Origin: Amphiscolops sp. MND2022
Lineage: Eukaryota
Direction: 5' to 3'
Assembly: GCA_964187785.1 (NCBI GenBank)
Contig: OZ076409.1
Span: forward strand, 10,046,001 to 10,110,000
DNA length: 64,000 nt
In this document: in pieces, positions 1-64,000 of the stretch
Layout of the letters: every line of letters starts with the position of its first letter
How positions within the stretch are numbered: position 1 is the stretch's first letter
Translations under genes and position numbers: made by a program
Notes under the pieces: model-generated
What the model was told of the DNA's origin: nothing
The model's input: the letters and a program-made list of their open reading frames with translations, nothing else
The model's database searches: none

Positions 1-764
1 ATCGAATCCTTTGTGAAAATAATCCCCAAAATGTCCTTTCTCTTGGCCCAGATATTGACCAATATTATGTTTTAACAACTCAACCTATTAAAAAAGAACC
101 TCCTGTACTTTTCGAACCTACTCAAGATCAAACCGCTATTAGCCCTAACACCTTTACTGCTCAAGATGCTGGTATTTACTCTCAAAAAGATCTCAAACAT
201 TTTTGGAACCGTGTATTAGTTAGCAAACACTCCGATAATTCTCTCCAGCTTCTTGGTAAAGCTATTAGTTATGAACTTATGAATCAAGAATCCCCTGGAT
301 CTCTTTCCGACAACCCCTACAGATCTCTTCGAATTGGTCTTCATGACCAAATGTTAAACTTGAACCCATTTTTCTCTCCTGATTGGTTCACCGATGCTTT
401 TATTAAACTTTTTGGTTATCCTTGTTATATTTTAACTCCATGTGGAATATATTTTTTCACTGCTCTCTTTTTACAATTTGTTTTCAACACACTTATTAGT
501 TTTAATCGTTCGTTTACTGTTAGAAACCTACTCAAGAAACAAATCTCTGTAATATCCGCACTCGGATTTGTTTTTTTTGGAATTATCACTCAGACTATGA
601 TGACTGCCAGGATTAAAGCGTCTGATTCACATTCAGATTCAGAAGATTCTGATTCTCCTCAATCTCCGCCGTCTAACTTTCATACCAAATCTTTGAACCC
701 TAAGCCCAAATCCCTTAATTATCAACCGAATAATAAAACAAAACTCCTTAGTTTAAAAAATTAA
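1..764 (+). pseudogene. Degenerate env-like glycoprotein C-terminus of an LTR retroelement (class III fusion protein-like)
   Basis: Translation PNTFTAQDAGIYSQKDLKHFWNRVL..KHSDNSLQLLGKAISY..NPFFSPDWFTDAFIKLFGYPCYILT is paralogous to ORF 12522..13160, and is followed by a hydrophobic TM-like stretch. It runs off the window start. Confidence 0.7.
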
Positions 765-3700
765 AATCCCATGCATAGATCTTCGCCTACTAAAACTGTT
801 TCTTCTTCCATTTCTCAATCCTACACTATTAGTAATACGCCTCCCGTCAATGAAACTTGTTCACCTCCATCTTCTAATTATAAGTCCCATATTATTCCTC
901 ATAATAATCTTTCTCCTCGTCACTCCCAATAACCTCCATTATCTTCCCCTCCATATTTCCGTAACTATAATTCTCCTCTACCTGATGACACTAATTGTGA
1001 CAATTCCTCTATGATTCCCCCATCCACAATATATGGCAATCAACAAAAATTTATCCTCCTACTCCACCACCAATTAAAACTAATGACATTCCGTTAACAT
1101 CTGTCAATAGTATCTTTGATCAATCTGAAAGCCCTGTCAAAACCTATTCTTGTCGTTTCCCTCCTGAATAATAAATAACAATCATAATTTCGTTCATTTT
1201 AACATTTCTTTACCTGAATATTAATTCTTCATATCTTTTGCATATTAATACTTTGATTCTGGTTCATATTTTTACTTCACTTCTCATCGTTCTTGCTTCT
1301 CGCTTGGTCACTCTTTCTTGATTTCTAAACACCCAAAACATCTCCATTCTTCTCGAACAATATTTACGCCTTTTCCAATTTTAAATAATCTTTTCTACAA
1401 AAAAACGCACTATCCTATAACCCTCACACTCATAATCTTCAATTTCTAACATTTTGTATCTTTTTGTCCTCTATAATTCAAATGGCCACCTCTAATCCCG
1501 ACCAACAACTTCTTTCTAGTATTGCTTTTTTATCACCTCTTTCCCTCAAATCTGGAACTCTCGATCTCCCAAATGTAAATGATTCACTCCCTCTCGATAT
1601 TAATCCTACACCTGAACCAACTTTAAATGTCATCGCTTCCACTACTCAATCAATTTCTTCTATTGTTTTACAAGTCAAGTCCTACTTGACATCTTTCAAA
1701 ATTACTATGCTCACTTTCACATTTTGACACTTTTGCTCTCTTCCTCTCAATCTTTCATTTCAACCTGTTCTCCTATCTAAATTTTACCAAAAATTTCACT
1801 TGTCCTCTTTTCAAAAACATGACAACAAAACTTAACTACCTTACATTTTTATTGAGATGCGATGATCTCTTTTCTTCTTGAAATTATCCTCGTATTTCCT
1901 TTTTCCACTTTTCATTTGGCACTTGAACCTTTCTTCAGTCCACTCGTATTTAAAAGATTGTTCAAAAACACATCTTAACGTTTCTCGCAACACAAACATT
2001 TAACAATATCGAATCATAAACACATCTATGTTTCTATAATACTTCATGTCTTTCGCTGCTTCTATCAAAGCAATAAAATTGAAGCCATGTAAAATTGCAA
2101 TAAAATTGAAGCCTGAAAATTATCAACGATACTTCTCGGATAATTGATTTTTTCATTCTTCTAGCTGCTTCTTTTAGAGCAAAAACCAACACGAATTTTA
2201 TATTGTTTAACTCTATTAGCCTTTCTATATAAACATTACGGATTCCGCGACATTGGAATACTCTTCCTAATTGCAGAACTTTCTTGTTTTGCTCTATCTC
2301 TCCACACTCCTTCATTCGTTTAAAGCGAAAAACAACACGAATTTTCTTCTTTCAACTCTCTGCGCCAGTCTATTAAAACATTGCGGATTCCACAACTGCA
2401 ATCCTCTTTCTTCTTCCAAATATTTCATTTGCCCTCTCTCCAAACTCCTTCAATAAATTAACTCACAACATCCTCCATCTACAAATTAAACTGACACACA
2501 CAATATTAAAATAAAATAACAGAAAATAAACAACAGTTTGTTCCAGTAATGACTTCTTCTTATCCTCCTTCCACAGTGGCATATCCTCTCCTCAATCAAC
2601 TTCTGGATTCTCTCATGCCTCTTCCAGTCTCTTCCACAGCATCCACATTCACTCTGACATCGATGCCCGTCTCTTCTTGTGATGCTGCAACCACCACTAC
2701 ATTGCTGCCCGTCTCTTCTGCAACCGCCACTACATCCACTTCCACGTTGCCGCCCATCTCTTCTTTGATGACTGCAACTGTACAAACTTCTTCTTCACCC
2801 ATCCACTCATCTTCTAATTATCCTCCGTCTTCATCTAACACTACAGCTCTTTCTGCAGCTCACCCACGATTAGCAACTCAGAAAGCCCCGTCATCTCAAA
2901 CGTCCACAACAGCCCCCAGGTGAAGCTGGTACACCCGTCCGCAGAATTGTCCACACTGCTGTGTAAAAACAGAAACTCGCCCAATATATTCAAACTTTAA
3001 AACTGTACGAAGACCACATTGATGAATTACTAAAACAAACAACTGCTGAACTTGACAAAATTATTAATACTAAATGGCAACCCCTCCTTCGAAATTACGT
3101 AAAGTTTTACATCCTAAGTATAAAATTCGCAATCATCCCCTTTGCGTATTCAAACCCCATCCCATAATTGCCATAATTGCTCTAATTATTTCCAGTGCTA
3201 TACGCCCGCTTGTTCTCACGTGCCGTTCAAATATTCTATACAATCTCCTTTTTCCGTCCGCCCCTTCTTCTCCCGCATTAATCCCCATTAGAATTGAACC
3301 AATAACACCCCCAAATATAACTCAACCCCCTACTCTTTTAAATGATCTTGAAATTTTAATTTCCTCGTTGAACGATATTGATTGAAATGATTAATATAAT
3401 AGACATACATTTTCTAAAATTTTCTGTAAAATTTTTTCAATATGCTCTCTCCTTCTAATTTAAAATCTCCCCCCACCCATATATCTCTTTTACTCTCCTC
3501 ACCCCCTATTTTCATGCCGTTTTATTTTTTCTTGAATTTAATAAAAAAAACTACACCCCCCTGAAAATTTTTTTTTCAAATATCGTCCTATAACATCGGT
3601 TCTAACCATTCAATTTTTGAAATGTTCATATTAGCATGTTATTTTAGATTCGCTCTCTTTAATTGTATGGAGCTATTTTTTATAACGCATTTTATTACCC

Positions 3701-5040
3701 CCAATAAACATATTTTTCACCAAAACTACTTTTTCTTTAACAACATTCCTCTTCAATTTCATCTATACTCCTCAAAAACTTCGGTTCTAAAGACCGTACA
3801 TTTTTTAACTTTACTCTTACGACATCACATATTAAAACTTACTCACCTCGACATATGACATTTCTTAACTGCTGTTTTTGAATTCGTTTTCGTAATGAAC
3901 AAATAATATTTTTTTTGGTCGAAATACCCGCCACGTGATATGATTTTGAACAAATGTTGAATAATATCGTTTTGTTTTGGATTACAATTTTCACTTTGAT
4001 CACGCCGCCTTTTTGCTTTGAAGCTTCTTCCAATTCTCATTTTAGTTGTAAATAAAGACCCATAAGATCAACGCTTAGTTGCCATGAAAACTAAGAACAT
4101 TCGTCTTTCAGATTGAACTTCATCTTGTCAATCAGGCTGCCTATTCTTGTCATACTTCTTGCTTTCTTCACTTGTCACTCACTTCACACAAAAATTTTTC
4201 ACTGACTCGGAAGAAAAATATAGACTTTAGAATAATTGAAACAATCACTAACAAACATGAACATGCAAAATATGAAAATTGAACATATTAAATCTTAGCA
4301 CAGTTCTACAAAATTTTCCCCCTTTCTCAACATGTAAAAAACCTTCTTAAATCAACCCTTAGATTATTATACTTCGGAAAATTTCTAGTTTAATATTACC
4401 CACGTTAAGAATTCTATATCGCCCGAACCTCACGATAGGAAAGAATTAACACAACTACACAAAAAGGCAACTGAACTTTAAAAAATTTTCTTTGGGAATT
4501 CTAAATAATTTTGACATTAAAACAACTTCCATTTTATTAACTAATATTAATCAGTGAAATTATCCTCCAACATCATAAACTGAACTCCAAGTCCCAACTT
4601 TTAACACGAAACCTCATATTTAAAACTTCGCACCAATAAAATTCCAAAATACCACCCCGTTGATTAATAAACAATTTCTTTCTCAAAACCCGGTCGGATG
4701 GTATACCCACCAATTCATAAAAATCCCCCGTGAAATTTGAACCCCCCATGAATGTTTGTCTAGACTTTAATTTACTGAATAATGCATCCGTAAATGAATG
4801 TATCTAATTTATATTCCAGACGTATCTTGAATTTGATGTGCCTACTTAATATTCAATGCTATAACTTTTACTGTAAAATTATTCTGATTTATACTACCAA
4901 CACAACGCTGAATTGACTCTCCATTGCCAGTTGTCTTCCCATGCTAATACCTAATATCTGCAACTCTATTAGTGTCTCCTAAAGTACTAAGTCCCCATAA
5001 TTCAAGAAAGATTCTCAACAAAATAAATACACAACAAGAT
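765..5040 (+). mobile_element. Decayed 3' region of the env-bearing retroelement (G-poor strand, short broken ORFs)
   Basis: Strong C/T/A-rich, G-poor + strand continuous with the env fragment; the strand bias flips near 5040. Boundaries are approximate. Confidence 0.4.
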
Positions 5041-6448
5041 TAGTTATTTAGAAGAAAAAAGATTGTTAAATGCATTAAGAGTAGATTGAATAGCTTGTGA
5101 AGACTGATTAATTATTGGAGAGTCTAGATTCAAAGATGGAAGGAGTTTGGAAGTACGTTCATAGTGATCGACGAGTCTAGTAGGAGTGGTGAAAGGTGTT
5201 TCATTGTGTCTTTTGTTCGGTTAGAGTTTTTCAGTCATGTCTTTGAGTGACCGAAGACTAAGCATAACAGTCATTTTGTCAGTAGAAGTTTGTGAATTTC
5301 GAGAAGGAGATCTTTGTCGTTCAATATGGGTGGATTTGTGTTCTGTAATTTGTTCACAGATTTGACCATAAAGGATGATTGAGGTGAACTTTTAATGGGT
5401 AGTAATGGTCGTCGAGTATGAGACTGTTTTAGGTCATTTTTCATGTCGGCAGTAATAACATAGAAAAACCATGTGCTATAGAACTAAGAAAGTAATATTT
5501 TGTTTAGGATTATATTTTATCGAAAATGTTTTATAGAGTTTAAAAAGGAGTGACCGAAGACTAAGCATAACAGTCATTTTGTCAGTAGAAGTTTGTGAAT
5601 TTCGCGAAGGAGATATATGTTGTTCAATACTGATAGATTTGCGTTCTGTATGTTTTTCACAGATTTGACCATAAAGGATATGCCTTTTGCAGAGATGAAT
5701 AGTAGTTCATTATATGAGTATGATTAATTGGACAGAGCGGTATATTACGATGTATCTTTGTCATCAAGAGGTGATGAGACAAGATGTTTAAACACAGTGA
5801 GCGGTTTGACTAGTGCTGTAGGTATGCTGCAAGGCAACAAAAAATCATCGAAGTGTATCAAATATTCTTTAGGTATTATCAATGGTCTAGATGTATCATT
5901 GTGTGGAAGGATGCAAAAGTATTGTTTTATAGGATCGTAGTTCCTGAGATAACCCGTGATTTTAGAGTGATCAATCGTATAGAATTTGATCATAGTCAAA
6001 GGGGAAGTATATTTATAGTTGGCGAAAATGTAATATTGCGGTTTTTTGTGTTGAAGAAATTTAGTGTATGTTTGATGATGAGTGAATTTTTGTGCAATTG
6101 AGAAGAAGATAGCATCGTGTTCGTCCGTTTTCAAGTCGAAAAGTGACGGGCGAAGAAGGTTAAATTGCAGAGAAAAGATTTTGACACCATTTTAAGCCAA
6201 TATTGGTATGTGGTGACATTTTTTATAGAAGCAATGGAACTGAAAAAATTTTGATTCTTGTCATATAGTTTGAAGGTATAGTCAGCCGGATACATGTACA
6301 ACGAAGTAAGTTGAGACTTGAATATGAAGCAATTATGACAGAGAAGTGGTATCAAGTGATCATCTCGACTCGTCGAGATTGAAGGTTTGGAAGGTAATAT
6401 TGGTGGATATGTCGGTGAAGAAAGAAATGCAGGGTCTTTCATTATTTC
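5041..6448 (-). mobile_element. Decayed minus-strand retroelement fragment, interrupted by the BEL/Pao insertion
   Basis: Opposite strand bias; ~5400-5540 matches ~12240-12380; internal duplication ~5245-5377/~5548-5680; continues at 11314 across the ATTTC TSD. Confidence 0.5.
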
Positions 6449-7402
6449 TGTAACGGCTGCTTGCCCTTATCCTGCGCTGAGGCTTGACAAGCTTTACGCC
6501 GCCCTGATCCGTTGCTTAGTGCTGTGGACCGTCACTAAACAATTCCTGGTTTCTTGTTTTAAAGGACTGTATCTTTTGACTGGTGGGTCCGATGTGACCC
6601 GTGGAATCTCCTGCGATCCCTCTTTGCACTGAATTGGATCCGATGTGATCCTGCACACACACTTCCCTCACAGTATCTTCACGCGCTCCGGCTCTCCAAC
6701 TATGAGAGTAGCTACTTAGTTGCTCTGACTCTAGCGAAAAGTTGTGAAGATTGAGAAGTTGATTAATTAGTCTCGCGGTCCTAAGACCCAACTTGACTAT
6801 TGCTATACAGTGGAGAAAATCTCTATCTAATAATGGTATACATATCGTTTACAATTCTACAGTAAATATAAGCAAATATCAGTTGAAATATGTTGTATAA
6901 ATAAATGACATTTAAAGCATAAAATGAAGTTATTGACTAAGTAAACAAAGAATGTGGTGGTTTTGGCATGTTGGTTAGGTGGGTTAGAAAGTATGTTTAC
7001 ACAATGTAAATATCATTAATTTCAACAGAGATGAATTTTCTTCAAGGTCATATGAGAAAATCACATAATAATTAATATATCAAAATTGGGATTTCATGGG
7101 GTCCGACCTAGGTCACTTTGGGTGTTAATTGCTCGGAACCCAGGGGAGATACGGGGTAGGTTGTTAAGAGTGAAAAGTTAGTGTATCACCACCACTATAT
7201 GTGTGCCAAGTTTCAAGGTGATTGAATCAGTGGTTTTCCGGGACGGGGGGGGGGTGGTGTTTTTTTACATAGGGTCAGTTTTGCTTAGACTTGTATTTTT
7301 CCATCTAAAATCTTGATAAATTTTCTAAGTGTTTTGAGTTGTAAGTTTCATCAGCCACGTTCGAATTTGAGTTTCTGATCTCGCAATTGACTGGCGCCAA
7401 CA
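6449..7402 (-). repeat. 3' LTR (954 bp)
   Basis: Direct repeat of 10363-11313 with only a few visible differences. Confidence 0.95.
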
Positions 7403-10026
7403 TTGCCGGCCCTGTTTTTCTCCCGAAAAACACTTTCGTAGAACATGGGTGCCACTTTCACTACTGGTCTTTTGAGTTTTCCATCTTCAGTTTTCACCAG
7501 CGCTGATCTCACTCGCCCATCGCTTCCATGATAGACGTCCAACACTCTGCCCATCTCGTAGTGTGCTCTTTTTACATTGTCATCTACTATCCAAACCAAA
7601 TCATTGACTTCAAGTTGTCTAAATTCTTCTTTGATGCATTTTCCAAAACAGTCACGTTGCATCATCATTTCTTCCCGTGATACAGCCGGCCCTATGAAAG
7701 GCCCATTTTCCGAACTTGTTGTAGTTTGTGCTTTTGAAGAACCCAATTGCGTTTCCACTAGCGATATTTCGTCTGCAAATTTATCTATCACAATCTTTGC
7801 ATATAGGATGCCAGTTGTCAATTGAACACATTCGACCATTCCATGTAATAGGTTTGAGGTGTGTTCAAACTTCCAAGCTTGTTTCTTCGGTCGCTTGCGG
7901 TGGCCTTTGCTCAACTGAGTTTTATCCATGCCGTTAGCCTGTGCCACCGCGTCCATCCCAGAGTTTCCATTACCAATCCGAGGGTTCCACTCATTGTTAT
8001 TACTCGGGATAGTTTCTTCTACAAGGCTTACTTTGAAGTCAAAATCAAATTTCTTTCCAAAGGTTGCAATCATGGTACGTGTTTCACCTTTGGCATTGCA
8101 TTCAACGGGTTCGTCATGTTTTGCTGCAACATGGCATAGCTTTCGATACATTGCTTCTTCATTACAATCATCAAGCAGTGCAAATTGTTGCTCATGCACA
8201 AATCCATAACTTTCGTCGAATTCAAAACATTTGTTTCCTTCTTCAAGAAGTAGAGTACTGTCATGAAACATCGTCACTTCGAATATTTTCCCTTGTTGTA
8301 TGTCCTGTTGTACGGCTGTATTTTCTGCACTCTCTTGCAGCAGCTCCAATTTCACATTCAATTCTTCCGAAGATTGTTTGCTTGATGCGAATGATAAGAA
8401 TCTATGCTCCTTCCTTGTTTCTGCCATTGTGTGATTCAAGTTCTCCTTTGTTTGACTTATCGAATGCTCACTCATGCCCAAGTGAATATCTTCTTCCAAA
8501 ACCTGTTTGGTATCCACGAGGAGGGTTTCGGAACGGACGTCTTGCCGACCGTTGTCTACAATGAATGTTCCTGACAATTTCTGTATACATTCCGTTGTGA
8601 TGAGCTGCGGGGTTCCTTGTTTTGCAAGTTTCACGTCTGGTTGTGATATTGCTTCTTTTCTGCACGTTCTGTCGTCAGCTTGCTCATCGGCTTCTGTTGG
8701 AGGTTTTGAGTCTCTCCTAAGCGCGGAGAACTTTCCTTCGTGAACTAATTTCACTGCATTCTCTGATTTCAAATGAACTGATAGTGCAATATTGGACTTA
8801 GCCCCGTCTTCGACTGTTTCTGTCTCAGCCATGCATCTTGAGTCTTCCGTGAAACTGTCGACTGATGAGACACTTGGGAAGCTAGTCCCCTGACTGCTCG
8901 ACACTTCCGCTATTTCTCTTTCCTTTTCAGCTATTCTGGCTTTGCGGGCAAGCTGTTCATGCAAGTCAGCTTTTTCCATTTGTATTGCTTCACGCTTCAG
9001 TTTCTCGAGTCGGGTTTGCAGTTCTTCTTGCTCTTTCTGAGCTTTTACTTTCAAATGAAGAACTCGTCTAGCAATTGAACTTTTCGAAATCACTGAGCTT
9101 CTGTTGCTTCTGGTTTCGACCAGTTTTGGATGTTTGCCCAGTTCCTCTATTTCCAATTGTCCAGTCTCGCTTCTTTGGCCTTGGACTTCATCCGATTTCT
9201 GATCTTCCGCTTTCTCTAATGCTAAAGGAAAGAATCGATCTCCATTTGACCACTTCGTGCTAACTGTTTGTCTGTTGTCCATCAGGATTGTTACGTCAGA
9301 CACCTTACTGTTTTCTTCGAGTAGTGATGTCACATCGTTGATTGAGTTTTCCACTTCAGATATGCTGTCTCTCATACCACAGCAACTTTCTTGTTCCTTG
9401 GTCTTTCTTGACCGTGTCAGTGATTCCTTTTCACTAGCTGTTTCTTTTACACAATTAGGTTTTGCCTGATGGACACGTCTTTGCCTCAACTTTCTTGTGC
9501 GAGGGCATCTCATAGCTGCGTCTGCAGATGTTCCATTTGTCATCCGACTCAGTTTCAACTCTTTTGTCCCATCAATTGGACACTTCAACATTTGCTGCAC
9601 ATCGGGGAACCAATATCCCCAACTCGATTCCAGTTTCGCAAAGAATTCGTCCCATTCAGTCACACTTCGACTGAGCTGTCTTTTCGTTTCTTCATTTTTA
9701 AGACTCAACATAAAGTCTACACAGAACAGCAACGCCTGTCTTCTCTCGCGGTATTCAATTACCCGATCAATCAATTTGCTTTTGGATACAACAGCTCCTT
9801 CCTCATCGAGCTTGTCATCCAAGTCTTTTACCAATGTATGGAGCTTTTTCACATGTAGGGGTACAATATCCCAATAGAGGCACCACGCGTACCAATCTGA
9901 CGCATTTTCCAAATCTTTCGGTCTGAGCTCCATCAGTTGTTGGCTCTGCTTTGTGTTTCTTTCCTCAAACACAATTGCCATTCGAGGGTGCTGCATCAGT
10001 TGCTTTTCTTTCTTTTTGGCTTTCAT
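7351..10026 (-). CDS. 891-aa Gag-like/coiled-coil protein fused to the BEL/Pao integrase C-terminal (DUF5641-like) domain; no recognisable PR/RT/RNaseH/IN core
   Basis: Uninterrupted ORF. The C-terminal LEVNDLVWIVDDNVKRAHYEMGRVLDVYHGSDGRVRSALVKTEDGKLKRPVVKVAP is the typical BEL/Pao tail. The ORF ends inside the 3' LTR. Confidence 0.8.
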   Translation of the reverse strand: MKAKKKEKQLMQHPRMAIVFEERNTKQSQQLMELRPKDLENASDWYAWCLYWDIVPLHVKKLHTLVKDLDDKLDEEGAVVSKSKLIDRVIEYRERRQALLFCVDFMLSLKNEETKRQLSRSVTEWDEFFAKLESSWGYWFPDVQQMLKCPIDGTKELKLSRMTNGTSADAAMRCPRTRKLRQRRVHQAKPNCVKETASEKESLTRSRKTKEQESCCGMRDSISEVENSINDVTSLLEENSKVSDVTILMDNRQTVSTKWSNGDRFFPLALEKAEDQKSDEVQGQRSETGQLEIEELGKHPKLVETRSNRSSVISKSSIARRVLHLKVKAQKEQEELQTRLEKLKREAIQMEKADLHEQLARKARIAEKEREIAEVSSSQGTSFPSVSSVDSFTEDSRCMAETETVEDGAKSNIALSVHLKSENAVKLVHEGKFSALRRDSKPPTEADEQADDRTCRKEAISQPDVKLAKQGTPQLITTECIQKLSGTFIVDNGRQDVRSETLLVDTKQVLEEDIHLGMSEHSISQTKENLNHTMAETRKEHRFLSFASSKQSSEELNVKLELLQESAENTAVQQDIQQGKIFEVTMFHDSTLLLEEGNKCFEFDESYGFVHEQQFALLDDCNEEAMYRKLCHVAAKHDEPVECNAKGETRTMIATFGKKFDFDFKVSLVEETIPSNNNEWNPRIGNGNSGMDAVAQANGMDKTQLSKGHRKRPKKQAWKFEHTSNLLHGMVECVQLTTGILYAKIVIDKFADEISLVETQLGSSKAQTTTSSENGPFIGPAVSREEMMMQRDCFGKCIKEEFRQLEVNDLVWIVDDNVKRAHYEMGRVLDVYHGSDGRVRSALVKTEDGKLKRPVVKVAPMFYESVFREKNRAGNVGASQLRDQKLKFERG

Positions 10027-10162
10027 TTGTTCATATGACTCTTTTGTTCCACTGAGGGCTTTCGAACTTCACAATTGTTTCTTGTAGGCTTTGTCACTTT
10101 TCCCAACTCTGCAATTTCTCAGATACAAAGTGTCAACTGCTCAATCCGGTAATCAATCGCCA

Positions 10163-10323
10163 ATTCTTGAAGAATCAACCCAATACTGTCGATTATACTT
10201 GCCTTCTTTGACGAACTTGATTGTTTCGGTGGATCTTGTCTCCCTGACTTGATCCACCGAAACAATCAAGTTCGTCAAAGAAGGCAAGTATAATCGACAG
10301 TATTGGGTTGATTCTTCAAGAAT
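10163..10323. repeat. Perfect 73-bp inverted repeat with 15-nt loop in the element leader
   Basis: 10163-10235 is the exact reverse complement of 10251-10323. Confidence 0.95.
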
Positions 10324-10360
10324 CCTTAGGTCCCTGGTTCGTGTCCGGGTCGGCGGACCA
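10322..10360 (-). promoter_or_regulatory. Extended primer-binding site complementary to the 3' half of a tRNA-Tyr-like tRNA
   Basis: The + strand reads ATCCTTAGGTCCCTGGTTCGTGTCCGGGTCGGCGGACCA, mapping to tRNA positions 38-76 with a foldable T-arm and CCA. Confidence 0.85.
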
Positions 10361-10362
10361 AA

Positions 10363-11313
10363 TGTAACGGCTGCTTGCCCTTATCCTGCGCTGAGGCTTG
10401 ACAAGCTTTACGCCGCCCTGATCCGTTGCTTAGTGCTGTGGACCATCACTAAACAATTCCTGGTTTCTTGTTTTAAAGGACTGTATCTTTTGACTGGTGG
10501 GTCCGATGTGACCCGTGGAATCTCCTGCGATCCCTCTTTGCACTGAATTGGATCCGATGTGATCCTGCACACACACTTCCCTCACAGTATCTTCACGCGC
10601 TCCGGCTCTCCAACTATGAGAGTAGCTACTTAGTCGCTCTGACTCTAGCGAAAAGTTGTGAAGATTGAGAAGTTGATTAATTAGTCTCGCGGTCCTAAGA
10701 CCCAACTTGACTATTGCTATACAGTGGAGAAAATCTCTATCTAATAATGGTATACATATCGTTTACAATTCTACAGTAAATATAAGCAAATATCAGTTGA
10801 AATATGTTGTATAAATAAATGACATTTAAAGCATAAAATGAAGTTATTGACTAAGTAAACAAAGAATGTGGTGGTTTTGGCATGTTGGTTAGGTGGGTTA
10901 GAAAGTATGTTTACACAATGTAAATATCATTAATTTCAACAGAGATGAATTTCCTTCAAGGTCATATGAGAAAATCACATAATAATTAATATATCAAAAT
11001 TGGGATTTCATGGGGTCCGACCTAGGTCACTTTGGGTGTTAATTGCTCGGAACCCAGGGGAGATACGGGGTAGGTTGTTAAGAGTGAAAAGTTAGTGTAT
11101 CACCACCACTATATGTGTGCCAAGTTTCAAGGTGATTGAATCAGTGGTTTTCCGGGACGGGGGGGTGGTGTTTTTTTACATAGGGTCAGTTTTGCTTAGA
11201 CTTGTATTTTTCCATCTAAAATCTTGATAAATTTTCTAAGTGTTTTGAGTTGTAAGTTTCATCAGCCACGTTCGAATTTGAGTTTCTGATCTCGCAATTG
11301 ACTGGCGCCAACA
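10363..11313 (-). repeat. 5' LTR (951 bp)
   Basis: Direct repeat of 6449-7402; adjacent to the PBS. Confidence 0.95.
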
Positions 11314-12521
11314 ATTTCATTTCGTTTTTTTTGAAGGTGGAGGTGTTCCATAAGATTGTTTAGATTGTTCATAATTGTGTATTTTTGGAGATATTTGTTG
11401 TTTTTCTGAAGGAATTTGAGGAGCATTTCGCTCGGTATTTGAATTATTATGTTCTGAAGAGGTTTGATCAGAAAGGGCATTGGAAAAATCTTGTTCCATG
11501 GCTTCGGAAAATAGAACCGGAGAATCGTTAAATAGAGGTTGAGTTAAGAGATCAGTATTTTTAGTTTGTTGTTCAAGTTGAATATAAAGGTTTTGCATAA
11601 CAAGTTGCGCTTGTGTCATTGTAAGGTTTTTGTTGAAGAAATATTGAACTAACGAGTAGATTTATTGTGTGTTTTAGGAGGAGGAGCAAGTACTCTAACT
11701 TTGACTGAAGGAGTGTTCGGGTGATTCACTGTGATTTCTATAACGGGTATTAATAGGAGCGGCGGAAAAAGCTCAGATTTTAAAAAAGATGAATGATCAT
11801 TCGGTTGAAAAAAGATAGATAATTATTCGAATAGAGAATTTTTCGTCTAGGTGGGGAGAGTGTTTGTAGTCAAGAGAATTTTCAGGCAAGAAGATTTAAG
11901 CTTTATCTCAATGAGTAGAGAGTCAGAATGACACGTTTTATAAAAATGGCAGATTAAAAAAAATTGTTTTAGAATAGATTTTGTCAAGACTTTCGTTTTC
12001 TTCAATGACAGATTGTGAATTTAAAGGATAATCATTGGGATTTGAATTGACATTAGAATAAGAAAGTAAAATAGAATCTTGTAATGGAGAAGTATTGACG
12101 GTTGTGATAACAATGTTAGTAGATTGATTTAAACAGCTTTTTCGTTTGGGAAATAATTTGAATTTTGTCATATTGGAAAATCTTTTCGGACTTTGGGTTT
12201 TCAATTATAGATGACAGTTTATATGAACTTTTATGGGGTGATAATGGTCGTCGAGTATGAGAATCTTTCAGGTCATTTATCATGTCGACAGTAATAATAT
12301 AGAAAAAACCATGTGCTATAGAACTAATGAAAGTAATATTTTGTTTAAAATTTTTTTTATCGAAAATGTTTTATAGAGTTTCATACGAGTGTCAAAAATT
12401 TGTATGAAAAGGAATGTAGAAAAATATATTCCACATTGTGTCACACATTCCTTTATCTAACTTCGCGTTTTACACCTACATGGTTTTCAGACGTTTTTAT
12501 AACATTGTTTGGCTATCATTG

Positions 12522-14134
12522 TTATATTCTTACGGTAAGAATATAACAAGGATGGTTAAACAATGTTATAAAAACGTCCGAAAACCATGTAGGTGTAAAA
12601 CGCGGAGTTCGATAAATGAATTTATCGCGCAGTCCAATACGATGTGTACTGTAAGGGTTAGTCTGAGAAATGTGAGAATCTGAATAATCTGGAGTGTTAG
12701 TAGACACAAATGAATAACTAAGGGCTTTTCCAAGTATTTGAAGAGTGGTATCTGTGTGTTTTGAGAAAAGTATTCTGTTCCAAAATTGGTCAAGTTCTGC
12801 GTTTGAATATATGCCAGCATCTTGGGCTGTAAATGTGTTAGGTCGTATTGTAGTTTTGATTTGAGATGTTGAAAACATAAGTGGTGGTTTTCTTTTGATT
12901 GGTTCGGGTCTTTTAAGATCAATGTACATAAGAGTTTCCTTGAAATGGATAGTTATATGATCGAAGCAACAATCAGCTTTATATAATGGTGAGAGAAAAT
13001 GTGGGCAGTCATAAAGGCATGCAGTAGAACCTTCTAACTTAAAATTACTTCGATTTCCTGTTAAAAGAAATCCTGCAAGGTGTGGGGTCTGTACTGACAT
13101 TGCGAGTATTGTAAGGAGATGCTTTCGTTCTAATTCACATATTGTATGAAGAGTATTCAATTTTTAACCTGTCATAGAGCGAAACACATGGTTATTTGTA
13201 TAAACAGTTTTTGTATTGACATGACCTTCATAGTCTTAGAACCGTTGATTTGACCTTCAAAGTTGTTAGAAACGTTTAGTGCTGGAGAGATAAAACTGTT
13301 TTTATGAGGATCCAGAACTAGTTTTCCTGAGATGTATTCGTTTATAACTGGATGAGGTTTTGGTAGTCCTGTATGCATGTTGAAACCATTGGTATATGTA
13401 ACAAAGAGGTAGGAATATTGTGTTGTAAAAAGAGGTTCTGGTTTACCACAGAAAGTTTGAGCATGTGGAAATATTTCAAAACGTGAAAGACTGGTGTTAT
13501 GTGGGTTTTGTGCATGTCGAGTTTGGACATATGGAAAAATGAGTTCTTTAAGGCCTTGTGTCGTATCAGTTTTATTTGGTATTGAAGAGTGTACAAAAGA
13601 ATCAGTTTCAATCCAATATCTGTCTTCAATTTTTGTCATTCGTCCAACAAAGTCTTGTAATGTTAAAATGAGACGAAAGTCATCACGGAACCAAACGAGA
13701 GTATAGGGGGTTTTAGTGGTTGGTTTACAAACACCACCAACGGAGTAACATGGTAAGGTGTGACCATCAATGATCATAACATTTTCTGTGTCATCATATG
13801 TAATATCTACTTCGGAAATTTGGAGTCTCCAACAAACGTGACTGACTTCGAATTGATGATGTGCTGGGCAATTTTGAAGAGGATTTCTAATAGAATCATA
13901 ATGCCAATTTTTATCGGCGGGCATGAATGTAATTGTACCAGTATACATTGTGTTCATTTTATAAACAGTAAAAGGGGTTTGAAATCGTTCTAATTGTTCT
14001 TGAAAGTAATGATCTTCTAGAAGTGAAATAGTTTTGTTGTAATTGAGATTGTTCAATATTTTGTTATTAGTACCATTGAGATGTCGAATACGATTTTTGC
14101 ATTCTAAAGGGACAAGTGTAAGAGGGAGTGGCAT
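12522..14134 (-). pseudogene. Disrupted env-like glycoprotein (class III fusion protein, chuvirus G/herpes gB-like) of an LTR retroelement
   Basis: Two consecutive Cys-rich ORFs (13172..14134 and 12522..13160). The motif series CELER-LLTILAMS-LYDC-CFDHITIHF-AGIYSNAELDQFWNRILF resembles chuvirus-type glycoproteins as I recall them. Confidence 0.65.
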
Positions 14135-14389
14135 TGTATTATGATTCGTTTTGCTTTGGCGCGTACGAAGACTCTAGCATTAACAGTTGTATGTTGTATG
14201 TTAGAAGGAGCTTCAATGCATTATTTAACATTCAATAAATTAAACTGGCGAAGGTTGTGTTGTTTTTCACAACCATAGTGAGAAACCATAAGGTTTGTAA
14301 AATTTGGGCCATCAGATGGAAAATATTTATCTGTATCAGTTAGTTCAATAGACATTGTATGAGAACTATACTTATTTAAAGTATACTTA

Positions 14390-14603
14390 TTTAATTTACA
14401 CTGAAGATCACGTATTCTGGAAGTCAGTGACAGGAGAAATAATGGGAGAAGAGCTTTTGTTTTGGCTCAGTGGCCGGCCTAATAGTTATAAAGAAAATCA
14501 ATATCACGTTGTTGTGGCTCCACCATTGCCAGGAACATCCAGCTCTGGATTGGGTGACTATACCAAAACCGGCAGAAAGAGATGTCTTTGTGATACGCTG
14601 TGA
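14390..14603 (+). pseudogene. C-type lectin 3' fragment (5' part replaced by retroelement DNA)
   Basis: IYTEDHVFWKSVTGE..LLFWLSGRPN..GLGD..LCDTL* aligns with the C-terminus of the lectin at 24883-25803. Confidence 0.75.
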
Positions 14604-14725
14604 GACACTGATATCATAAATCTGCTCTAATATTAATTCAGTATGAATGGTAATGCAACAAGTTACCTAATTTTCATTTATCTTCTTTAAAAATTCGTTT
14701 GCATCCATGTTACATGCAAACAAAA

Positions 14726-15206
14726 CTAGAACGTCTAAAGTTGGCGCTATATCTAAGGCTCAAAAAGCGCAAAACATTTTTTTCTGAGAAAAAACTTGAA
14801 ATTTTTGACAATTTTCCTTTCGGAAAATGTGCCATAGTGCCGAAAAATGTAAACGGGGGACCCTTTGGGATTTAATAACATACATTCAGTTGCAAATTAT
14901 CAAAAAACTCGAAGGGGGGGGGGCATTTAAAGAAATTTCAGAAAAAAGTCGCACAGTGCCGAAAAAAATCTAAAGGGGGGATCTTTTAGTCTCGTCCGGT
15001 TTTGTAGGTTACCTTAAAAAAGTAAAAAATGAAAGGGGGACCTTTGCACTAAGTTTGCACTGGCCCGATTTGGCCTTAGGGTGTTTCAGGAGTTTCTCTG
15101 AAAATTCTAAAAAGTTGACCGATCAGTGTGAGGTCTGTTGTCTGAACAAAAGGTCACTGTAAGAGTCGGGCATTTTTTCTTGAAAGGAAAAAGCGCCGAC
15201 TAAAAA
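14726..15206. mobile_element. Non-autonomous Helentron/HINE-like repeat
   Basis: CTAG at one end; subterminal inverted repeats AGTTGGCGCT / AGCGCCGACT; terminal hairpin AGTCGGGC...GCGCCGACT; A-rich flanks; no TSD. Confidence 0.5.
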
Positions 15207-15259
15207 GACAATGCAACACACAAAACATGCGAAAACGATGTAGACTAAGGTGCTAAAGA

Positions 15260-17881
15260 GTAATCAAATAATATAAGCTATCAAAGCGATCGCGCAAATA
15301 CAACCAAATGCTCGGGTCCAACTGTTCATAAAACTTTGGATTACAGAATTTGTAATGATATGAAATTTGTAAAAATGAATTTCCTCTGACAATACATGGA
15401 AAAATGGAAATTCACTTCCACTCAGTGTGCATGAAAGAATTTGTTTCAACTGGTCTTTTTCTTGTACTGAAATACACTTTTTTCAAGAGCCGGAGCTTTT
15501 CTTCATTACCGTCAGCAAAGTGATAAACGTTGACGTCGTTGAAACTTGGCTCCGTAACCGAGGACCGTGGCATCAAACGTCTGACAAGAGTATTGTCTTG
15601 AAATTTTCACGTTTTTCATCAACAATTCAGTCAGCTAATCTGCACACTCTAGTACAGAACAGTACTATAGTTCAGAACCATGGACTGTTTTTTAAACAAA
15701 TTCGAAGTTTATTGGCCTCATTCGAGTCCCAATTGAGAAAAATGTCGTTACTATGTTAGTTGGGGGCGGAAAAAATCCCACGGCCAGCAGGCGTTTTGTT
15801 CAAACTCTTGGAGTAGACATTTCCCAAAGAGACTGGCTTGGGAGAATATTTTGATACCAAGTTTTGTTTTCGAAGTTGACTCTGGTTTTATGCGTGGAAC
15901 AATACTGAGTGGATACTTTTTCAAGAAAACAAGAAAAAAAGTTTCTTTGACGATTCAAATTGCATTCATTCTGTCAGTCTTGCTAAAGTACAGAGTGAAG
16001 AAGCTTCCAAAAACTGAGGTACAAATAAACGAGTTGATGAACAATGAGACCCGTGGTTTGATGGGCAATAAAATGTTGCACAAATCCGCCGATTGATAAT
16101 TGACGTCAACCATGGTGAGCAAAATGCAGTGGCACTGGTGAAAAAGTTGTTCAATGTCTTAGGTTTGCTGGTTAAAAAACAAGAAATGTCGGAAAAGGTC
16201 TGCAAAAACGTGGAAAACACGAGTTCTTCATTAACTTGGACGGAGCGAAGGCCCGAAAAATTTTTTTGATAAAAAATGAACATTTTTCTTGAGTTTTTAA
16301 ATGCACTGGAAACCACAAGGGGTAAAAAACTTCACCCAGAGGAGTGATTGAAAATAGATGTAGGTGCTACAAAGATCTTTTCGGTTTCAGAGTCAGAGTT
16401 CTCTAGGCCTTGTAAGTTAGACGGTTTGTTGACAGAGGGAGCTATGAGTTTAGCATTTCTCTCTGGTTTTCAGCTAAGATTTTAGAGAGATCGGGCATGA
16501 TCTCTTTCCCCAAAGACGTTCTCATCTCGTCGAGGTTCTCCGAAAGCACTCTAGGAGAATTACTCGGGCCTGCTATGAGGGTTTCGGATTAATGTTTTCC
16601 AACTATTGGAGTTTCAAGTTCAGCTGAGACTAGCTCTTCTACAGCTTTCCTTTTCTGACTTCTGGCTGTCATTTTAGAAGAGAAATCAAGAGAAATCTTG
16701 GGGAAGAATGAACTCTTCAAACAAAACGTTTATCGTCGTTTAAACGTTTAAGCAACGGAAGGGTAAAAACTGACTACAAATACATACATGAATATGTCTT
16801 TCTAGCATCATTTGATCCTCACCTTAAAATTCCTAGGATTGCGAAAAACCGGGATTGTTCACAAACATCCTAGTGATTCTTATCATTCATATCATAAAAT
16901 CAGGTATCAAAATTCCTAGCTGCGTCACTTATCCGTCACATTTGTTGGAATTATTTTAGCGTTAGGCAAAAGCATTTCCTGTTTTTATTTCAAAACGGCG
17001 GCAAAAGAAAGTTTGCTCAAGATTTTCATCGATGAGAGAACGTTGGTGTGAGCCCGAGTCAACCTTCAAACTAGCAATTTGGGAAGATCCCAACAAACGT
17101 TTGACTAGCAAAAGTGACAACGTAACTAGAACTGAATGAATGATTGTCCGGAGGTGAAAATACTAGAGCGCTAATGAGACGGAACAAATGATACCGGAGC
17201 TATTTATTCTCACGATTACTGGTATAAATAATAATCGACGTAAATACATACAATCTACAACAACCTTAAAGTATTCAAACATCCATCACGACCATATATA
17301 TCAAAAGTTTCAACTGCAAAATACGTAACCACTGGTATTACGGTGACTTTGCGGTCAACTGGACTCATGCTTTGAAAATAACAATCAGAAAATAAATTGG
17401 TTGTACAGGCATAACACCACTTCAACTGGCTCATAGTATTTGCACTTTTATTGATTTATGAAAAGCGCCAATCCCCGGTTTGATTCAGAAAAAGGAACAA
17501 ACATTCATTCATAACAGATCGCTTCATAATAATTGACGTCAGCGTTACGTTGCCTTTTTGATCATCCTCTAAATCAGGTTGATTATCACGTTGAGACATT
17601 CGTTTATAGTTAGGAAGAGAATGTATCGAGCCAGGTAAGGGTAACAAACTCTCACAAATGGTTGAAACACTTGAATTGGAAAAAAAAGGATATTTAAGCT
17701 CCCATGTATTAGTTTTTTAGAAATGAAAATTAGTTTCACAATTTATCTTACTCCGAAGCGTTTGTTAATCAGAATCTTACCTGAAAACCCATACATTATA
17801 CTGTTCCGCGTGAGAGTTTCCTTCCAAATTATGTTTAAGTCCTTATTGTCATAGCTACAACTTTACAATCGCTCTGTAACA
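15260..17881 (-). mobile_element. Probable old LTR-element remnant (decayed gag-like start with upstream LTR-like DNA)
   Basis: The minus strand from ~16671 reads MTARSQKRKAVEELVSAELE..., broken by stops. A TGTTACA start at 17881 on the minus strand could be an LTR end. Weak. Confidence 0.3.
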
Positions 17882-18321
17882 TCTCCGTGTGTATTAGGAT
17901 TAGCTATAGCTGACCAACGGTCAACGGAGGGATTGCGACGACGAACGGAGTGCGTTCTCAATCTCTACCTAATGAGGTCACAAAAATAATTCTTTTTGAC
18001 CTGAGCGCAAATGCTTCACTCAGAAAGCAACGCGATTGGTCCCCTAAGCTAGCTATATAGAATATCCATCCTACCGTATGACGTGAGCATTACGTTGTGA
18101 TTTGTTGTTTAAATTACCTAACTGTAATTTAGGTATGTTTTGACAACTACTTCAAGCTGAAAACAACCTGTTGTAGTATTTGTGTGTTCGATGCTTTTTT
18201 AAATTGTATGAATTTCATTGGGTTTGCGGATTTGAAGATTGTCTTTCATTTCAGGGTGGAAGATAACTAATTCCTTTCTTGACTTCTTTGTTTCTATTTT
18301 GATATTTAGGTTGACTTTGAT

Positions 18322-21300
18322 TGTTATGACTCCTGTTAGGGTCGTTGTTCTGTACATTTTTGATCATTTTTGTTGCTTTTTGAAGGACATTCTTCTTTTC
18401 TAGCTTCTCTTGATGAAAAGATTTTCGGATTTATCAATTTTGAATTGAAGTTTGCAGAGTAATTGTTTTAACAAAACAAAGTAGAATTTGATACAAGACA
18501 GCAGATTGAATCAGAAATTGAATGAATAAGTTTACAGGTACAAGCTATATATACCCTCCTAGCATCATCTGTTCATACTCGCGTACTTTAATTTCCATCG
18601 AGATATTAGTCACTTCCTGTAATTTTGCGGCAAAACTTTGATCTTCGTCAGCATTTCGTCAATTTTAAAGACACGGCAATTCTAATCTAGTATTAGTCAT
18701 CAACCATGATCATATCATTTCATTCCGGCGTCCTTTTGTTTCCTCCCAAGCAGGAAGTAGATATTACTTCAATCTGCCAAACCGGAAATATTTCCCCGTT
18801 TTACTGCTTTGGTTCGTAAGAAACCGACGCGGAGATGACGCTGACGTGAACAACTAATACCTGATTTTTGAATTTTCACTTGAAGAAAATTATGACTATA
18901 TATCTTGATTTAGACAATTTGGTGATGCTAAGAGAGTGACTGATTTACATGAGGCTAAACAATTAAATCTTTCAACAATTGATAATTATTTATCTGATCA
19001 AAGTTAAGAGCAACACCTTTGAGCAACAATAGAAGACGACGTGACAACGTCAAACAGTCAATGAAATTATTAAATTAGGTAATCAAATCATACATTTAAA
19101 AAGCCTGCATAAACTGCACTTTATTAACACAAATTGAAAATGAACTGTTACTCTCCAATTTAAATAGTGTTAAAACACTCTTATTTTTAGTTAGTCAGAA
19201 AAATCCTGGCCTAAATACCATATTCCGTTCGAATTCATTTTTAGTCGACGCAATATTGACGTAGAAATGTGTTTTCTCAACTCTAGTATATTAGTTGACG
19301 TAGCGTTGACGTAGATTCAAAATTTGGCTTGGTTACTTGAATTGCGACGTAGTGTTGACGTTGATTCATATTCTAGCTTCGATTAGTTTTACCGTATTAA
19401 AATAAGGCTTCTTTTAAATTCAATACTGATTAAAACGCCTAATTTCATAACTTTGGGACGTAGTGTGGACGTAACTTTTTATTAGACTTAGTCCGCCATT
19501 ATAGTGGACGTAAATTTGGTATTTTGAATGGATTGAAACAGCTATTTCGATGGAAAATACTCAATTACGTCTAATTTCATAAACTTGTCAACGTCATGTT
19601 GACGCGTTTTCTTGGCAGAATTTAAGCTTCATAAACTTGTCAACGTCATGTTGACGAGTTTTCTTGGCAGAAATGAGATTTTGACTAGTTTGACGTGATG
19701 CTGACGAGTATTTAGAATTAGACTTTAGCTAGTTAGCTACGAGCGCTGTGACGTCACGTTGGCGGAAAATTGGAATGATTTCTAGTAAGCTATTAGTATA
19801 GGCGGATAATCGGAATGATTTTCTGGTATGCGTAGACGAGGCTGTGACGTAGCGTAGTCGCGACGCAAATTCAATCGTATTGGCGAAGCGGTGACGTAAA
19901 TTAGTTTTAGTTTGCTTTTAATTCAATCCAGTCCGGGCGCGGACTGTGACAGGGCCACTCTCATAGGACGAATGGTTCTCGGGGGCTTGATAAAATGAAA
20001 GAGATGATGTTAGGGAAGTTTTGTACCGTCAATTAATTGGTTATCAAATTGTTTTTGTTTTCTTTAGTCCTACATTTTGACGTAGTTTCGTTCTTTTTGC
20101 GACAAGTAATTCCAATGATATGTCTCGGTTGTATTTTGCAGGAAAATGATTAAAATTCTACTGTCATCACAACGCATGTCCGGAAATGTGTGAAATTATC
20201 TCGGAATGTTTTTAGGTTCTGAAATCATTCATAATTTAGATTTTGATGGTTTTAACTTGTCACAGTTTATTTCAGTTTAATAAGATAGTCTAACTGTTTT
20301 CATAATGCATCCATGATCACGTCCAAACTGCGCCTCTTGGCAACCACAATCCAGGCCGGGCGCGGACTGTGACAGGGCCACTCTCATGGGACGAAGATAT
20401 CTCGTGGGGTTGTCGAAACTGAAGAGAGGATTGTTTAGGTTGTACGCTTTCCCAGAGGAATGTGACATTTCCGGTACCACTCTGTAGTTCGGTATAGCAC
20501 TTTTTGGGAGGTGGTAGAAGCTGTCTTTTAATTCCTTTGTAGTCCCAGGTGTTGACGTTTTGCCAACGTCACGTTTTTATTGGCCACGAATTAAATTAAT
20601 TCGTTTGACCAAAGTTGTCAACGTTTTGCTGACGTCAAGTTCGTTAGCATAGCTAACTTTTGAAGTTGTCACCGTTTTGATGACGTCATTATAGATTATA
20701 GGATTAATTCTTAACCCTGATAACCTTTGTGTCGACGTTATGCCGACGTCAATTTCGTTGGTAATTAGCCAACTTTAGGTTTTGTCACCGTTTTGATGAC
20801 GTCAATTTTGTTAACGATAAGCCAACTTCATTTTTTTGCGGTCACTGTTGACGTCATAATGACGTCGTATCAGTATTGGGCTGTTATAACCCTGGTCATT
20901 TGCGACGTCAATACTGCGTCGTCTTTGTATATGGGTTGTTATAACCCGGTCATTTGCGACGTCAATCCTGCGTCGTCTTTGTATATGGGCTGTTATAACC
21001 CGGTCATTTGCGACGTCAATCTTGCGTCGTCTTTGTATATGGGCTGTTATAACCCGGTCATTTTCAGATCAATTTGGTCTTAAAAGATCATGATCTGCAA
21101 AGTGATAATTAGACTCATTTTTGTTCTCTGAGGGAGATGTGCGTATCAGTGACGTCGACGCGCTGGTTATTCAACAACCCTTAGGTTTGTAATATTCCCC
21201 GTTCCATTAAGCTTTTTTGAATCATACGAAACTGCAGATAGGCCTTTTCTGCTTTTGTATGTTCATAGCTTAGATTTTCTGACTAGTCGATTCGGGAATG

Positions 21301-23388
21301 TGTGCTTCAGTGACTACGTCTTTGTCATCTTTCGAACGCACATCTTGGCCTCAGGAAGAGTCTAGTTTTTCTTTTTTCTTTTTTTTTATACTTACTGATG
21401 TGAGCTAATTCATCCGACTCTGGGCAAAGGTAACGCCCCAGGGGTATGTTGCCAGCTTTTGGAACCTCGTGTTGTGGTAAACGATGTCTTCGGCAGGTGT
21501 TGAACTGCTTCTGACGATGTACTGACGGTGACGGGTTGAGTGTTGTTGGTGTAGTCGTCGAAGTTTAACTCGTTTATCATCAGTCGGTCAACAAGTAGTC
21601 TCCATTTGCCGTTTGGGTTGCGTTGCTCAATTAGTGTATGTTCGTCTTCGTTTCTGGGGCGAAGAGTTTCCGCAATGTGCAGGGACGCTCTTTGGACGGT
21701 AGTTTAAGCTGAGGTTTTCTTGGGTACATTTGTTGAAAGGTCCAAAACTCCTGTCACCATGTTATGACTCCTGTTAGGGTCGTTGTTCTGTACATTTTTG
21801 ATCATTTTTGTTGCTTTTTGAAGGACATTCTTCTTTTCTAGCTTCTCTTGATGAAAAGATTTTCGGATTTATCAATTTTGAATTGAAGTTTGCAGAGTAA
21901 TTGTTTTAACAAAACAAAGTAGAATTTGATACAAGACAGCAGATTGAATCAGAAATTGAATGAATAAGTTTACAGGTACAAGCTATATATACCCTCCTAG
22001 CATCATCTGTTCATACTCGCGTACTTTAATTTCCATCGAGATATTAGTCACTTCCTGTAATTTTGCGGCAAAACTTTGATCTTCGTCAGCATTTCGTCAA
22101 TTTTAAAGACACGGCAATTCTAATCTAGTATTAGTCATCAACCATGATCATATCATTTCATTCCGGCGTCCTTTTGTTTCCTCCCAACCAGGAAGTAGAT
22201 ATTACTTCAGTCTGCCAAACCGGAAATATTTCCCCGTTTTACTGCTTTGGTTCGTAAGAAACCGACGCGGAGATGACGCTGACGTGAACAACTAATACCT
22301 GATTTTTGAATTTTCACTTGAAGAAAATTATGACTATATATCTTGATTTAGACAATTTGGTGATGCTAAGAGAGTGACTGATTTACATGAGGCTAAACAA
22401 TTAAATCTTTCAACAATTGATAATTATTTATCTGATTAAAGTTAAGAGCAACACCTTTGAGCAACAATAGAAGACGACGTGACAACGTCAAACAGTCAAT
22501 GAAATTATTAAATTAGGTAATCAAATCATACATTTAAAAAGCCTGCATAAACTGCACTTTATTAACACAAATTGAAAATGAACTGTTACTCTCCAATTTA
22601 AATAGTGTTAAAACACTCTTATTTTTAGTTAGTCAGAAAAATCCTGGCCTAAATACCATATTCCGTTCGAATTCATTTTTAGTCGACGCAATACTGACGT
22701 AGAAATGTGTTTTCTCAACTCTAGTATATTAGTTGACGTAGCGTTGACGTAGATTCAAAATTTGGCTTGGTTACTTGAATTGCGACGTAGTGTTGACGTT
22801 GATTCATATTCTAGCTTCGATTAGTTTTACCGTTTAAAATAAGGCTTCTTTTAAATTCAATACTGATTAAAACGCCTAATTTCATAACTTTGGGACGTAG
22901 TGTGGACGTAACTTTTTATTAGACTTAGTCCGCCATTATAGTGGACGTAAATTTGGTATTTTGAATGGATTGAAACAGCTATTTCGATGGAAAATACTCA
23001 ATTACGTCTAATTTCATAAACTTGTCAACGTCATGTTGACGCGTTTTCTTGGCAGAATTTAAGCTTCATAAACTTGTCAACGTCATGTTGACGAGTTTTC
23101 TTGGCAGAAATGAGATTTTGACTAGTTTGACGTGATGCTGACGAGTATTTAGAATTAGACTTTAGCTAGTTAGCTACGAGCGCTGTGACGTCACGTTGGC
23201 GGAAAATTGGAATGATTTCTAGTAAGCTATTAGTATAGGCGGATAATCGGAATGATTTTCTGGTATGCGTAGACGAGGCTGTGACGTAGCGTAGTCGCGA
23301 CGCAAATTCAATCGTATTGGCGAAGCGGTGACGTAAATTAGTTTTAGTTTGCTTTTAATTCAATCCAGTCCGGGCGCGGACTGTGACA
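18322..23388 (-). mobile_element. Young non-coding LTR element (LARD/TRIM-like) with 1.63-kb LTRs
   Basis: LTRs 18322-19951 and 21760-23388 (TG...CA, about five visible differences); TSD TTGAT (18317-18321 and 23389-23393); PBS-like TGGTGACAGGAG abutting the LTR at 21759 on the minus strand; 1.8-kb interior without a long ORF. Confidence 0.93.
20871..21062. repeat. ~60-bp tandem repeat, ~3 copies
   Basis: Unit ...GGGCTGTTATAACCCGGTCATTTGCGACGTCAAT..GCGTCGTCTTTGTATAT repeated. Confidence 0.9.
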
Positions 23389-23838
23389 TTGATATTATCT
23401 CAAAAGTGAAAACCGGAAGTGGAAAAATCATCACATGTGAACAGTCTGACCGGAAATTCACTAAACTGTTTCATTGAACTATATTACTTCGCGTCGACCT
23501 TCCGTCAACAAATTGGAAAAACTTTTTATCAACCCATTTCAGCTGCGTTGTAAGTCAAACTTCACCAACTCAGTAGGTTTTTATTTTTCTATGCCTAAGC
23601 CCTGTATTTTTTTTGCTTAGTCCGTGCTGGCTATACGTGCACCATCCGAGAGCGGGCTGCGACAGTTAGCTTCCTGCTAGCTATACTTCAGTCGAAAGTA
23701 TAGCTTTTAAATCAATACGAAAAGAATTATGAACGAATATTGATTGAAACGCAAAATTTTTGAAGTAAATTTTAAAAAAATAGCAATTAAATTACATTGA
23801 ATCAAAACTTGTTATGGAAATTAAAGAAAACGGTTTAT

Positions 23839-23904
23839 GCCAAGAATCGAACGTGTAAACTGCTGCTCAGAAATCGCACGTTTTGACCACTCGGCTATCT
23901 TGCC
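23839..23904 (-). pseudogene. tRNA-derived sequence (SINE head or tRNA pseudogene)
   Basis: The minus strand reads GGCAAGATAGCCGAGTGGTC...GTTCGATTCTTGGC, with Pol III A- and B-box-like motifs at tRNA spacing; the cloverleaf is imperfect. Confidence 0.5.
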
Positions 23905-24882
23905 TTGAAGTCAAGATAGTGTTACGAACTATGATATGCCTGGAACCTCGTCCATAAATCGCGTCGCAATGGAAATCACAAGGTTGAACAGGAAGATAAT
24001 ATTTTGAAACAGCAGTTTAACCCAAATATAATCCCACCAAAAACAATCAAACATATCTGACATTAAATTTGCTAGAACCAGCAAATAGCAACGTTTAGAA
24101 GCTGAAATAATTCCGACTATATTATTGAAAATAGTTGGAAGAACACATGAAATGGTCACATTGACCAAACTGACGGCAAAAAACAGTGAAAGGCGCCGAC
24201 TGAGAAATACAACTTGACAGTTTCAGAAATGGTTTGCATGTACGTTTCCAACTTTCATCCAATGATCAACTCTCTACGAAGCGGTCTAAAAACTGTTGCT
24301 ATAGTTTCCGTTGATCAGAAGGGGAAAATAGAAACATGTTTGTTCAAAAACCGATGTTTGATTCACTTAATTGGGATAAAACTGTTGTAGCAAAAACTTA
24401 AATCAGATTTTCCCCCTCCTCTTGCAGCTGCGACATCACACTCAGATGTCATCTACAAGTATTCTCAAATTGTTGCTTGAATGACCATTAAATTCCTTTT
24501 TTTTTAAAAAAATAACCATACAAAATAGAGAAGTGACGTTTCTGTTAACTTCAGTTTCTTTAACACCTGTCATGATTTCACAAACTTCCACTCGGCTTCA
24601 AGTTGCATCAACGACATGAAGATATCAACTGCTTGAAGTCTTCTGTCATTTTCAGCAGAAACAACGAAATTTCTTCGAACACTTTGTTCCTTGTTTTTTT
24701 TTCAAGAGACAAAAGGTTTTTGCTTCTGCAGCTGTCCCTACCTCCTCATTTCTTTGTTTTCAATACTCACCACAAAGGCAAACCTTACACTCAGTTCAAT
24801 TATTTATCATACTTCTACAGTCGGCATCAAAAAAGGTCCACCAAATGAACAAAACCAGACTGCTTCTTAATTGAAAAGAGTT

Positions 24883-25803
24883 ATGTTTGAGATTATCAGT
24901 GTTTATGTAACATTAACACTGGTTGTAAAAACAACGAATGGCAATCCGAGCATATTTCGTTCCACGGCATTTGAAAACCCAATCAATGAGAAACGTTTGG
25001 ACGCAGGAAAAGTTATTGAAACACGACGAGAAGCATCGCGTACAAAATGCGCTCTAGCTTGTTCTAAAAACGATGACTGCCTTTCTTTCGGTTTTTGTGG
25101 AGAAACTTCTTGCGAATTGTACAGCGAAGATATTTTTTCAACGGAGCATTGTGAGAACATTCTAGAAGAAGATGCAAACTGTAAGTACTATGGAATGAAA
25201 AGGGAATCGAAACCAATATGCCAGCAAGACGGCGTGTTTGCAGACATACAGAGTGACGATGGAAACAGTACCAATTGTCTAATAGGTGGGAAGCGAGTTG
25301 ACAGAGAGTGGGGCCAGTGGGGAGGGAATGAAATAGTAGATGACCCTCCTGATTGGAAAATAGTTAACGAGAGAAAGATTTTGGTTGATGCAGCTCACGG
25401 AGGAATTCATGACTTGGCAGATTCTGAGCGATCCCTAGAATGGATCAAGTTTGTGGATCAAGAGATGACATGGGAAGATGCAAAGGCGAACTGCGAAACT
25501 TTAGGTGGAACTTTGTTCTCCAGAGTAGATGGAACTGAGGAACAGTTAGATTTCTTGCTACAGAAAATGAATGGAAAGAGACACTGGTTGGGGATCTACA
25601 CTGAGAATCACAAAGTCTGGAAATCAGTGACGGGTGACGTCATTGATCCAACTTTACTGTATTGGAAAACCGGGCAGCCAAATAATGTAGAAAAACAACA
25701 AAAATACGTCGCTAACTACCCTGCATGGGAAAAAGTGCTATTCACTGGTTTGGCTGATGACCAAAACTCAAGAGCCAAGGGTTTAGTTTGTGACATGTTG
25801 TGA
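24883..25803 (+). CDS. Secreted PAN/apple + C-type lectin domain protein (306 aa, intronless)
   Basis: ATG at 24883 with a signal-peptide-like N-terminus; PAN-like CALACSKNDDCLSFGFCGETSCELY; CTLD motifs TWEDAKANCETLGGTL, WLGI, YWKTGQPNN, LADD, VCD. Confidence 0.9.
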   Translation: MFEIISVYVTLTLVVKTTNGNPSIFRSTAFENPINEKRLDAGKVIETRREASRTKCALACSKNDDCLSFGFCGETSCELYSEDIFSTEHCENILEEDANCKYYGMKRESKPICQQDGVFADIQSDDGNSTNCLIGGKRVDREWGQWGGNEIVDDPPDWKIVNERKILVDAAHGGIHDLADSERSLEWIKFVDQEMTWEDAKANCETLGGTLFSRVDGTEEQLDFLLQKMNGKRHWLGIYTENHKVWKSVTGDVIDPTLLYWKTGQPNNVEKQQKYVANYPAWEKVLFTGLADDQNSRAKGLVCDML

Positions 25804-25887
25804 TGTCTTCAGGAACTGATGAAAGTGTGAAAATGGTGAAAGCTAGAGGCAAAACGCAGAACTGAAAATTACTGATAAAAACAAATA

Positions 25888-26725
25888 CCCGTACTGGAAA
25901 CCCACCGCAACCCACCGGTTACCACCGGTGTATCACCGTGGCCACCGGTGGAAGACGTTCATAAGTTTCGATCCGTAATTCCAAATTTTGGCGGTCATTC
26001 TTTTTTTGGGTTTTATGCATGTTTTAACTGTTATATTGTTACTTATTGATTTCTGAGGGTTACTTTAATGGCCCGGGTAGCATTAAGTGCGCTTTTCGTC
26101 ACCGCGTATCCTGCAGCCGCAAGATAGATAGGATTTTCACCATTTTTGGGGGTATTTTTGTTAATTTTTCCACCCGAAAACTAGATTTTGTAGTCAAATT
26201 ATTTTAATAATTTATTGATTTTGGTGTATCCAAATATAGATCTCAATTGTATTCAAGAGTAGATTTGAAACCCATGGTTTTCGCAAAATTTGCGCTCTTT
26301 TTAGGCTTTTTTGTTGCCTTTTTAGATGATATTTCGTTAATTTTTCCACCCGAAAACTAGATTTTATAGGAGTATTATTTTCATAATTCATTGATTTTAG
26401 TGTATCCAAATATAGTGATATGAATTGAATTCACTAACAGATTAGAATCCTATGATTTCCGCAAAATTTGCGCTCTTTTAAGGTGTTTTTGGCTGATAAT
26501 TCGTTAATTTTTGCTCTATAATTCTGTTAAACTTCTGCTGGACCTGCATCATCCTTGTACCATCGGTAGAACAATCGATGACCACCGGTGGAACTACGGT
26601 GACCACCGTTGGAATCTTCGGTGGGCCACCGCAAAATCTGCGGATGCCACCGCAGTGGTCCACCGGTGGGGCTTCGGTGGAACATCGATGACCACCGGTG
26701 GACTGCGGTTGATTTCCCACCCGGG
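25888..26725. mobile_element. Old MITE with CCC...GGG ends and CCACCGGTGG subrepeats
   Basis: Diverged terminal inverted repeats, TA on both flanks, clustered CACCGGTG palindromes at both ends. Confidence 0.6.
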
Positions 26726-28366
26726 TACACAGTTTCTTGATATAATCAATGTTTTAAAAATATATATTTTGAAAGTTTGTTCTTGTTGATTTTTTATCGC
26801 CAGTACTACTGATTTCTGCTTCTGAACTGGTGAAAGCTAGAAAACTGTTTTCACTTCCATTTTAAGAGCTTGTTTCCCAGACTGTTCAATGAGACAAGAT
26901 GAGAACGCCCCGGGTCTAAGCATCGCCTAAATCCTAAACACCCATAGTCTCATAAGTTTTCCCAACATGGTTTCGAGCAAATGCTCATAATTTTCGGAGT
27001 TTCAAAAAAACCCAAAGGGCGCAAGTGGCCTTAGAATACGCTTTTCTCTGATTCGACTAATACTGAACGACATCGAATTTCAAATGACGTTTTGAACTAA
27101 TTTCACAAAAACCTTTGCTTTCAACTGCAAGTGTCCAATTACATAGCACCCTTACTGTCTACAAATAAAAACCTCGACACTGTCTCTTGAATGTGTAGCG
27201 AAATTGTTAAAATTCGAGCTTTCAACACACTTTCCAAAGTTGGAACCCCTTAAAAAAATCAAAAATATTGGCCAGGAGGAAAAAGTCTGCATGACGATCT
27301 CCGAGTTAGGCATTAGAAAACAAGACTGTAAAGCACTCTCATTCGAGATATAACGGCAATTTATTGGGAAACGAGATTCTGAACTCAACCTACCAATTTT
27401 CGCTAGAAAAACTCTGATGGAACCCGCTCAAATTCAACTTTTCTTCACTACAACTGAAACCTTTTTAAAAAGCGCTTTTCTTCATATTATTAAATGGACA
27501 AAACTTTACTGCATCAGGATTAGCTTGGAAGACATAAGTGATATAAAAACGAAGAGGCCAAAATGTCGCATTTGTTCAATGAAAAGTTTTTGCTAGAGTA
27601 TTTCATTAGTGGCTTTTTTAGCAAGATAAAAGTAGTTCCATGGAGAGGGTCCTGGAGAGTGTACCTTAAAAAAGTAATTGTTTTGGAGATTTTGATGAGA
27701 TTATTAGCTCAACTCATCAATTTTTTACACGAAAACGAATAAGATGGAACTAGCTCTGTTCAAAAATGAAGAACTAGAACATGATCTTTTGCCTGGGGCA
27801 TCTTTCAGTGGAAAATGTGTTACTCCATCACAGATGTGCTCGATGATACCTTACAAAGCCAAACAATCAAGGAACATTTTCTCGGAAAAACTGCACTCAT
27901 AAGCAACGTCATCGGGAAAAAATTTGTTCCATGAGAGTACCACGACAGTGCTCCATGAAAACGTCTAACCTATCATGGTAGCCCCTTGAATCCTAGTTCT
28001 GCAGATATTAGAAGTCAACTGGCTAGAAATTAGATTTCAAACTCAACCGACCAACTTTTCCCACCAAACATGTCTATGATGGAGCCTCTGTGGTCGAATG
28101 CTCGATCACTAGAACACAAACAATTGGCTCATCTTTCAAAGGAATAAATATTACTGAGCCACAATTGCTCTTGAAGAAATCGGCCCTGGAAACCAATTAG
28201 ACTAAAATGGGTCTCTAATCAAAAATCATTTCCGTCGAAACTTGCGCCAAAGGGAAACGTTAGCGTAATGAAAATTGTTTCACGATGAGCCCCGGGAGCG
28301 CATTACTAAAAAGCTCTTACCCACTCTTGCGTTGTTTCAATATACATAAAAAAAATCAAAATTAAG

Positions 28367-29310
28367 TGTAACGGATGCTTGCCCTTATTCTGCTCTGAGG
28401 CTTGACAAGCTTTACGCCGCCCTGAATACGTTGCTTAGTGCTGTGGGCCGTTACTGAACAAATCCTGGTTTTCTTGATTTTAAGGACTGTATCTTTTGGC
28501 TGATGGGTCCGATGTGACAAGTGGAATCTCCTGCGATTCCGCTTCACACTAGGGTGGATCCGATGTGATCCAGCACAAACTTCCCGCTCTGTATCTTTAC
28601 CCGCTACGGCTCTCCAACTATGAGAGTAGCTACGTATTCGCTCTGACCCTAGCGAAAAGTTTTAAAGATGTGGAACGTTAATTAGTCTCGCGGTCCTGAG
28701 ATCCAACTTGAATATAGCTATCCAGTGGAGAAAATCTCCCTCTAGTAATGGTATGAATATCCTTTACAATTGAAAGAATGATATGAATTTATTGGCTGAG
28801 TAAACACTCCATGTGGTGGTTTTGGTATGTTGGTGAGGTGGGCTAGACAGTATGTTTACACAATGTAAAAATCACCAATTTCAACAGAGTTACTTTTCCT
28901 TCAAGGTCATATAAGAAAATAACATAATAATTTTTCTATCAAACTTGGGTTTTCATGGTGTCCGAGCTAGGTAATTTTGGGTGTTAATTGTTCGGAACCC
29001 AGGAGAGATACGGGGTTGGGTTTTCCGAGTGAAAAGTCTGGATGCCACCACCACTATATGTGTGCGAAGTTTCGAGATGATTGAATGAGCGGTGCACCCG
29101 GACGGGTGGTGTTTCATTACATGCCTCCACTTTGGCAAAAACTTGTACTATTCCAACTGAAATCTTGGCAAAGTTTCTAAGAGTTTTAATTATAGGTTTA
29201 ATGAGTCACGTTCAAAATTCAGTTTCTCGTATTGCAATTGACTGGCGCCAACATCGCCGGCCCTGTTTTTCTCCCGAAAAACACTTTCGTAGAAAAAGGG
29301 TGCCAGTTTT
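28367..29310 (-). mobile_element. Diverged 3' LTR (28367-29253) plus purine tract and ORF tail of the same BEL/Pao family
   Basis: Colinear with 6449-7460 but with many substitutions and indels; no second LTR seen. Confidence 0.85.
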
Positions 29311-30073
29311 ACAGTCTTTTTAGTTTGTCATCAATTGTCGTTGCCTTTCTGAGAACTCCAGATTCATTGTCATCTGTGTCAGTTGTTTGCTGTGTTGTTT
29401 CTCTGCTGCAATGATTTTCCAGTCCATAATCCATCTTGCTGACCATAAAATTGTTTTCCAAATGTTAACATAACACAACAAAATCTTTCCAAAAAACTGT
29501 TTTCTCATACCAAGTCACAGTTTTCCCAAATATCACAAGCTTCATCATCAATGTCCAACATCCGTTGAGTTCAATCAATTGCTGTTCTTTCGAACCTTTA
29601 AAAGGTATGATACAAAAATGCTTCAGCTTCGTTCTTGCTTTCCTGGATTCAATATTGCCACCATCTTATGATTTGATTGACTGTAAAAACTCGTTCTCTA
29701 GCGGTGAATTCTGCAGCTAAATCGCAGTTGTCGTGTAATTGTTTCCAATCGATCCTTCCCATCTGGGACACTACCTTACGTATCAAGCTGTGGACCAAAG
29801 ATCTGAAGTTTTCTCTTCCAGCTATTGGATGGAGTAAACAATCAACCTGAAAAAGGAGAAAAACGTTGGAGTAATGACAGTTTCAGATTAACCTTTAAGC
29901 ATGAGTTTTCCACTCAAAAAAAGTAAATATTTATAAATACATTTCCAACTGATTTCACGACAAAATGAAATTTTCAAAGAAGGCTGAACAAATTGAGAAA
30001 GTGGAAAGTGGACTGATCAGCGTGAGCTCTGACACAGAAAAAAAAATGCAATTACTTGCCTCTGCACGAGTGG

Positions 30074-30964
30074 CCCAGGTTTTCAATCTTTGCGAATCTG
30101 TAAAGATCTGCAGGATTTTATCTGCAGGGTTCTGCAAAGACCGTTGCACTGAATCTTGAAGATCCATACAGATCTGCAAGATCTTTACAGAAGTGTGCAG
30201 ATCTGCAAGATCTTTACAGAAGTGTGCAGATTTTTTAAAAGATTTCTGCAGAAATATGTTTTTCTGCAGCTTCCAAGGAACCAATATACTGATTTTTGGA
30301 CTTCTTCAACTACTGCATCGAGTATTTTAGCTGACCTAGGGTCAGTCAGTTGAAACTCTCTATCACTCAAAAGTCTTGAGAAGGAAAATTTGTCCCCATC
30401 ACGAAAAATTTTGTGACGGGAGAAAATGCAGTTTTGGTAAAACACGGTAATTTATCCATTTCACTCGAACTTTCCAGAAGTGATTGTTGAACTTTAAGAG
30501 GTTCGTTTGCCATATTGACTTCGTTTTGGCCGATAAAATTTGACATGTGGCAACCATTTGGGTTGGTCGATGTGCTGATGAAAAGTTGTTTTTGTAATAT
30601 TTCCGCAACATAGTTTGTTGGAGTATTTTTAGTAATTGCTGTTAACTTGGAATACGTTATAGTAATTGTTTGGCTCTGTAAAGATCTGTAAAGATCTGCA
30701 AAACTCTACAGATCTGTACAGATTGCTGCAGAAAAATGTTTCATCATTTTGCCATAAATGAGACTTCTCTCCAGTTTTAAACACTTTTAATATTCGTTTG
30801 ACATCTCTGTGGGGTTTTTATTGTATTTCTGAGTACGTCAGTTTTTTTTCGAATCTGCACATATCTGCAAAAATCTGCAAACATTCTGCAGATCTGCACA
30901 TATCTACAAAGATCTGCAAAAATCCTGCAGATCTGCACAGATTCGCAAAGATCGAAAACCTGGG
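30074..30964. mobile_element. MITE with CCCAGGTTTT TIRs and AGATCT subrepeats
   Basis: ~40-bp imperfect TIRs (CCCAGGTTTTCAATCTTTGCGAATCTG / CAGATTCGCAAAGATCGAAAACCTGGG); GG on both flanks. Confidence 0.8.
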
Positions 30965-33900
30965 GGGTCAAGTTCTTATCACAAAATGCGCCAACTCAAG
31001 AAACTAATCAAGGAAGATTGCTTGATGATACTCGGAAACTACTCAAAACTTGAAAAAAATTCAAAACAGTACATCATAAAAACACATTCTCTGGTGACCC
31101 AACAGAACATTACGATTTTGAGCTTTACTAGTCTACATAATTACATCAACAGAGAGCAATGGTTATATCAAGTTTTTGAATGATAGCAGGTGATTCAGGA
31201 ACATGTCTAACTTGGTCATGGACCCAATGCTAGAACACCCTGGGTTGCCCACCTGAACATAATTAATCTACTTTATGCATGACGATACATATGCCGCAAA
31301 AGTGGATTTTATCAACAAGTGTACAGTGTTTTCTCCGTGAAACAAGAGCGAACAGTATTCTATTCAAACAGTGCAGTGTGTTCATTGCGCAATCTGAGCA
31401 CATTGTATTCAGAACTTACGGATTTTGGTCACTGTGTGTACTTAGAGAAAAGTGGAAACCAGTCAAGTAATTCCAACCTGAAATTTTGTTTTTCTTTGTT
31501 AGTAGTTTTTTGAACCAGCAATACGTTGCTGGTTCGTTGGGGCAAAAGTATCGTAGTGATGGTCTTTCGAAGCTCGGAGCCAGCAAGTTCATGATTATGT
31601 CAGATACGAACACTATTTTAAAAAAAACCTGAGGTTTATGAGGATGATATTTTGAACACATTTCATTCATTAGGGTTCTATATTTCAACAACTTCTGCTA
31701 CTTTTTATGAGGTTCGTGGATCTCTAAAACCTTTTGATGAATCACAAACTCACCCGTTAGTCGAAAGCTTTATCCTCGTTTTAATCATGAGTTTTTACTG
31801 TAAACGGTTTTTCTGTCATAGTTGTCATAAAACATATCAAATAGATTTTCAGTTTTTCATTAATTTCAGTACTTTCAAATCACTTCATCACTCTCTCACA
31901 CTACCTTCAAACATTCGAGCCAACAAAAAGCCGCGTTTTTATATGATTGAAAAAGTAAGATGTTCGAGCAAAATTCAGGAAAAGGATGTTTATTTTCCCA
32001 AAACCCAACTTGTAAAAACGTCAATTCCAACTTAATCCAAAATCAAGGCTTTTTGGACCCTATCTTGAGTCACGATTCATCAGTAAACAAATCTCAGCAA
32101 AAATGATGAATTTGTCGACTTCTACATTTTCAAAAAATTACTGAACAGCTTTATCCTGAAAAAAGATGGGCAAAAAGTTCGAAAGTCAAGTTTTTGCAGT
32201 TTTGGTGCAACTATTTTATGTTTCCTTAAGCATGAAAAGCCAGATAGATGAAGACTCAAAATAATCCAGCTGGTCTACTAGACACATTGATGAAGTTGTT
32301 GCGAATTTTTGTCATTAAATGTGTGAATTGATCCATAAAAAACTGAAACATCAATTATGTCTCATGGTATGTTGCTTAGAGCAATAGGCATTTTTGAAAA
32401 GAGTATTATGTCAAAATCCCCACAATACTGTGTGGAAGAAAACAAAGACGGAGGAATGGCAGAAGCCAATAAAAAACCTGCAAACAAACAACGTAAAACC
32501 GATAGAACCGAACTATTCAAATGTCTTTATGGGAAACATATTTATTTATACACTATACTACTATTCACATCCGTACATGAAAAGAAAACAAACAATACAA
32601 ACGAGACAACCAACACACTGGAGTTGCGAGTATCATGCCTAGCATGCTGACGAAAGGAATTCTGAGCGGGCTGCCGTGGACGCTGCCTCAGAGTTCAGAG
32701 TGTGTTTCATCGGTGTTTCAAACAACCACAAACGAGCCAGCGTCAGTACTGCTACGGCTAGGCAGCGCAGTAGCCAACCAAATCTAAGGCAGTGGTGTGG
32801 TCAACTATTCATTTGCTTTGGAATCCGGTTCAATTGCTAAAACGAGCCATCTTATCAGTGAAATTCGAGTACTTTGGTCAAAGTAGTCTAATATTCGACC
32901 AACGCAATAGCAGGTACAGGCAGACTAGAACACTGTGATTTGAGTTGTCCACACACCAGTTGATCCGACTGGAGCTCGCACTCGAATTCCACATCGAAGG
33001 TACGACAATTTTGCAGCACTCTGAAGCAAACCAGATTTACGTCTCCACTACGTCACTAAATTATATACAAATATAACATACCTCGCTAGTGAAGAGAATG
33101 ATGTTTGATGTGTGTTTTGTAAAAAGAGTGATAAATTGAACAAAAACCGTCTAAAATTTTAGTTTCCGATTTTGTGTTTCACACTTTAGAGCTTCTTTTG
33201 TGAGTATTGGTTTCAAAACGTGTTCAACAACAACTTAATTAGTTTCTTATCATACTTTTGTGCAATATACTTTTCCAAGAAAGGGAACGATAAAGCGAGA
33301 TGTGTGTACTGACCTACATTAATAACCAATAGTATTTAGATGTTTATAGAATGTTCTAGAATGTACATTTATTTATTATTGAATGACTGTAAATCTCTAC
33401 TCCCTCAGAGAGAGAAAACTAATAATCAGTATTCAGTTGACTTCCTTTTGTTCTACTTCTAACACCTCGAACTAGTTGTAATAAAGTTAGCTAGCTAGCC
33501 TGTCTCTTAGCCGCTTTTAGTAGTTGTGAATAATACCACCAAAAGAAATAACCAACCATTAAAAGCAGCACAATTTGGTGCGACTCGTAAAATTTCTTGC
33601 CTTTTCTCCTGGATGATTTCTCTTCTCTCAACAATCATACAAATACCACTCTCCATCTTTGAAATTCTCTGGAATTGCAGTGAAATCTTTCTAGAATTTC
33701 TTGAAAATTTAGTCTGTGACTTTCTGAATTTCATCAATAAATACATCATCGTTCGAAATACAATTTCTCCACTACAACAATCAACTCAAATATAACAAAT
33801 TTTCTTCACTACCGGTTTATCACGTTTTCTAACACGTTGACACGGTTCTTCTTCCTGTTCTTCTTGCCATACCGGTTTATCACGTTTTCCAATACCTTGA

Positions 33901-34261
33901 AACGGTTTCATTTCAGACTGATTTATCCATTGTGACACAGTTCTGTTTCTCTTCTCTTTCCAGACTGATTTATCCAAAAGTGGCACAGTTCTGTTCTCTA
34001 TACTGATTTATCACAGCTAATCCGGAAGCTTGTTGAAACAGTTCTTTGATGTTTGTCTGGTTTATCAAGGTTTTCTAACACCTTTGACACAGCAACTTTC
34101 TTCAATCTTGCTATCTTGAATGTCAGGTGGACTCCTGGTGTAATAGTTGACTGAGCGCATGTCCAGCTCCGCTCACGTATAAGCACAAACGTCTCAAGAT
34201 CAACTTCGTTTTGGCAGAAACCCTGGATTTTTACCTTTACGTTTCGGATCCATTTTCTACG

Positions 34262-37200
34262 AAAAACTCCTACAAAATAATTTTCAGAAAGAGACTCTGA
34301 ATACAAAAAAAGGCAACCAAGGCTATCTACAAAAAACAACCACGCACTATTCCATTTCTTTTCCTATTGTCGACAAACAATACAAATAATTTCACAAAAC
34401 TTGAACAATACAAGTAACTTCAAAACTTAAACAACACAAGAAAAACAAACAACACAATTTACACTTAACCTTATATCTAGTACTTTCATTGGTCATAATT
34501 TCAACATAATCCTACAAAACAATTATTTTAACAAAATACCACATACAATTCTCACAACTCTTTTGCTCTAAAACCTAAAATAAGGCATGTAAATAACACA
34601 AACACTGTAAAGTTAGTTTTCTACTTTCAGGCACCCACAATTCCTATCCCCTCCCGTAAGACTTAGACAATCAGACAGCCTCACCAGCTTATCTTGATTC
34701 TAAGACTGACTAACAACTTTAGTTAAGTGTAAACGTCTTTAAGGAGAATCGAGAGGACACCGAACTACGTTCGAATCTTCAAAATTCTCAGGAAGTAAAA
34801 GTAAAAGTTAAAAAAACCAAGATCAAACTTTGATCTTGATCAGTATTGATCAGACTTTGGATAATGGACGTTGATTGTTCAGAGTTCCACTCCCTTAGTC
34901 TTAAAACACACAATCCACTTAAAATTAAAACAACCTTAGTTTTCCTGGACGTGTCAGTAACCTTATGTTAGACACTTTAAAGTGATCCAGACTTAAAATC
35001 ACATTTAGTTTCTGTTAGCAATCCTTGAGGTTGAATACAGATCCTACTGCATCCGCTTCTTTCTTCACTATCCAAAACTATTAACATCCCAAATAACTTC
35101 AAATTACAATACAAATTATATGAACCCTAACATATACAATCAAGTAATTTATCCTTTCAACTTTTACATTCCGCCAATTAGCTCCCTTCAAAACCCTACA
35201 TCAAACGATTTTGAAAGATTAATTGAACGATATCAACAATATTTTTTCTTTATCATAAATCAACAAAGACCTTACCCCAGAGCTCCAACTTAGAAAATCT
35301 CTATAAAAATTATTTTCAACGTTTTAATCTTCACATTATAACATGTGGGAAAAAGTTACCACAGTAGTACCCATTACAACATACACGTTTTGTGTCTTAT
35401 TTATAGTTTGTGTTCTCCTTGAAAAAATACTTACAGTGATAACAGACAAACTTTAAAAATGTCCTCAACAACAACTTTCCTACCTTTTCAAATTTCCGTC
35501 ATTAAAAATGCAAAAGTTGTAAAATTAGAACTAAACCCATTCCTACAAAACATTAATTCACATTATACACAACCACTCCCATTTGAAAATGAACCTCATA
35601 CAATTAAAACAATCCCTCTTATTAGAGAACATTTGGACACAGATCTCTTCTATATTAGATACAAAGTTTTAACTATCACCGCAGAATACCCAGCTTTTCA
35701 AATCTCTTTTCCCCAACAAAGAACTAATTCATCTCATATATACAGAAGAACAATGAAGCCAATAAATCTCCAAGTTCCTATTAAACAAGTTTTTCACGCT
35801 TTTTTATACAATGTGAAAGACCACAACCTAGCACATGAAATTCCAAAATTTAGTCCAAATGCACTCGACGATCTTCAACGATATATAAACAATTTCGATG
35901 TAGAAATTATTGAAAGATTAGTTATTCCTGAAGACAATCCTCATCATTGGTTACAAACTGATATACTACGAATTCAAAATTTCCTCTACCATTACTTCAA
36001 AGACTTAACATTAAATAACCAAACAATTCCTCAGATCAAAGTAATATCTCTATTCCTCAGAAAATACTTCAGATTTAATTATCAACTATTATAGTAACAA
36101 CAAGATCAATCTGCTTTTACAGCATTCCCAAATCATTTTACAGTCGACGAATGTTTACCATTCATCATCAGTGAACAAAATGAACATCCTTACTTTCATA
36201 AACCACAATTAATTACAAAACAAACTTTAGATTACATACGTTTTGATCCTCTATTAATTACAGAAAATGATCTATTTGCAGACAGTAGACCTTATCACTA
36301 TGAACAAAATTCTCAAGTTCAGCAAAACTTACATTTTAACACTAACAATTCTACTGAAGATGATAATACCAATCAGGAAAATACACTCCAACAACAACAT
36401 CAAAAAGAAACCAATAACGATAATGAGTTTACTACCCAAGAATCTACAATTTTAACACATAATCCATCACAAGCAGGAACATCAACATCAGTACAAACTC
36501 ACAAAAAATTCCTACAAAATAGTTTTCAGAAATGGACTCTGAATACAAAAAAAGGCAACCAAGACTATCTACAAAAAACAACCACGCACTATTCCATTTC
36601 TTTTCCTATTGTCGACAAACAATACAAATAATTTCACAAAACCTAAACAATACAAGTAACTTCAAAACTTGAACAACACAAGAAAAATAACAACACAATT
36701 TACACTCAACCTTATATCTAGTACTTTCATTGGTCATAATTTCAACATAATGCTACAAAACAATTATTTTAACAAAATACCACATACAATTCTCACAACT
36801 CTTTTGCTCTAAAACCTAAAATAAGGCATGTAAATAACACAAACACTGTAAAGTTAGTTTTCTACTTTCAGGCACCCACAATTCCTATCCCCTACCGTAA
36901 GTCTTGGACAATCAGACAGCCTCACCAGCTTATCTTGATTCTAAGACTGACTAACAACTTTAGTTAAGTGTTAACGTCTTTAAGGAGAATCGAGATGATA
37001 CCGAACTACGTTCGAATATTCAAAATTCTCAGGAAGTAAAAGTCAAAGTAAAAGAAACAAAGATCAAACTTTGATCTTGATCAGTATTGATCAGACTTTG
37101 GATAGTAGATGTTGATTGTTCAGAGTTCCACTCCCTTAGTCTTAAAACACACAATCCACTTAAAATTAAAACAACCTTAGTTTTCCTGGACGTGTCAGTA

Positions 37201-38742
37201 ACCTTATGTTAGACACTTTAAAGTGATCCAGACTTAAAATCACATTTAGTTTCTGTTAGCAATCCTTGAGGTTGAATACAGATCCTACTGCATCCGCTTC
37301 TTTCTTCTCTATCCAAAACTATTAACATCCCAAATAACTTCAAATTACAATACAAATTATATGAACCCTAACATATACAATCAAGTAATTTATTCTTTCA
37401 ACTTTTACATTCCGCCAATTAGTTCCCTTCAAAACCCTACATCAAACGATTTTGAAAGATTAATTGAACGATATCAACAATATTTTTTCTTTATCATAAA
37501 TCAACAAAGACATTACCCAAGAGCTCCAACCTAGAAAATCTCTATAAAAATTATTTCCAACGTTTTATTCTTCACATTATAACACGTGGGAAAAAGTTAC
37601 CACAGTAGTACTCATTACAACATACACGTTTTGTGTCTTATTTATAGTTTGTGTTCTCCTTGAAAAAATACTTACAGTGATAACAGACAAACTTTAAAAA
37701 TGTCCTCAACAACAACTTTTCTACCTTTTCAAACTCTCGTCATCAAAAATGCAAAAGTTGTAAAATTAGAACTAAACCCATTCCTACAAAACATTATTTC
37801 ACATTATACACAACCACTCCCATTTGAAAATGAACCTCATACAATTGAAACAATCCCTCTTATTAGAGAACATTTGGACACATACCTCTTCTATATTAGA
37901 TACAAAGTTTTAACTATCACCGCAGAATACCCAGCTTTTCAAATCTCTTTTCCCCAACAAAGACCTAATTCATCTCATATATACAGAAGAACAATAAACC
38001 CAATAAATCTCCAAGTTCCTATTAAACAAGTTTTTCACGCTTTTTTAAACAATGTGAAAGACCACAACCTAGCACATGAAATTCCAAAATTTAGTCCAAA
38101 TGCACTCGAGGATCTTCAACGATATATAAATAATTTCGATGTAGAAATTATTGAAAGATTAGTTAATCCTGAAGACAATCCCCATCATTGGTTACAAACT
38201 GATATACTACGAATTCAAAATTTCCTCTACAATTACTTCGAAGACTTAACATTAAATGACCAAACAATTCCTCAGATCAAAGTAATATCTCTATTCCTCA
38301 GAAAAAACTTCAGATTTAATTATCAACTATTATGGTCACAACAAGATCAATCTGCTTTTACAGCATTCCCAAATCATTTTACAGTCGACGAATGTTTACC
38401 ATTCATCATCAGTGAACAAAATGAACATCCTTATTTTCATAAACCACAATTAATTACAAAACAAACTTTAGATTACATACGTTTTGATCCTCTATTAATT
38501 ACAGAAAATGATCTATTTGCAGACAATAGACCTTATCACTATGAAGAAAATTCTCAAGTTCAGCAAAACTTACATTTTAACACTAACAATTCAACTGAAG
38601 ATGATAATACCAATCAGGAAAATACACTCCAACAACAACATCAAAATGAAACTAATAACGATAATGAGTTATTATCCCGAGAATCTACAATTTCAACACA
38701 TAATCTATCACAAGCAGGAACATCAACATCAGTACACACTCA
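34262..38742 (+). repeat. Tandem duplication, 2241-bp unit x2
   Basis: ORF starts at 35459 and 37700 are 2241 bp apart; the copies are colinear with scattered substitutions. Confidence 0.92.
35459..36500 (+). pseudogene. Truncated duplicate of retroelement ORF1
   Basis: Same N-terminus as 37700..39520; TAG at 36092-36094 where the second copy has TGG. Confidence 0.8.
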
Positions 38743-39590
38743 ATTATTTAGTGTTCCCACTAGAGTTGTAAATCAAAGACAAAATACACATAGTCCTAAA
38801 TCTCATTTAGATACATCTCCAATCCGTAATATAACTTTCAACCTTCCATACACGGATGAAACCCACGACGAAACCCATGACACATTACATGATGATATTC
38901 TGACTACATCTAGTGCTCAGAATACTTCTGTTAATGTTGCATCTCCAACAAGAACTATTCCTGATTCTACAAGATACATTACTCGACCTAGATATGATCC
39001 TCCATCAATTCCCTCTGCTTTCCGCTCAAATAGATCGATTTCTTCAAACAACAATTTTAATGATAACCCTCAAACTTCCAATCAATATTATGATCCATTT
39101 AATTATAACTTTTATCCTCCATCAAACACCACTACCAATACAAATATCAACCAAAATCACTCTCAAATTAATACAACTTCAACAACACAAAACCCCTTCA
39201 TACAATTATCACATACCACTGCTTCACAGAATATATATTCTCAAAATCAAGGAACTTCGTATCCTTCTACTTCTTATTCTAATATTACACAAGCTTCTCA
39301 AAGGAGACTTCAAAACCCTCCACTTACACATATACCAACTGATCCTTTGTATCAAATGCATCCAAATCCAAATCCTAATCCTAATCCAAATCCATTACCA
39401 CAAAATACAATTCAACATATACCTCCTCAACTCACACAACAATTAGCTCCTCCACTCAAAAATTTACCAATGCCACAAGATACCTTTATGAAATGTCCGC
39501 TTCAATACCAGAACCTATGAAACTTTTTGACGGTTTAGACCATTCTTATACCCCAGAAGAATATCTACAACAAGTCGAAGCTAGATTTAC
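37700..39590 (+). pseudogene. Retroelement ORF1/gag-like protein (606-aa ORF, then a frameshifted gag-like segment), cut by an insertion
   Basis: Long N/Q/T/P-rich ORF; the overlapping frame from 39493 gives MSASIPEPMKLFDGLDHSYTPEEYLQQVEAR. Confidence 0.65.
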
Positions 39591-39699
39591 CATTACGACG
39601 CATAACCCTACACTTTTTGTGCAGCTCAAAGTTGAGCCGTTTGAGCAGTGGAATCCTGGGCCAAGCTTTAAAACATGCCAACCGCAAAGAGCGAAAGTC

Positions 39700-40000
39700 G
39701 CCGCGTGGAATTCAGGGACAAATACCGCAGTGTATAATTTCTCGCGATTTCAGTTGACGATAAGGCAAAATCGCGGAATCCGCTGCATTGGTCAGCTCGA
39801 AATCGTGGAATCCACTGCTTGCAGCGGATTCCGGGGCAGTGACAGCGGAATCCGGACCAGTACCAGCGGAATCCGGGGCAGTGTCAGCGGATTCCGCAGA
39901 CTAATGCAAGCAAGTAATAAAATGTTTGTTTTGTGAAGCGGAATCCACTGACAGCTCTGCGTGACATTTGTTTCAAGTTGTATGACAGCGGAATCCGCAG
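39700..40000. repeat. Subterminal cluster of GCGGAATCCG/GCGGATTCCG near-palindromes
   Basis: Many copies within 300 bp, just inside the left junction. Confidence 0.85.
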
Positions 40001-40170
40001 ACGAGCGCAGGCTAGTATAAAGCTTGCTGTATACCTTTATTATTGTGTTTAATAGGGCGTATACAGTTTCTGGGTTTAGGATAAACAAGTCTCCTTGATG
40101 TATTATAGGCCTTCATGTATGGAATCCACTGTTGTCTCTGGGATTAAGATTACTGTCTCCATTATGTATT

Positions 40171-40496
40171 CTACTATGGTCTCTGGGATTAAGATTACTG
40201 AGATAAATTAAAATATGTATCATAATTCTGTATTGCTCGTAATCTACTACTGTATTTTGTGTTTAATTGGATGTGTTTTAATCTAGTTCTATGATGAGAA
40301 TCTATGATAATTTCATTGAATTCAAACTTTTGGAGCCTACTATGGTCTCTGGGATTCAGATTACTGAGATAAATTAAAATATGTATCATAATTCTGTATT
40401 GCTCGTAATCTACTACTGTATTTTGTGTTTAATTGCATGTGTTTTAATCTAGTTCTATGATAAGAAACTATGATAATTTCATTGAATTCAAACTTT
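40171..40496. repeat. ~166-bp tandem duplication
   Basis: CTACTATGGTCTCTGGGATT.AGATTACTGAGATAAATT at 40171 and 40337. Confidence 0.85.
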
Positions 40497-41089
40497 ACTC
40501 TAACTATTTTGTACTCTCTTTTCGAAGACAATTCTTCATCTGCACTAAATTGGCAGGTATTAATAAATGAGCATCAATGACACAATACAACCATGAAATA
40601 AAAGCCGACTAATTAATATACATTGTCTGAAACCTCTACAGGGTGTATACAATTTCTGTGTTTAAGATAACTGTGTCTCCTTGATGTATTATAGGCCTGA
40701 ATGTATTCTACTAAAGCCTCTTGGATTAGGATTACTGTTTCCATTATGTATTTATTATAGGCCTACATGCTATTATTACTACATGTATGCTACTTTTGTC
40801 TCTGGGGTTAGGATTATGTATAATAAGTCTACATGCTATTAATACTACATGTATACAACTATTGTCTCTGAGATTAAAATTACTGTCTCAATTATGTATT
40901 AAAGGCCTACATGCTACTAAAACTACATGTACTCTACTATTTTCTCTGGGATTAGGATAAATGATCTTGATTCTAAACTTGATTTATTATTTGATGCTAG
41001 CAGTATTAATAATAATACAAATACACACATGATTATACACACATGAACATATATTCTTTATGTTTATAATGTTTATAAGAAACCCTCAT

Positions 41090-43462
41090 TTATAAGAAAC
41101 CCTCATTGTGTTTAGAGTTGATATTGAGGATTTCCCGATATTTTTCTTCATTCCGGAAGCGTCCTTCGCAAGAGTTTATTTGAACCTTGATGGTTCGGAA
41201 GAGAAAGTCTTGCGTCTCAGAGAATCGGATTGCTCTGATGAGGGTGTCCAGCGACTCTTCTCCGTCTCCTGGCAAGATGTCCCACCGCTCTCCAAAGAGT
41301 GAGTCCCACGAGCGATGGCAGCCGCGCAGTCCAGTTTCAATATGAGCAGCAAATCTGACCTAAACAATAACATGAACTCAAAAAACGATCATCTTGAATT
41401 GTTTCATTACTCCTAGTTAGCAAATAATTAATGCTTTTCTTAATTGACCAATTTTGTTTTCACTTTGAGTCCAGTTTCAATATGAGCAGCAAATCTGAAC
41501 TAAACAATAACATGAACTCAAAAAACGATCATCTTGAATTGTTTCAATGCTCTTAGTTAACAATTACTTAATGATTTTCTTAATTGACCAATTTTATTCT
41601 GAAATACGTACATTATCCCGAGCTGAATCTGCTTCGAATCCAACACATCGCCTGGTGAAAGGTGTTGCGGGGCACACATTGAAACTCGCAGAATGTTTTC
41701 TTCGACAAAGACCTATGGCCCGCTTGATGGCAGAAAATACTGCATATGCTCGATCAATGGGGCAAACCATGCTGTCTAGACTCACGGGGTCCAATGCTGT
41801 GTAATTTTCTTCCGGGAGCCTTACTGAAGACGCTGGAACTCTGCTAGTGAAGTCCGCACTTTCATCCCATGTCAAACTGACAAATGCTTTCTTCCTTGAA
41901 ATGACGTACTCCAGCATTTCAATAGTGCATAGGTATCCTCCTCTGTCCAAAGCCTTCTTGCCTTTAACAAGAATGCCGTTTGTGCACGGAGCGCAAGTCA
42001 ATGGCACGCTTGTCCTGGTGTCTCCGTCCGGAAGCACGGGGATTAAATTGATCATGTCAATTTCTAAGGGCTTTTCCTTCTGAGAGCGGGGCTTTTTTGG
42101 AGCCGGCGGACGAGGAATCGAGTCGTCATCGTCGTCAACAACGTCTTCTCCTTTCGGGACGATGGCACTAACTTGCTGGACTGGGTTCCGTAGTACGGTG
42201 TACGAAACGTATCGAGGCATTTCGTCTTCTACGGAAACCATCATCTGTTGTAGGAACGGATCATTAAGCAGTATTCGTCCATGCTTCACAACTGCAACGT
42301 CTTCCGATTCGTCTAAGAAGTCTACCTAAATAAATAAAGGAATAAATCTAAATGCAGAGATCATTTCAAAAATGCCTAATTGCAGTGTATACAAATTTTA
42401 CATGGAATAAATCCTACTTAGCGCAGAAATAAAAATTAGACCTGATAAATAACACTTCTCCTATTTCCAGAGGTGTACAATTTTACATGGACTAAGTCCT
42501 AATAGGTATCCCGAATACTCTTCTCCTAATCCCAGAGAAATACAATCAAACAATGTACATGTCACATTACGGTGCCATGCATAACCCAACACTTTTTGAA
42601 AAGAACGGAGTCGACTACTCACAGCATTTTGTACCTACATGACCTGGAATCCGCTGTTTTAAATAAATCCGATTAAATAAATCCGCTGTTTAAACATGGA
42701 ATAAATCCTATTTAGCGCAGAAATAAAAATTAGACCTGATAAATAACACTTCTCCTATTTCCAGAGGTGTACAATTTTACATGGACTAAGTCCTAATAGG
42801 TATCCCGAATACTCTTCTCCTAATCCCAGAGAAATACAATCAAACAATGTACATGTCACATTACGGTGCCATGCATAACCCAACACTTTTTGAAAAGAAC
42901 GGAGTCGACTACTCACAGCATTTTGTACCTACATGACCTGGAATCCGCTGTTTTAAATGACGGATTTCAAAGACACACTTTATAACAAGTGCAGCGGAAT
43001 CCCGGACAAATCTCTTTACATTAGGTTTTTAGTGGATTCCGGATGCAAATCCTATTATATTAGACAGCAGCGGATTCCGCAGTCGCTATTTTTAACCGCA
43101 CTGATTTTCAAAAAATAAAAATTATTTGGACTGACACTCACCTCATCGTCATGAACACAATGTTTGGGGTTGTACTCGAGTTGTACTGCCCTTGGTGTTT
43201 GTCGTCTGTCCTCTCTGGAAAGTATGGAGGAATGTGTCTTTTCTATAACTTTTCGAAGGTTCCATAACGACTGATCTGTTCGCTTTTCCTCTGGTACCTC
43301 AATAGTTTCTGAAGGATAGATTGAAGTGTAGCCCATCCATTTTATTTTAACAGACCAGTCGCTAACGATGCCAATAATTTTAGCCTTTGTCCACCTAGAT
43401 ATACTCTCGTCAATAGCATGAACAATTTCGTTTGGACGAAAAATTTCCGCGGGCGTAGACAT
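41090..43462 (-). CDS. Three-exon gene (~434 aa) with an N-terminal Tudor/chromo-barrel-like domain
   Basis: Exons 43462-43142, 42325-41612 and 41359-41090 join in frame at GT-AG sites. The N-terminal EIVHAIDESISRWTKAKIIGIVSDWSVKIKWMGY fits a Tudor-like barrel; the C-terminus is unassigned. Confidence 0.7.
42401..42957. repeat. 294-bp tandem duplication in intron 1 of the Tudor-like gene
   Basis: Units start at 42401 and 42695 and are nearly identical. Confidence 0.9.
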
Positions 43463-43764
43463 ACTGGTAAATAATATTCAGGTAAGGAAGGTAAACAGGT
43501 AGAGTAACTCGACAACTGTATAATGATAACAACGACTGACTATCAGTAAAACTTTTAGTAAAAGCGAGGTGCTTAATTGACACCTGTCTATCGATTAGAG
43601 ACGCATTATTACACCCTTTGGAAAGCGTCACATCATTTCGAAAAGCGTCCAGTTATTTGAAAAAGCGTCAAATAACACTTTAACGTGGTAATTGAGTTGA
43701 GGTGCGAACTTCTGATGTGATATTAACCTCTCCATTCTTATTTTAATTTTCATCTTCATCTCCA

Positions 43765-46624
43765 ATGGCAGGAGCAAGTTACATACAAAGTTTATGGGAT
43801 CAACACTTGTTGATTGTCGAATGCAATAGGCAGTTTATCAACAGCGACATTCTAGAGAAGATATATCTTGCGGAAATAAATTCCAAGAACAGGTATCGTA
43901 ATATGCTTACAGCTGTGAAACAAATTGTTACTGGTACTTCGCTGGATCGAGATCCAGAAGCTTTGGTCAGAAGAGTCAAAACCAAAAAAGGAGGACGTGA
44001 AGCAGTCTACGTAGCTGCAAAAATAATGAAACTTATCATAGTTTGCGGATTGAGAGATCACACATGGAACCAAGTCAGGAAAGACTTTGTCTCCTTTTTT
44101 TTCTCCCGAGAGCTTATTCCTGATGTTGACCCTTACAATGTGTCTTTCCCAAACAACGTCCCCATCAATGCGTCTGTACCAAACAACGTCCCCATCAATG
44201 GTTCTGTACCAAACAACGTCCACATCATTGCGTCTGTACCAAACAACGTCCCCATCAATGGTTCTGTACCAAACAACGTCCACATCAATGCGTCTGTACC
44301 AAACAACGTCACCTTCAATGCTCCTGCCACTAGCAACTCGTGTACTGTATGTCTGCATAGTATGCCTGTTTCATCTGGCACATCTGGCAGATCCATCAAA
44401 CGGACTAACCTAATTAAGAGCAGACCGAAACTTTCATTACGTAAAAATGCTCAGGATGTGTGTAAAGCCGGGGAAAAGTTGAACTTGAAGAGCTTTTGGA
44501 GACAAGTCATTTGGTGCATCAGGTACAAAGGGATTAGTATTCGTGGGTTGACTGAAGCAGCACACAGAGAAGCTGAACAAAGGAAGAGGCGTAATGGAGC
44601 ATCCAAGAAGCAAAAGAACATCATAGGGGGGCTTATTGCTGGCTTGTTCAAGGACAGGGGTAACTGTTCTGACTTTCGCGACGCATTGGCAATTCATACG
44701 AAGACTGGTAACGTAAATGACGTAATCAACCTGATTCGTTCTCGATTGTCAGTTCCTGGCCTGGGCTTCAACTTGGTACCCTCAATTCGTACGGTTGTCA
44801 CGTCCAATGCCAAATTCACCCAACATTTCATTAAACTCTGTAATCCGGAGAGAACCTTTAGTGGATTCCGAGTGGATGTTGTTCGATGTGTCAAACTTGC
44901 TGCATACGCAATCCTTCAAACTACAAACATCTCGGGACTAAAAGTTGATATCTGGGGAGATGGTGCCGCAATTGGAGGAACAGAAGTAACAAGGCTGGCG
45001 TTCAGATTGATCTGTGAGGAAATAAGTGTGCAATCATCTGACAGTGTCTTCTGTTTTGCTGCGTACCGAGGCAAGGACAGCAGGTTTGCTTTAGAGCAAA
45101 ACGTGGGATACGAAAAAGTTGGGGACCAAACATCCGGGTGGCTGTTCAAGCAGACTGTTGCGTTGAGAGAACTCGGCGTCAAATTGACTTATAGCGGAGA
45201 CAACCCGTTCCTACTCAGGTGAGCAACATTTGATGCATGGTTGCAGCCTGATTCATGAAATCTGGATTTGAGAGAGATTCTTTCTGTTTATTCTCCTGCT
45301 GTTATGTCTTTGTAATGTTTTTGCTGTAATGTAATTTGAGAACTTCCTGAGCCTACAAGATCTCCAATTTTTTCTTACATTTAGGTTAATTCTTGGAATC
45401 TCAAACGATCGCAGCTCAGATTTCCCGTCACTCATGCCACTGTTTCTGGGATCAGACGACACGTTTCTACCTACAACAGTCGATCCAAAATCTGGATACC
45501 GAAGCAATGTTCCAGTTCCTTTCCGCACTGACCTACCTGCGACGTCTCTCGTAAGCTACGACGACATACGATGCGTTTGCCCTGATGTAACGCATATGAT
45601 AACAAGATGTGTCGAGAATGACCTGAAAAAAATTGCACAGAAGCTTGTTGATGACAAGCATCCCAAAGAGAAAGAGTCACTTGCGCGTTTGGAAGAAAAT
45701 TTGACCAAACGAGATGTGAAAAAACCGCACTTTCAGTTCGATACGACTACCAAATCTGGACAGAAGGTGAAGACTGTCGGTGCGGTGTCACTTTCTGGGT
45801 CGGGAGCACTTACAGCAATTGCCGACAAAAAAGAGTTTGCTGATATGATTCCGGACATGACAAACTTATTCGAAGGTGTATGGAAAGACGAAGAAATATT
45901 AATTGGAAGCAATGACAATGAAAACTCCGTCAAGGTGCTGAAACAGATGTACCCGTCATTGTTTTCGAAACCAAATCCCACGAAGAAGAATGAAAACTAT
46001 GGGTATATTTCTATTTCAGATGCAGCTGAGCTGTTGAGGGAAAGCCTCAACATGTGCACTATTCTTTTGCGCAGTTCACGGACCGGTCTTGACATTACAA
46101 GTTTCACCAAGTGGTCAGAGACGTATTATCAAGTCTCAATTTTACTTTTTGGCAAAGATAAAGGACTTACGCCTTACAAGCTGAAGATGCTACTTTATCC
46201 ACAACTAATTGAAAGCGGACATATTATAACTCCTTGGAATCATATGTGCGAGGGTTTGGAGAAGTCTAACCATAATGCAAACAAAGCATTCCAGAGCAAG
46301 ACGATGAGAGGCGGAGGAAAGCAGTCAACCCAGGACCCCCTTTTTTTCGAGCTTCAATTTTCCTTGCTGAAGCTATTCAGGAAACAATCCCTTAAAGCAA
46401 AACAAGTTTCAATTAACGATTTCCTATCGAAAGCCCGAGGAATTGTTGGCATCGCCAATCAAGCTGACGAAGAATCGAAGACTTACAATGATATTTGCCT
46501 GCAGCCTGTTTCGTGCGCTTCGATTGCTGTCGGTGAGACACGGAACAAGAAAAACCGATTTTTGGGATTGTACTTTTTTGTAGTGGGTAACTTTGGTTCA
46601 AAGAAAAATGAAGATGTCCGATAA
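43765..46624 (+). CDS. RAG1/Transib-related DDE transposase (~897 aa spliced)
   Basis: A GT-AG intron at 45219-45384 joins the two ORFs in frame. Ordered motifs KVDIWGDG, TYSGDNPFL, CPDVTH..R, SLSG, LTPY and EGLEKSN parallel RAG1 D600, D708, DALH and E962. Confidence 0.75.
44149..44322 (+). repeat. In-frame 30-bp minisatellite (~6 copies; PNNVPINASV)
   Basis: CCAAACAACGTC recurs every 30 bp from 44149 to 44299. Confidence 0.95.
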
Positions 46625-47115
46625 CAGAGATGGGCGGAACAGTTTGCACCAAAGCAAGTGCTGAAACATTGTTATTTTCGCACTCAACTTGTCCAAACTG
46701 CTTTGTTGTTATGAAGGACGAAAAAGAATTGAGGAAGTCGACGGATACTCTCAAAGAATCAACGAACGATAAAGAGTTGATGGACGTGCCAAAGAAGTCT
46801 GTATCGGAAAATGCGGCAACTCCAACAGGACTTCTATGTCGCAAATTTGCTGGAGGAGATTGGAAATTCATTCACTTTTCGTTTGTTTTTGATTCGTTAG
46901 AATCAGATCGCATCCTGGATCCGAAAAAGTACGAAATTTTACCCGGACCAAACGTCAAGAAATTGCAAGTTAAAGATGTTCGCCCTTTGTTAGCGAGGCA
47001 GTGCAGTGAACAAGGTCAAAAAGTTTCTGCTATCTCAGCCCTGAAGAGCCACAGAAACAAAAGAAAGATCGAAGAGGAAAAAGCAGCGGATACTGAGGAA
47101 ACATTATCAACATGA
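46556..47115 (+). pseudogene. BRCT-like C-terminal domain of the transposase, split by a frameshift at ~46620
   Basis: FLGLYFFVVGNF (first frame), then ITEMGGTV...WKFIHFSFVFDSLESDRILDPKKYEI (shifted frame), matches the BRCT pattern; basic NLS-like tail. Confidence 0.65.
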
Positions 47116-47324
47116 ACCTAATTTCGTATGTTTCTTTTTGTTAGTTGTGTATATGTTCGTTTTCACAACATTTTTGTATATTTTGTTCTGTTCAATTGAG
47201 TTGTTCACGTACAAACTTATGTCGTTCTTCTTGAAAAGTTGTTGAGGGCAAAATCATGGTTTTTCTGAGTATTTGATATGGGAGAGGTCGGTTTTTGCTA
47301 GTCGGAAAAAATTGGAGCATTAAA

Positions 47325-47720
47325 CAGTGAATTCCGCTGTTAGCGAGTGTTGCGCTTCACAATTATTGTCTTCCAAAATCGCAGTGCGGAATTTAGGGAC
47401 CTATGTTAATACATGTACAGCGGAATCCGCAGGCGAATGTTAATACATTGCGATTTCGGTTTCCTGTACCATACCTCAAGAAAATATCCAAATAGGCTTA
47501 GTAGCATAAAACAGTGGATTCCGTGGTTAGCGAAAGTGTTGCGCCTCATAACAGCGGAACCCGCTGTTTTGTATTACAGATTGATGCCTTCCAAAAACGC
47601 TGTGCGGAATTTAAGGACAGATAGTAATACATGCACAGCGGAATCCGCAGACGAATGCTAATACATTGCGATTTCGATTTCCTGTACCATACCTTAGGAA
47701 AATATCCAAATCTACGTAGC
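47325..47720 (+). repeat. ~218-bp GCGGAATCCGC-containing unit, ~2 copies
   Basis: Reverse complement of the array at 51655-52225. Confidence 0.9.
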
Positions 47721-48299
47721 AGCTTGAAATCTGCCTAAAAGCTGAGAAATTCATAAAATTATACTAATATCATCAATTCTCTATCTAATGTATGTTCAAT
47801 AAAAAGCAGTAAAATTAAAAATTTGAAAAATTATTGAAAAGTTCTCATCAGGATCTTCTTTGATGGGAAGTCCCGGGGGACCCCGAAGGCACTGGGATGT
47901 CACAGGAAAGCCAGCTAGACATCTGTTCGAATGTAACTCCAAACTAGAAACAAAATTCCTCCATAATGAATAGAAACACATATTTTGTTTCACCGACAAG
48001 CAACAGGCAAAAAACAAAAAACTTCTAGTCAGGCAAAGTCAAAAAGTATTATGAAAGTTTGCATGAGAATTGCATACTTTCTGGCAAACGGTGTCAATGG
48101 AAATTTCGACAGTCTGACATTTCGTCTTCTGCACAATTAATGCAGATGTAACTCCATACTAGAAACAAAATTCCTCCGTAATAAATAGAAACAAATATTT
48201 TGTTTCACCGACAAGCAAAAGGCAAAAAAAAAAAACAAAATGCAAAAAACTTCTAGCTAGACAAAGTCAAAAAGTATTATGAAAGTTTGCATGAAAATT

Positions 48300-51031
48300 A
48301 CATACTTTCTGGCAAACTGTGGCAATGGAATTTTCAACAGTGTGGCAATTCGTCTTCTGCACTATCATAGCAGCGTTGAACAGCTGTTGCTTTTCAAGCT
48401 TGCCCACGCATGCAGACGAACTAAAATACAACAACCTCTGTGTTTAGGAATATGATTGTTTCATAATTATTTCAAACAGACTATATACAAAACGACATGT
48501 ATCATGAAAAGTGATTTTATAACTAAAAAAATAATAATGTACCTCATCAAACTCGCAATGTGCGTGAACAAAAGTCGGGGAAAGTGGGGATAGCATTGAT
48601 CGTAGGGGTCATGCCGGTACCGCTCTTCAGAAAACTCTTCTGCAGCTTTCTTCACGTGCAGGCGGTGAATGAAGTTGACTCCCAGAGCAACTGACATGCC
48701 GAAAGTCTCCACCGCGTGGATCATCTTCGCAGGAAGAATCAGCGCCTGTCCCTCGAAGAGAGTGACTTTTGCGCAGCCGCCCATGTCAAGCTCTTCATGG
48801 GTGCCAAAAAAGAGGTCTCTTCTAAACAATCAATAACAGTAATAAATTTGTCCCGGTTATCAGTCTTACATGCATAACAGAGAGAAAAGCACTGTGTAGT
48901 GTAAGTATAAACAATTTTACTTGCCTGGGGAGATTCTTGAACGCCTTGAACAAGTCAACGTTTCTGGCAGTGGGCCTCACGACATGAAAAACTTTAACTC
49001 CTGTAACAATAGTCCGTCAACCACCAAACACTTGACTTATTTAAAAAAACACGATTTTCATTTTACTTGTACTAAAACCTGTTACCAACCTTTGGCCAGA
49101 TAATACAAGACACTTGTGGATGAAAAATCCTGGTGGAACCTCGTGATTGCGCCATTTTGTGAAATCAGCAAATAATTCGATTCACGCACTGGACGCAATT
49201 CTTCAGGTGTCTGTTCCCAGTTCATGTGCCCAAGGGAAACCTCGTCTAGAAAACTAGGCTTCTTGAAAGAGGCTCCTGGGCACTTGTTTGCCTCGGCATC
49301 GATGACGTTGAAGAATTTGGGGGGGTCACTCTCCATCATCTCGGTAACTCTGTTACCTGGCACAACTTTCTTCCCTTCCTAAATAATAAATATCAGGTCA
49401 GGTACATGTATTCTCAAATTTATAATAGAGAACAAAATTGTTGTTTGTATCTCTTTTAGCAGTTCCATTGACTCTCCTAACCTCGAACTTCGTCGTCAAA
49501 TAACGAAGTGTTACGGGGTTGCCAGTGTAATTCTGCATCATTTGTTGAACAGACGACATTCGGCACATCTTCTCTCTGGTTAGTTTCGTGTTGAAGCCGG
49601 GGATGGCCAAACCGTCACGGATGACGAAGACATATTCCCCGTCCAAAAAAGCAGGGTCTGACAGCAGTTCTGGTGTGACTTCTCCTGCTGTTATGTCACG
49701 CCGCATCGAGGTAGCATTTGGAATCTAAATTTACTCCATGTTACATTACACAGAAGTCAAAACCTTATTTGTCAATCCAGAGATTTATATCTAGAGAAAA
49801 GACCTAATTCTTAAAACCAGAGATTTAAGTCTAAAGAAGATATCTTATTCGTGAATCCAGAGACTCAAAACCGATTAGATCTAGAGTCCGGAGAAGAGAT
49901 TGCATTCTAAGATCCTGAGAAGAGATCTCATTCTTAAATCCAGAGAAGTTCTTACTTGACTCATAAGGTCACGTAGTTCCCAGATGCTAGCGAACGATTT
50001 CATGAGGTTCGTGTTCGTCATGTTCATCCTTCGCATGGTAAGCGTACATCTGGTCAGGTTTGGAAGTGTCGCTGGCATTCGAGATACACTCTTGTGCAAA
50101 CGTCGTCGTTTCTGTTGCCACTTTTCCTAAAGCATTATCGGTTTTAGAAGTTTAAATCCCTCCAAACCATTATGCTTTTGAAACTAGAAATCCATAAAAA
50201 TTACACATCCCAAAAATATTACATGAAACATGAAACAGTCATTCAAAAAAATACATACACATTTGGGCTCTTCAACTTGAATGTGGTTGACTTCTGCAAT
50301 CTTGAAGGCTTCCAAAGCTACCATGGAAGCGATTGCCTCTTCTTCTCGCTTGTCCTCCAGAAGAACAACAGACTCTTCCACAATAACTTCTTCTGCCTCT
50401 GTTGCAAAATGGAGGGTGGAAGAGGAGGAAACAGGCTCAGGCTCCACAGGACTGCTGATTTCCGGAACCTGTTCAAAAATAAATCATTTGAACTCAAAAA
50501 TGTGAATCATTCAAAATCAAACAGAACCTATGACTTAATTCTTATTCATGCCCATAAGCTACGTTTTTATTAAATTTATTTGTTTGATTTTGATTGAATT
50601 ACCTCCCACCAGGGTGGTGAAGTCGATGTCTCACTGGTTTCTCGGACTTGGACTTCTCGTTTAACCAACTTAGATGGTGGCGGTTGATTAAAGAACTTCC
50701 TCGTCCTCCCTTCTGCCGAGAAGGCCTTCTTGCAGCCCGGGTAGGTGTCTCTTACGAGAACAAAGTTTTCCAGTGTGGGCTCCAGTAATTTGGCCCGATC
50801 TTCCGCTGTTAGTTCATTTCGAGCATTCCAGCATCGGAGTGTCAGCACATGATCAGCAGTCTGCTGCACGTCCTTGAAGAAGGAGCCATCTGTAGGAGAG
50901 CCACAAAACATGCACTTCATTCTTGTGCTGCGCGTCTGCTCTCTCTTACCGCAACTCTGATTCATGTGCCGGGTTAGATTACCCTTATTTGAGAGGGTCA
51001 GTTGGCACGTGGGGCATTGAAATTGGGGCAT
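48300..51031 (-). CDS. C2H2 zinc finger + JmjC histone demethylase (KDM2/KDM7-like), >=8 exons; 3' end uncertain
   Basis: In-frame exons 51031-50603, 50468-50259, 50126-49956, 49724-49482, 49378-49090, 49000-48925, 48821-48543 and 48420-~48300. Motifs CPTC..NLTRH, TRFHQDFSSTSVLY, GVKVFHVVRPT, LILPAKMIHAVET and GVNF. Confidence 0.85.
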
Positions 51032-51654
51032 ATTTCCAGAGAGAACCTTCAAACAAAAAATTTTTAGGCCAAATACAATTTCCTACAATCAAGATCATAA
51101 TTGCAGAGGTTGGAAAATAAATACTTCAATAGCATTTGATCTTAGTTTTCAAGAGATTACAGATACTTTTCCTAAATCCAGAGGTAAGCATCAGTCATAC
51201 ATGCAATCATGACACAATGCACAAGTTAGTAGGCAGATGTTGCAATCGCAAATGTCCAACGGAAACTGTTACTGAAGCAACTTTACGTGATATTTACTTT
51301 ATTCGATTTGATCTCACTGCACCAACTGCGCCTGAGCATACTGTATTCTCGTTAGATGAAAGTTTCAAACTCTAAATGACATTTCTCTGGGTTTCGGAAT
51401 GAGCGACTGCTCCCAAGTACCCTGCGGCGACTCCCCAGCCACCTTGGAGGAACGGATCACAAAAGCTTCAGTAGACGAGTTTAGGCACTTTTATAGGCGC
51501 TTATAAGACAACTACAGACATATAGACACTGATAGAATCTTAAGAGATTCTACTTGACTTCTAGTTAATTAGGATTTCAACCTGGGAAATTTGAGATTAC
51601 TGGTCCCGAAATGCATTTTCAAGAGAGGGTTCAAAAAAATAAAATTCCTAAACA

Positions 51655-52225
51655 CAGTTTCATGCTACTGAGCAGATTTGGATATTTTCTTGAGGTCTGG
51701 TACATGAAATGGAAATCGCAATGTATTAACATTTGCCTGCGGATTCCGCTGTACATGTATTAACATAGGTCCCGAAATTCCGCACTGCGATTTTGGAAGG
51801 CATCAACCTGGAATACAAAACAGCGGGTTCCGCTGTTATGAGGCGCATCACTCTCGCTAACCACGGAATCCACTGTTTTATGCTACTAAGCATATTTGGA
51901 TATTTTCTTGAGGTATGGTACACGAAATCGAAATCGCAATGTATTAACATTCGCCTGCGGATTCCGCTGTATATGTATTAACATAGGTCCCTAAATTCCG
52001 CACTGCGATTTTGGAAGGCATCAATCTGGAATACAAAACAGCGGGTTCCGCTGTTATGAGGCGCATCCCTCTCGCTAACCACGGAGTCCACTGTTTTATG
52101 CTACTAAGCATTTTTGAACATTTTCTTCAGGTATTGTACAGGAAACTTAAATGGCAATGTATTAACATTTGTCTGAGGATTCCGCTGTACATGTAATAAA
52201 ATTTGTCCTTAAATTCCGCACTGTT
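51655..52225 (-). repeat. ~218-bp unit, ~2.5 copies, inverted relative to 47325-47720
   Basis: GCAATGTATTAACATT recurs at ~51718, ~51936 and ~52155. Confidence 0.9.
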
Positions 52226-52817
52226 TCTTTGGGAGGCAATAATATGGAGTATAAAACATTTTGTTGTTATGAGGAAAAAATCGTTTGGTGCTCAATGTTG
52301 TTCTAGATTGTGTAACATAGATTGTATTTCATTGTTATAGATAGGGTTTTATTCATATGAGTGTCATTCGGCCAATCCAAGATACATGTGTTTCACGCAT
52401 TCATCTTTCAAGTCCTGATGAAAACTTGTCGGGCATTCTTTCGGGCCAAAGAACGAACAATGAGAAAAAGTGCTGATGACTCAAGTCAAATGATATATGA
52501 GGTGTGGTTTTAACACTTCCAAATGATTAAGAACCGCATCAGGCGCTGCCAAAAATTATAATAGAAATAATTATAAAATTATAATCATTATAATTATATA
52601 ATTACAGTTATTTTCATTGGCAGCGTCTGATGAGGCTTTTTTTACTTTGTCAAAGTGGAAGTGCTAAATTACTATGGTAGCAATCAGCAGTTAAGTAATT
52701 AGCAGTTTCAGTAGTATTATAATACTATTCATAATACTATTCATAATATAATTTTGATCTACTAGGAATCAGTCAATTTGAATTGTACATCGTTCTATTT
52801 CTCGAAAAAAACCTACA

Positions 52818-55513
52818 ATGTCTCTGCAAACGCATCAAATTCAGTCACAACCATTAGAAGATCTTGGAAATTTGACAGAACTTCAATCGCCTCAACTAGT
52901 TACCTCAACGCCAGTGCAACCCGAGACGTTTACACTTACACTACCTCCTCCTCCTCCAGTTCCATCATTAACCCCTCTCTCACGATCGCATGAATATTTG
53001 ACTACCCCTACCGGAAAGAGTCCGGCTGCAGTTCGACAATATTCACAACCGTCATATTTTGATTGGAATCAATCGCAATGGCTCAACATGGATGGAATTT
53101 CGCACGAACTTCCTCCGAACATGTTTGGTGAAATTCTTCCACCACCTGAACACTCGCCGGACCTTTTTCTTCCTCCGCTTGAAGCTTCGTCGACTGAGCA
53201 ACTTGAAGAAAGCCGGAAAAGAGCAACTAGCTCTGCAACAATTGATATTCCGGAGGTCAGTTTTTGAATTTCAATTGAAAATTTCAAACTGAAGCGGGAG
53301 ATTTTCACCTTCTAGAACCACATAGAGCACGAAAACAAATTTGTTCATCATAACAGCGGAATCCGCTGTCTTATGTTTCATATCATTGACTTCCAAAAGA
53401 GCGTTGCGGAATTTAGGGGCAAATGTTAACACATGTGCAGCGGAATCCGCAGACAAATGCTAATACATTGTGATTTCAGTTTTCGGTACCATACCTCAAG
53501 AAAATTTCCAGCTGCCGCCTTGGCTGAGCGGTGACGGATTTCCATTTTCTTTCAGCTTTACTTTCAAGAAAAAAACTCTCAAGAAAAACTTCATATTTTC
53601 CAGATTTTAAAATTCATTTTGTGTTTGAATTTGAAAACCAATTTGCATATGAATTTGTGATTGAACTTGTTGAGTATTATTTGACTTTCATTCTAATTTT
53701 GAAGTTGTTTTTGAAATTTGTATTCAATATATTTAGAAAATATCGAAGACTTCTATCAGGGTTACTTGTGGCGAGACGACTGAAGAAGAACTTGAGATAG
53801 CCATCAGGGACATTGTAGAGCAGTACAAGAAAACGGAAGCTCTGACACAAAAGCAAAGAACAATGCTCTTTCGTGCTTTGGCGTGTTTCCTCTCAAAGCA
53901 TGCATCACCACCAATGATGGACAAAGGTATCATAGAGCTGACAGTGCATGCTGTTACACAGGCCATCGTTACCTTACAAGAGGACACAGACGATGAAACA
54001 GCAGTTGCAGCAGGAATCAAAATCTATGTTGAGCCTGCTGAATTTTCTCCGATAAGATCGTCGCACACTGTTCCTCGATGGGTAGTGGACGGTTTGAAAA
54101 CATACTACCTGGAGGCAAGACCGCACTTCCTGCCAAAAGAAGGTCTTGATGTTTTCACCAGGGTTTTCGCAGATGACGAAAGAACAGTGAGAACTTACCG
54201 CTTTTTCGTCAATTCCAATGGCTCAACCCATTTCAAAGTGCGCCAACTATGCGACCAATTCAAAGACACGGTAAAAACTTAAACTTCAATCTAGAAACAC
54301 CTAAATTGCTTCAAATGTTTCCAGGGTTTACCTAAGTTTGCGTATTTTAGCTTCAGCAGCACATCGATAACCCTCATGAGACCACCCTAGAAAGACATGT
54401 TGCGAGTTTTCTGCCGTTTCGAAGCGATCCAGGTTTCACCATTGGCAAACAGAAGCAAGTAATCAATCAGGTTTTGTTCTTTTTCGTTTGGTAATAAAAT
54501 ATTGACTTTCTAAGCTTTCGCTTTCAACAAAGGAATGGAAGTTCTTTTTTAGGTGAAAAGTCAGACAGAAAAGTATTCCCACAAAGAGGTTTCCAAGGCA
54601 GTGAAACACAGACTTGACCAATTACGGTACCATCGGCAAACAATTAGAGCGCAACATTGGATCAAGAACAATGGTTGGTTACTGCCAAACTGCAGTGATA
54701 TGGAGCAGCGCCTGAACACCTTTTATGCGAGGATGGGCTGGGACAAATGCGACATCAAGAAAACGATGACTATAGCTTTAAAACAGGTTAGGTTGGGTTA
54801 CGTCGCGTTCGAGTTTTTTAGATTGCAGTGTATTAGATTACGGTAAAATTTCCCAATGGCACAAATCGAAAATCGAATGGGGCAAAAAAATCAATTGTTT
54901 TGGTGCCATAGGGTAAGCAACTAAAGAAGTGTTTTGCCTGTCTGGAGCTGCCCAATGCTAAGTGATCGATGGTTATTAGAAAAAATCATTGCGTTTGGAT
55001 GCTTTGTGTTTTGTATAGATGAAGAGCACATCATCACGGACCAGTATAAGCAGGCCTCAGTTCAATCCAATCATCTGCAAAGGAGACAGGTTGTCATACG
55101 AAAACCAGATGAGTTTAAAAGACCGAATTGACAACCAAAAGTGGGAATGGATTTGCGATGCCCATTTCACTAAATTCGGTCGAGGCATTGTCAGTCTAGG
55201 AAAACTGGAGAAAGACACAATAATTGTAGACTACCACGGGAAAGTCATTACCGGCCAGAAGTTCGATGAGTACGTGCAGCAACCCGACGTTACGAGCGAG
55301 TTTGTCATGGAAGTAGCAGGTCCACCAAAGCGACTTATAGATGCCAGTTCCGAGATTTGTGTGGATCATCCAACAAATTTATGTAATAATAATAATGTTT
55401 TATCTTTAGAGTTGTAAGATTAAAAATGTCTACAATTTCGTTATGTCGTTTAGGTATGGGTCGTTTAGCCAACCACGCGACCCAGAGAAAAAACAACGCT
55501 GATAACAGAGAAG
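52818..55513 (+). CDS. Multi-exon protein with a degenerate tyrosine-recombinase-like segment and a C-terminal SET domain (PR-Set7/SETD8-like); runs into the gap
   Basis: In-frame exons 52818-53255, 53737-54270, 54351-54458, 54553-54786, 55019-55382 and 55454-gap. SET motifs FGRGIV, IVDYHGKVI, IDAS and CMGRLANHA. Confidence 0.82.
53345..53510 (+). repeat. Further partial copy of the ~218-bp unit inside SET-gene intron 1
   Basis: Matches ~47545-47705. Confidence 0.85.
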
Positions 55514-55713
55514 NNNNNNNNNNNNNNNNNNNNNNNNNNNNNNNNNNNNNNNNNNNNNNNNNNNNNNNNNNNNNNNNNNNNNNNNNNNNNNNNNNNNNNN
55601 NNNNNNNNNNNNNNNNNNNNNNNNNNNNNNNNNNNNNNNNNNNNNNNNNNNNNNNNNNNNNNNNNNNNNNNNNNNNNNNNNNNNNNNNNNNNNNNNNNNN
55701 NNNNNNNNNNNNN
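55514..55713. other. Assembly gap (200 N)
   Basis: Run of N. Confidence 1.
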
Positions 55714-57071
55714 TTTGCTGAAAACCACGTGCGCTTTGGAGCGTGAGCGCTCCGTAAACGAAATTTTAGACGTCCTCTTGCAGAAAACTCGTGCTAAAAA
55801 AGTGGTGCTTTTTTGATTGATGTATGGAATCGTGGATTTGATCAATTTCAAGGTGCATTTTTGAGTACTGTTTTTCTAGCTCTCGAGCTAGCTCTGTTTC
55901 AACAGTTTCTGGACGATGCAGATTCTCTGGATGGCAAGAAGCAAGACCTCATGGTTGCCCAATCAGCAAAAGATGACAGTGCCACTGGACAGTTGCAAAA
56001 TCACCAGTTTGAGATCCCCGTGGATTGCACTCATGATGTGGCGATGTATTCAATGCCAGCCTCTCCGCATGACAGGGACATCATGCATAAAGCCCGGGGA
56101 GTGATGTAACGGCAAGCTCTGGTACAGCAATATCAACCGATTTTGCAACTTTGACATGTTCAGAAATTTTGTCAAAAATTCTAATTCGATGTGTGACGTG
56201 GCACTGAGCATGTGATTGCTCTTTTCGCTGTTTCTACGAAATTGGCAGGTACTTCGACAACAAAGAGCAAGAACGAGCAAAAATACGGGCGCGCCGCCAT
56301 GACAGAAGCCAGAGACGGCAAGAACATCCGAAAATAGACTCTTTTGAGGTGCTAACACCGGTTTTATCGATTTTCAGCATTATGCTACCCTATGTAGCAG
56401 AAACCGGTAAAATGAGTCTTTTCGCTTAATTGTCCTTGTTTGGTGCTTGGAGCCCCTGCGCCCCAGCTTTTTAGCTGTGTGGTTTGCCATTCCGATGTGT
56501 GCTTTGATGTATTTCTGCTGGATTTAGCCGTTTGAACTAGCGCCAGCGCTAGTTTGTGCACTTTTAGATCTTACTCCCCATTTAAGATATTATTCCGATC
56601 TCAGATGGAAGATGGAAATTTACACTGTTTATTCTTGGCATTGTTTTTAAAGGCTGTCTAAACGGTGGTCCCAGGCAAAGGGCCGAGACGGATGCCCGTT
56701 ATTCTCAGCAGTTACAGACTGGGACCAGGCCAGAGAGCGTCCTACAAGACGGTTCCCCCACCTTGGGACTGGCTCCTTCGCAGGGAAAATGAGCTAGAGC
56801 CGCGGAGATCTAGGTCCCAGATTATATTCGCTGTTCTAGTTCCTCCACTCTACGTTGCGGTTCAAGCGCCAGCGCTTATCGTTACAAATCTTCTGCCATT
56901 TTTACCGATGAGATCACTGTAACTGTTCCAACCTGCTCATTTGTTCGTGTACAATAATCATCAGCAACAACGAACTTCACATTCATTTCAATCGATTAAT
57001 CTACCTCGACTGTTAGAATCAAAAGACAATCAAAACAGAATGCGTATAATATTTTTCAGAACACGTATATT

Positions 57072-57980
57072 ATGATTGGGATAATCATCGTTTGTGTATC
57101 ATTCACACTTCATGCAGAAAAAGCAGCTGGAAATTCCAATATAATTCGTTCCACGGCATTCGAAAACCCAATAAATGAGAAACGTTTGGACGCAGGAAGT
57201 GTTATTGAAACACGACAAGAAACATTGGGTACAAAATGCGCTCTTGCTTGTTCTTAAAACGATGACTGCCTTTCGTTCGGTTTCTGCGGGGAAGAATCTT
57301 GCAAATTGTACAGCGAAGACATGTTTTCAACGGAACATGGTGAGAAAATTCCAGAATTCTGCAAATAATTTGGAATGAAGAAGGAATCGAAACCAATATG
57401 CCAGCAAGATGGCGTGTTTGCAGACATACAGAGTGACGATGGAAACAGTACCGATTGTCTCATAGATGGAAAGCGAGTTGACAGAGAGTGGGGCCAATGG
57501 GGAGGGAATGAAATAGTAGATGACCCTCCTGATTGGAAAATAGTTAACAAGAGAGAGACTTTAGTTGATGCAGCTCACGGAGGAATTCATGACTTGGGAA
57601 ATTTTGAGCGATCCCTAGAATGGATCAAGTTTGTGGATCAAGAGATGACATGGGAAGATGCAAAAGCAAACTGCGAAACTTTAGGTGGAACTTTGTTCTC
57701 CAGAGTAGATGGAAGCGAGGAGCAATTAAGTTTCTTGCTACAGAAAATGAACAGGAAGTCGCACTGGTTGGGGATCTACACAAAAGATCACAAAGTCTGG
57801 AAATCTGTGACAGGTGACGTCATTAAATCAGCTTCACTGTATTGGAAAAGTGGTCAACCAAATGATTTTTTAGGTGATCAAAATTATGTTGCTAACCGTA
57901 AATGGAAAACCGAATTGATCATTGGTTTGGCAGATGACCAAAACTCGGATGTCAAAGGATCAGTGTGCGACATGCTGTGA
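57072..57980 (+). pseudogene. PAN/apple + C-type lectin paralogue with two in-frame stops
   Basis: Colinear with 24883-25803; TAA at 57255-57257 (AAA in the paralogue) and at 57366-57368 (TAC in the paralogue); small in-frame deletion. Confidence 0.9.
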
Positions 57981-58603
57981 CGGGCTACATGATTCAACAA
58001 AAAATTTTGAAAAACTTGACTGTACAAAAATTTTCATACTAAACTTGAAACTGTTCTCCGTCGCTTAATTTAATCATTACTATCCTTTTAACCCGTGTTG
58101 GAAATGCTTGAACTTTTTGCAAGCTCACCAAAGTTGCCACCAACTTTCACATGATATTTTAAAAATCTCACAAGGACTTTATCAATAAAATTTCTCCCCA
58201 TTCTTCTCGAATTATCCCAATCTCCTCAAAAAAGCTTCCTAAATTTGGCGGAACTTTCAAACTTTGAAATTTTGCAAGTTTCATGAAGAAGCTGTTCTAT
58301 TTTGAAATGATTTGAGATGTTACCATCTTCACCGCTACTTCAATCCGAATTCAATTCAAATACGGCAACTAATCACGAAACACTATGAAATTGACGCAGG
58401 AAATGCCTCGTAACGTCTGTGAAAATAAATGAGAAAAATCATTACTCTGTTTTAGACAAAACCAAAGATAAGCATATTTTACTCGCTTATTGTCAATATA
58501 CTTACTTCAATAACCCTGATTGTGTTCGTTTTTGCTCGAGAAATCACGAACCGCTCACGATTGCGTGATTGGTTGGTTTCATTACACAAACAATGTATGC
58601 ATC

Positions 58604-59152
58604 CCCAGTGACACGAATCTTGGTAGCCTTGCCAAGATCTTGGAAAAACATGGAAACGCATGGTAGGCTTACCAAGACGCATGGAAAAACATGATGCATG
58701 CTACGCTTGGTAAGATCTTGGCAAGATCTTGGCAAGATCTTGACAAGCGTTCCATGTGGAAATGCTTGCCAAGATCATGGCAAGATCTTATCAAGATCTT
58801 GGCAAGCAAATGATATGAAGATCTCTTCTTCAGAAAAACTGAAAAAAACTTGTTTAACCCAATCTAGTTGCAGTTACAACGAAAATCTTGGAATGCTTTG
58901 CAAAATGCATGAAAAAATCCTGGTTGGATTGGCAAGATGGATAGAAAAATCTTGGTATGCTTGGCAAGACACATGGAAAAGCTTGGTAAGATACATGGAA
59001 AATCTTGGTACGCTTGGTAAGACGCATGGTCAGCCTTGCCATGATCTTGCATGATCATGGTAGCCTTGGTAAGATCTTGGCAAGATCTTGCCAAGATCTT
59101 GGCAAGCATACCCATGCATCTTGGCAAGCGTGCCAAGATTCGTGTCACTGGG
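58604..59152. mobile_element. MITE with CCCAGTGACACGAATCTTGG TIRs and CCAAGATCTTGG subrepeats
   Basis: Perfect 20-bp terminal match with long imperfect arms; 2-bp TSD TC (58602-58603 and 59153-59154). Confidence 0.9.
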
Positions 59153-59881
59153 TCAGCATTGGAACTGCATAGGTCTTAATTATGACACTGCTAAGATAGT
59201 CGGTCCGATTGTAAAATACTTTTTGCATAGCTTTAGAAATTATCTCTTCACTTCAATTCATACAAGTTGTATTTTTCATAACTTTCAATTTAAAAATGAT
59301 AGTTAAAAATGAGTTTTGCATCACCATCATTCGGTTCACAAAGCTCCAGAGAAGCAGAATTTACTTTTTAAATCTATTTCCGAGTACATATTGAGAAGCT
59401 TTTCTTACTTTGGGAGGATAGTTTTGGATAACAGTTTGATACAAATATTATGTGGCCCACCGTACACAATGAATACAAAACTTCACAGATTTACCTGCGT
59501 AAACATTCGTCAGGAATCAACCGTTTTTTCGAAATCAACCAATCATCAACCACGTTGTCTTGGCCCTGTTGAGGCTTTTGGTGATTAGGCCTTTCTCGAG
59601 GTAATAACGTAAATCACGGGACAAGGTCTCACACCAATCCCTTACCTTCTGGACATTGGGTACATTTGACGCACCAAAGTAAGGCCAACACTCGAAGCGA
59701 CACCTAACGATGCCGATGCGTCAAAACAAGAGTCCACAGAAGAAGTAAGTTAATTTCCCCAATTCTGCGCGGCGGACGACAATTAAGCAGTTCTGCTTTT
59801 CTAAGTCGGTGCCCTTTTGGATACAAGCTATGGTACCACATTTGCAGCCAAGTAATTATGAACTTGAAGCTGTGGTTTCAA

Positions 59882-61340
59882 TGTAACGTCCAGCTAGCAG
59901 CGTACATCCTAGAAATGGGACAATGCCTAGATTACTTGAACAGGAGACCAGTGCCTTACTACAACCTAGACATTAGTTTTTAATCCCAAAATGGTCTCCT
60001 AAGCGGACTTTTTTGTGCGTCTCAGGAGACTCCCCAATGAGAGCTCCGTGGCGACGTGCCGGCACACTCAAAATCCGGACATGTCCCACAAGCCTGTAAA
60101 AACTATTCCTAAGGTTCCTGTGACTTCCTACATACTTCCGAGGTCCGAAAAACGGTTTCCCTGAAAAACATTATATTTGGGGAATAATGACTAAAACAAA
60201 GACCTAGCAGGTCAAACATCATTAGAATACCTGGAAAAAGCAATAATAACATAATGGGAAGCACCGATAAGGTCACAATTCGAGTTCAGTCAGTTCCATG
60301 TTTGTAACCATTCCTCATCTTCAGGGGATACCCACTCCGTTTTATCATTCTTCTGGTTCTTGTCGAAGAAGAGGTTCATTTGTGACGAGAAAGCACAACT
60401 TCGTGGCTGGCTTGTCAAGGGTTGGCAGCATATTCTTTTGTGTTTTTATACTTTTTTAGCTCCCTCTCGAGGGGTCCGGGGGCGATATCTTTCTCTCTCT
60501 CTCTCTTGTGTTTTTTCATTTCAGGGACCTGCCAGGTCGGCCATCTTGATTCGCACATTTTAGATTTTTTGTACCACTTTTTGTACGTCTTTTGCCGGAC
60601 GATACAGCCTCCCCAGGCTGTAGTGTGGCGTCCTCGGCAATCAGAAGAGAATGTCATATACCCAGAGGGTTTAACAACATAATTTTCAACCTATCGGATC
60701 TGATGAGGTCCCTGAAATCGCAAAAAGTAAACACAAGGGCGAGAGAGCCCCCGGACTCCTCGAGAAGAACTGAAAAAAGATAAAAACACATATGATAGGC
60801 TAATCCTTGACACACCACGAAGTTGTGCTTTCCCGTCAAAAATGAACATTTTCTTCGACAAAAACTAGAAGAATGATAAAAATCAGTGGTTATCCCCTGA
60901 AAATGAGGAATGATTACAAGCACGGAACTGACTAAACTCGAATTGTGACATTATCGAAGCATCCCATTATAATATTATTGCTGTTTCCAGGTATTCTGAT
61001 GATGTTTGACCTGCTAGGTCTTTATTTTAGTATTTTTCCTCAAAATTATTGTTTTTCAGGTAAACCGTTTTTCGGACCTCGGAAGTATGTAGGAAGTCGC
61101 AGGAACCTTAGGATTCCTTTTTACAGGTTTGTGGGACATGTCCGGACTTTGAGAGTGCCGGCACGTCGCCACGAAGCTCTCATTGGGGAATCTCCTGAGA
61201 CGCACAAAAAGTCCCCTTAGGAGACCATTTTGGGATTAAAAAGTTGTAATCTCTAGGTTGTAGTAAAACACTGATCTCCTGTTCAAGCAATCTAGGCATT
61301 GTCCCACTTCTTGGATGTACACTGCTAGCTGGACGTTACA
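59882..61340. mobile_element. Fold-back element or palindromic LTR: TGTAAC...GTTACA with ~420-bp inverted arms
   Basis: 59882-~60300 is the imperfect reverse complement of ~60920-61340; no TSD seen. Confidence 0.75.
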
Positions 61341-63603
61341 TCTAGAATTGTTTTTATAGCGCCCTACAGGGAACTTTTTTTTTGTTTCGGCGTCGTACAA
61401 AGAAATTTTTCCTGCTTTCCGGCCCCGTTAGGTCCGGATTTAGGAAAATCTTGTTGGAGGGTCCTAGAGTTTTTAATTGCCTTTTTCTAGACTAGCCGGT
61501 TTCGTACTAGTTTTTTCGTGTGTTTCTTGCATGTTTCCGAGGTCTAGCACAAGAAACAGTCGGTTAAACACAGAGTACCCCTTTCACCCTAATAGTAACC
61601 GTTTAAATAGCTATTCCGGCCTATGTGGACCTGGTTTTAAAGGGTTTTGCAGTTTGATTTCATCTTATTGGCAATGTATGGGAAGTGTGAGGACGCGGAA
61701 TGAAGGTCCCCGCTTGCTGTGACGAAGTGGTGGCGTCCTTCGCAGCTCTACTTTCCTTCATCCATTGATTGCCACACCCACGACAACTGCTGGGTTACTT
61801 CGTTTTGTTCGAATTTTGTAGCTTTAAAAGCACAATCCCAGGCCTTACCCATAATAACTGAGAAAGAAACCCTGCGTGTATTTTGACCGATTTTTGAGAA
61901 AAAATAGCAAGATCGAAACGCTATTTTAGCTAAAATTGCCCGAATTTTAGTTTAATTACTTTTGAAACCCAAAATTTCTCACAAAAGGGTACGGCTAGTG
62001 GGAATACTATAAAAACGTTCCATTAGACCTACAAAGTCAGGAAGAGAAAAAGTTGTTTGGCTAATTTGCGGAAACACTTAAAAAAATCAGCGAATTTTGT
62101 TGAAAAATAGTCAAATTGGGCTAATTGGACCAAATATGACAAAGGCAAAGACTCAGGCGCTTTCACTTGAGACTTCAGAGAGTGTTCCAAAACCCTATTT
62201 TTGTGCTTGGTAGTACAAAACACTACTTCCAAGTCGTTTTCCAAGTTCTTTTCAATACAAATTGAAACGTCATCAGTGCTTTTCTTTTGATATATTTGAC
62301 CTGAATAGAGGTCGCAATAGACCTGAGAGAAATAACATCAAAACGAATAATTGAATCAGCCCCAGTCCTCAAAATTATATTTTAAAACCTTCTTACACTA
62401 CTGTCAGAACCACCCGGAAAGTGTGAGAACGAAGAAATAAAAATTTCTTGGTGAAAATACGTTATTTCAGCACTGTTCCGGGAGTGTAAAAACTGTAATG
62501 TGAAAAAATTTTGGGAGACCTTGTTTGATACCTGCCGGGTTTTGCTTGCCTTTTTCTGTTAGTAGAGAGTTAAACGTTGCAAACGCAGAAAGACGCAAGT
62601 GATTCCAACCAGTGGTTGCCGAGAGATAGCCAAAATTGTGTTTTTTTGCGACATTTTCGGAACATTGGAGTAGCGTTTCTGAGACAAGATAAAATCCTCC
62701 TTAGTAGGAGCAGATTGCTTCATCGCGTAGACCCTAAACCGTTACGTTAGTGGTGTTGTATTCGTAGCGCTAGCATTACCAGTGATTGAGAAATCGTAGC
62801 TGCAGTTCTTCTTAAAAAGAATATGAAAGTGTCAAAAAAAAATCGTTGAGAATCCCCAGGATATCCCAGCATCAAAATATTTGCATTTTCACACCCACGG
62901 CACTAAATCCCGACGATTTGTGCAATTTAAGCAGCTACTGTCCAACCTGGCGAAATTGACTTCGGTTACATCATAGTTTTGTCACCTCGAATCGTCAGAG
63001 AGTGACCCAGGCACCTAGCAACTGCGTTTTTTCTGTTACGTGGGCATAATTTGCACTCGCACACAAATTTTCAGGTAGCTAGGACGCCTAGAAGGAGAGT
63101 TTGACAACTCGTTGCGAATTTCACAACATAGTCGATTTTTATATCAACATTGTTGAGCCACCGCAAGTCATAGAATCAGTTTTAGTTAATTCCCCACGAT
63201 TCGGCCAGTGTAGTATACATTGTGAAATTTGCTGGTCGCTAGCAACGCTAGAAGGGATTTTCACCTTTCCCAGACGTGCATATTGACAACAATTTGCTTA
63301 TTTTGTGAATTTTCGTTATAAAAATTCACACTTTTCGCAAGTGTAGTTGCAAATGAGGGCTCGAATGACCCTAGATCTACACCAGTCACCAGTGGCACGT
63401 CCTGGTGAGATAATTTTGGTAGAGCTAAGGTGACCCTAAGACCTTGGGTCCCTGAGAAAACAATCTACGAGACGTACTAGTGAGAAAGTTGGAAACCCAA
63501 CGTTCCTCATAGCTGCCAACAAAAGTCTTCTAGGTACGCAACCTTACCAAAAATTGTGCGCGCCTCCCACTCTGCCTTAGTTTTTCCGAGCATCTCACGA
63601 CCT

Positions 63604-64000
63604 TACTTTTTTAGCTCCCTCTCGAGGGGTCCGGGGCGATATCTTTCTCTCTCTCTCTTGTGTTTTTTTAATTCAGGGACCTGCCAGGTCGGCCATCTTG
63701 ATTCGCACATTTTAGATTTTTTGTACCACTTTTTGTACGTCTTTTGCCGGACGATACAGCCTCCCCAGGCTGTAGTGTGGCGTCCTCGGCAATCAGAAGA
63801 GAATGTCATATACCCAGAGGGTTTAACAACATAATTTTCAACCTATCGGATCTGATGAGGTCCCTGAAATCGCAAAAAGTAAACACAAGGGCGAGAGAGC
63901 CCCCGGACTCCTCGAGAAGAACTGAAAAAAGATAAAAACACATATGATAGGCTAATCCTTGACACACCACGAAGTTGTGCTTTCCCGTCAAAAATGAACA
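63604..64000 (+). repeat. Near-identical direct copy of the fold-back element's central spacer (~60448-60848)
   Basis: Same sequence and same short ORFs; runs off the window end. Confidence 0.9.

Follow-up and report, generated by a model that had tools for sequence, protein, structure and literature searches.

In the window analyzed here (the whole 64,000-nucleotide stretch) lies the left part, 15.9 kb, of a cut-and-paste DNA transposon that measures 19.7 kb; an assembly gap conceals the remaining 3.8 kb. The element is real and recently active, and probably autonomous. Beside its transposase and a partner gene, it carries a gene for a predicted histone demethylase (JmjC) and one for a probable histone methyltransferase (SET), both of which are integral to it and appear to be selected. 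With this cargo, the element may alter the chromatin marks by which hosts silence such elements.

The element and its copies

The features of the element, in window coordinates, are as follows.

39589..39590, no strand: presumed target duplication, left copy (AC); uninterrupted retroelement copies read GATTAAC^CTTC here
39591..39619, +: left terminal inverted repeat, 29 bp, CATTACGACGCATAACCCTACACTTTTTG; differs by one mismatch from the reverse-complemented right ends of copies C11, C4 and C10
39773..39998, +: left subterminal GCGGAWTCCGC array with 21-bp spacing in part (repeat family D13 and motif count)
41594..43462, -: gene 1, partner protein of ~350 aa (from open reading frames and a frame-keeping GT-AG junction, splicing predicted); exon 1 43462-43142, intron 43141-42326, exon 2 42325-41597, then stop
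42400..42958, no strand: two 265-nt units, 294 nt apart, in the gene 1 intron (repeat family D4)
43765..47115, +: gene 2, DDE transposase with RAG1/Transib fold and C-terminal BRCT domain (splice read directly, homologues read across); exon 1 43765-45218, intron 45219-45384, exon 2 45385-47115
47321..47729, +: motif-carrying 218-nt repeats, left arm of a 368-nt inverted repeat bracketing the JmjC gene (D3, I1, I2)
48467..51031, -: gene 3, predicted C2H2 zinc finger and JmjC demethylase of the KDM2/KDM7/PHF8 type (splicing predicted); exons 51031-50603, two tentative small exons within ~50398-49956, 49724-49482, 49378-49090, 49000-48925, and 48821 to ~48553, with an approximate C-terminal end
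51653..52306, -: three tandem motif-carrying 218-nt repeats, right arm of the inverted repeat, between the divergent genes 3 and 4 (D2, I1-I7)
52818..55513, +: gene 4, predicted ~590-aa protein with C-terminal SET (GT-AG junctions keep frame, splicing predicted); exons 52818-53255, 53737-54270, 54553-54786, 55019-55382, and 55454 onward, cut by the gap
55514..55713, no strand: assembly gap of 200 N, in place of the last part of the SET gene, a right arm of ~3.5 kb without coding sequence, and the terminal repeat on the right

The left limit is sharply defined. The element starts at window position 39591, and all copies open with CATTACGACG while their left flanks are all different. An earlier note on this DNA, made from the letters alone, had placed the start of the block where a retroelement gag frame is cut off. 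Both the start and the insertion are borne out: copies open at that position, and uninterrupted copies of the flank, a gag-like, high-copy sequence (1398 candidates), carry the frame beyond the insertion point. The right copy of the presumed AC duplication is absent from the window assembly, and the sequence beyond the gap (after 55713) is a high-copy repeat unrelated to the element. The terminal inverted repeats and target duplication for which the note had proposed to look were found in other copies. From these the inverted repeats read as 29 bp, CATTACG...CGTAATG, giving 5'-CA...TG-3' termini; 11 of the 12 copies with both ends are flanked by a 2-bp target duplication of variable sequence, and the remaining one lacks a match.

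In a first look, the left end had 292 candidates, the right end 327 and the transposase exon 155, and 40 candidates were scored in each case. At other loci lie at least eight more long copies; these are colinear with the window block and 97.6-99.9% identical to the window copy, and their flanks differ copy by copy. An ungapped full copy (C11) measures 19,711 bp, and a copy from an older subfamily, 76-94% identical by piece, is colinear across all four genes. The element has also given rise to short non-autonomous derivatives of 0.9-2.5 kb (871 bp, ~1.2 kb and 2.5 kb) and to an 11.9-kb derivative, with both ends common to all. The colinear long copies with different flanks, the terminal repeats, the 2-bp duplications and the end-sharing derivatives together establish a single mobile unit. 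Thus, the proposal that the block of at least 15.9 kb is one mobile unit stands, the same four-gene order recurring at differing loci with shared termini, and its size is corrected to 19.7 kb from the other copies.

All long copies carry the same four spliced genes in the same order, and order and strands (gene 1 on the minus, the transposase-BRCT gene on the plus, the JmjC gene on the minus and the SET gene on the plus strand) are as originally described. The block had also been said to be tied together by its own repeats, in keeping with the count and placement of the palindromic motif GCGGAWTCCGC. Allowing up to one mismatch, this motif occurs 20 times in the window versus 0.28 times expected (none of 100 shuffles reached 20), with 18 of the 20 occurrences lying within 39773-53450. 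Its arrays sit beneath both element ends and in the intergenic regions; the mirror array beneath the right end is found at element positions 19303-19570 of the full copy C11. Places where the 218-nt repeats occur are contig neighbourhoods of element copies, with one place on C4 matched to no listed copy.

The transposase and its partner

The transposase belongs to a family of 627 representative clusters. A homologue, P0002, is 43% and 53% identical to the two exons of the window transposase, and its AlphaFold model (pLDDT 85) was compared with known structures. The Foldseek hits at E<=1e-3 numbered 47, with RAG1 at E 3.9e-7, and among the matches listed all were RAG1, BbRAGL or HzTransib. The VIA comparison of the same model gave RAG1 at Z 19.4 (rmsd 4.0 over 415 residues), HzTransib at 17.3 and BbRAGL at 16.9, with the P element at 10.6 and BRCT at about 10. 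The invariant acidic D/E residues, which fall on predicted RNase-H-like strands and a late helix, are kept in the window transposase. At the level of the modelled fold of P0002, the transposase therefore shares the catalytic-core architecture of RAG1 and Transib and carries a BRCT domain at its C-terminus, which agrees with the RAG1-like transposase and BRCT domain first read from the sequence. HMMER detected no sequence similarity between the transposase and RAG1 or HzTransib, and no Pfam transposase family matched. In the window copy itself, 7 bp are lost at 46619, which shifts the frame ahead of the BRCT domain; the deletion is private to this copy, as all eight other young copies and the older one have these 7 bp.

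In the distant relative L059, a homologue of gene 1 (E 7e-6 and 2e-10) lies upstream of the transposase in divergent orientation. Gene 1 had been labelled a Tudor-like reader of chromatin. That label was not confirmed: neither Pfam nor PDB gave a significant match, and an AlphaFold model for exon 2 reached a pLDDT of 34, too low for use.

The JmjC and SET genes

The reading of gene 3 as a zinc finger-JmjC protein gained support. Two of its exons match KDM2A/PHF8/KDM7 in colinear fashion (E 6.5e-3 and 1.7e-4), the JmjC core is continuous once a micro-exon and a GC-AG intron are included, and the HxD...H triad, read directly, is intact. The C2H2 zinc finger scored E 1.7e-4 and 22.3 bits, under the 25.2 cut-off, and the JmjC exons did not match Pfam JmjC in an exon-by-exon scan.

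Gene 4 had been called YR-like-SET; the SET half of that name has support, and the YR-like half was not confirmed. Pfam SET matches two consecutive exons colinearly (profile positions 1-53, E 0.1, and 63-105, E 0.09, the second from copy L035), with scores of 13.5 and 13.6 bits that both lie under the 22.4 cut-off. A PDB sequence search with both SET exons gave no matches. The N-terminal and middle part, the supposed YR-like region, had no significant Pfam or PDB match and yielded one weak language-model lead. Through its SET domain, gene 4 probably encodes a histone methyltransferase.

To gauge selection, dN/dS was estimated from one pair of copies, between the young and older subfamilies. 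Nine of 15 exon pieces had values of 0.12-0.29 and one JmjC exon had 0.42; three pieces, including two tentative exons, lay at 0.58-0.83. By gene, they were 0.17 and 0.24 for gene 1, 0.14-0.42 for the JmjC exons and 0.12-0.26 in four of the five gene 4 pieces, with 0.83 in the middle exon. Indels are abundant in introns and there are none in exons. One copy has no stops or frameshifts across 14 exon pieces, and a second is clean in 13, the 14th being cut by a gap. Because most exons have a dN/dS of 0.12-0.42 between subfamilies, the cargo appears to be selected.

It could alternatively be that the JmjC and SET genes are passengers, captured once from the host with their introns and of no use to the element, in the manner of Pack-MULEs or CACTA gene capture. 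CACTA-type elements are known gene capturers, both cargo genes contain introns, and the middle exon of gene 4 is the least constrained. In addition, two metagenome contigs with related transposases, L058 and L059, have no JmjC or SET gene in the ~2 kb assembled downstream, and the cargo is therefore not family-wide. Against passengers stand the dN/dS of 0.12-0.42 in the exons for the JmjC and SET domains at a subfamily divergence of dS 0.12-0.50, indel-free exons beside indel-rich introns, intact reading frames in most young copies and the same cargo in at least two subfamilies. We consider this explanation unlikely and prefer a cargo that serves the element.

Relation to known transposons

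By its termini, duplication length and transposase architecture, the element fits the CACTA/EnSpm-Mirage-Chapaev-Transib (CMCT) assemblage, which PMC12730594 defines by CA..TG termini and 2-5 bp target duplications. It shares with CMCT elements the 5'-CA...TG-3' ends, a duplication within that range and a RAG1-like transposase architecture, and with CACTA elements the subterminal repeat arrays and a very long, multi-gene layout. Two base pairs is the target duplication value of Mirage. Unlike CMCT elements, it has a C-terminal BRCT domain on its transposase and a JmjC and SET cargo, and it lacks a Pfam transposase family match. The C(2)C and H(3-4)H motifs given in the literature for CMCT transposases are not seen here in that spacing; the window transposase instead has CxCPDxxH, plus an H three residues N-terminal of the conserved E.

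The likeness to Transib, RAG1 and RAG-like proteins (PDB 6xny, 6pqx, 6b40) extends over ~415 residues of catalytic-core fold (Z 16.9-19.4). The original RAG1/Transib-like label thus stands for the fold but not for membership in canonical Transib: the duplication spans 2 bp instead of 5, the termini are CATTACG rather than CACAGTG- or RSS-like, and HMMER similarity to RAG1 and HzTransib is lacking. Unlike RAG systems, the element has no RAG2-like gene and has the divergent partner gene 1 instead. According to a 2026 preprint (10.64898/2026.08.26.747230), 3-bp and TA duplications exist within Transib; target-duplication traits are therefore labile.

Transposon-borne epigenetic enzymes have precedent in print. 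As cited in PMC12730594, SET is carried by HarbingerS and MuDR of Phytophthora, TET/JBP dioxygenases are carried by fungal KDZ, EnSpm, ESTA, Plavaka and Helitron elements, and VANC is such a factor of plant VANDAL. The present element resembles these in a stable element-borne enzyme or regulator acting on silencing marks, here predicted from sequence, and differs in combining a JmjC histone demethylase with a probable SET methyltransferase. No JmjC-encoding transposon with terminal inverted repeats was described in the full-text literature searched, the scope of which does not extend to Repbase Reports.

Proposed mechanism and role of the cargo

Taken as a whole, we judge it probable that this is an autonomous, recently active 19.7-kb CMCT cut-and-paste transposon. 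In the mechanism proposed, the DDE transposase, perhaps aided by the gene 1 partner protein, would bind the terminal repeats and subterminal motifs, cut the element out and reinsert it at a 2-bp staggered cut, and its BRCT domain may connect transposition to double-strand-break repair. Selection on the element would maintain both the SET protein and the zinc-finger JmjC demethylase. Tentatively, and with rather less assurance, we suggest that these two proteins alter histone lysine methylation at copies of the element itself, perhaps landing on the motif arrays, and so delay or tune host silencing.

The cargo might instead act in transposition or target choice, for instance by marking or reading chromatin where the element integrates or, with the BRCT domain, at the break left by excision. 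The presence of that domain on the transposase is consistent with such a role, as are the motif arrays beneath both ends, where transposition proteins bind, and RAG2, the partner of RAG1, reads H3K4me3. On the other hand, the 12 sites show no insertion preference beyond the variable 2-bp duplication, and we think this role unlikely; an anti-silencing function is the reading we tentatively prefer.

Finally, a nest or composite (a two-gene transposon beside independent JmjC and SET repeats) or a segmental duplication is a very improbable reading of the block: although the 368-nt inverted repeats bracket the JmjC gene, the dS of the JmjC exons (0.36-0.50) exceeds that of the other genes (0.04-0.24), and the copy at C1:9677... 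reaches only window position 47236, that copy ends at an assembly gap, the 218-nt repeats lie in neighbourhoods of element copies, terminal repeats and 2-bp duplications bound the entire 16.9-19.7 kb at different loci, and an internally deleted copy fuses window position 44291 straight to 54915 within unchanged ends.

Dispersed copies of a four-gene block

The window (G000:C1:10046001-10110000 in a eukaryotic assembly of 1.07 Gb) holds a block of four genes, the features of which are as follows, in window positions.

39591-55513: assembled part of the element, with partner gene (-), transposase-BRCT gene (+), C2H2-JmjC gene (-) and SET gene (+)
39822-39997: array of the palindromic motif GCGGAWTCCGC at 21-bp spacing, detected by repeat finding
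43765-45218 and 45385-47115 (+): transposase exons 1 and 2, separated by a phase 2 GT-AG intron
47321-47729, 51653-52306 and 53341-53510: 218-nt repeats
49378-49090 (-): JmjC exon with the first part of the core
49000-48925 (-): JmjC micro-exon of 76 nt
48821 onward (-): JmjC exon with the second part of the core
55514-55713: gap of 200 N

With the entire 16-kb block as genome query, 2 of 2099 candidates were scored, and shorter queries were used instead. Transposase exon 1 (1476 nt) yielded 155 candidates, and the 40 that were scored gave 55 matches at 40 loci: 14 at 96-100% identity (the window's included), 11 at 89-93%, and 15 from a subfamily with a split match. Eight further long copies match the window's block colinearly, with identities of 97.6-99.9%. 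All long copies have a common start, CATTACGACG, equivalent to window position 39591, and their left flanks are unrelated. A copy on contig C6 has an internal deletion that joins window position 44291 to 54915, while an older copy (C2:3825849...) is colinear through all four genes and 76-94% identical by piece. The earlier note had taken the four genes for a single mobile unit, and this holds: because the long copies are colinear with the same start and unrelated flanks, the genes travel together at different loci, and the reading in which they are single-copy or occur independently of one another fails. We consider it highly probable that these four genes belong to a genuine transposon, active in recent times, of the CACTA/EnSpm-Mirage-Chapaev-Transib (CMCT) type, with a RAG1-fold transposase and with JmjC and SET genes under selection.

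Termini, target duplication and derivatives

Assembly gaps interrupt nearly all young copies. The copy on contig C11, which has no gap, gives an element length of 19,711 bp, and its two ends are inverted repeats of each other over 29 bp with a single mismatch. The termini within these 29-bp inverted repeats read CATTACG...CGTAATG, in agreement with the 5'-CA...TG-3' ends of CMCT elements. A right end at ~17.6 kb, AT-rich and without an inverted repeat, was rejected because homology to the older copy runs on to 19.7 kb; this false end coincided with a short duplicated AT-rich segment.

Genome searches specific to each end (left, 292 candidates; right, 327; 40 scored in each case) supplied the coordinates of nine more copies with both ends, whose flanks of 50-60 bases were read, making 12 such copies in total. 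In 11 of the 12 the target duplication is a perfect 2 bp, with a sequence that varies (AC, TA, TA, GG, TT, TG, AT, AA, TT, AA, AA), the exception being the C11 copy (TA versus AT). The element's 2 bp lie within the 2 to 5 bp included in the definition of the CMCT clade (PMC12730594, in excerpt). Helitron and Crypton readings, both without inverted repeats, were dropped since inverted repeats and target duplications were found. Also among the 12 are shortened natural forms, measuring 871 bp, 2.5 kb, 11.9 kb and, in two cases, ~1.2 kb.

Part of the non-coding right arm of the young subfamily (positions ~533-1587 of the stretch L012:8142-9760) has matches of 85-94% identity at loci that lack the element, C11:44654727 and C1:50428098 among them, which suggests that another small repeat may be nested in or captured by this arm.

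The transposase and its predicted fold

Homologues run uninterrupted over the transposase splice junction (PFLLR-LILG). A word-indexed search detected 21 homologues, and a full HMMER search 627 representative clusters at E<=1e-3. In the window's exons and in the homologues the transposase core matched no Pfam family, and no CACTA families were among the matches. Searches of all PDB chains by phmmer, using both exons and an 11-sequence profile, gave no match to RAG1, BbRAGL or HzTransib at E<=10. A homologue, P0002, whose identity to the two window exons is 43% and 53%, was modelled with AlphaFold from a 42-row alignment (pLDDT 85.1, pTM 0.75). Foldseek searches with this model returned RAG1 first (E 3.9e-7) and 47 matches at E<=1e-3, and all of the matches listed were RAG1, BbRAGL or HzTransib.

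VIA-align comparisons of the P0002 model
RAG1: Z 19.4, rmsd 4.0 over 415 residues, model 263-788 on RAG1 459-1006
HzTransib: Z 17.3
BbRAGL: Z 16.9
P element: Z 10.6, next family down
BRCT domains (53BP1, BRCA1, XRCC1): Z 9.5-10.2, model 835-1001

The P0002 model thereby shows the catalytic-core fold of RAG1 and Transib. The model likewise predicts a BRCT fold at the transposase C-terminus, where the Pfam matches all fall below cut-off: BRCT_2 at E 0.0033 in the window's protein, and BRCT or BRCT_2 in two of 11 homologues each (best E 1.2e-4).

The family-invariant acidic residues, in DIWGD, GKDSR, YSGD, CPD, RxxE and EGxExSNH, are all kept in the window's protein. We infer the choice of the DDE triad among them from predicted strand order, without superposition; the EGxExxN stretch appears to resemble the RAG1 segment around E962. 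In the family alignment the CxCPDxxH motif has its cysteines in 19 and 25 of 36 rows and its histidine in 37 of 37, and a histidine precedes the invariant glutamate by three residues in 38 of 40 rows. With the D/D/E assignment inferred in this way, the CxCPDxxH and H-to-E spacing differs from that stated in the literature for CMCT transposases.

The window's copy carries a private 7-bp deletion at 46619, which shifts the frame ahead of the BRCT domain; the deleted bases are retained in eight of eight other young copies and in the older copy. A decapeptide repeat (VPNNVPINAS-like), encoded at 44106-44345 by six 30-nt units in tandem, falls in a disordered stretch of the modelled homologue and differs between subfamilies by indels of 9 and 18 nt.

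The JmjC gene

The first exon of the JmjC gene encodes a C2H2 finger (E 1.7e-4, 22.3 bits, under cut-off). Exon 49378-49090 matches KDM2A residues 95-192, FHxDF included (E 6.5e-3), and the exon from 48821 onward matches PHF8 and KDM2A, second His included (E 1.7e-4). The two exons match KDM2A, KDM7 and PHF8 chains in colinear order over the JmjC core. The micro-exon supplies the missing strand, and a GC-AG intron after it (48924-48822) leads to a continuous core. The Fe(II)-binding HxD...H triad is present, with FHQDF versus FHVDF in KDM2A and IHAV versus IHAV in PHF8. When Pfam was scanned exon by exon, no JmjC or Cupin_8 match exceeded the gathering score, and Cupin_8 at E 0.26 was the only match. 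Two small upstream exons and the C-terminal end of the gene model are tentative.

The probable SET gene and the partner gene

The SET gene (+) consists of five exons, all joined in frame. Its last two exons match Pfam SET (PF00856) colinearly, the first over the N-terminal half of the profile (1-53, 13.5 bits, E 0.1) and the second over the C-terminal half (63-105, 13.6 bits, E 0.09). Each score is under the 22.4-bit cut-off, which their rough sum exceeds. Such colinear matches on two neighbouring exons are unlikely by chance, and the gene probably encodes a SET domain, this being the weakest of the supported labels. Hallmarks of SET domains are an NH(S/C)-type motif and the conserved Tyr of a C-terminal (E)LxFDY motif; the gene has RLANHA in the window and QLRFDYGD in another copy (L035). 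PDB sequence searches with both SET exons gave no match.

The middle of this gene, labelled YR-like in the earlier note, had no Pfam match, and a search restricted to longer proteins found no homologues of the middle exon. Atlas features gave a weak lead based on low shared-feature counts, to a Phage_integrase cluster (13% of members) at 0.93 and a ResT/TelK cluster at 0.91.

The partner gene comprises two exons encoding ~350 aa. It had been called Tudor-like, and exon-wise searches of Pfam and the PDB assigned it to no family, with no Tudor-type match. Across the searches with the transposase, the SET exons and partner exon 1, PDB matches were only chance ones (designed armadillo repeats, phycobilisome linker). 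One weak SH3_1 match (E 0.056) appeared in one of three aligned partner sequences, and the best Atlas score was 0.86, to DUF3104. The AlphaFold model of exon 2, for which the homologues were only close relatives at 74-98% identity, was unusable (pLDDT 34). Comparison of exon 1 with exon 2 gave only an 18-residue match (E 0.012), which does not demonstrate an internal duplication.

Selection and reading-frame integrity

When the window's copy is compared with the copy of the older subfamily, indels abound in introns and spacers and are absent from the exons. The dN/dS values below come from this single pair and are indicative only.

dN/dS by exon piece, window's copy versus older subfamily copy
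Partner gene: 0.17, 0.24
Transposase: 0.18, 0.19
BRCT: 0.29
Zinc-finger exon: 0.24
JmjC exons: 0.42, 0.14, 0.21
Tentative JmjC-gene exons (two): 0.58, 0.74
Gene 4 (SET gene): 0.26, 0.83, 0.19, 0.12

Reading frames were checked in nine long copies, the window's included, over 14 exon pieces. One copy is lesion-free throughout; in a second, a gap cuts one piece and the other 13 are lesion-free; a third, which ends at a gap, has no lesion in its five assembled pieces. The window's copy is clean in 14 of 14, yet carries the 7-bp deletion. Between one and five lesions were seen in each of the other five copies, and assembly errors may account for some of these.

In the same copy pair, dS is 0.36-0.50 for the JmjC exons versus 0.04-0.24 for the other genes, so that synonymous divergence between subfamilies over 48553-49724 is about twice that of the other genes. 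The JmjC gene is also bracketed by 368-nt inverted repeats (47362-47729 and 51658-52025, 91% complementary, enclosing 47730-51657). The bracketing and the high divergence might reflect module exchange or inversion between lineages.

Motif arrays and internal repeats

Exact copies of the motif (GCGGATTCCGC or the variant GCGGAATCCGC) number 10 in the window, all within 39773-53440. With one mismatch allowed there are 20 matches, 18 of them inside the block, versus 0.28 expected, and none of 100 shuffles reached 20. In the full C11 copy, motifs with at most one mismatch cluster under both ends (element positions 183-398 and 19303-19570) and recur between or inside genes (3481, 7864-8082, 12235-12537 and 13754-13838), and the core GGAWTCC occurs 35 times versus 1.7 expected from shuffles. 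Subterminal repeat arrays are typical of CACTA-type elements and are bound there by an element protein. The genomic places of the 218-nt repeat share contig neighbourhoods with element copies, with the exception of one place on contig C4 that is tied to no listed copy.

Distant relatives in metagenomes

A metagenome scan yielded 13 short contigs of at most 7.4 kb, most with flanks too short to judge. One of them, L059, encodes a transposase with 30-39% identity to that of the window, and homologues of both partner-gene exons lie just upstream of this transposase on the opposite strand (E 7e-6 and 2e-10). The partner gene was found in one of the 13 contigs, and in one of the four that extend by over 500 bp upstream of the matched N-terminus; it is the only neighbour conserved in a distant relative. 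JmjC or SET genes were found in none of the 13, of which only L058 and L059 include ~2 kb downstream. Downstream of the L059 transposase, at 5883-6887 (-), is a Cys-rich ORF that looks PLAC8-like by eye, not JmjC, and could be different cargo or a host gene.

Classification and possible chromatin functions

The 2-bp duplication, the CA...TG termini and the RAG1-like transposase fit the CMCT clade. Strict-sense Transib elements make a 5-bp target duplication, from which the 2 bp found here differ. The termini, which begin CATTACG, likewise lack the RSS-like heptamer of Transib, for which the consensus CACAGTG/CACAATG is given in excerpts of a 2026 preprint (10.64898/2026.08.26.747230). The transposase has no detectable sequence similarity to Transib or RAG1 and shares with them the fold modelled for P0002. 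The same excerpts argue that both the 5-bp duplication and the heptamer are labile in Transib (10.64898/2026.08.26.747230). Mirage and Chapaev have been merged into EnSpm by Repbase, according to the part of PMC4455052 consulted.

Transposon-borne epigenetic enzymes named in excerpts of PMC12730594 include SET in HarbingerS and MuDR elements of Phytophthora, TET/JBP in several fungal lineages, and VANC in plants. Such enzymes are already in print, and the element is a variant of that known kind. In the portions of full-text literature covered, a scope that leaves out Repbase Reports and most subscription journals, we found no description of a JmjC-encoding TIR transposon.

Hosts silence transposons largely by histone and DNA methylation, and the few documented means by which transposons counter this are, to our knowledge, VANC, TET/JBP and the SET of oomycete elements. 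We suggest, tentatively, that the JmjC and SET genes may edit the element's own chromatin. We think it unlikely that the element, active now or very recently, runs a whole histone-methylation circuit of its own, in which a ZnF-JmjC eraser, a SET writer and perhaps the partner protein as a barrel-type reader would be recruited to its GCGGAWTCCGC arrays. If true, the circuit would amount to a self-contained chromatin module in a cut-and-paste transposon, and would parallel the way in which RAG1 came to work with a chromatin-reading partner. An element that keeps a histone demethylase and a methyltransferase under selection would offer a tractable system for studying how transposons manipulate chromatin, given its near-identical copies and the mini-derivatives with the same ends. 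The transposase family (627 representative clusters, no Pfam model, predicted RAG1-like fold and BRCT) also widens the set of relatives for work on the evolution of the RAG1/Transib core, and is useful for asking how such enzymes connect to DNA repair.

The window's copy and its surroundings

Owing to the 200-N gap, the right 3.8 kb of the window's copy are absent from the assembly. This copy is inserted in the gag-like ORF of a high-copy retroelement (37664-39590), the 400-bp flank of which has 1398 candidates in the genome. The flank has no Pfam gag match and is read as gag because the frame continues past the insertion point in uninterrupted retroelement copies (L068 and L069). An ORF of 618 aa that lies upstream is rich in N, T, Q and P, and a strong C-over-G skew is seen at 34-40 kb.

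Past the gap, similarity to the element is absent. At 55714-56800 the sequence is a very abundant repeat (5028 candidates, copies 92-97% identical); a similar repeat follows the gap of the C1:9677... copy, probably by coincidence given its abundance. Further on, at 57369-57980 (+), Pfam detects a C-type lectin domain (Lectin_C, E 3.1e-7, above cut-off) in an ORF that is probably an exon of a host gene. Two one-mismatch motif matches lie far outside the element, at 2238-2248 and 2383-2393, with no other likeness to it; they could be chance matches or what is left of a related family. A strong negative GC skew marks the first 4 kb of the window.
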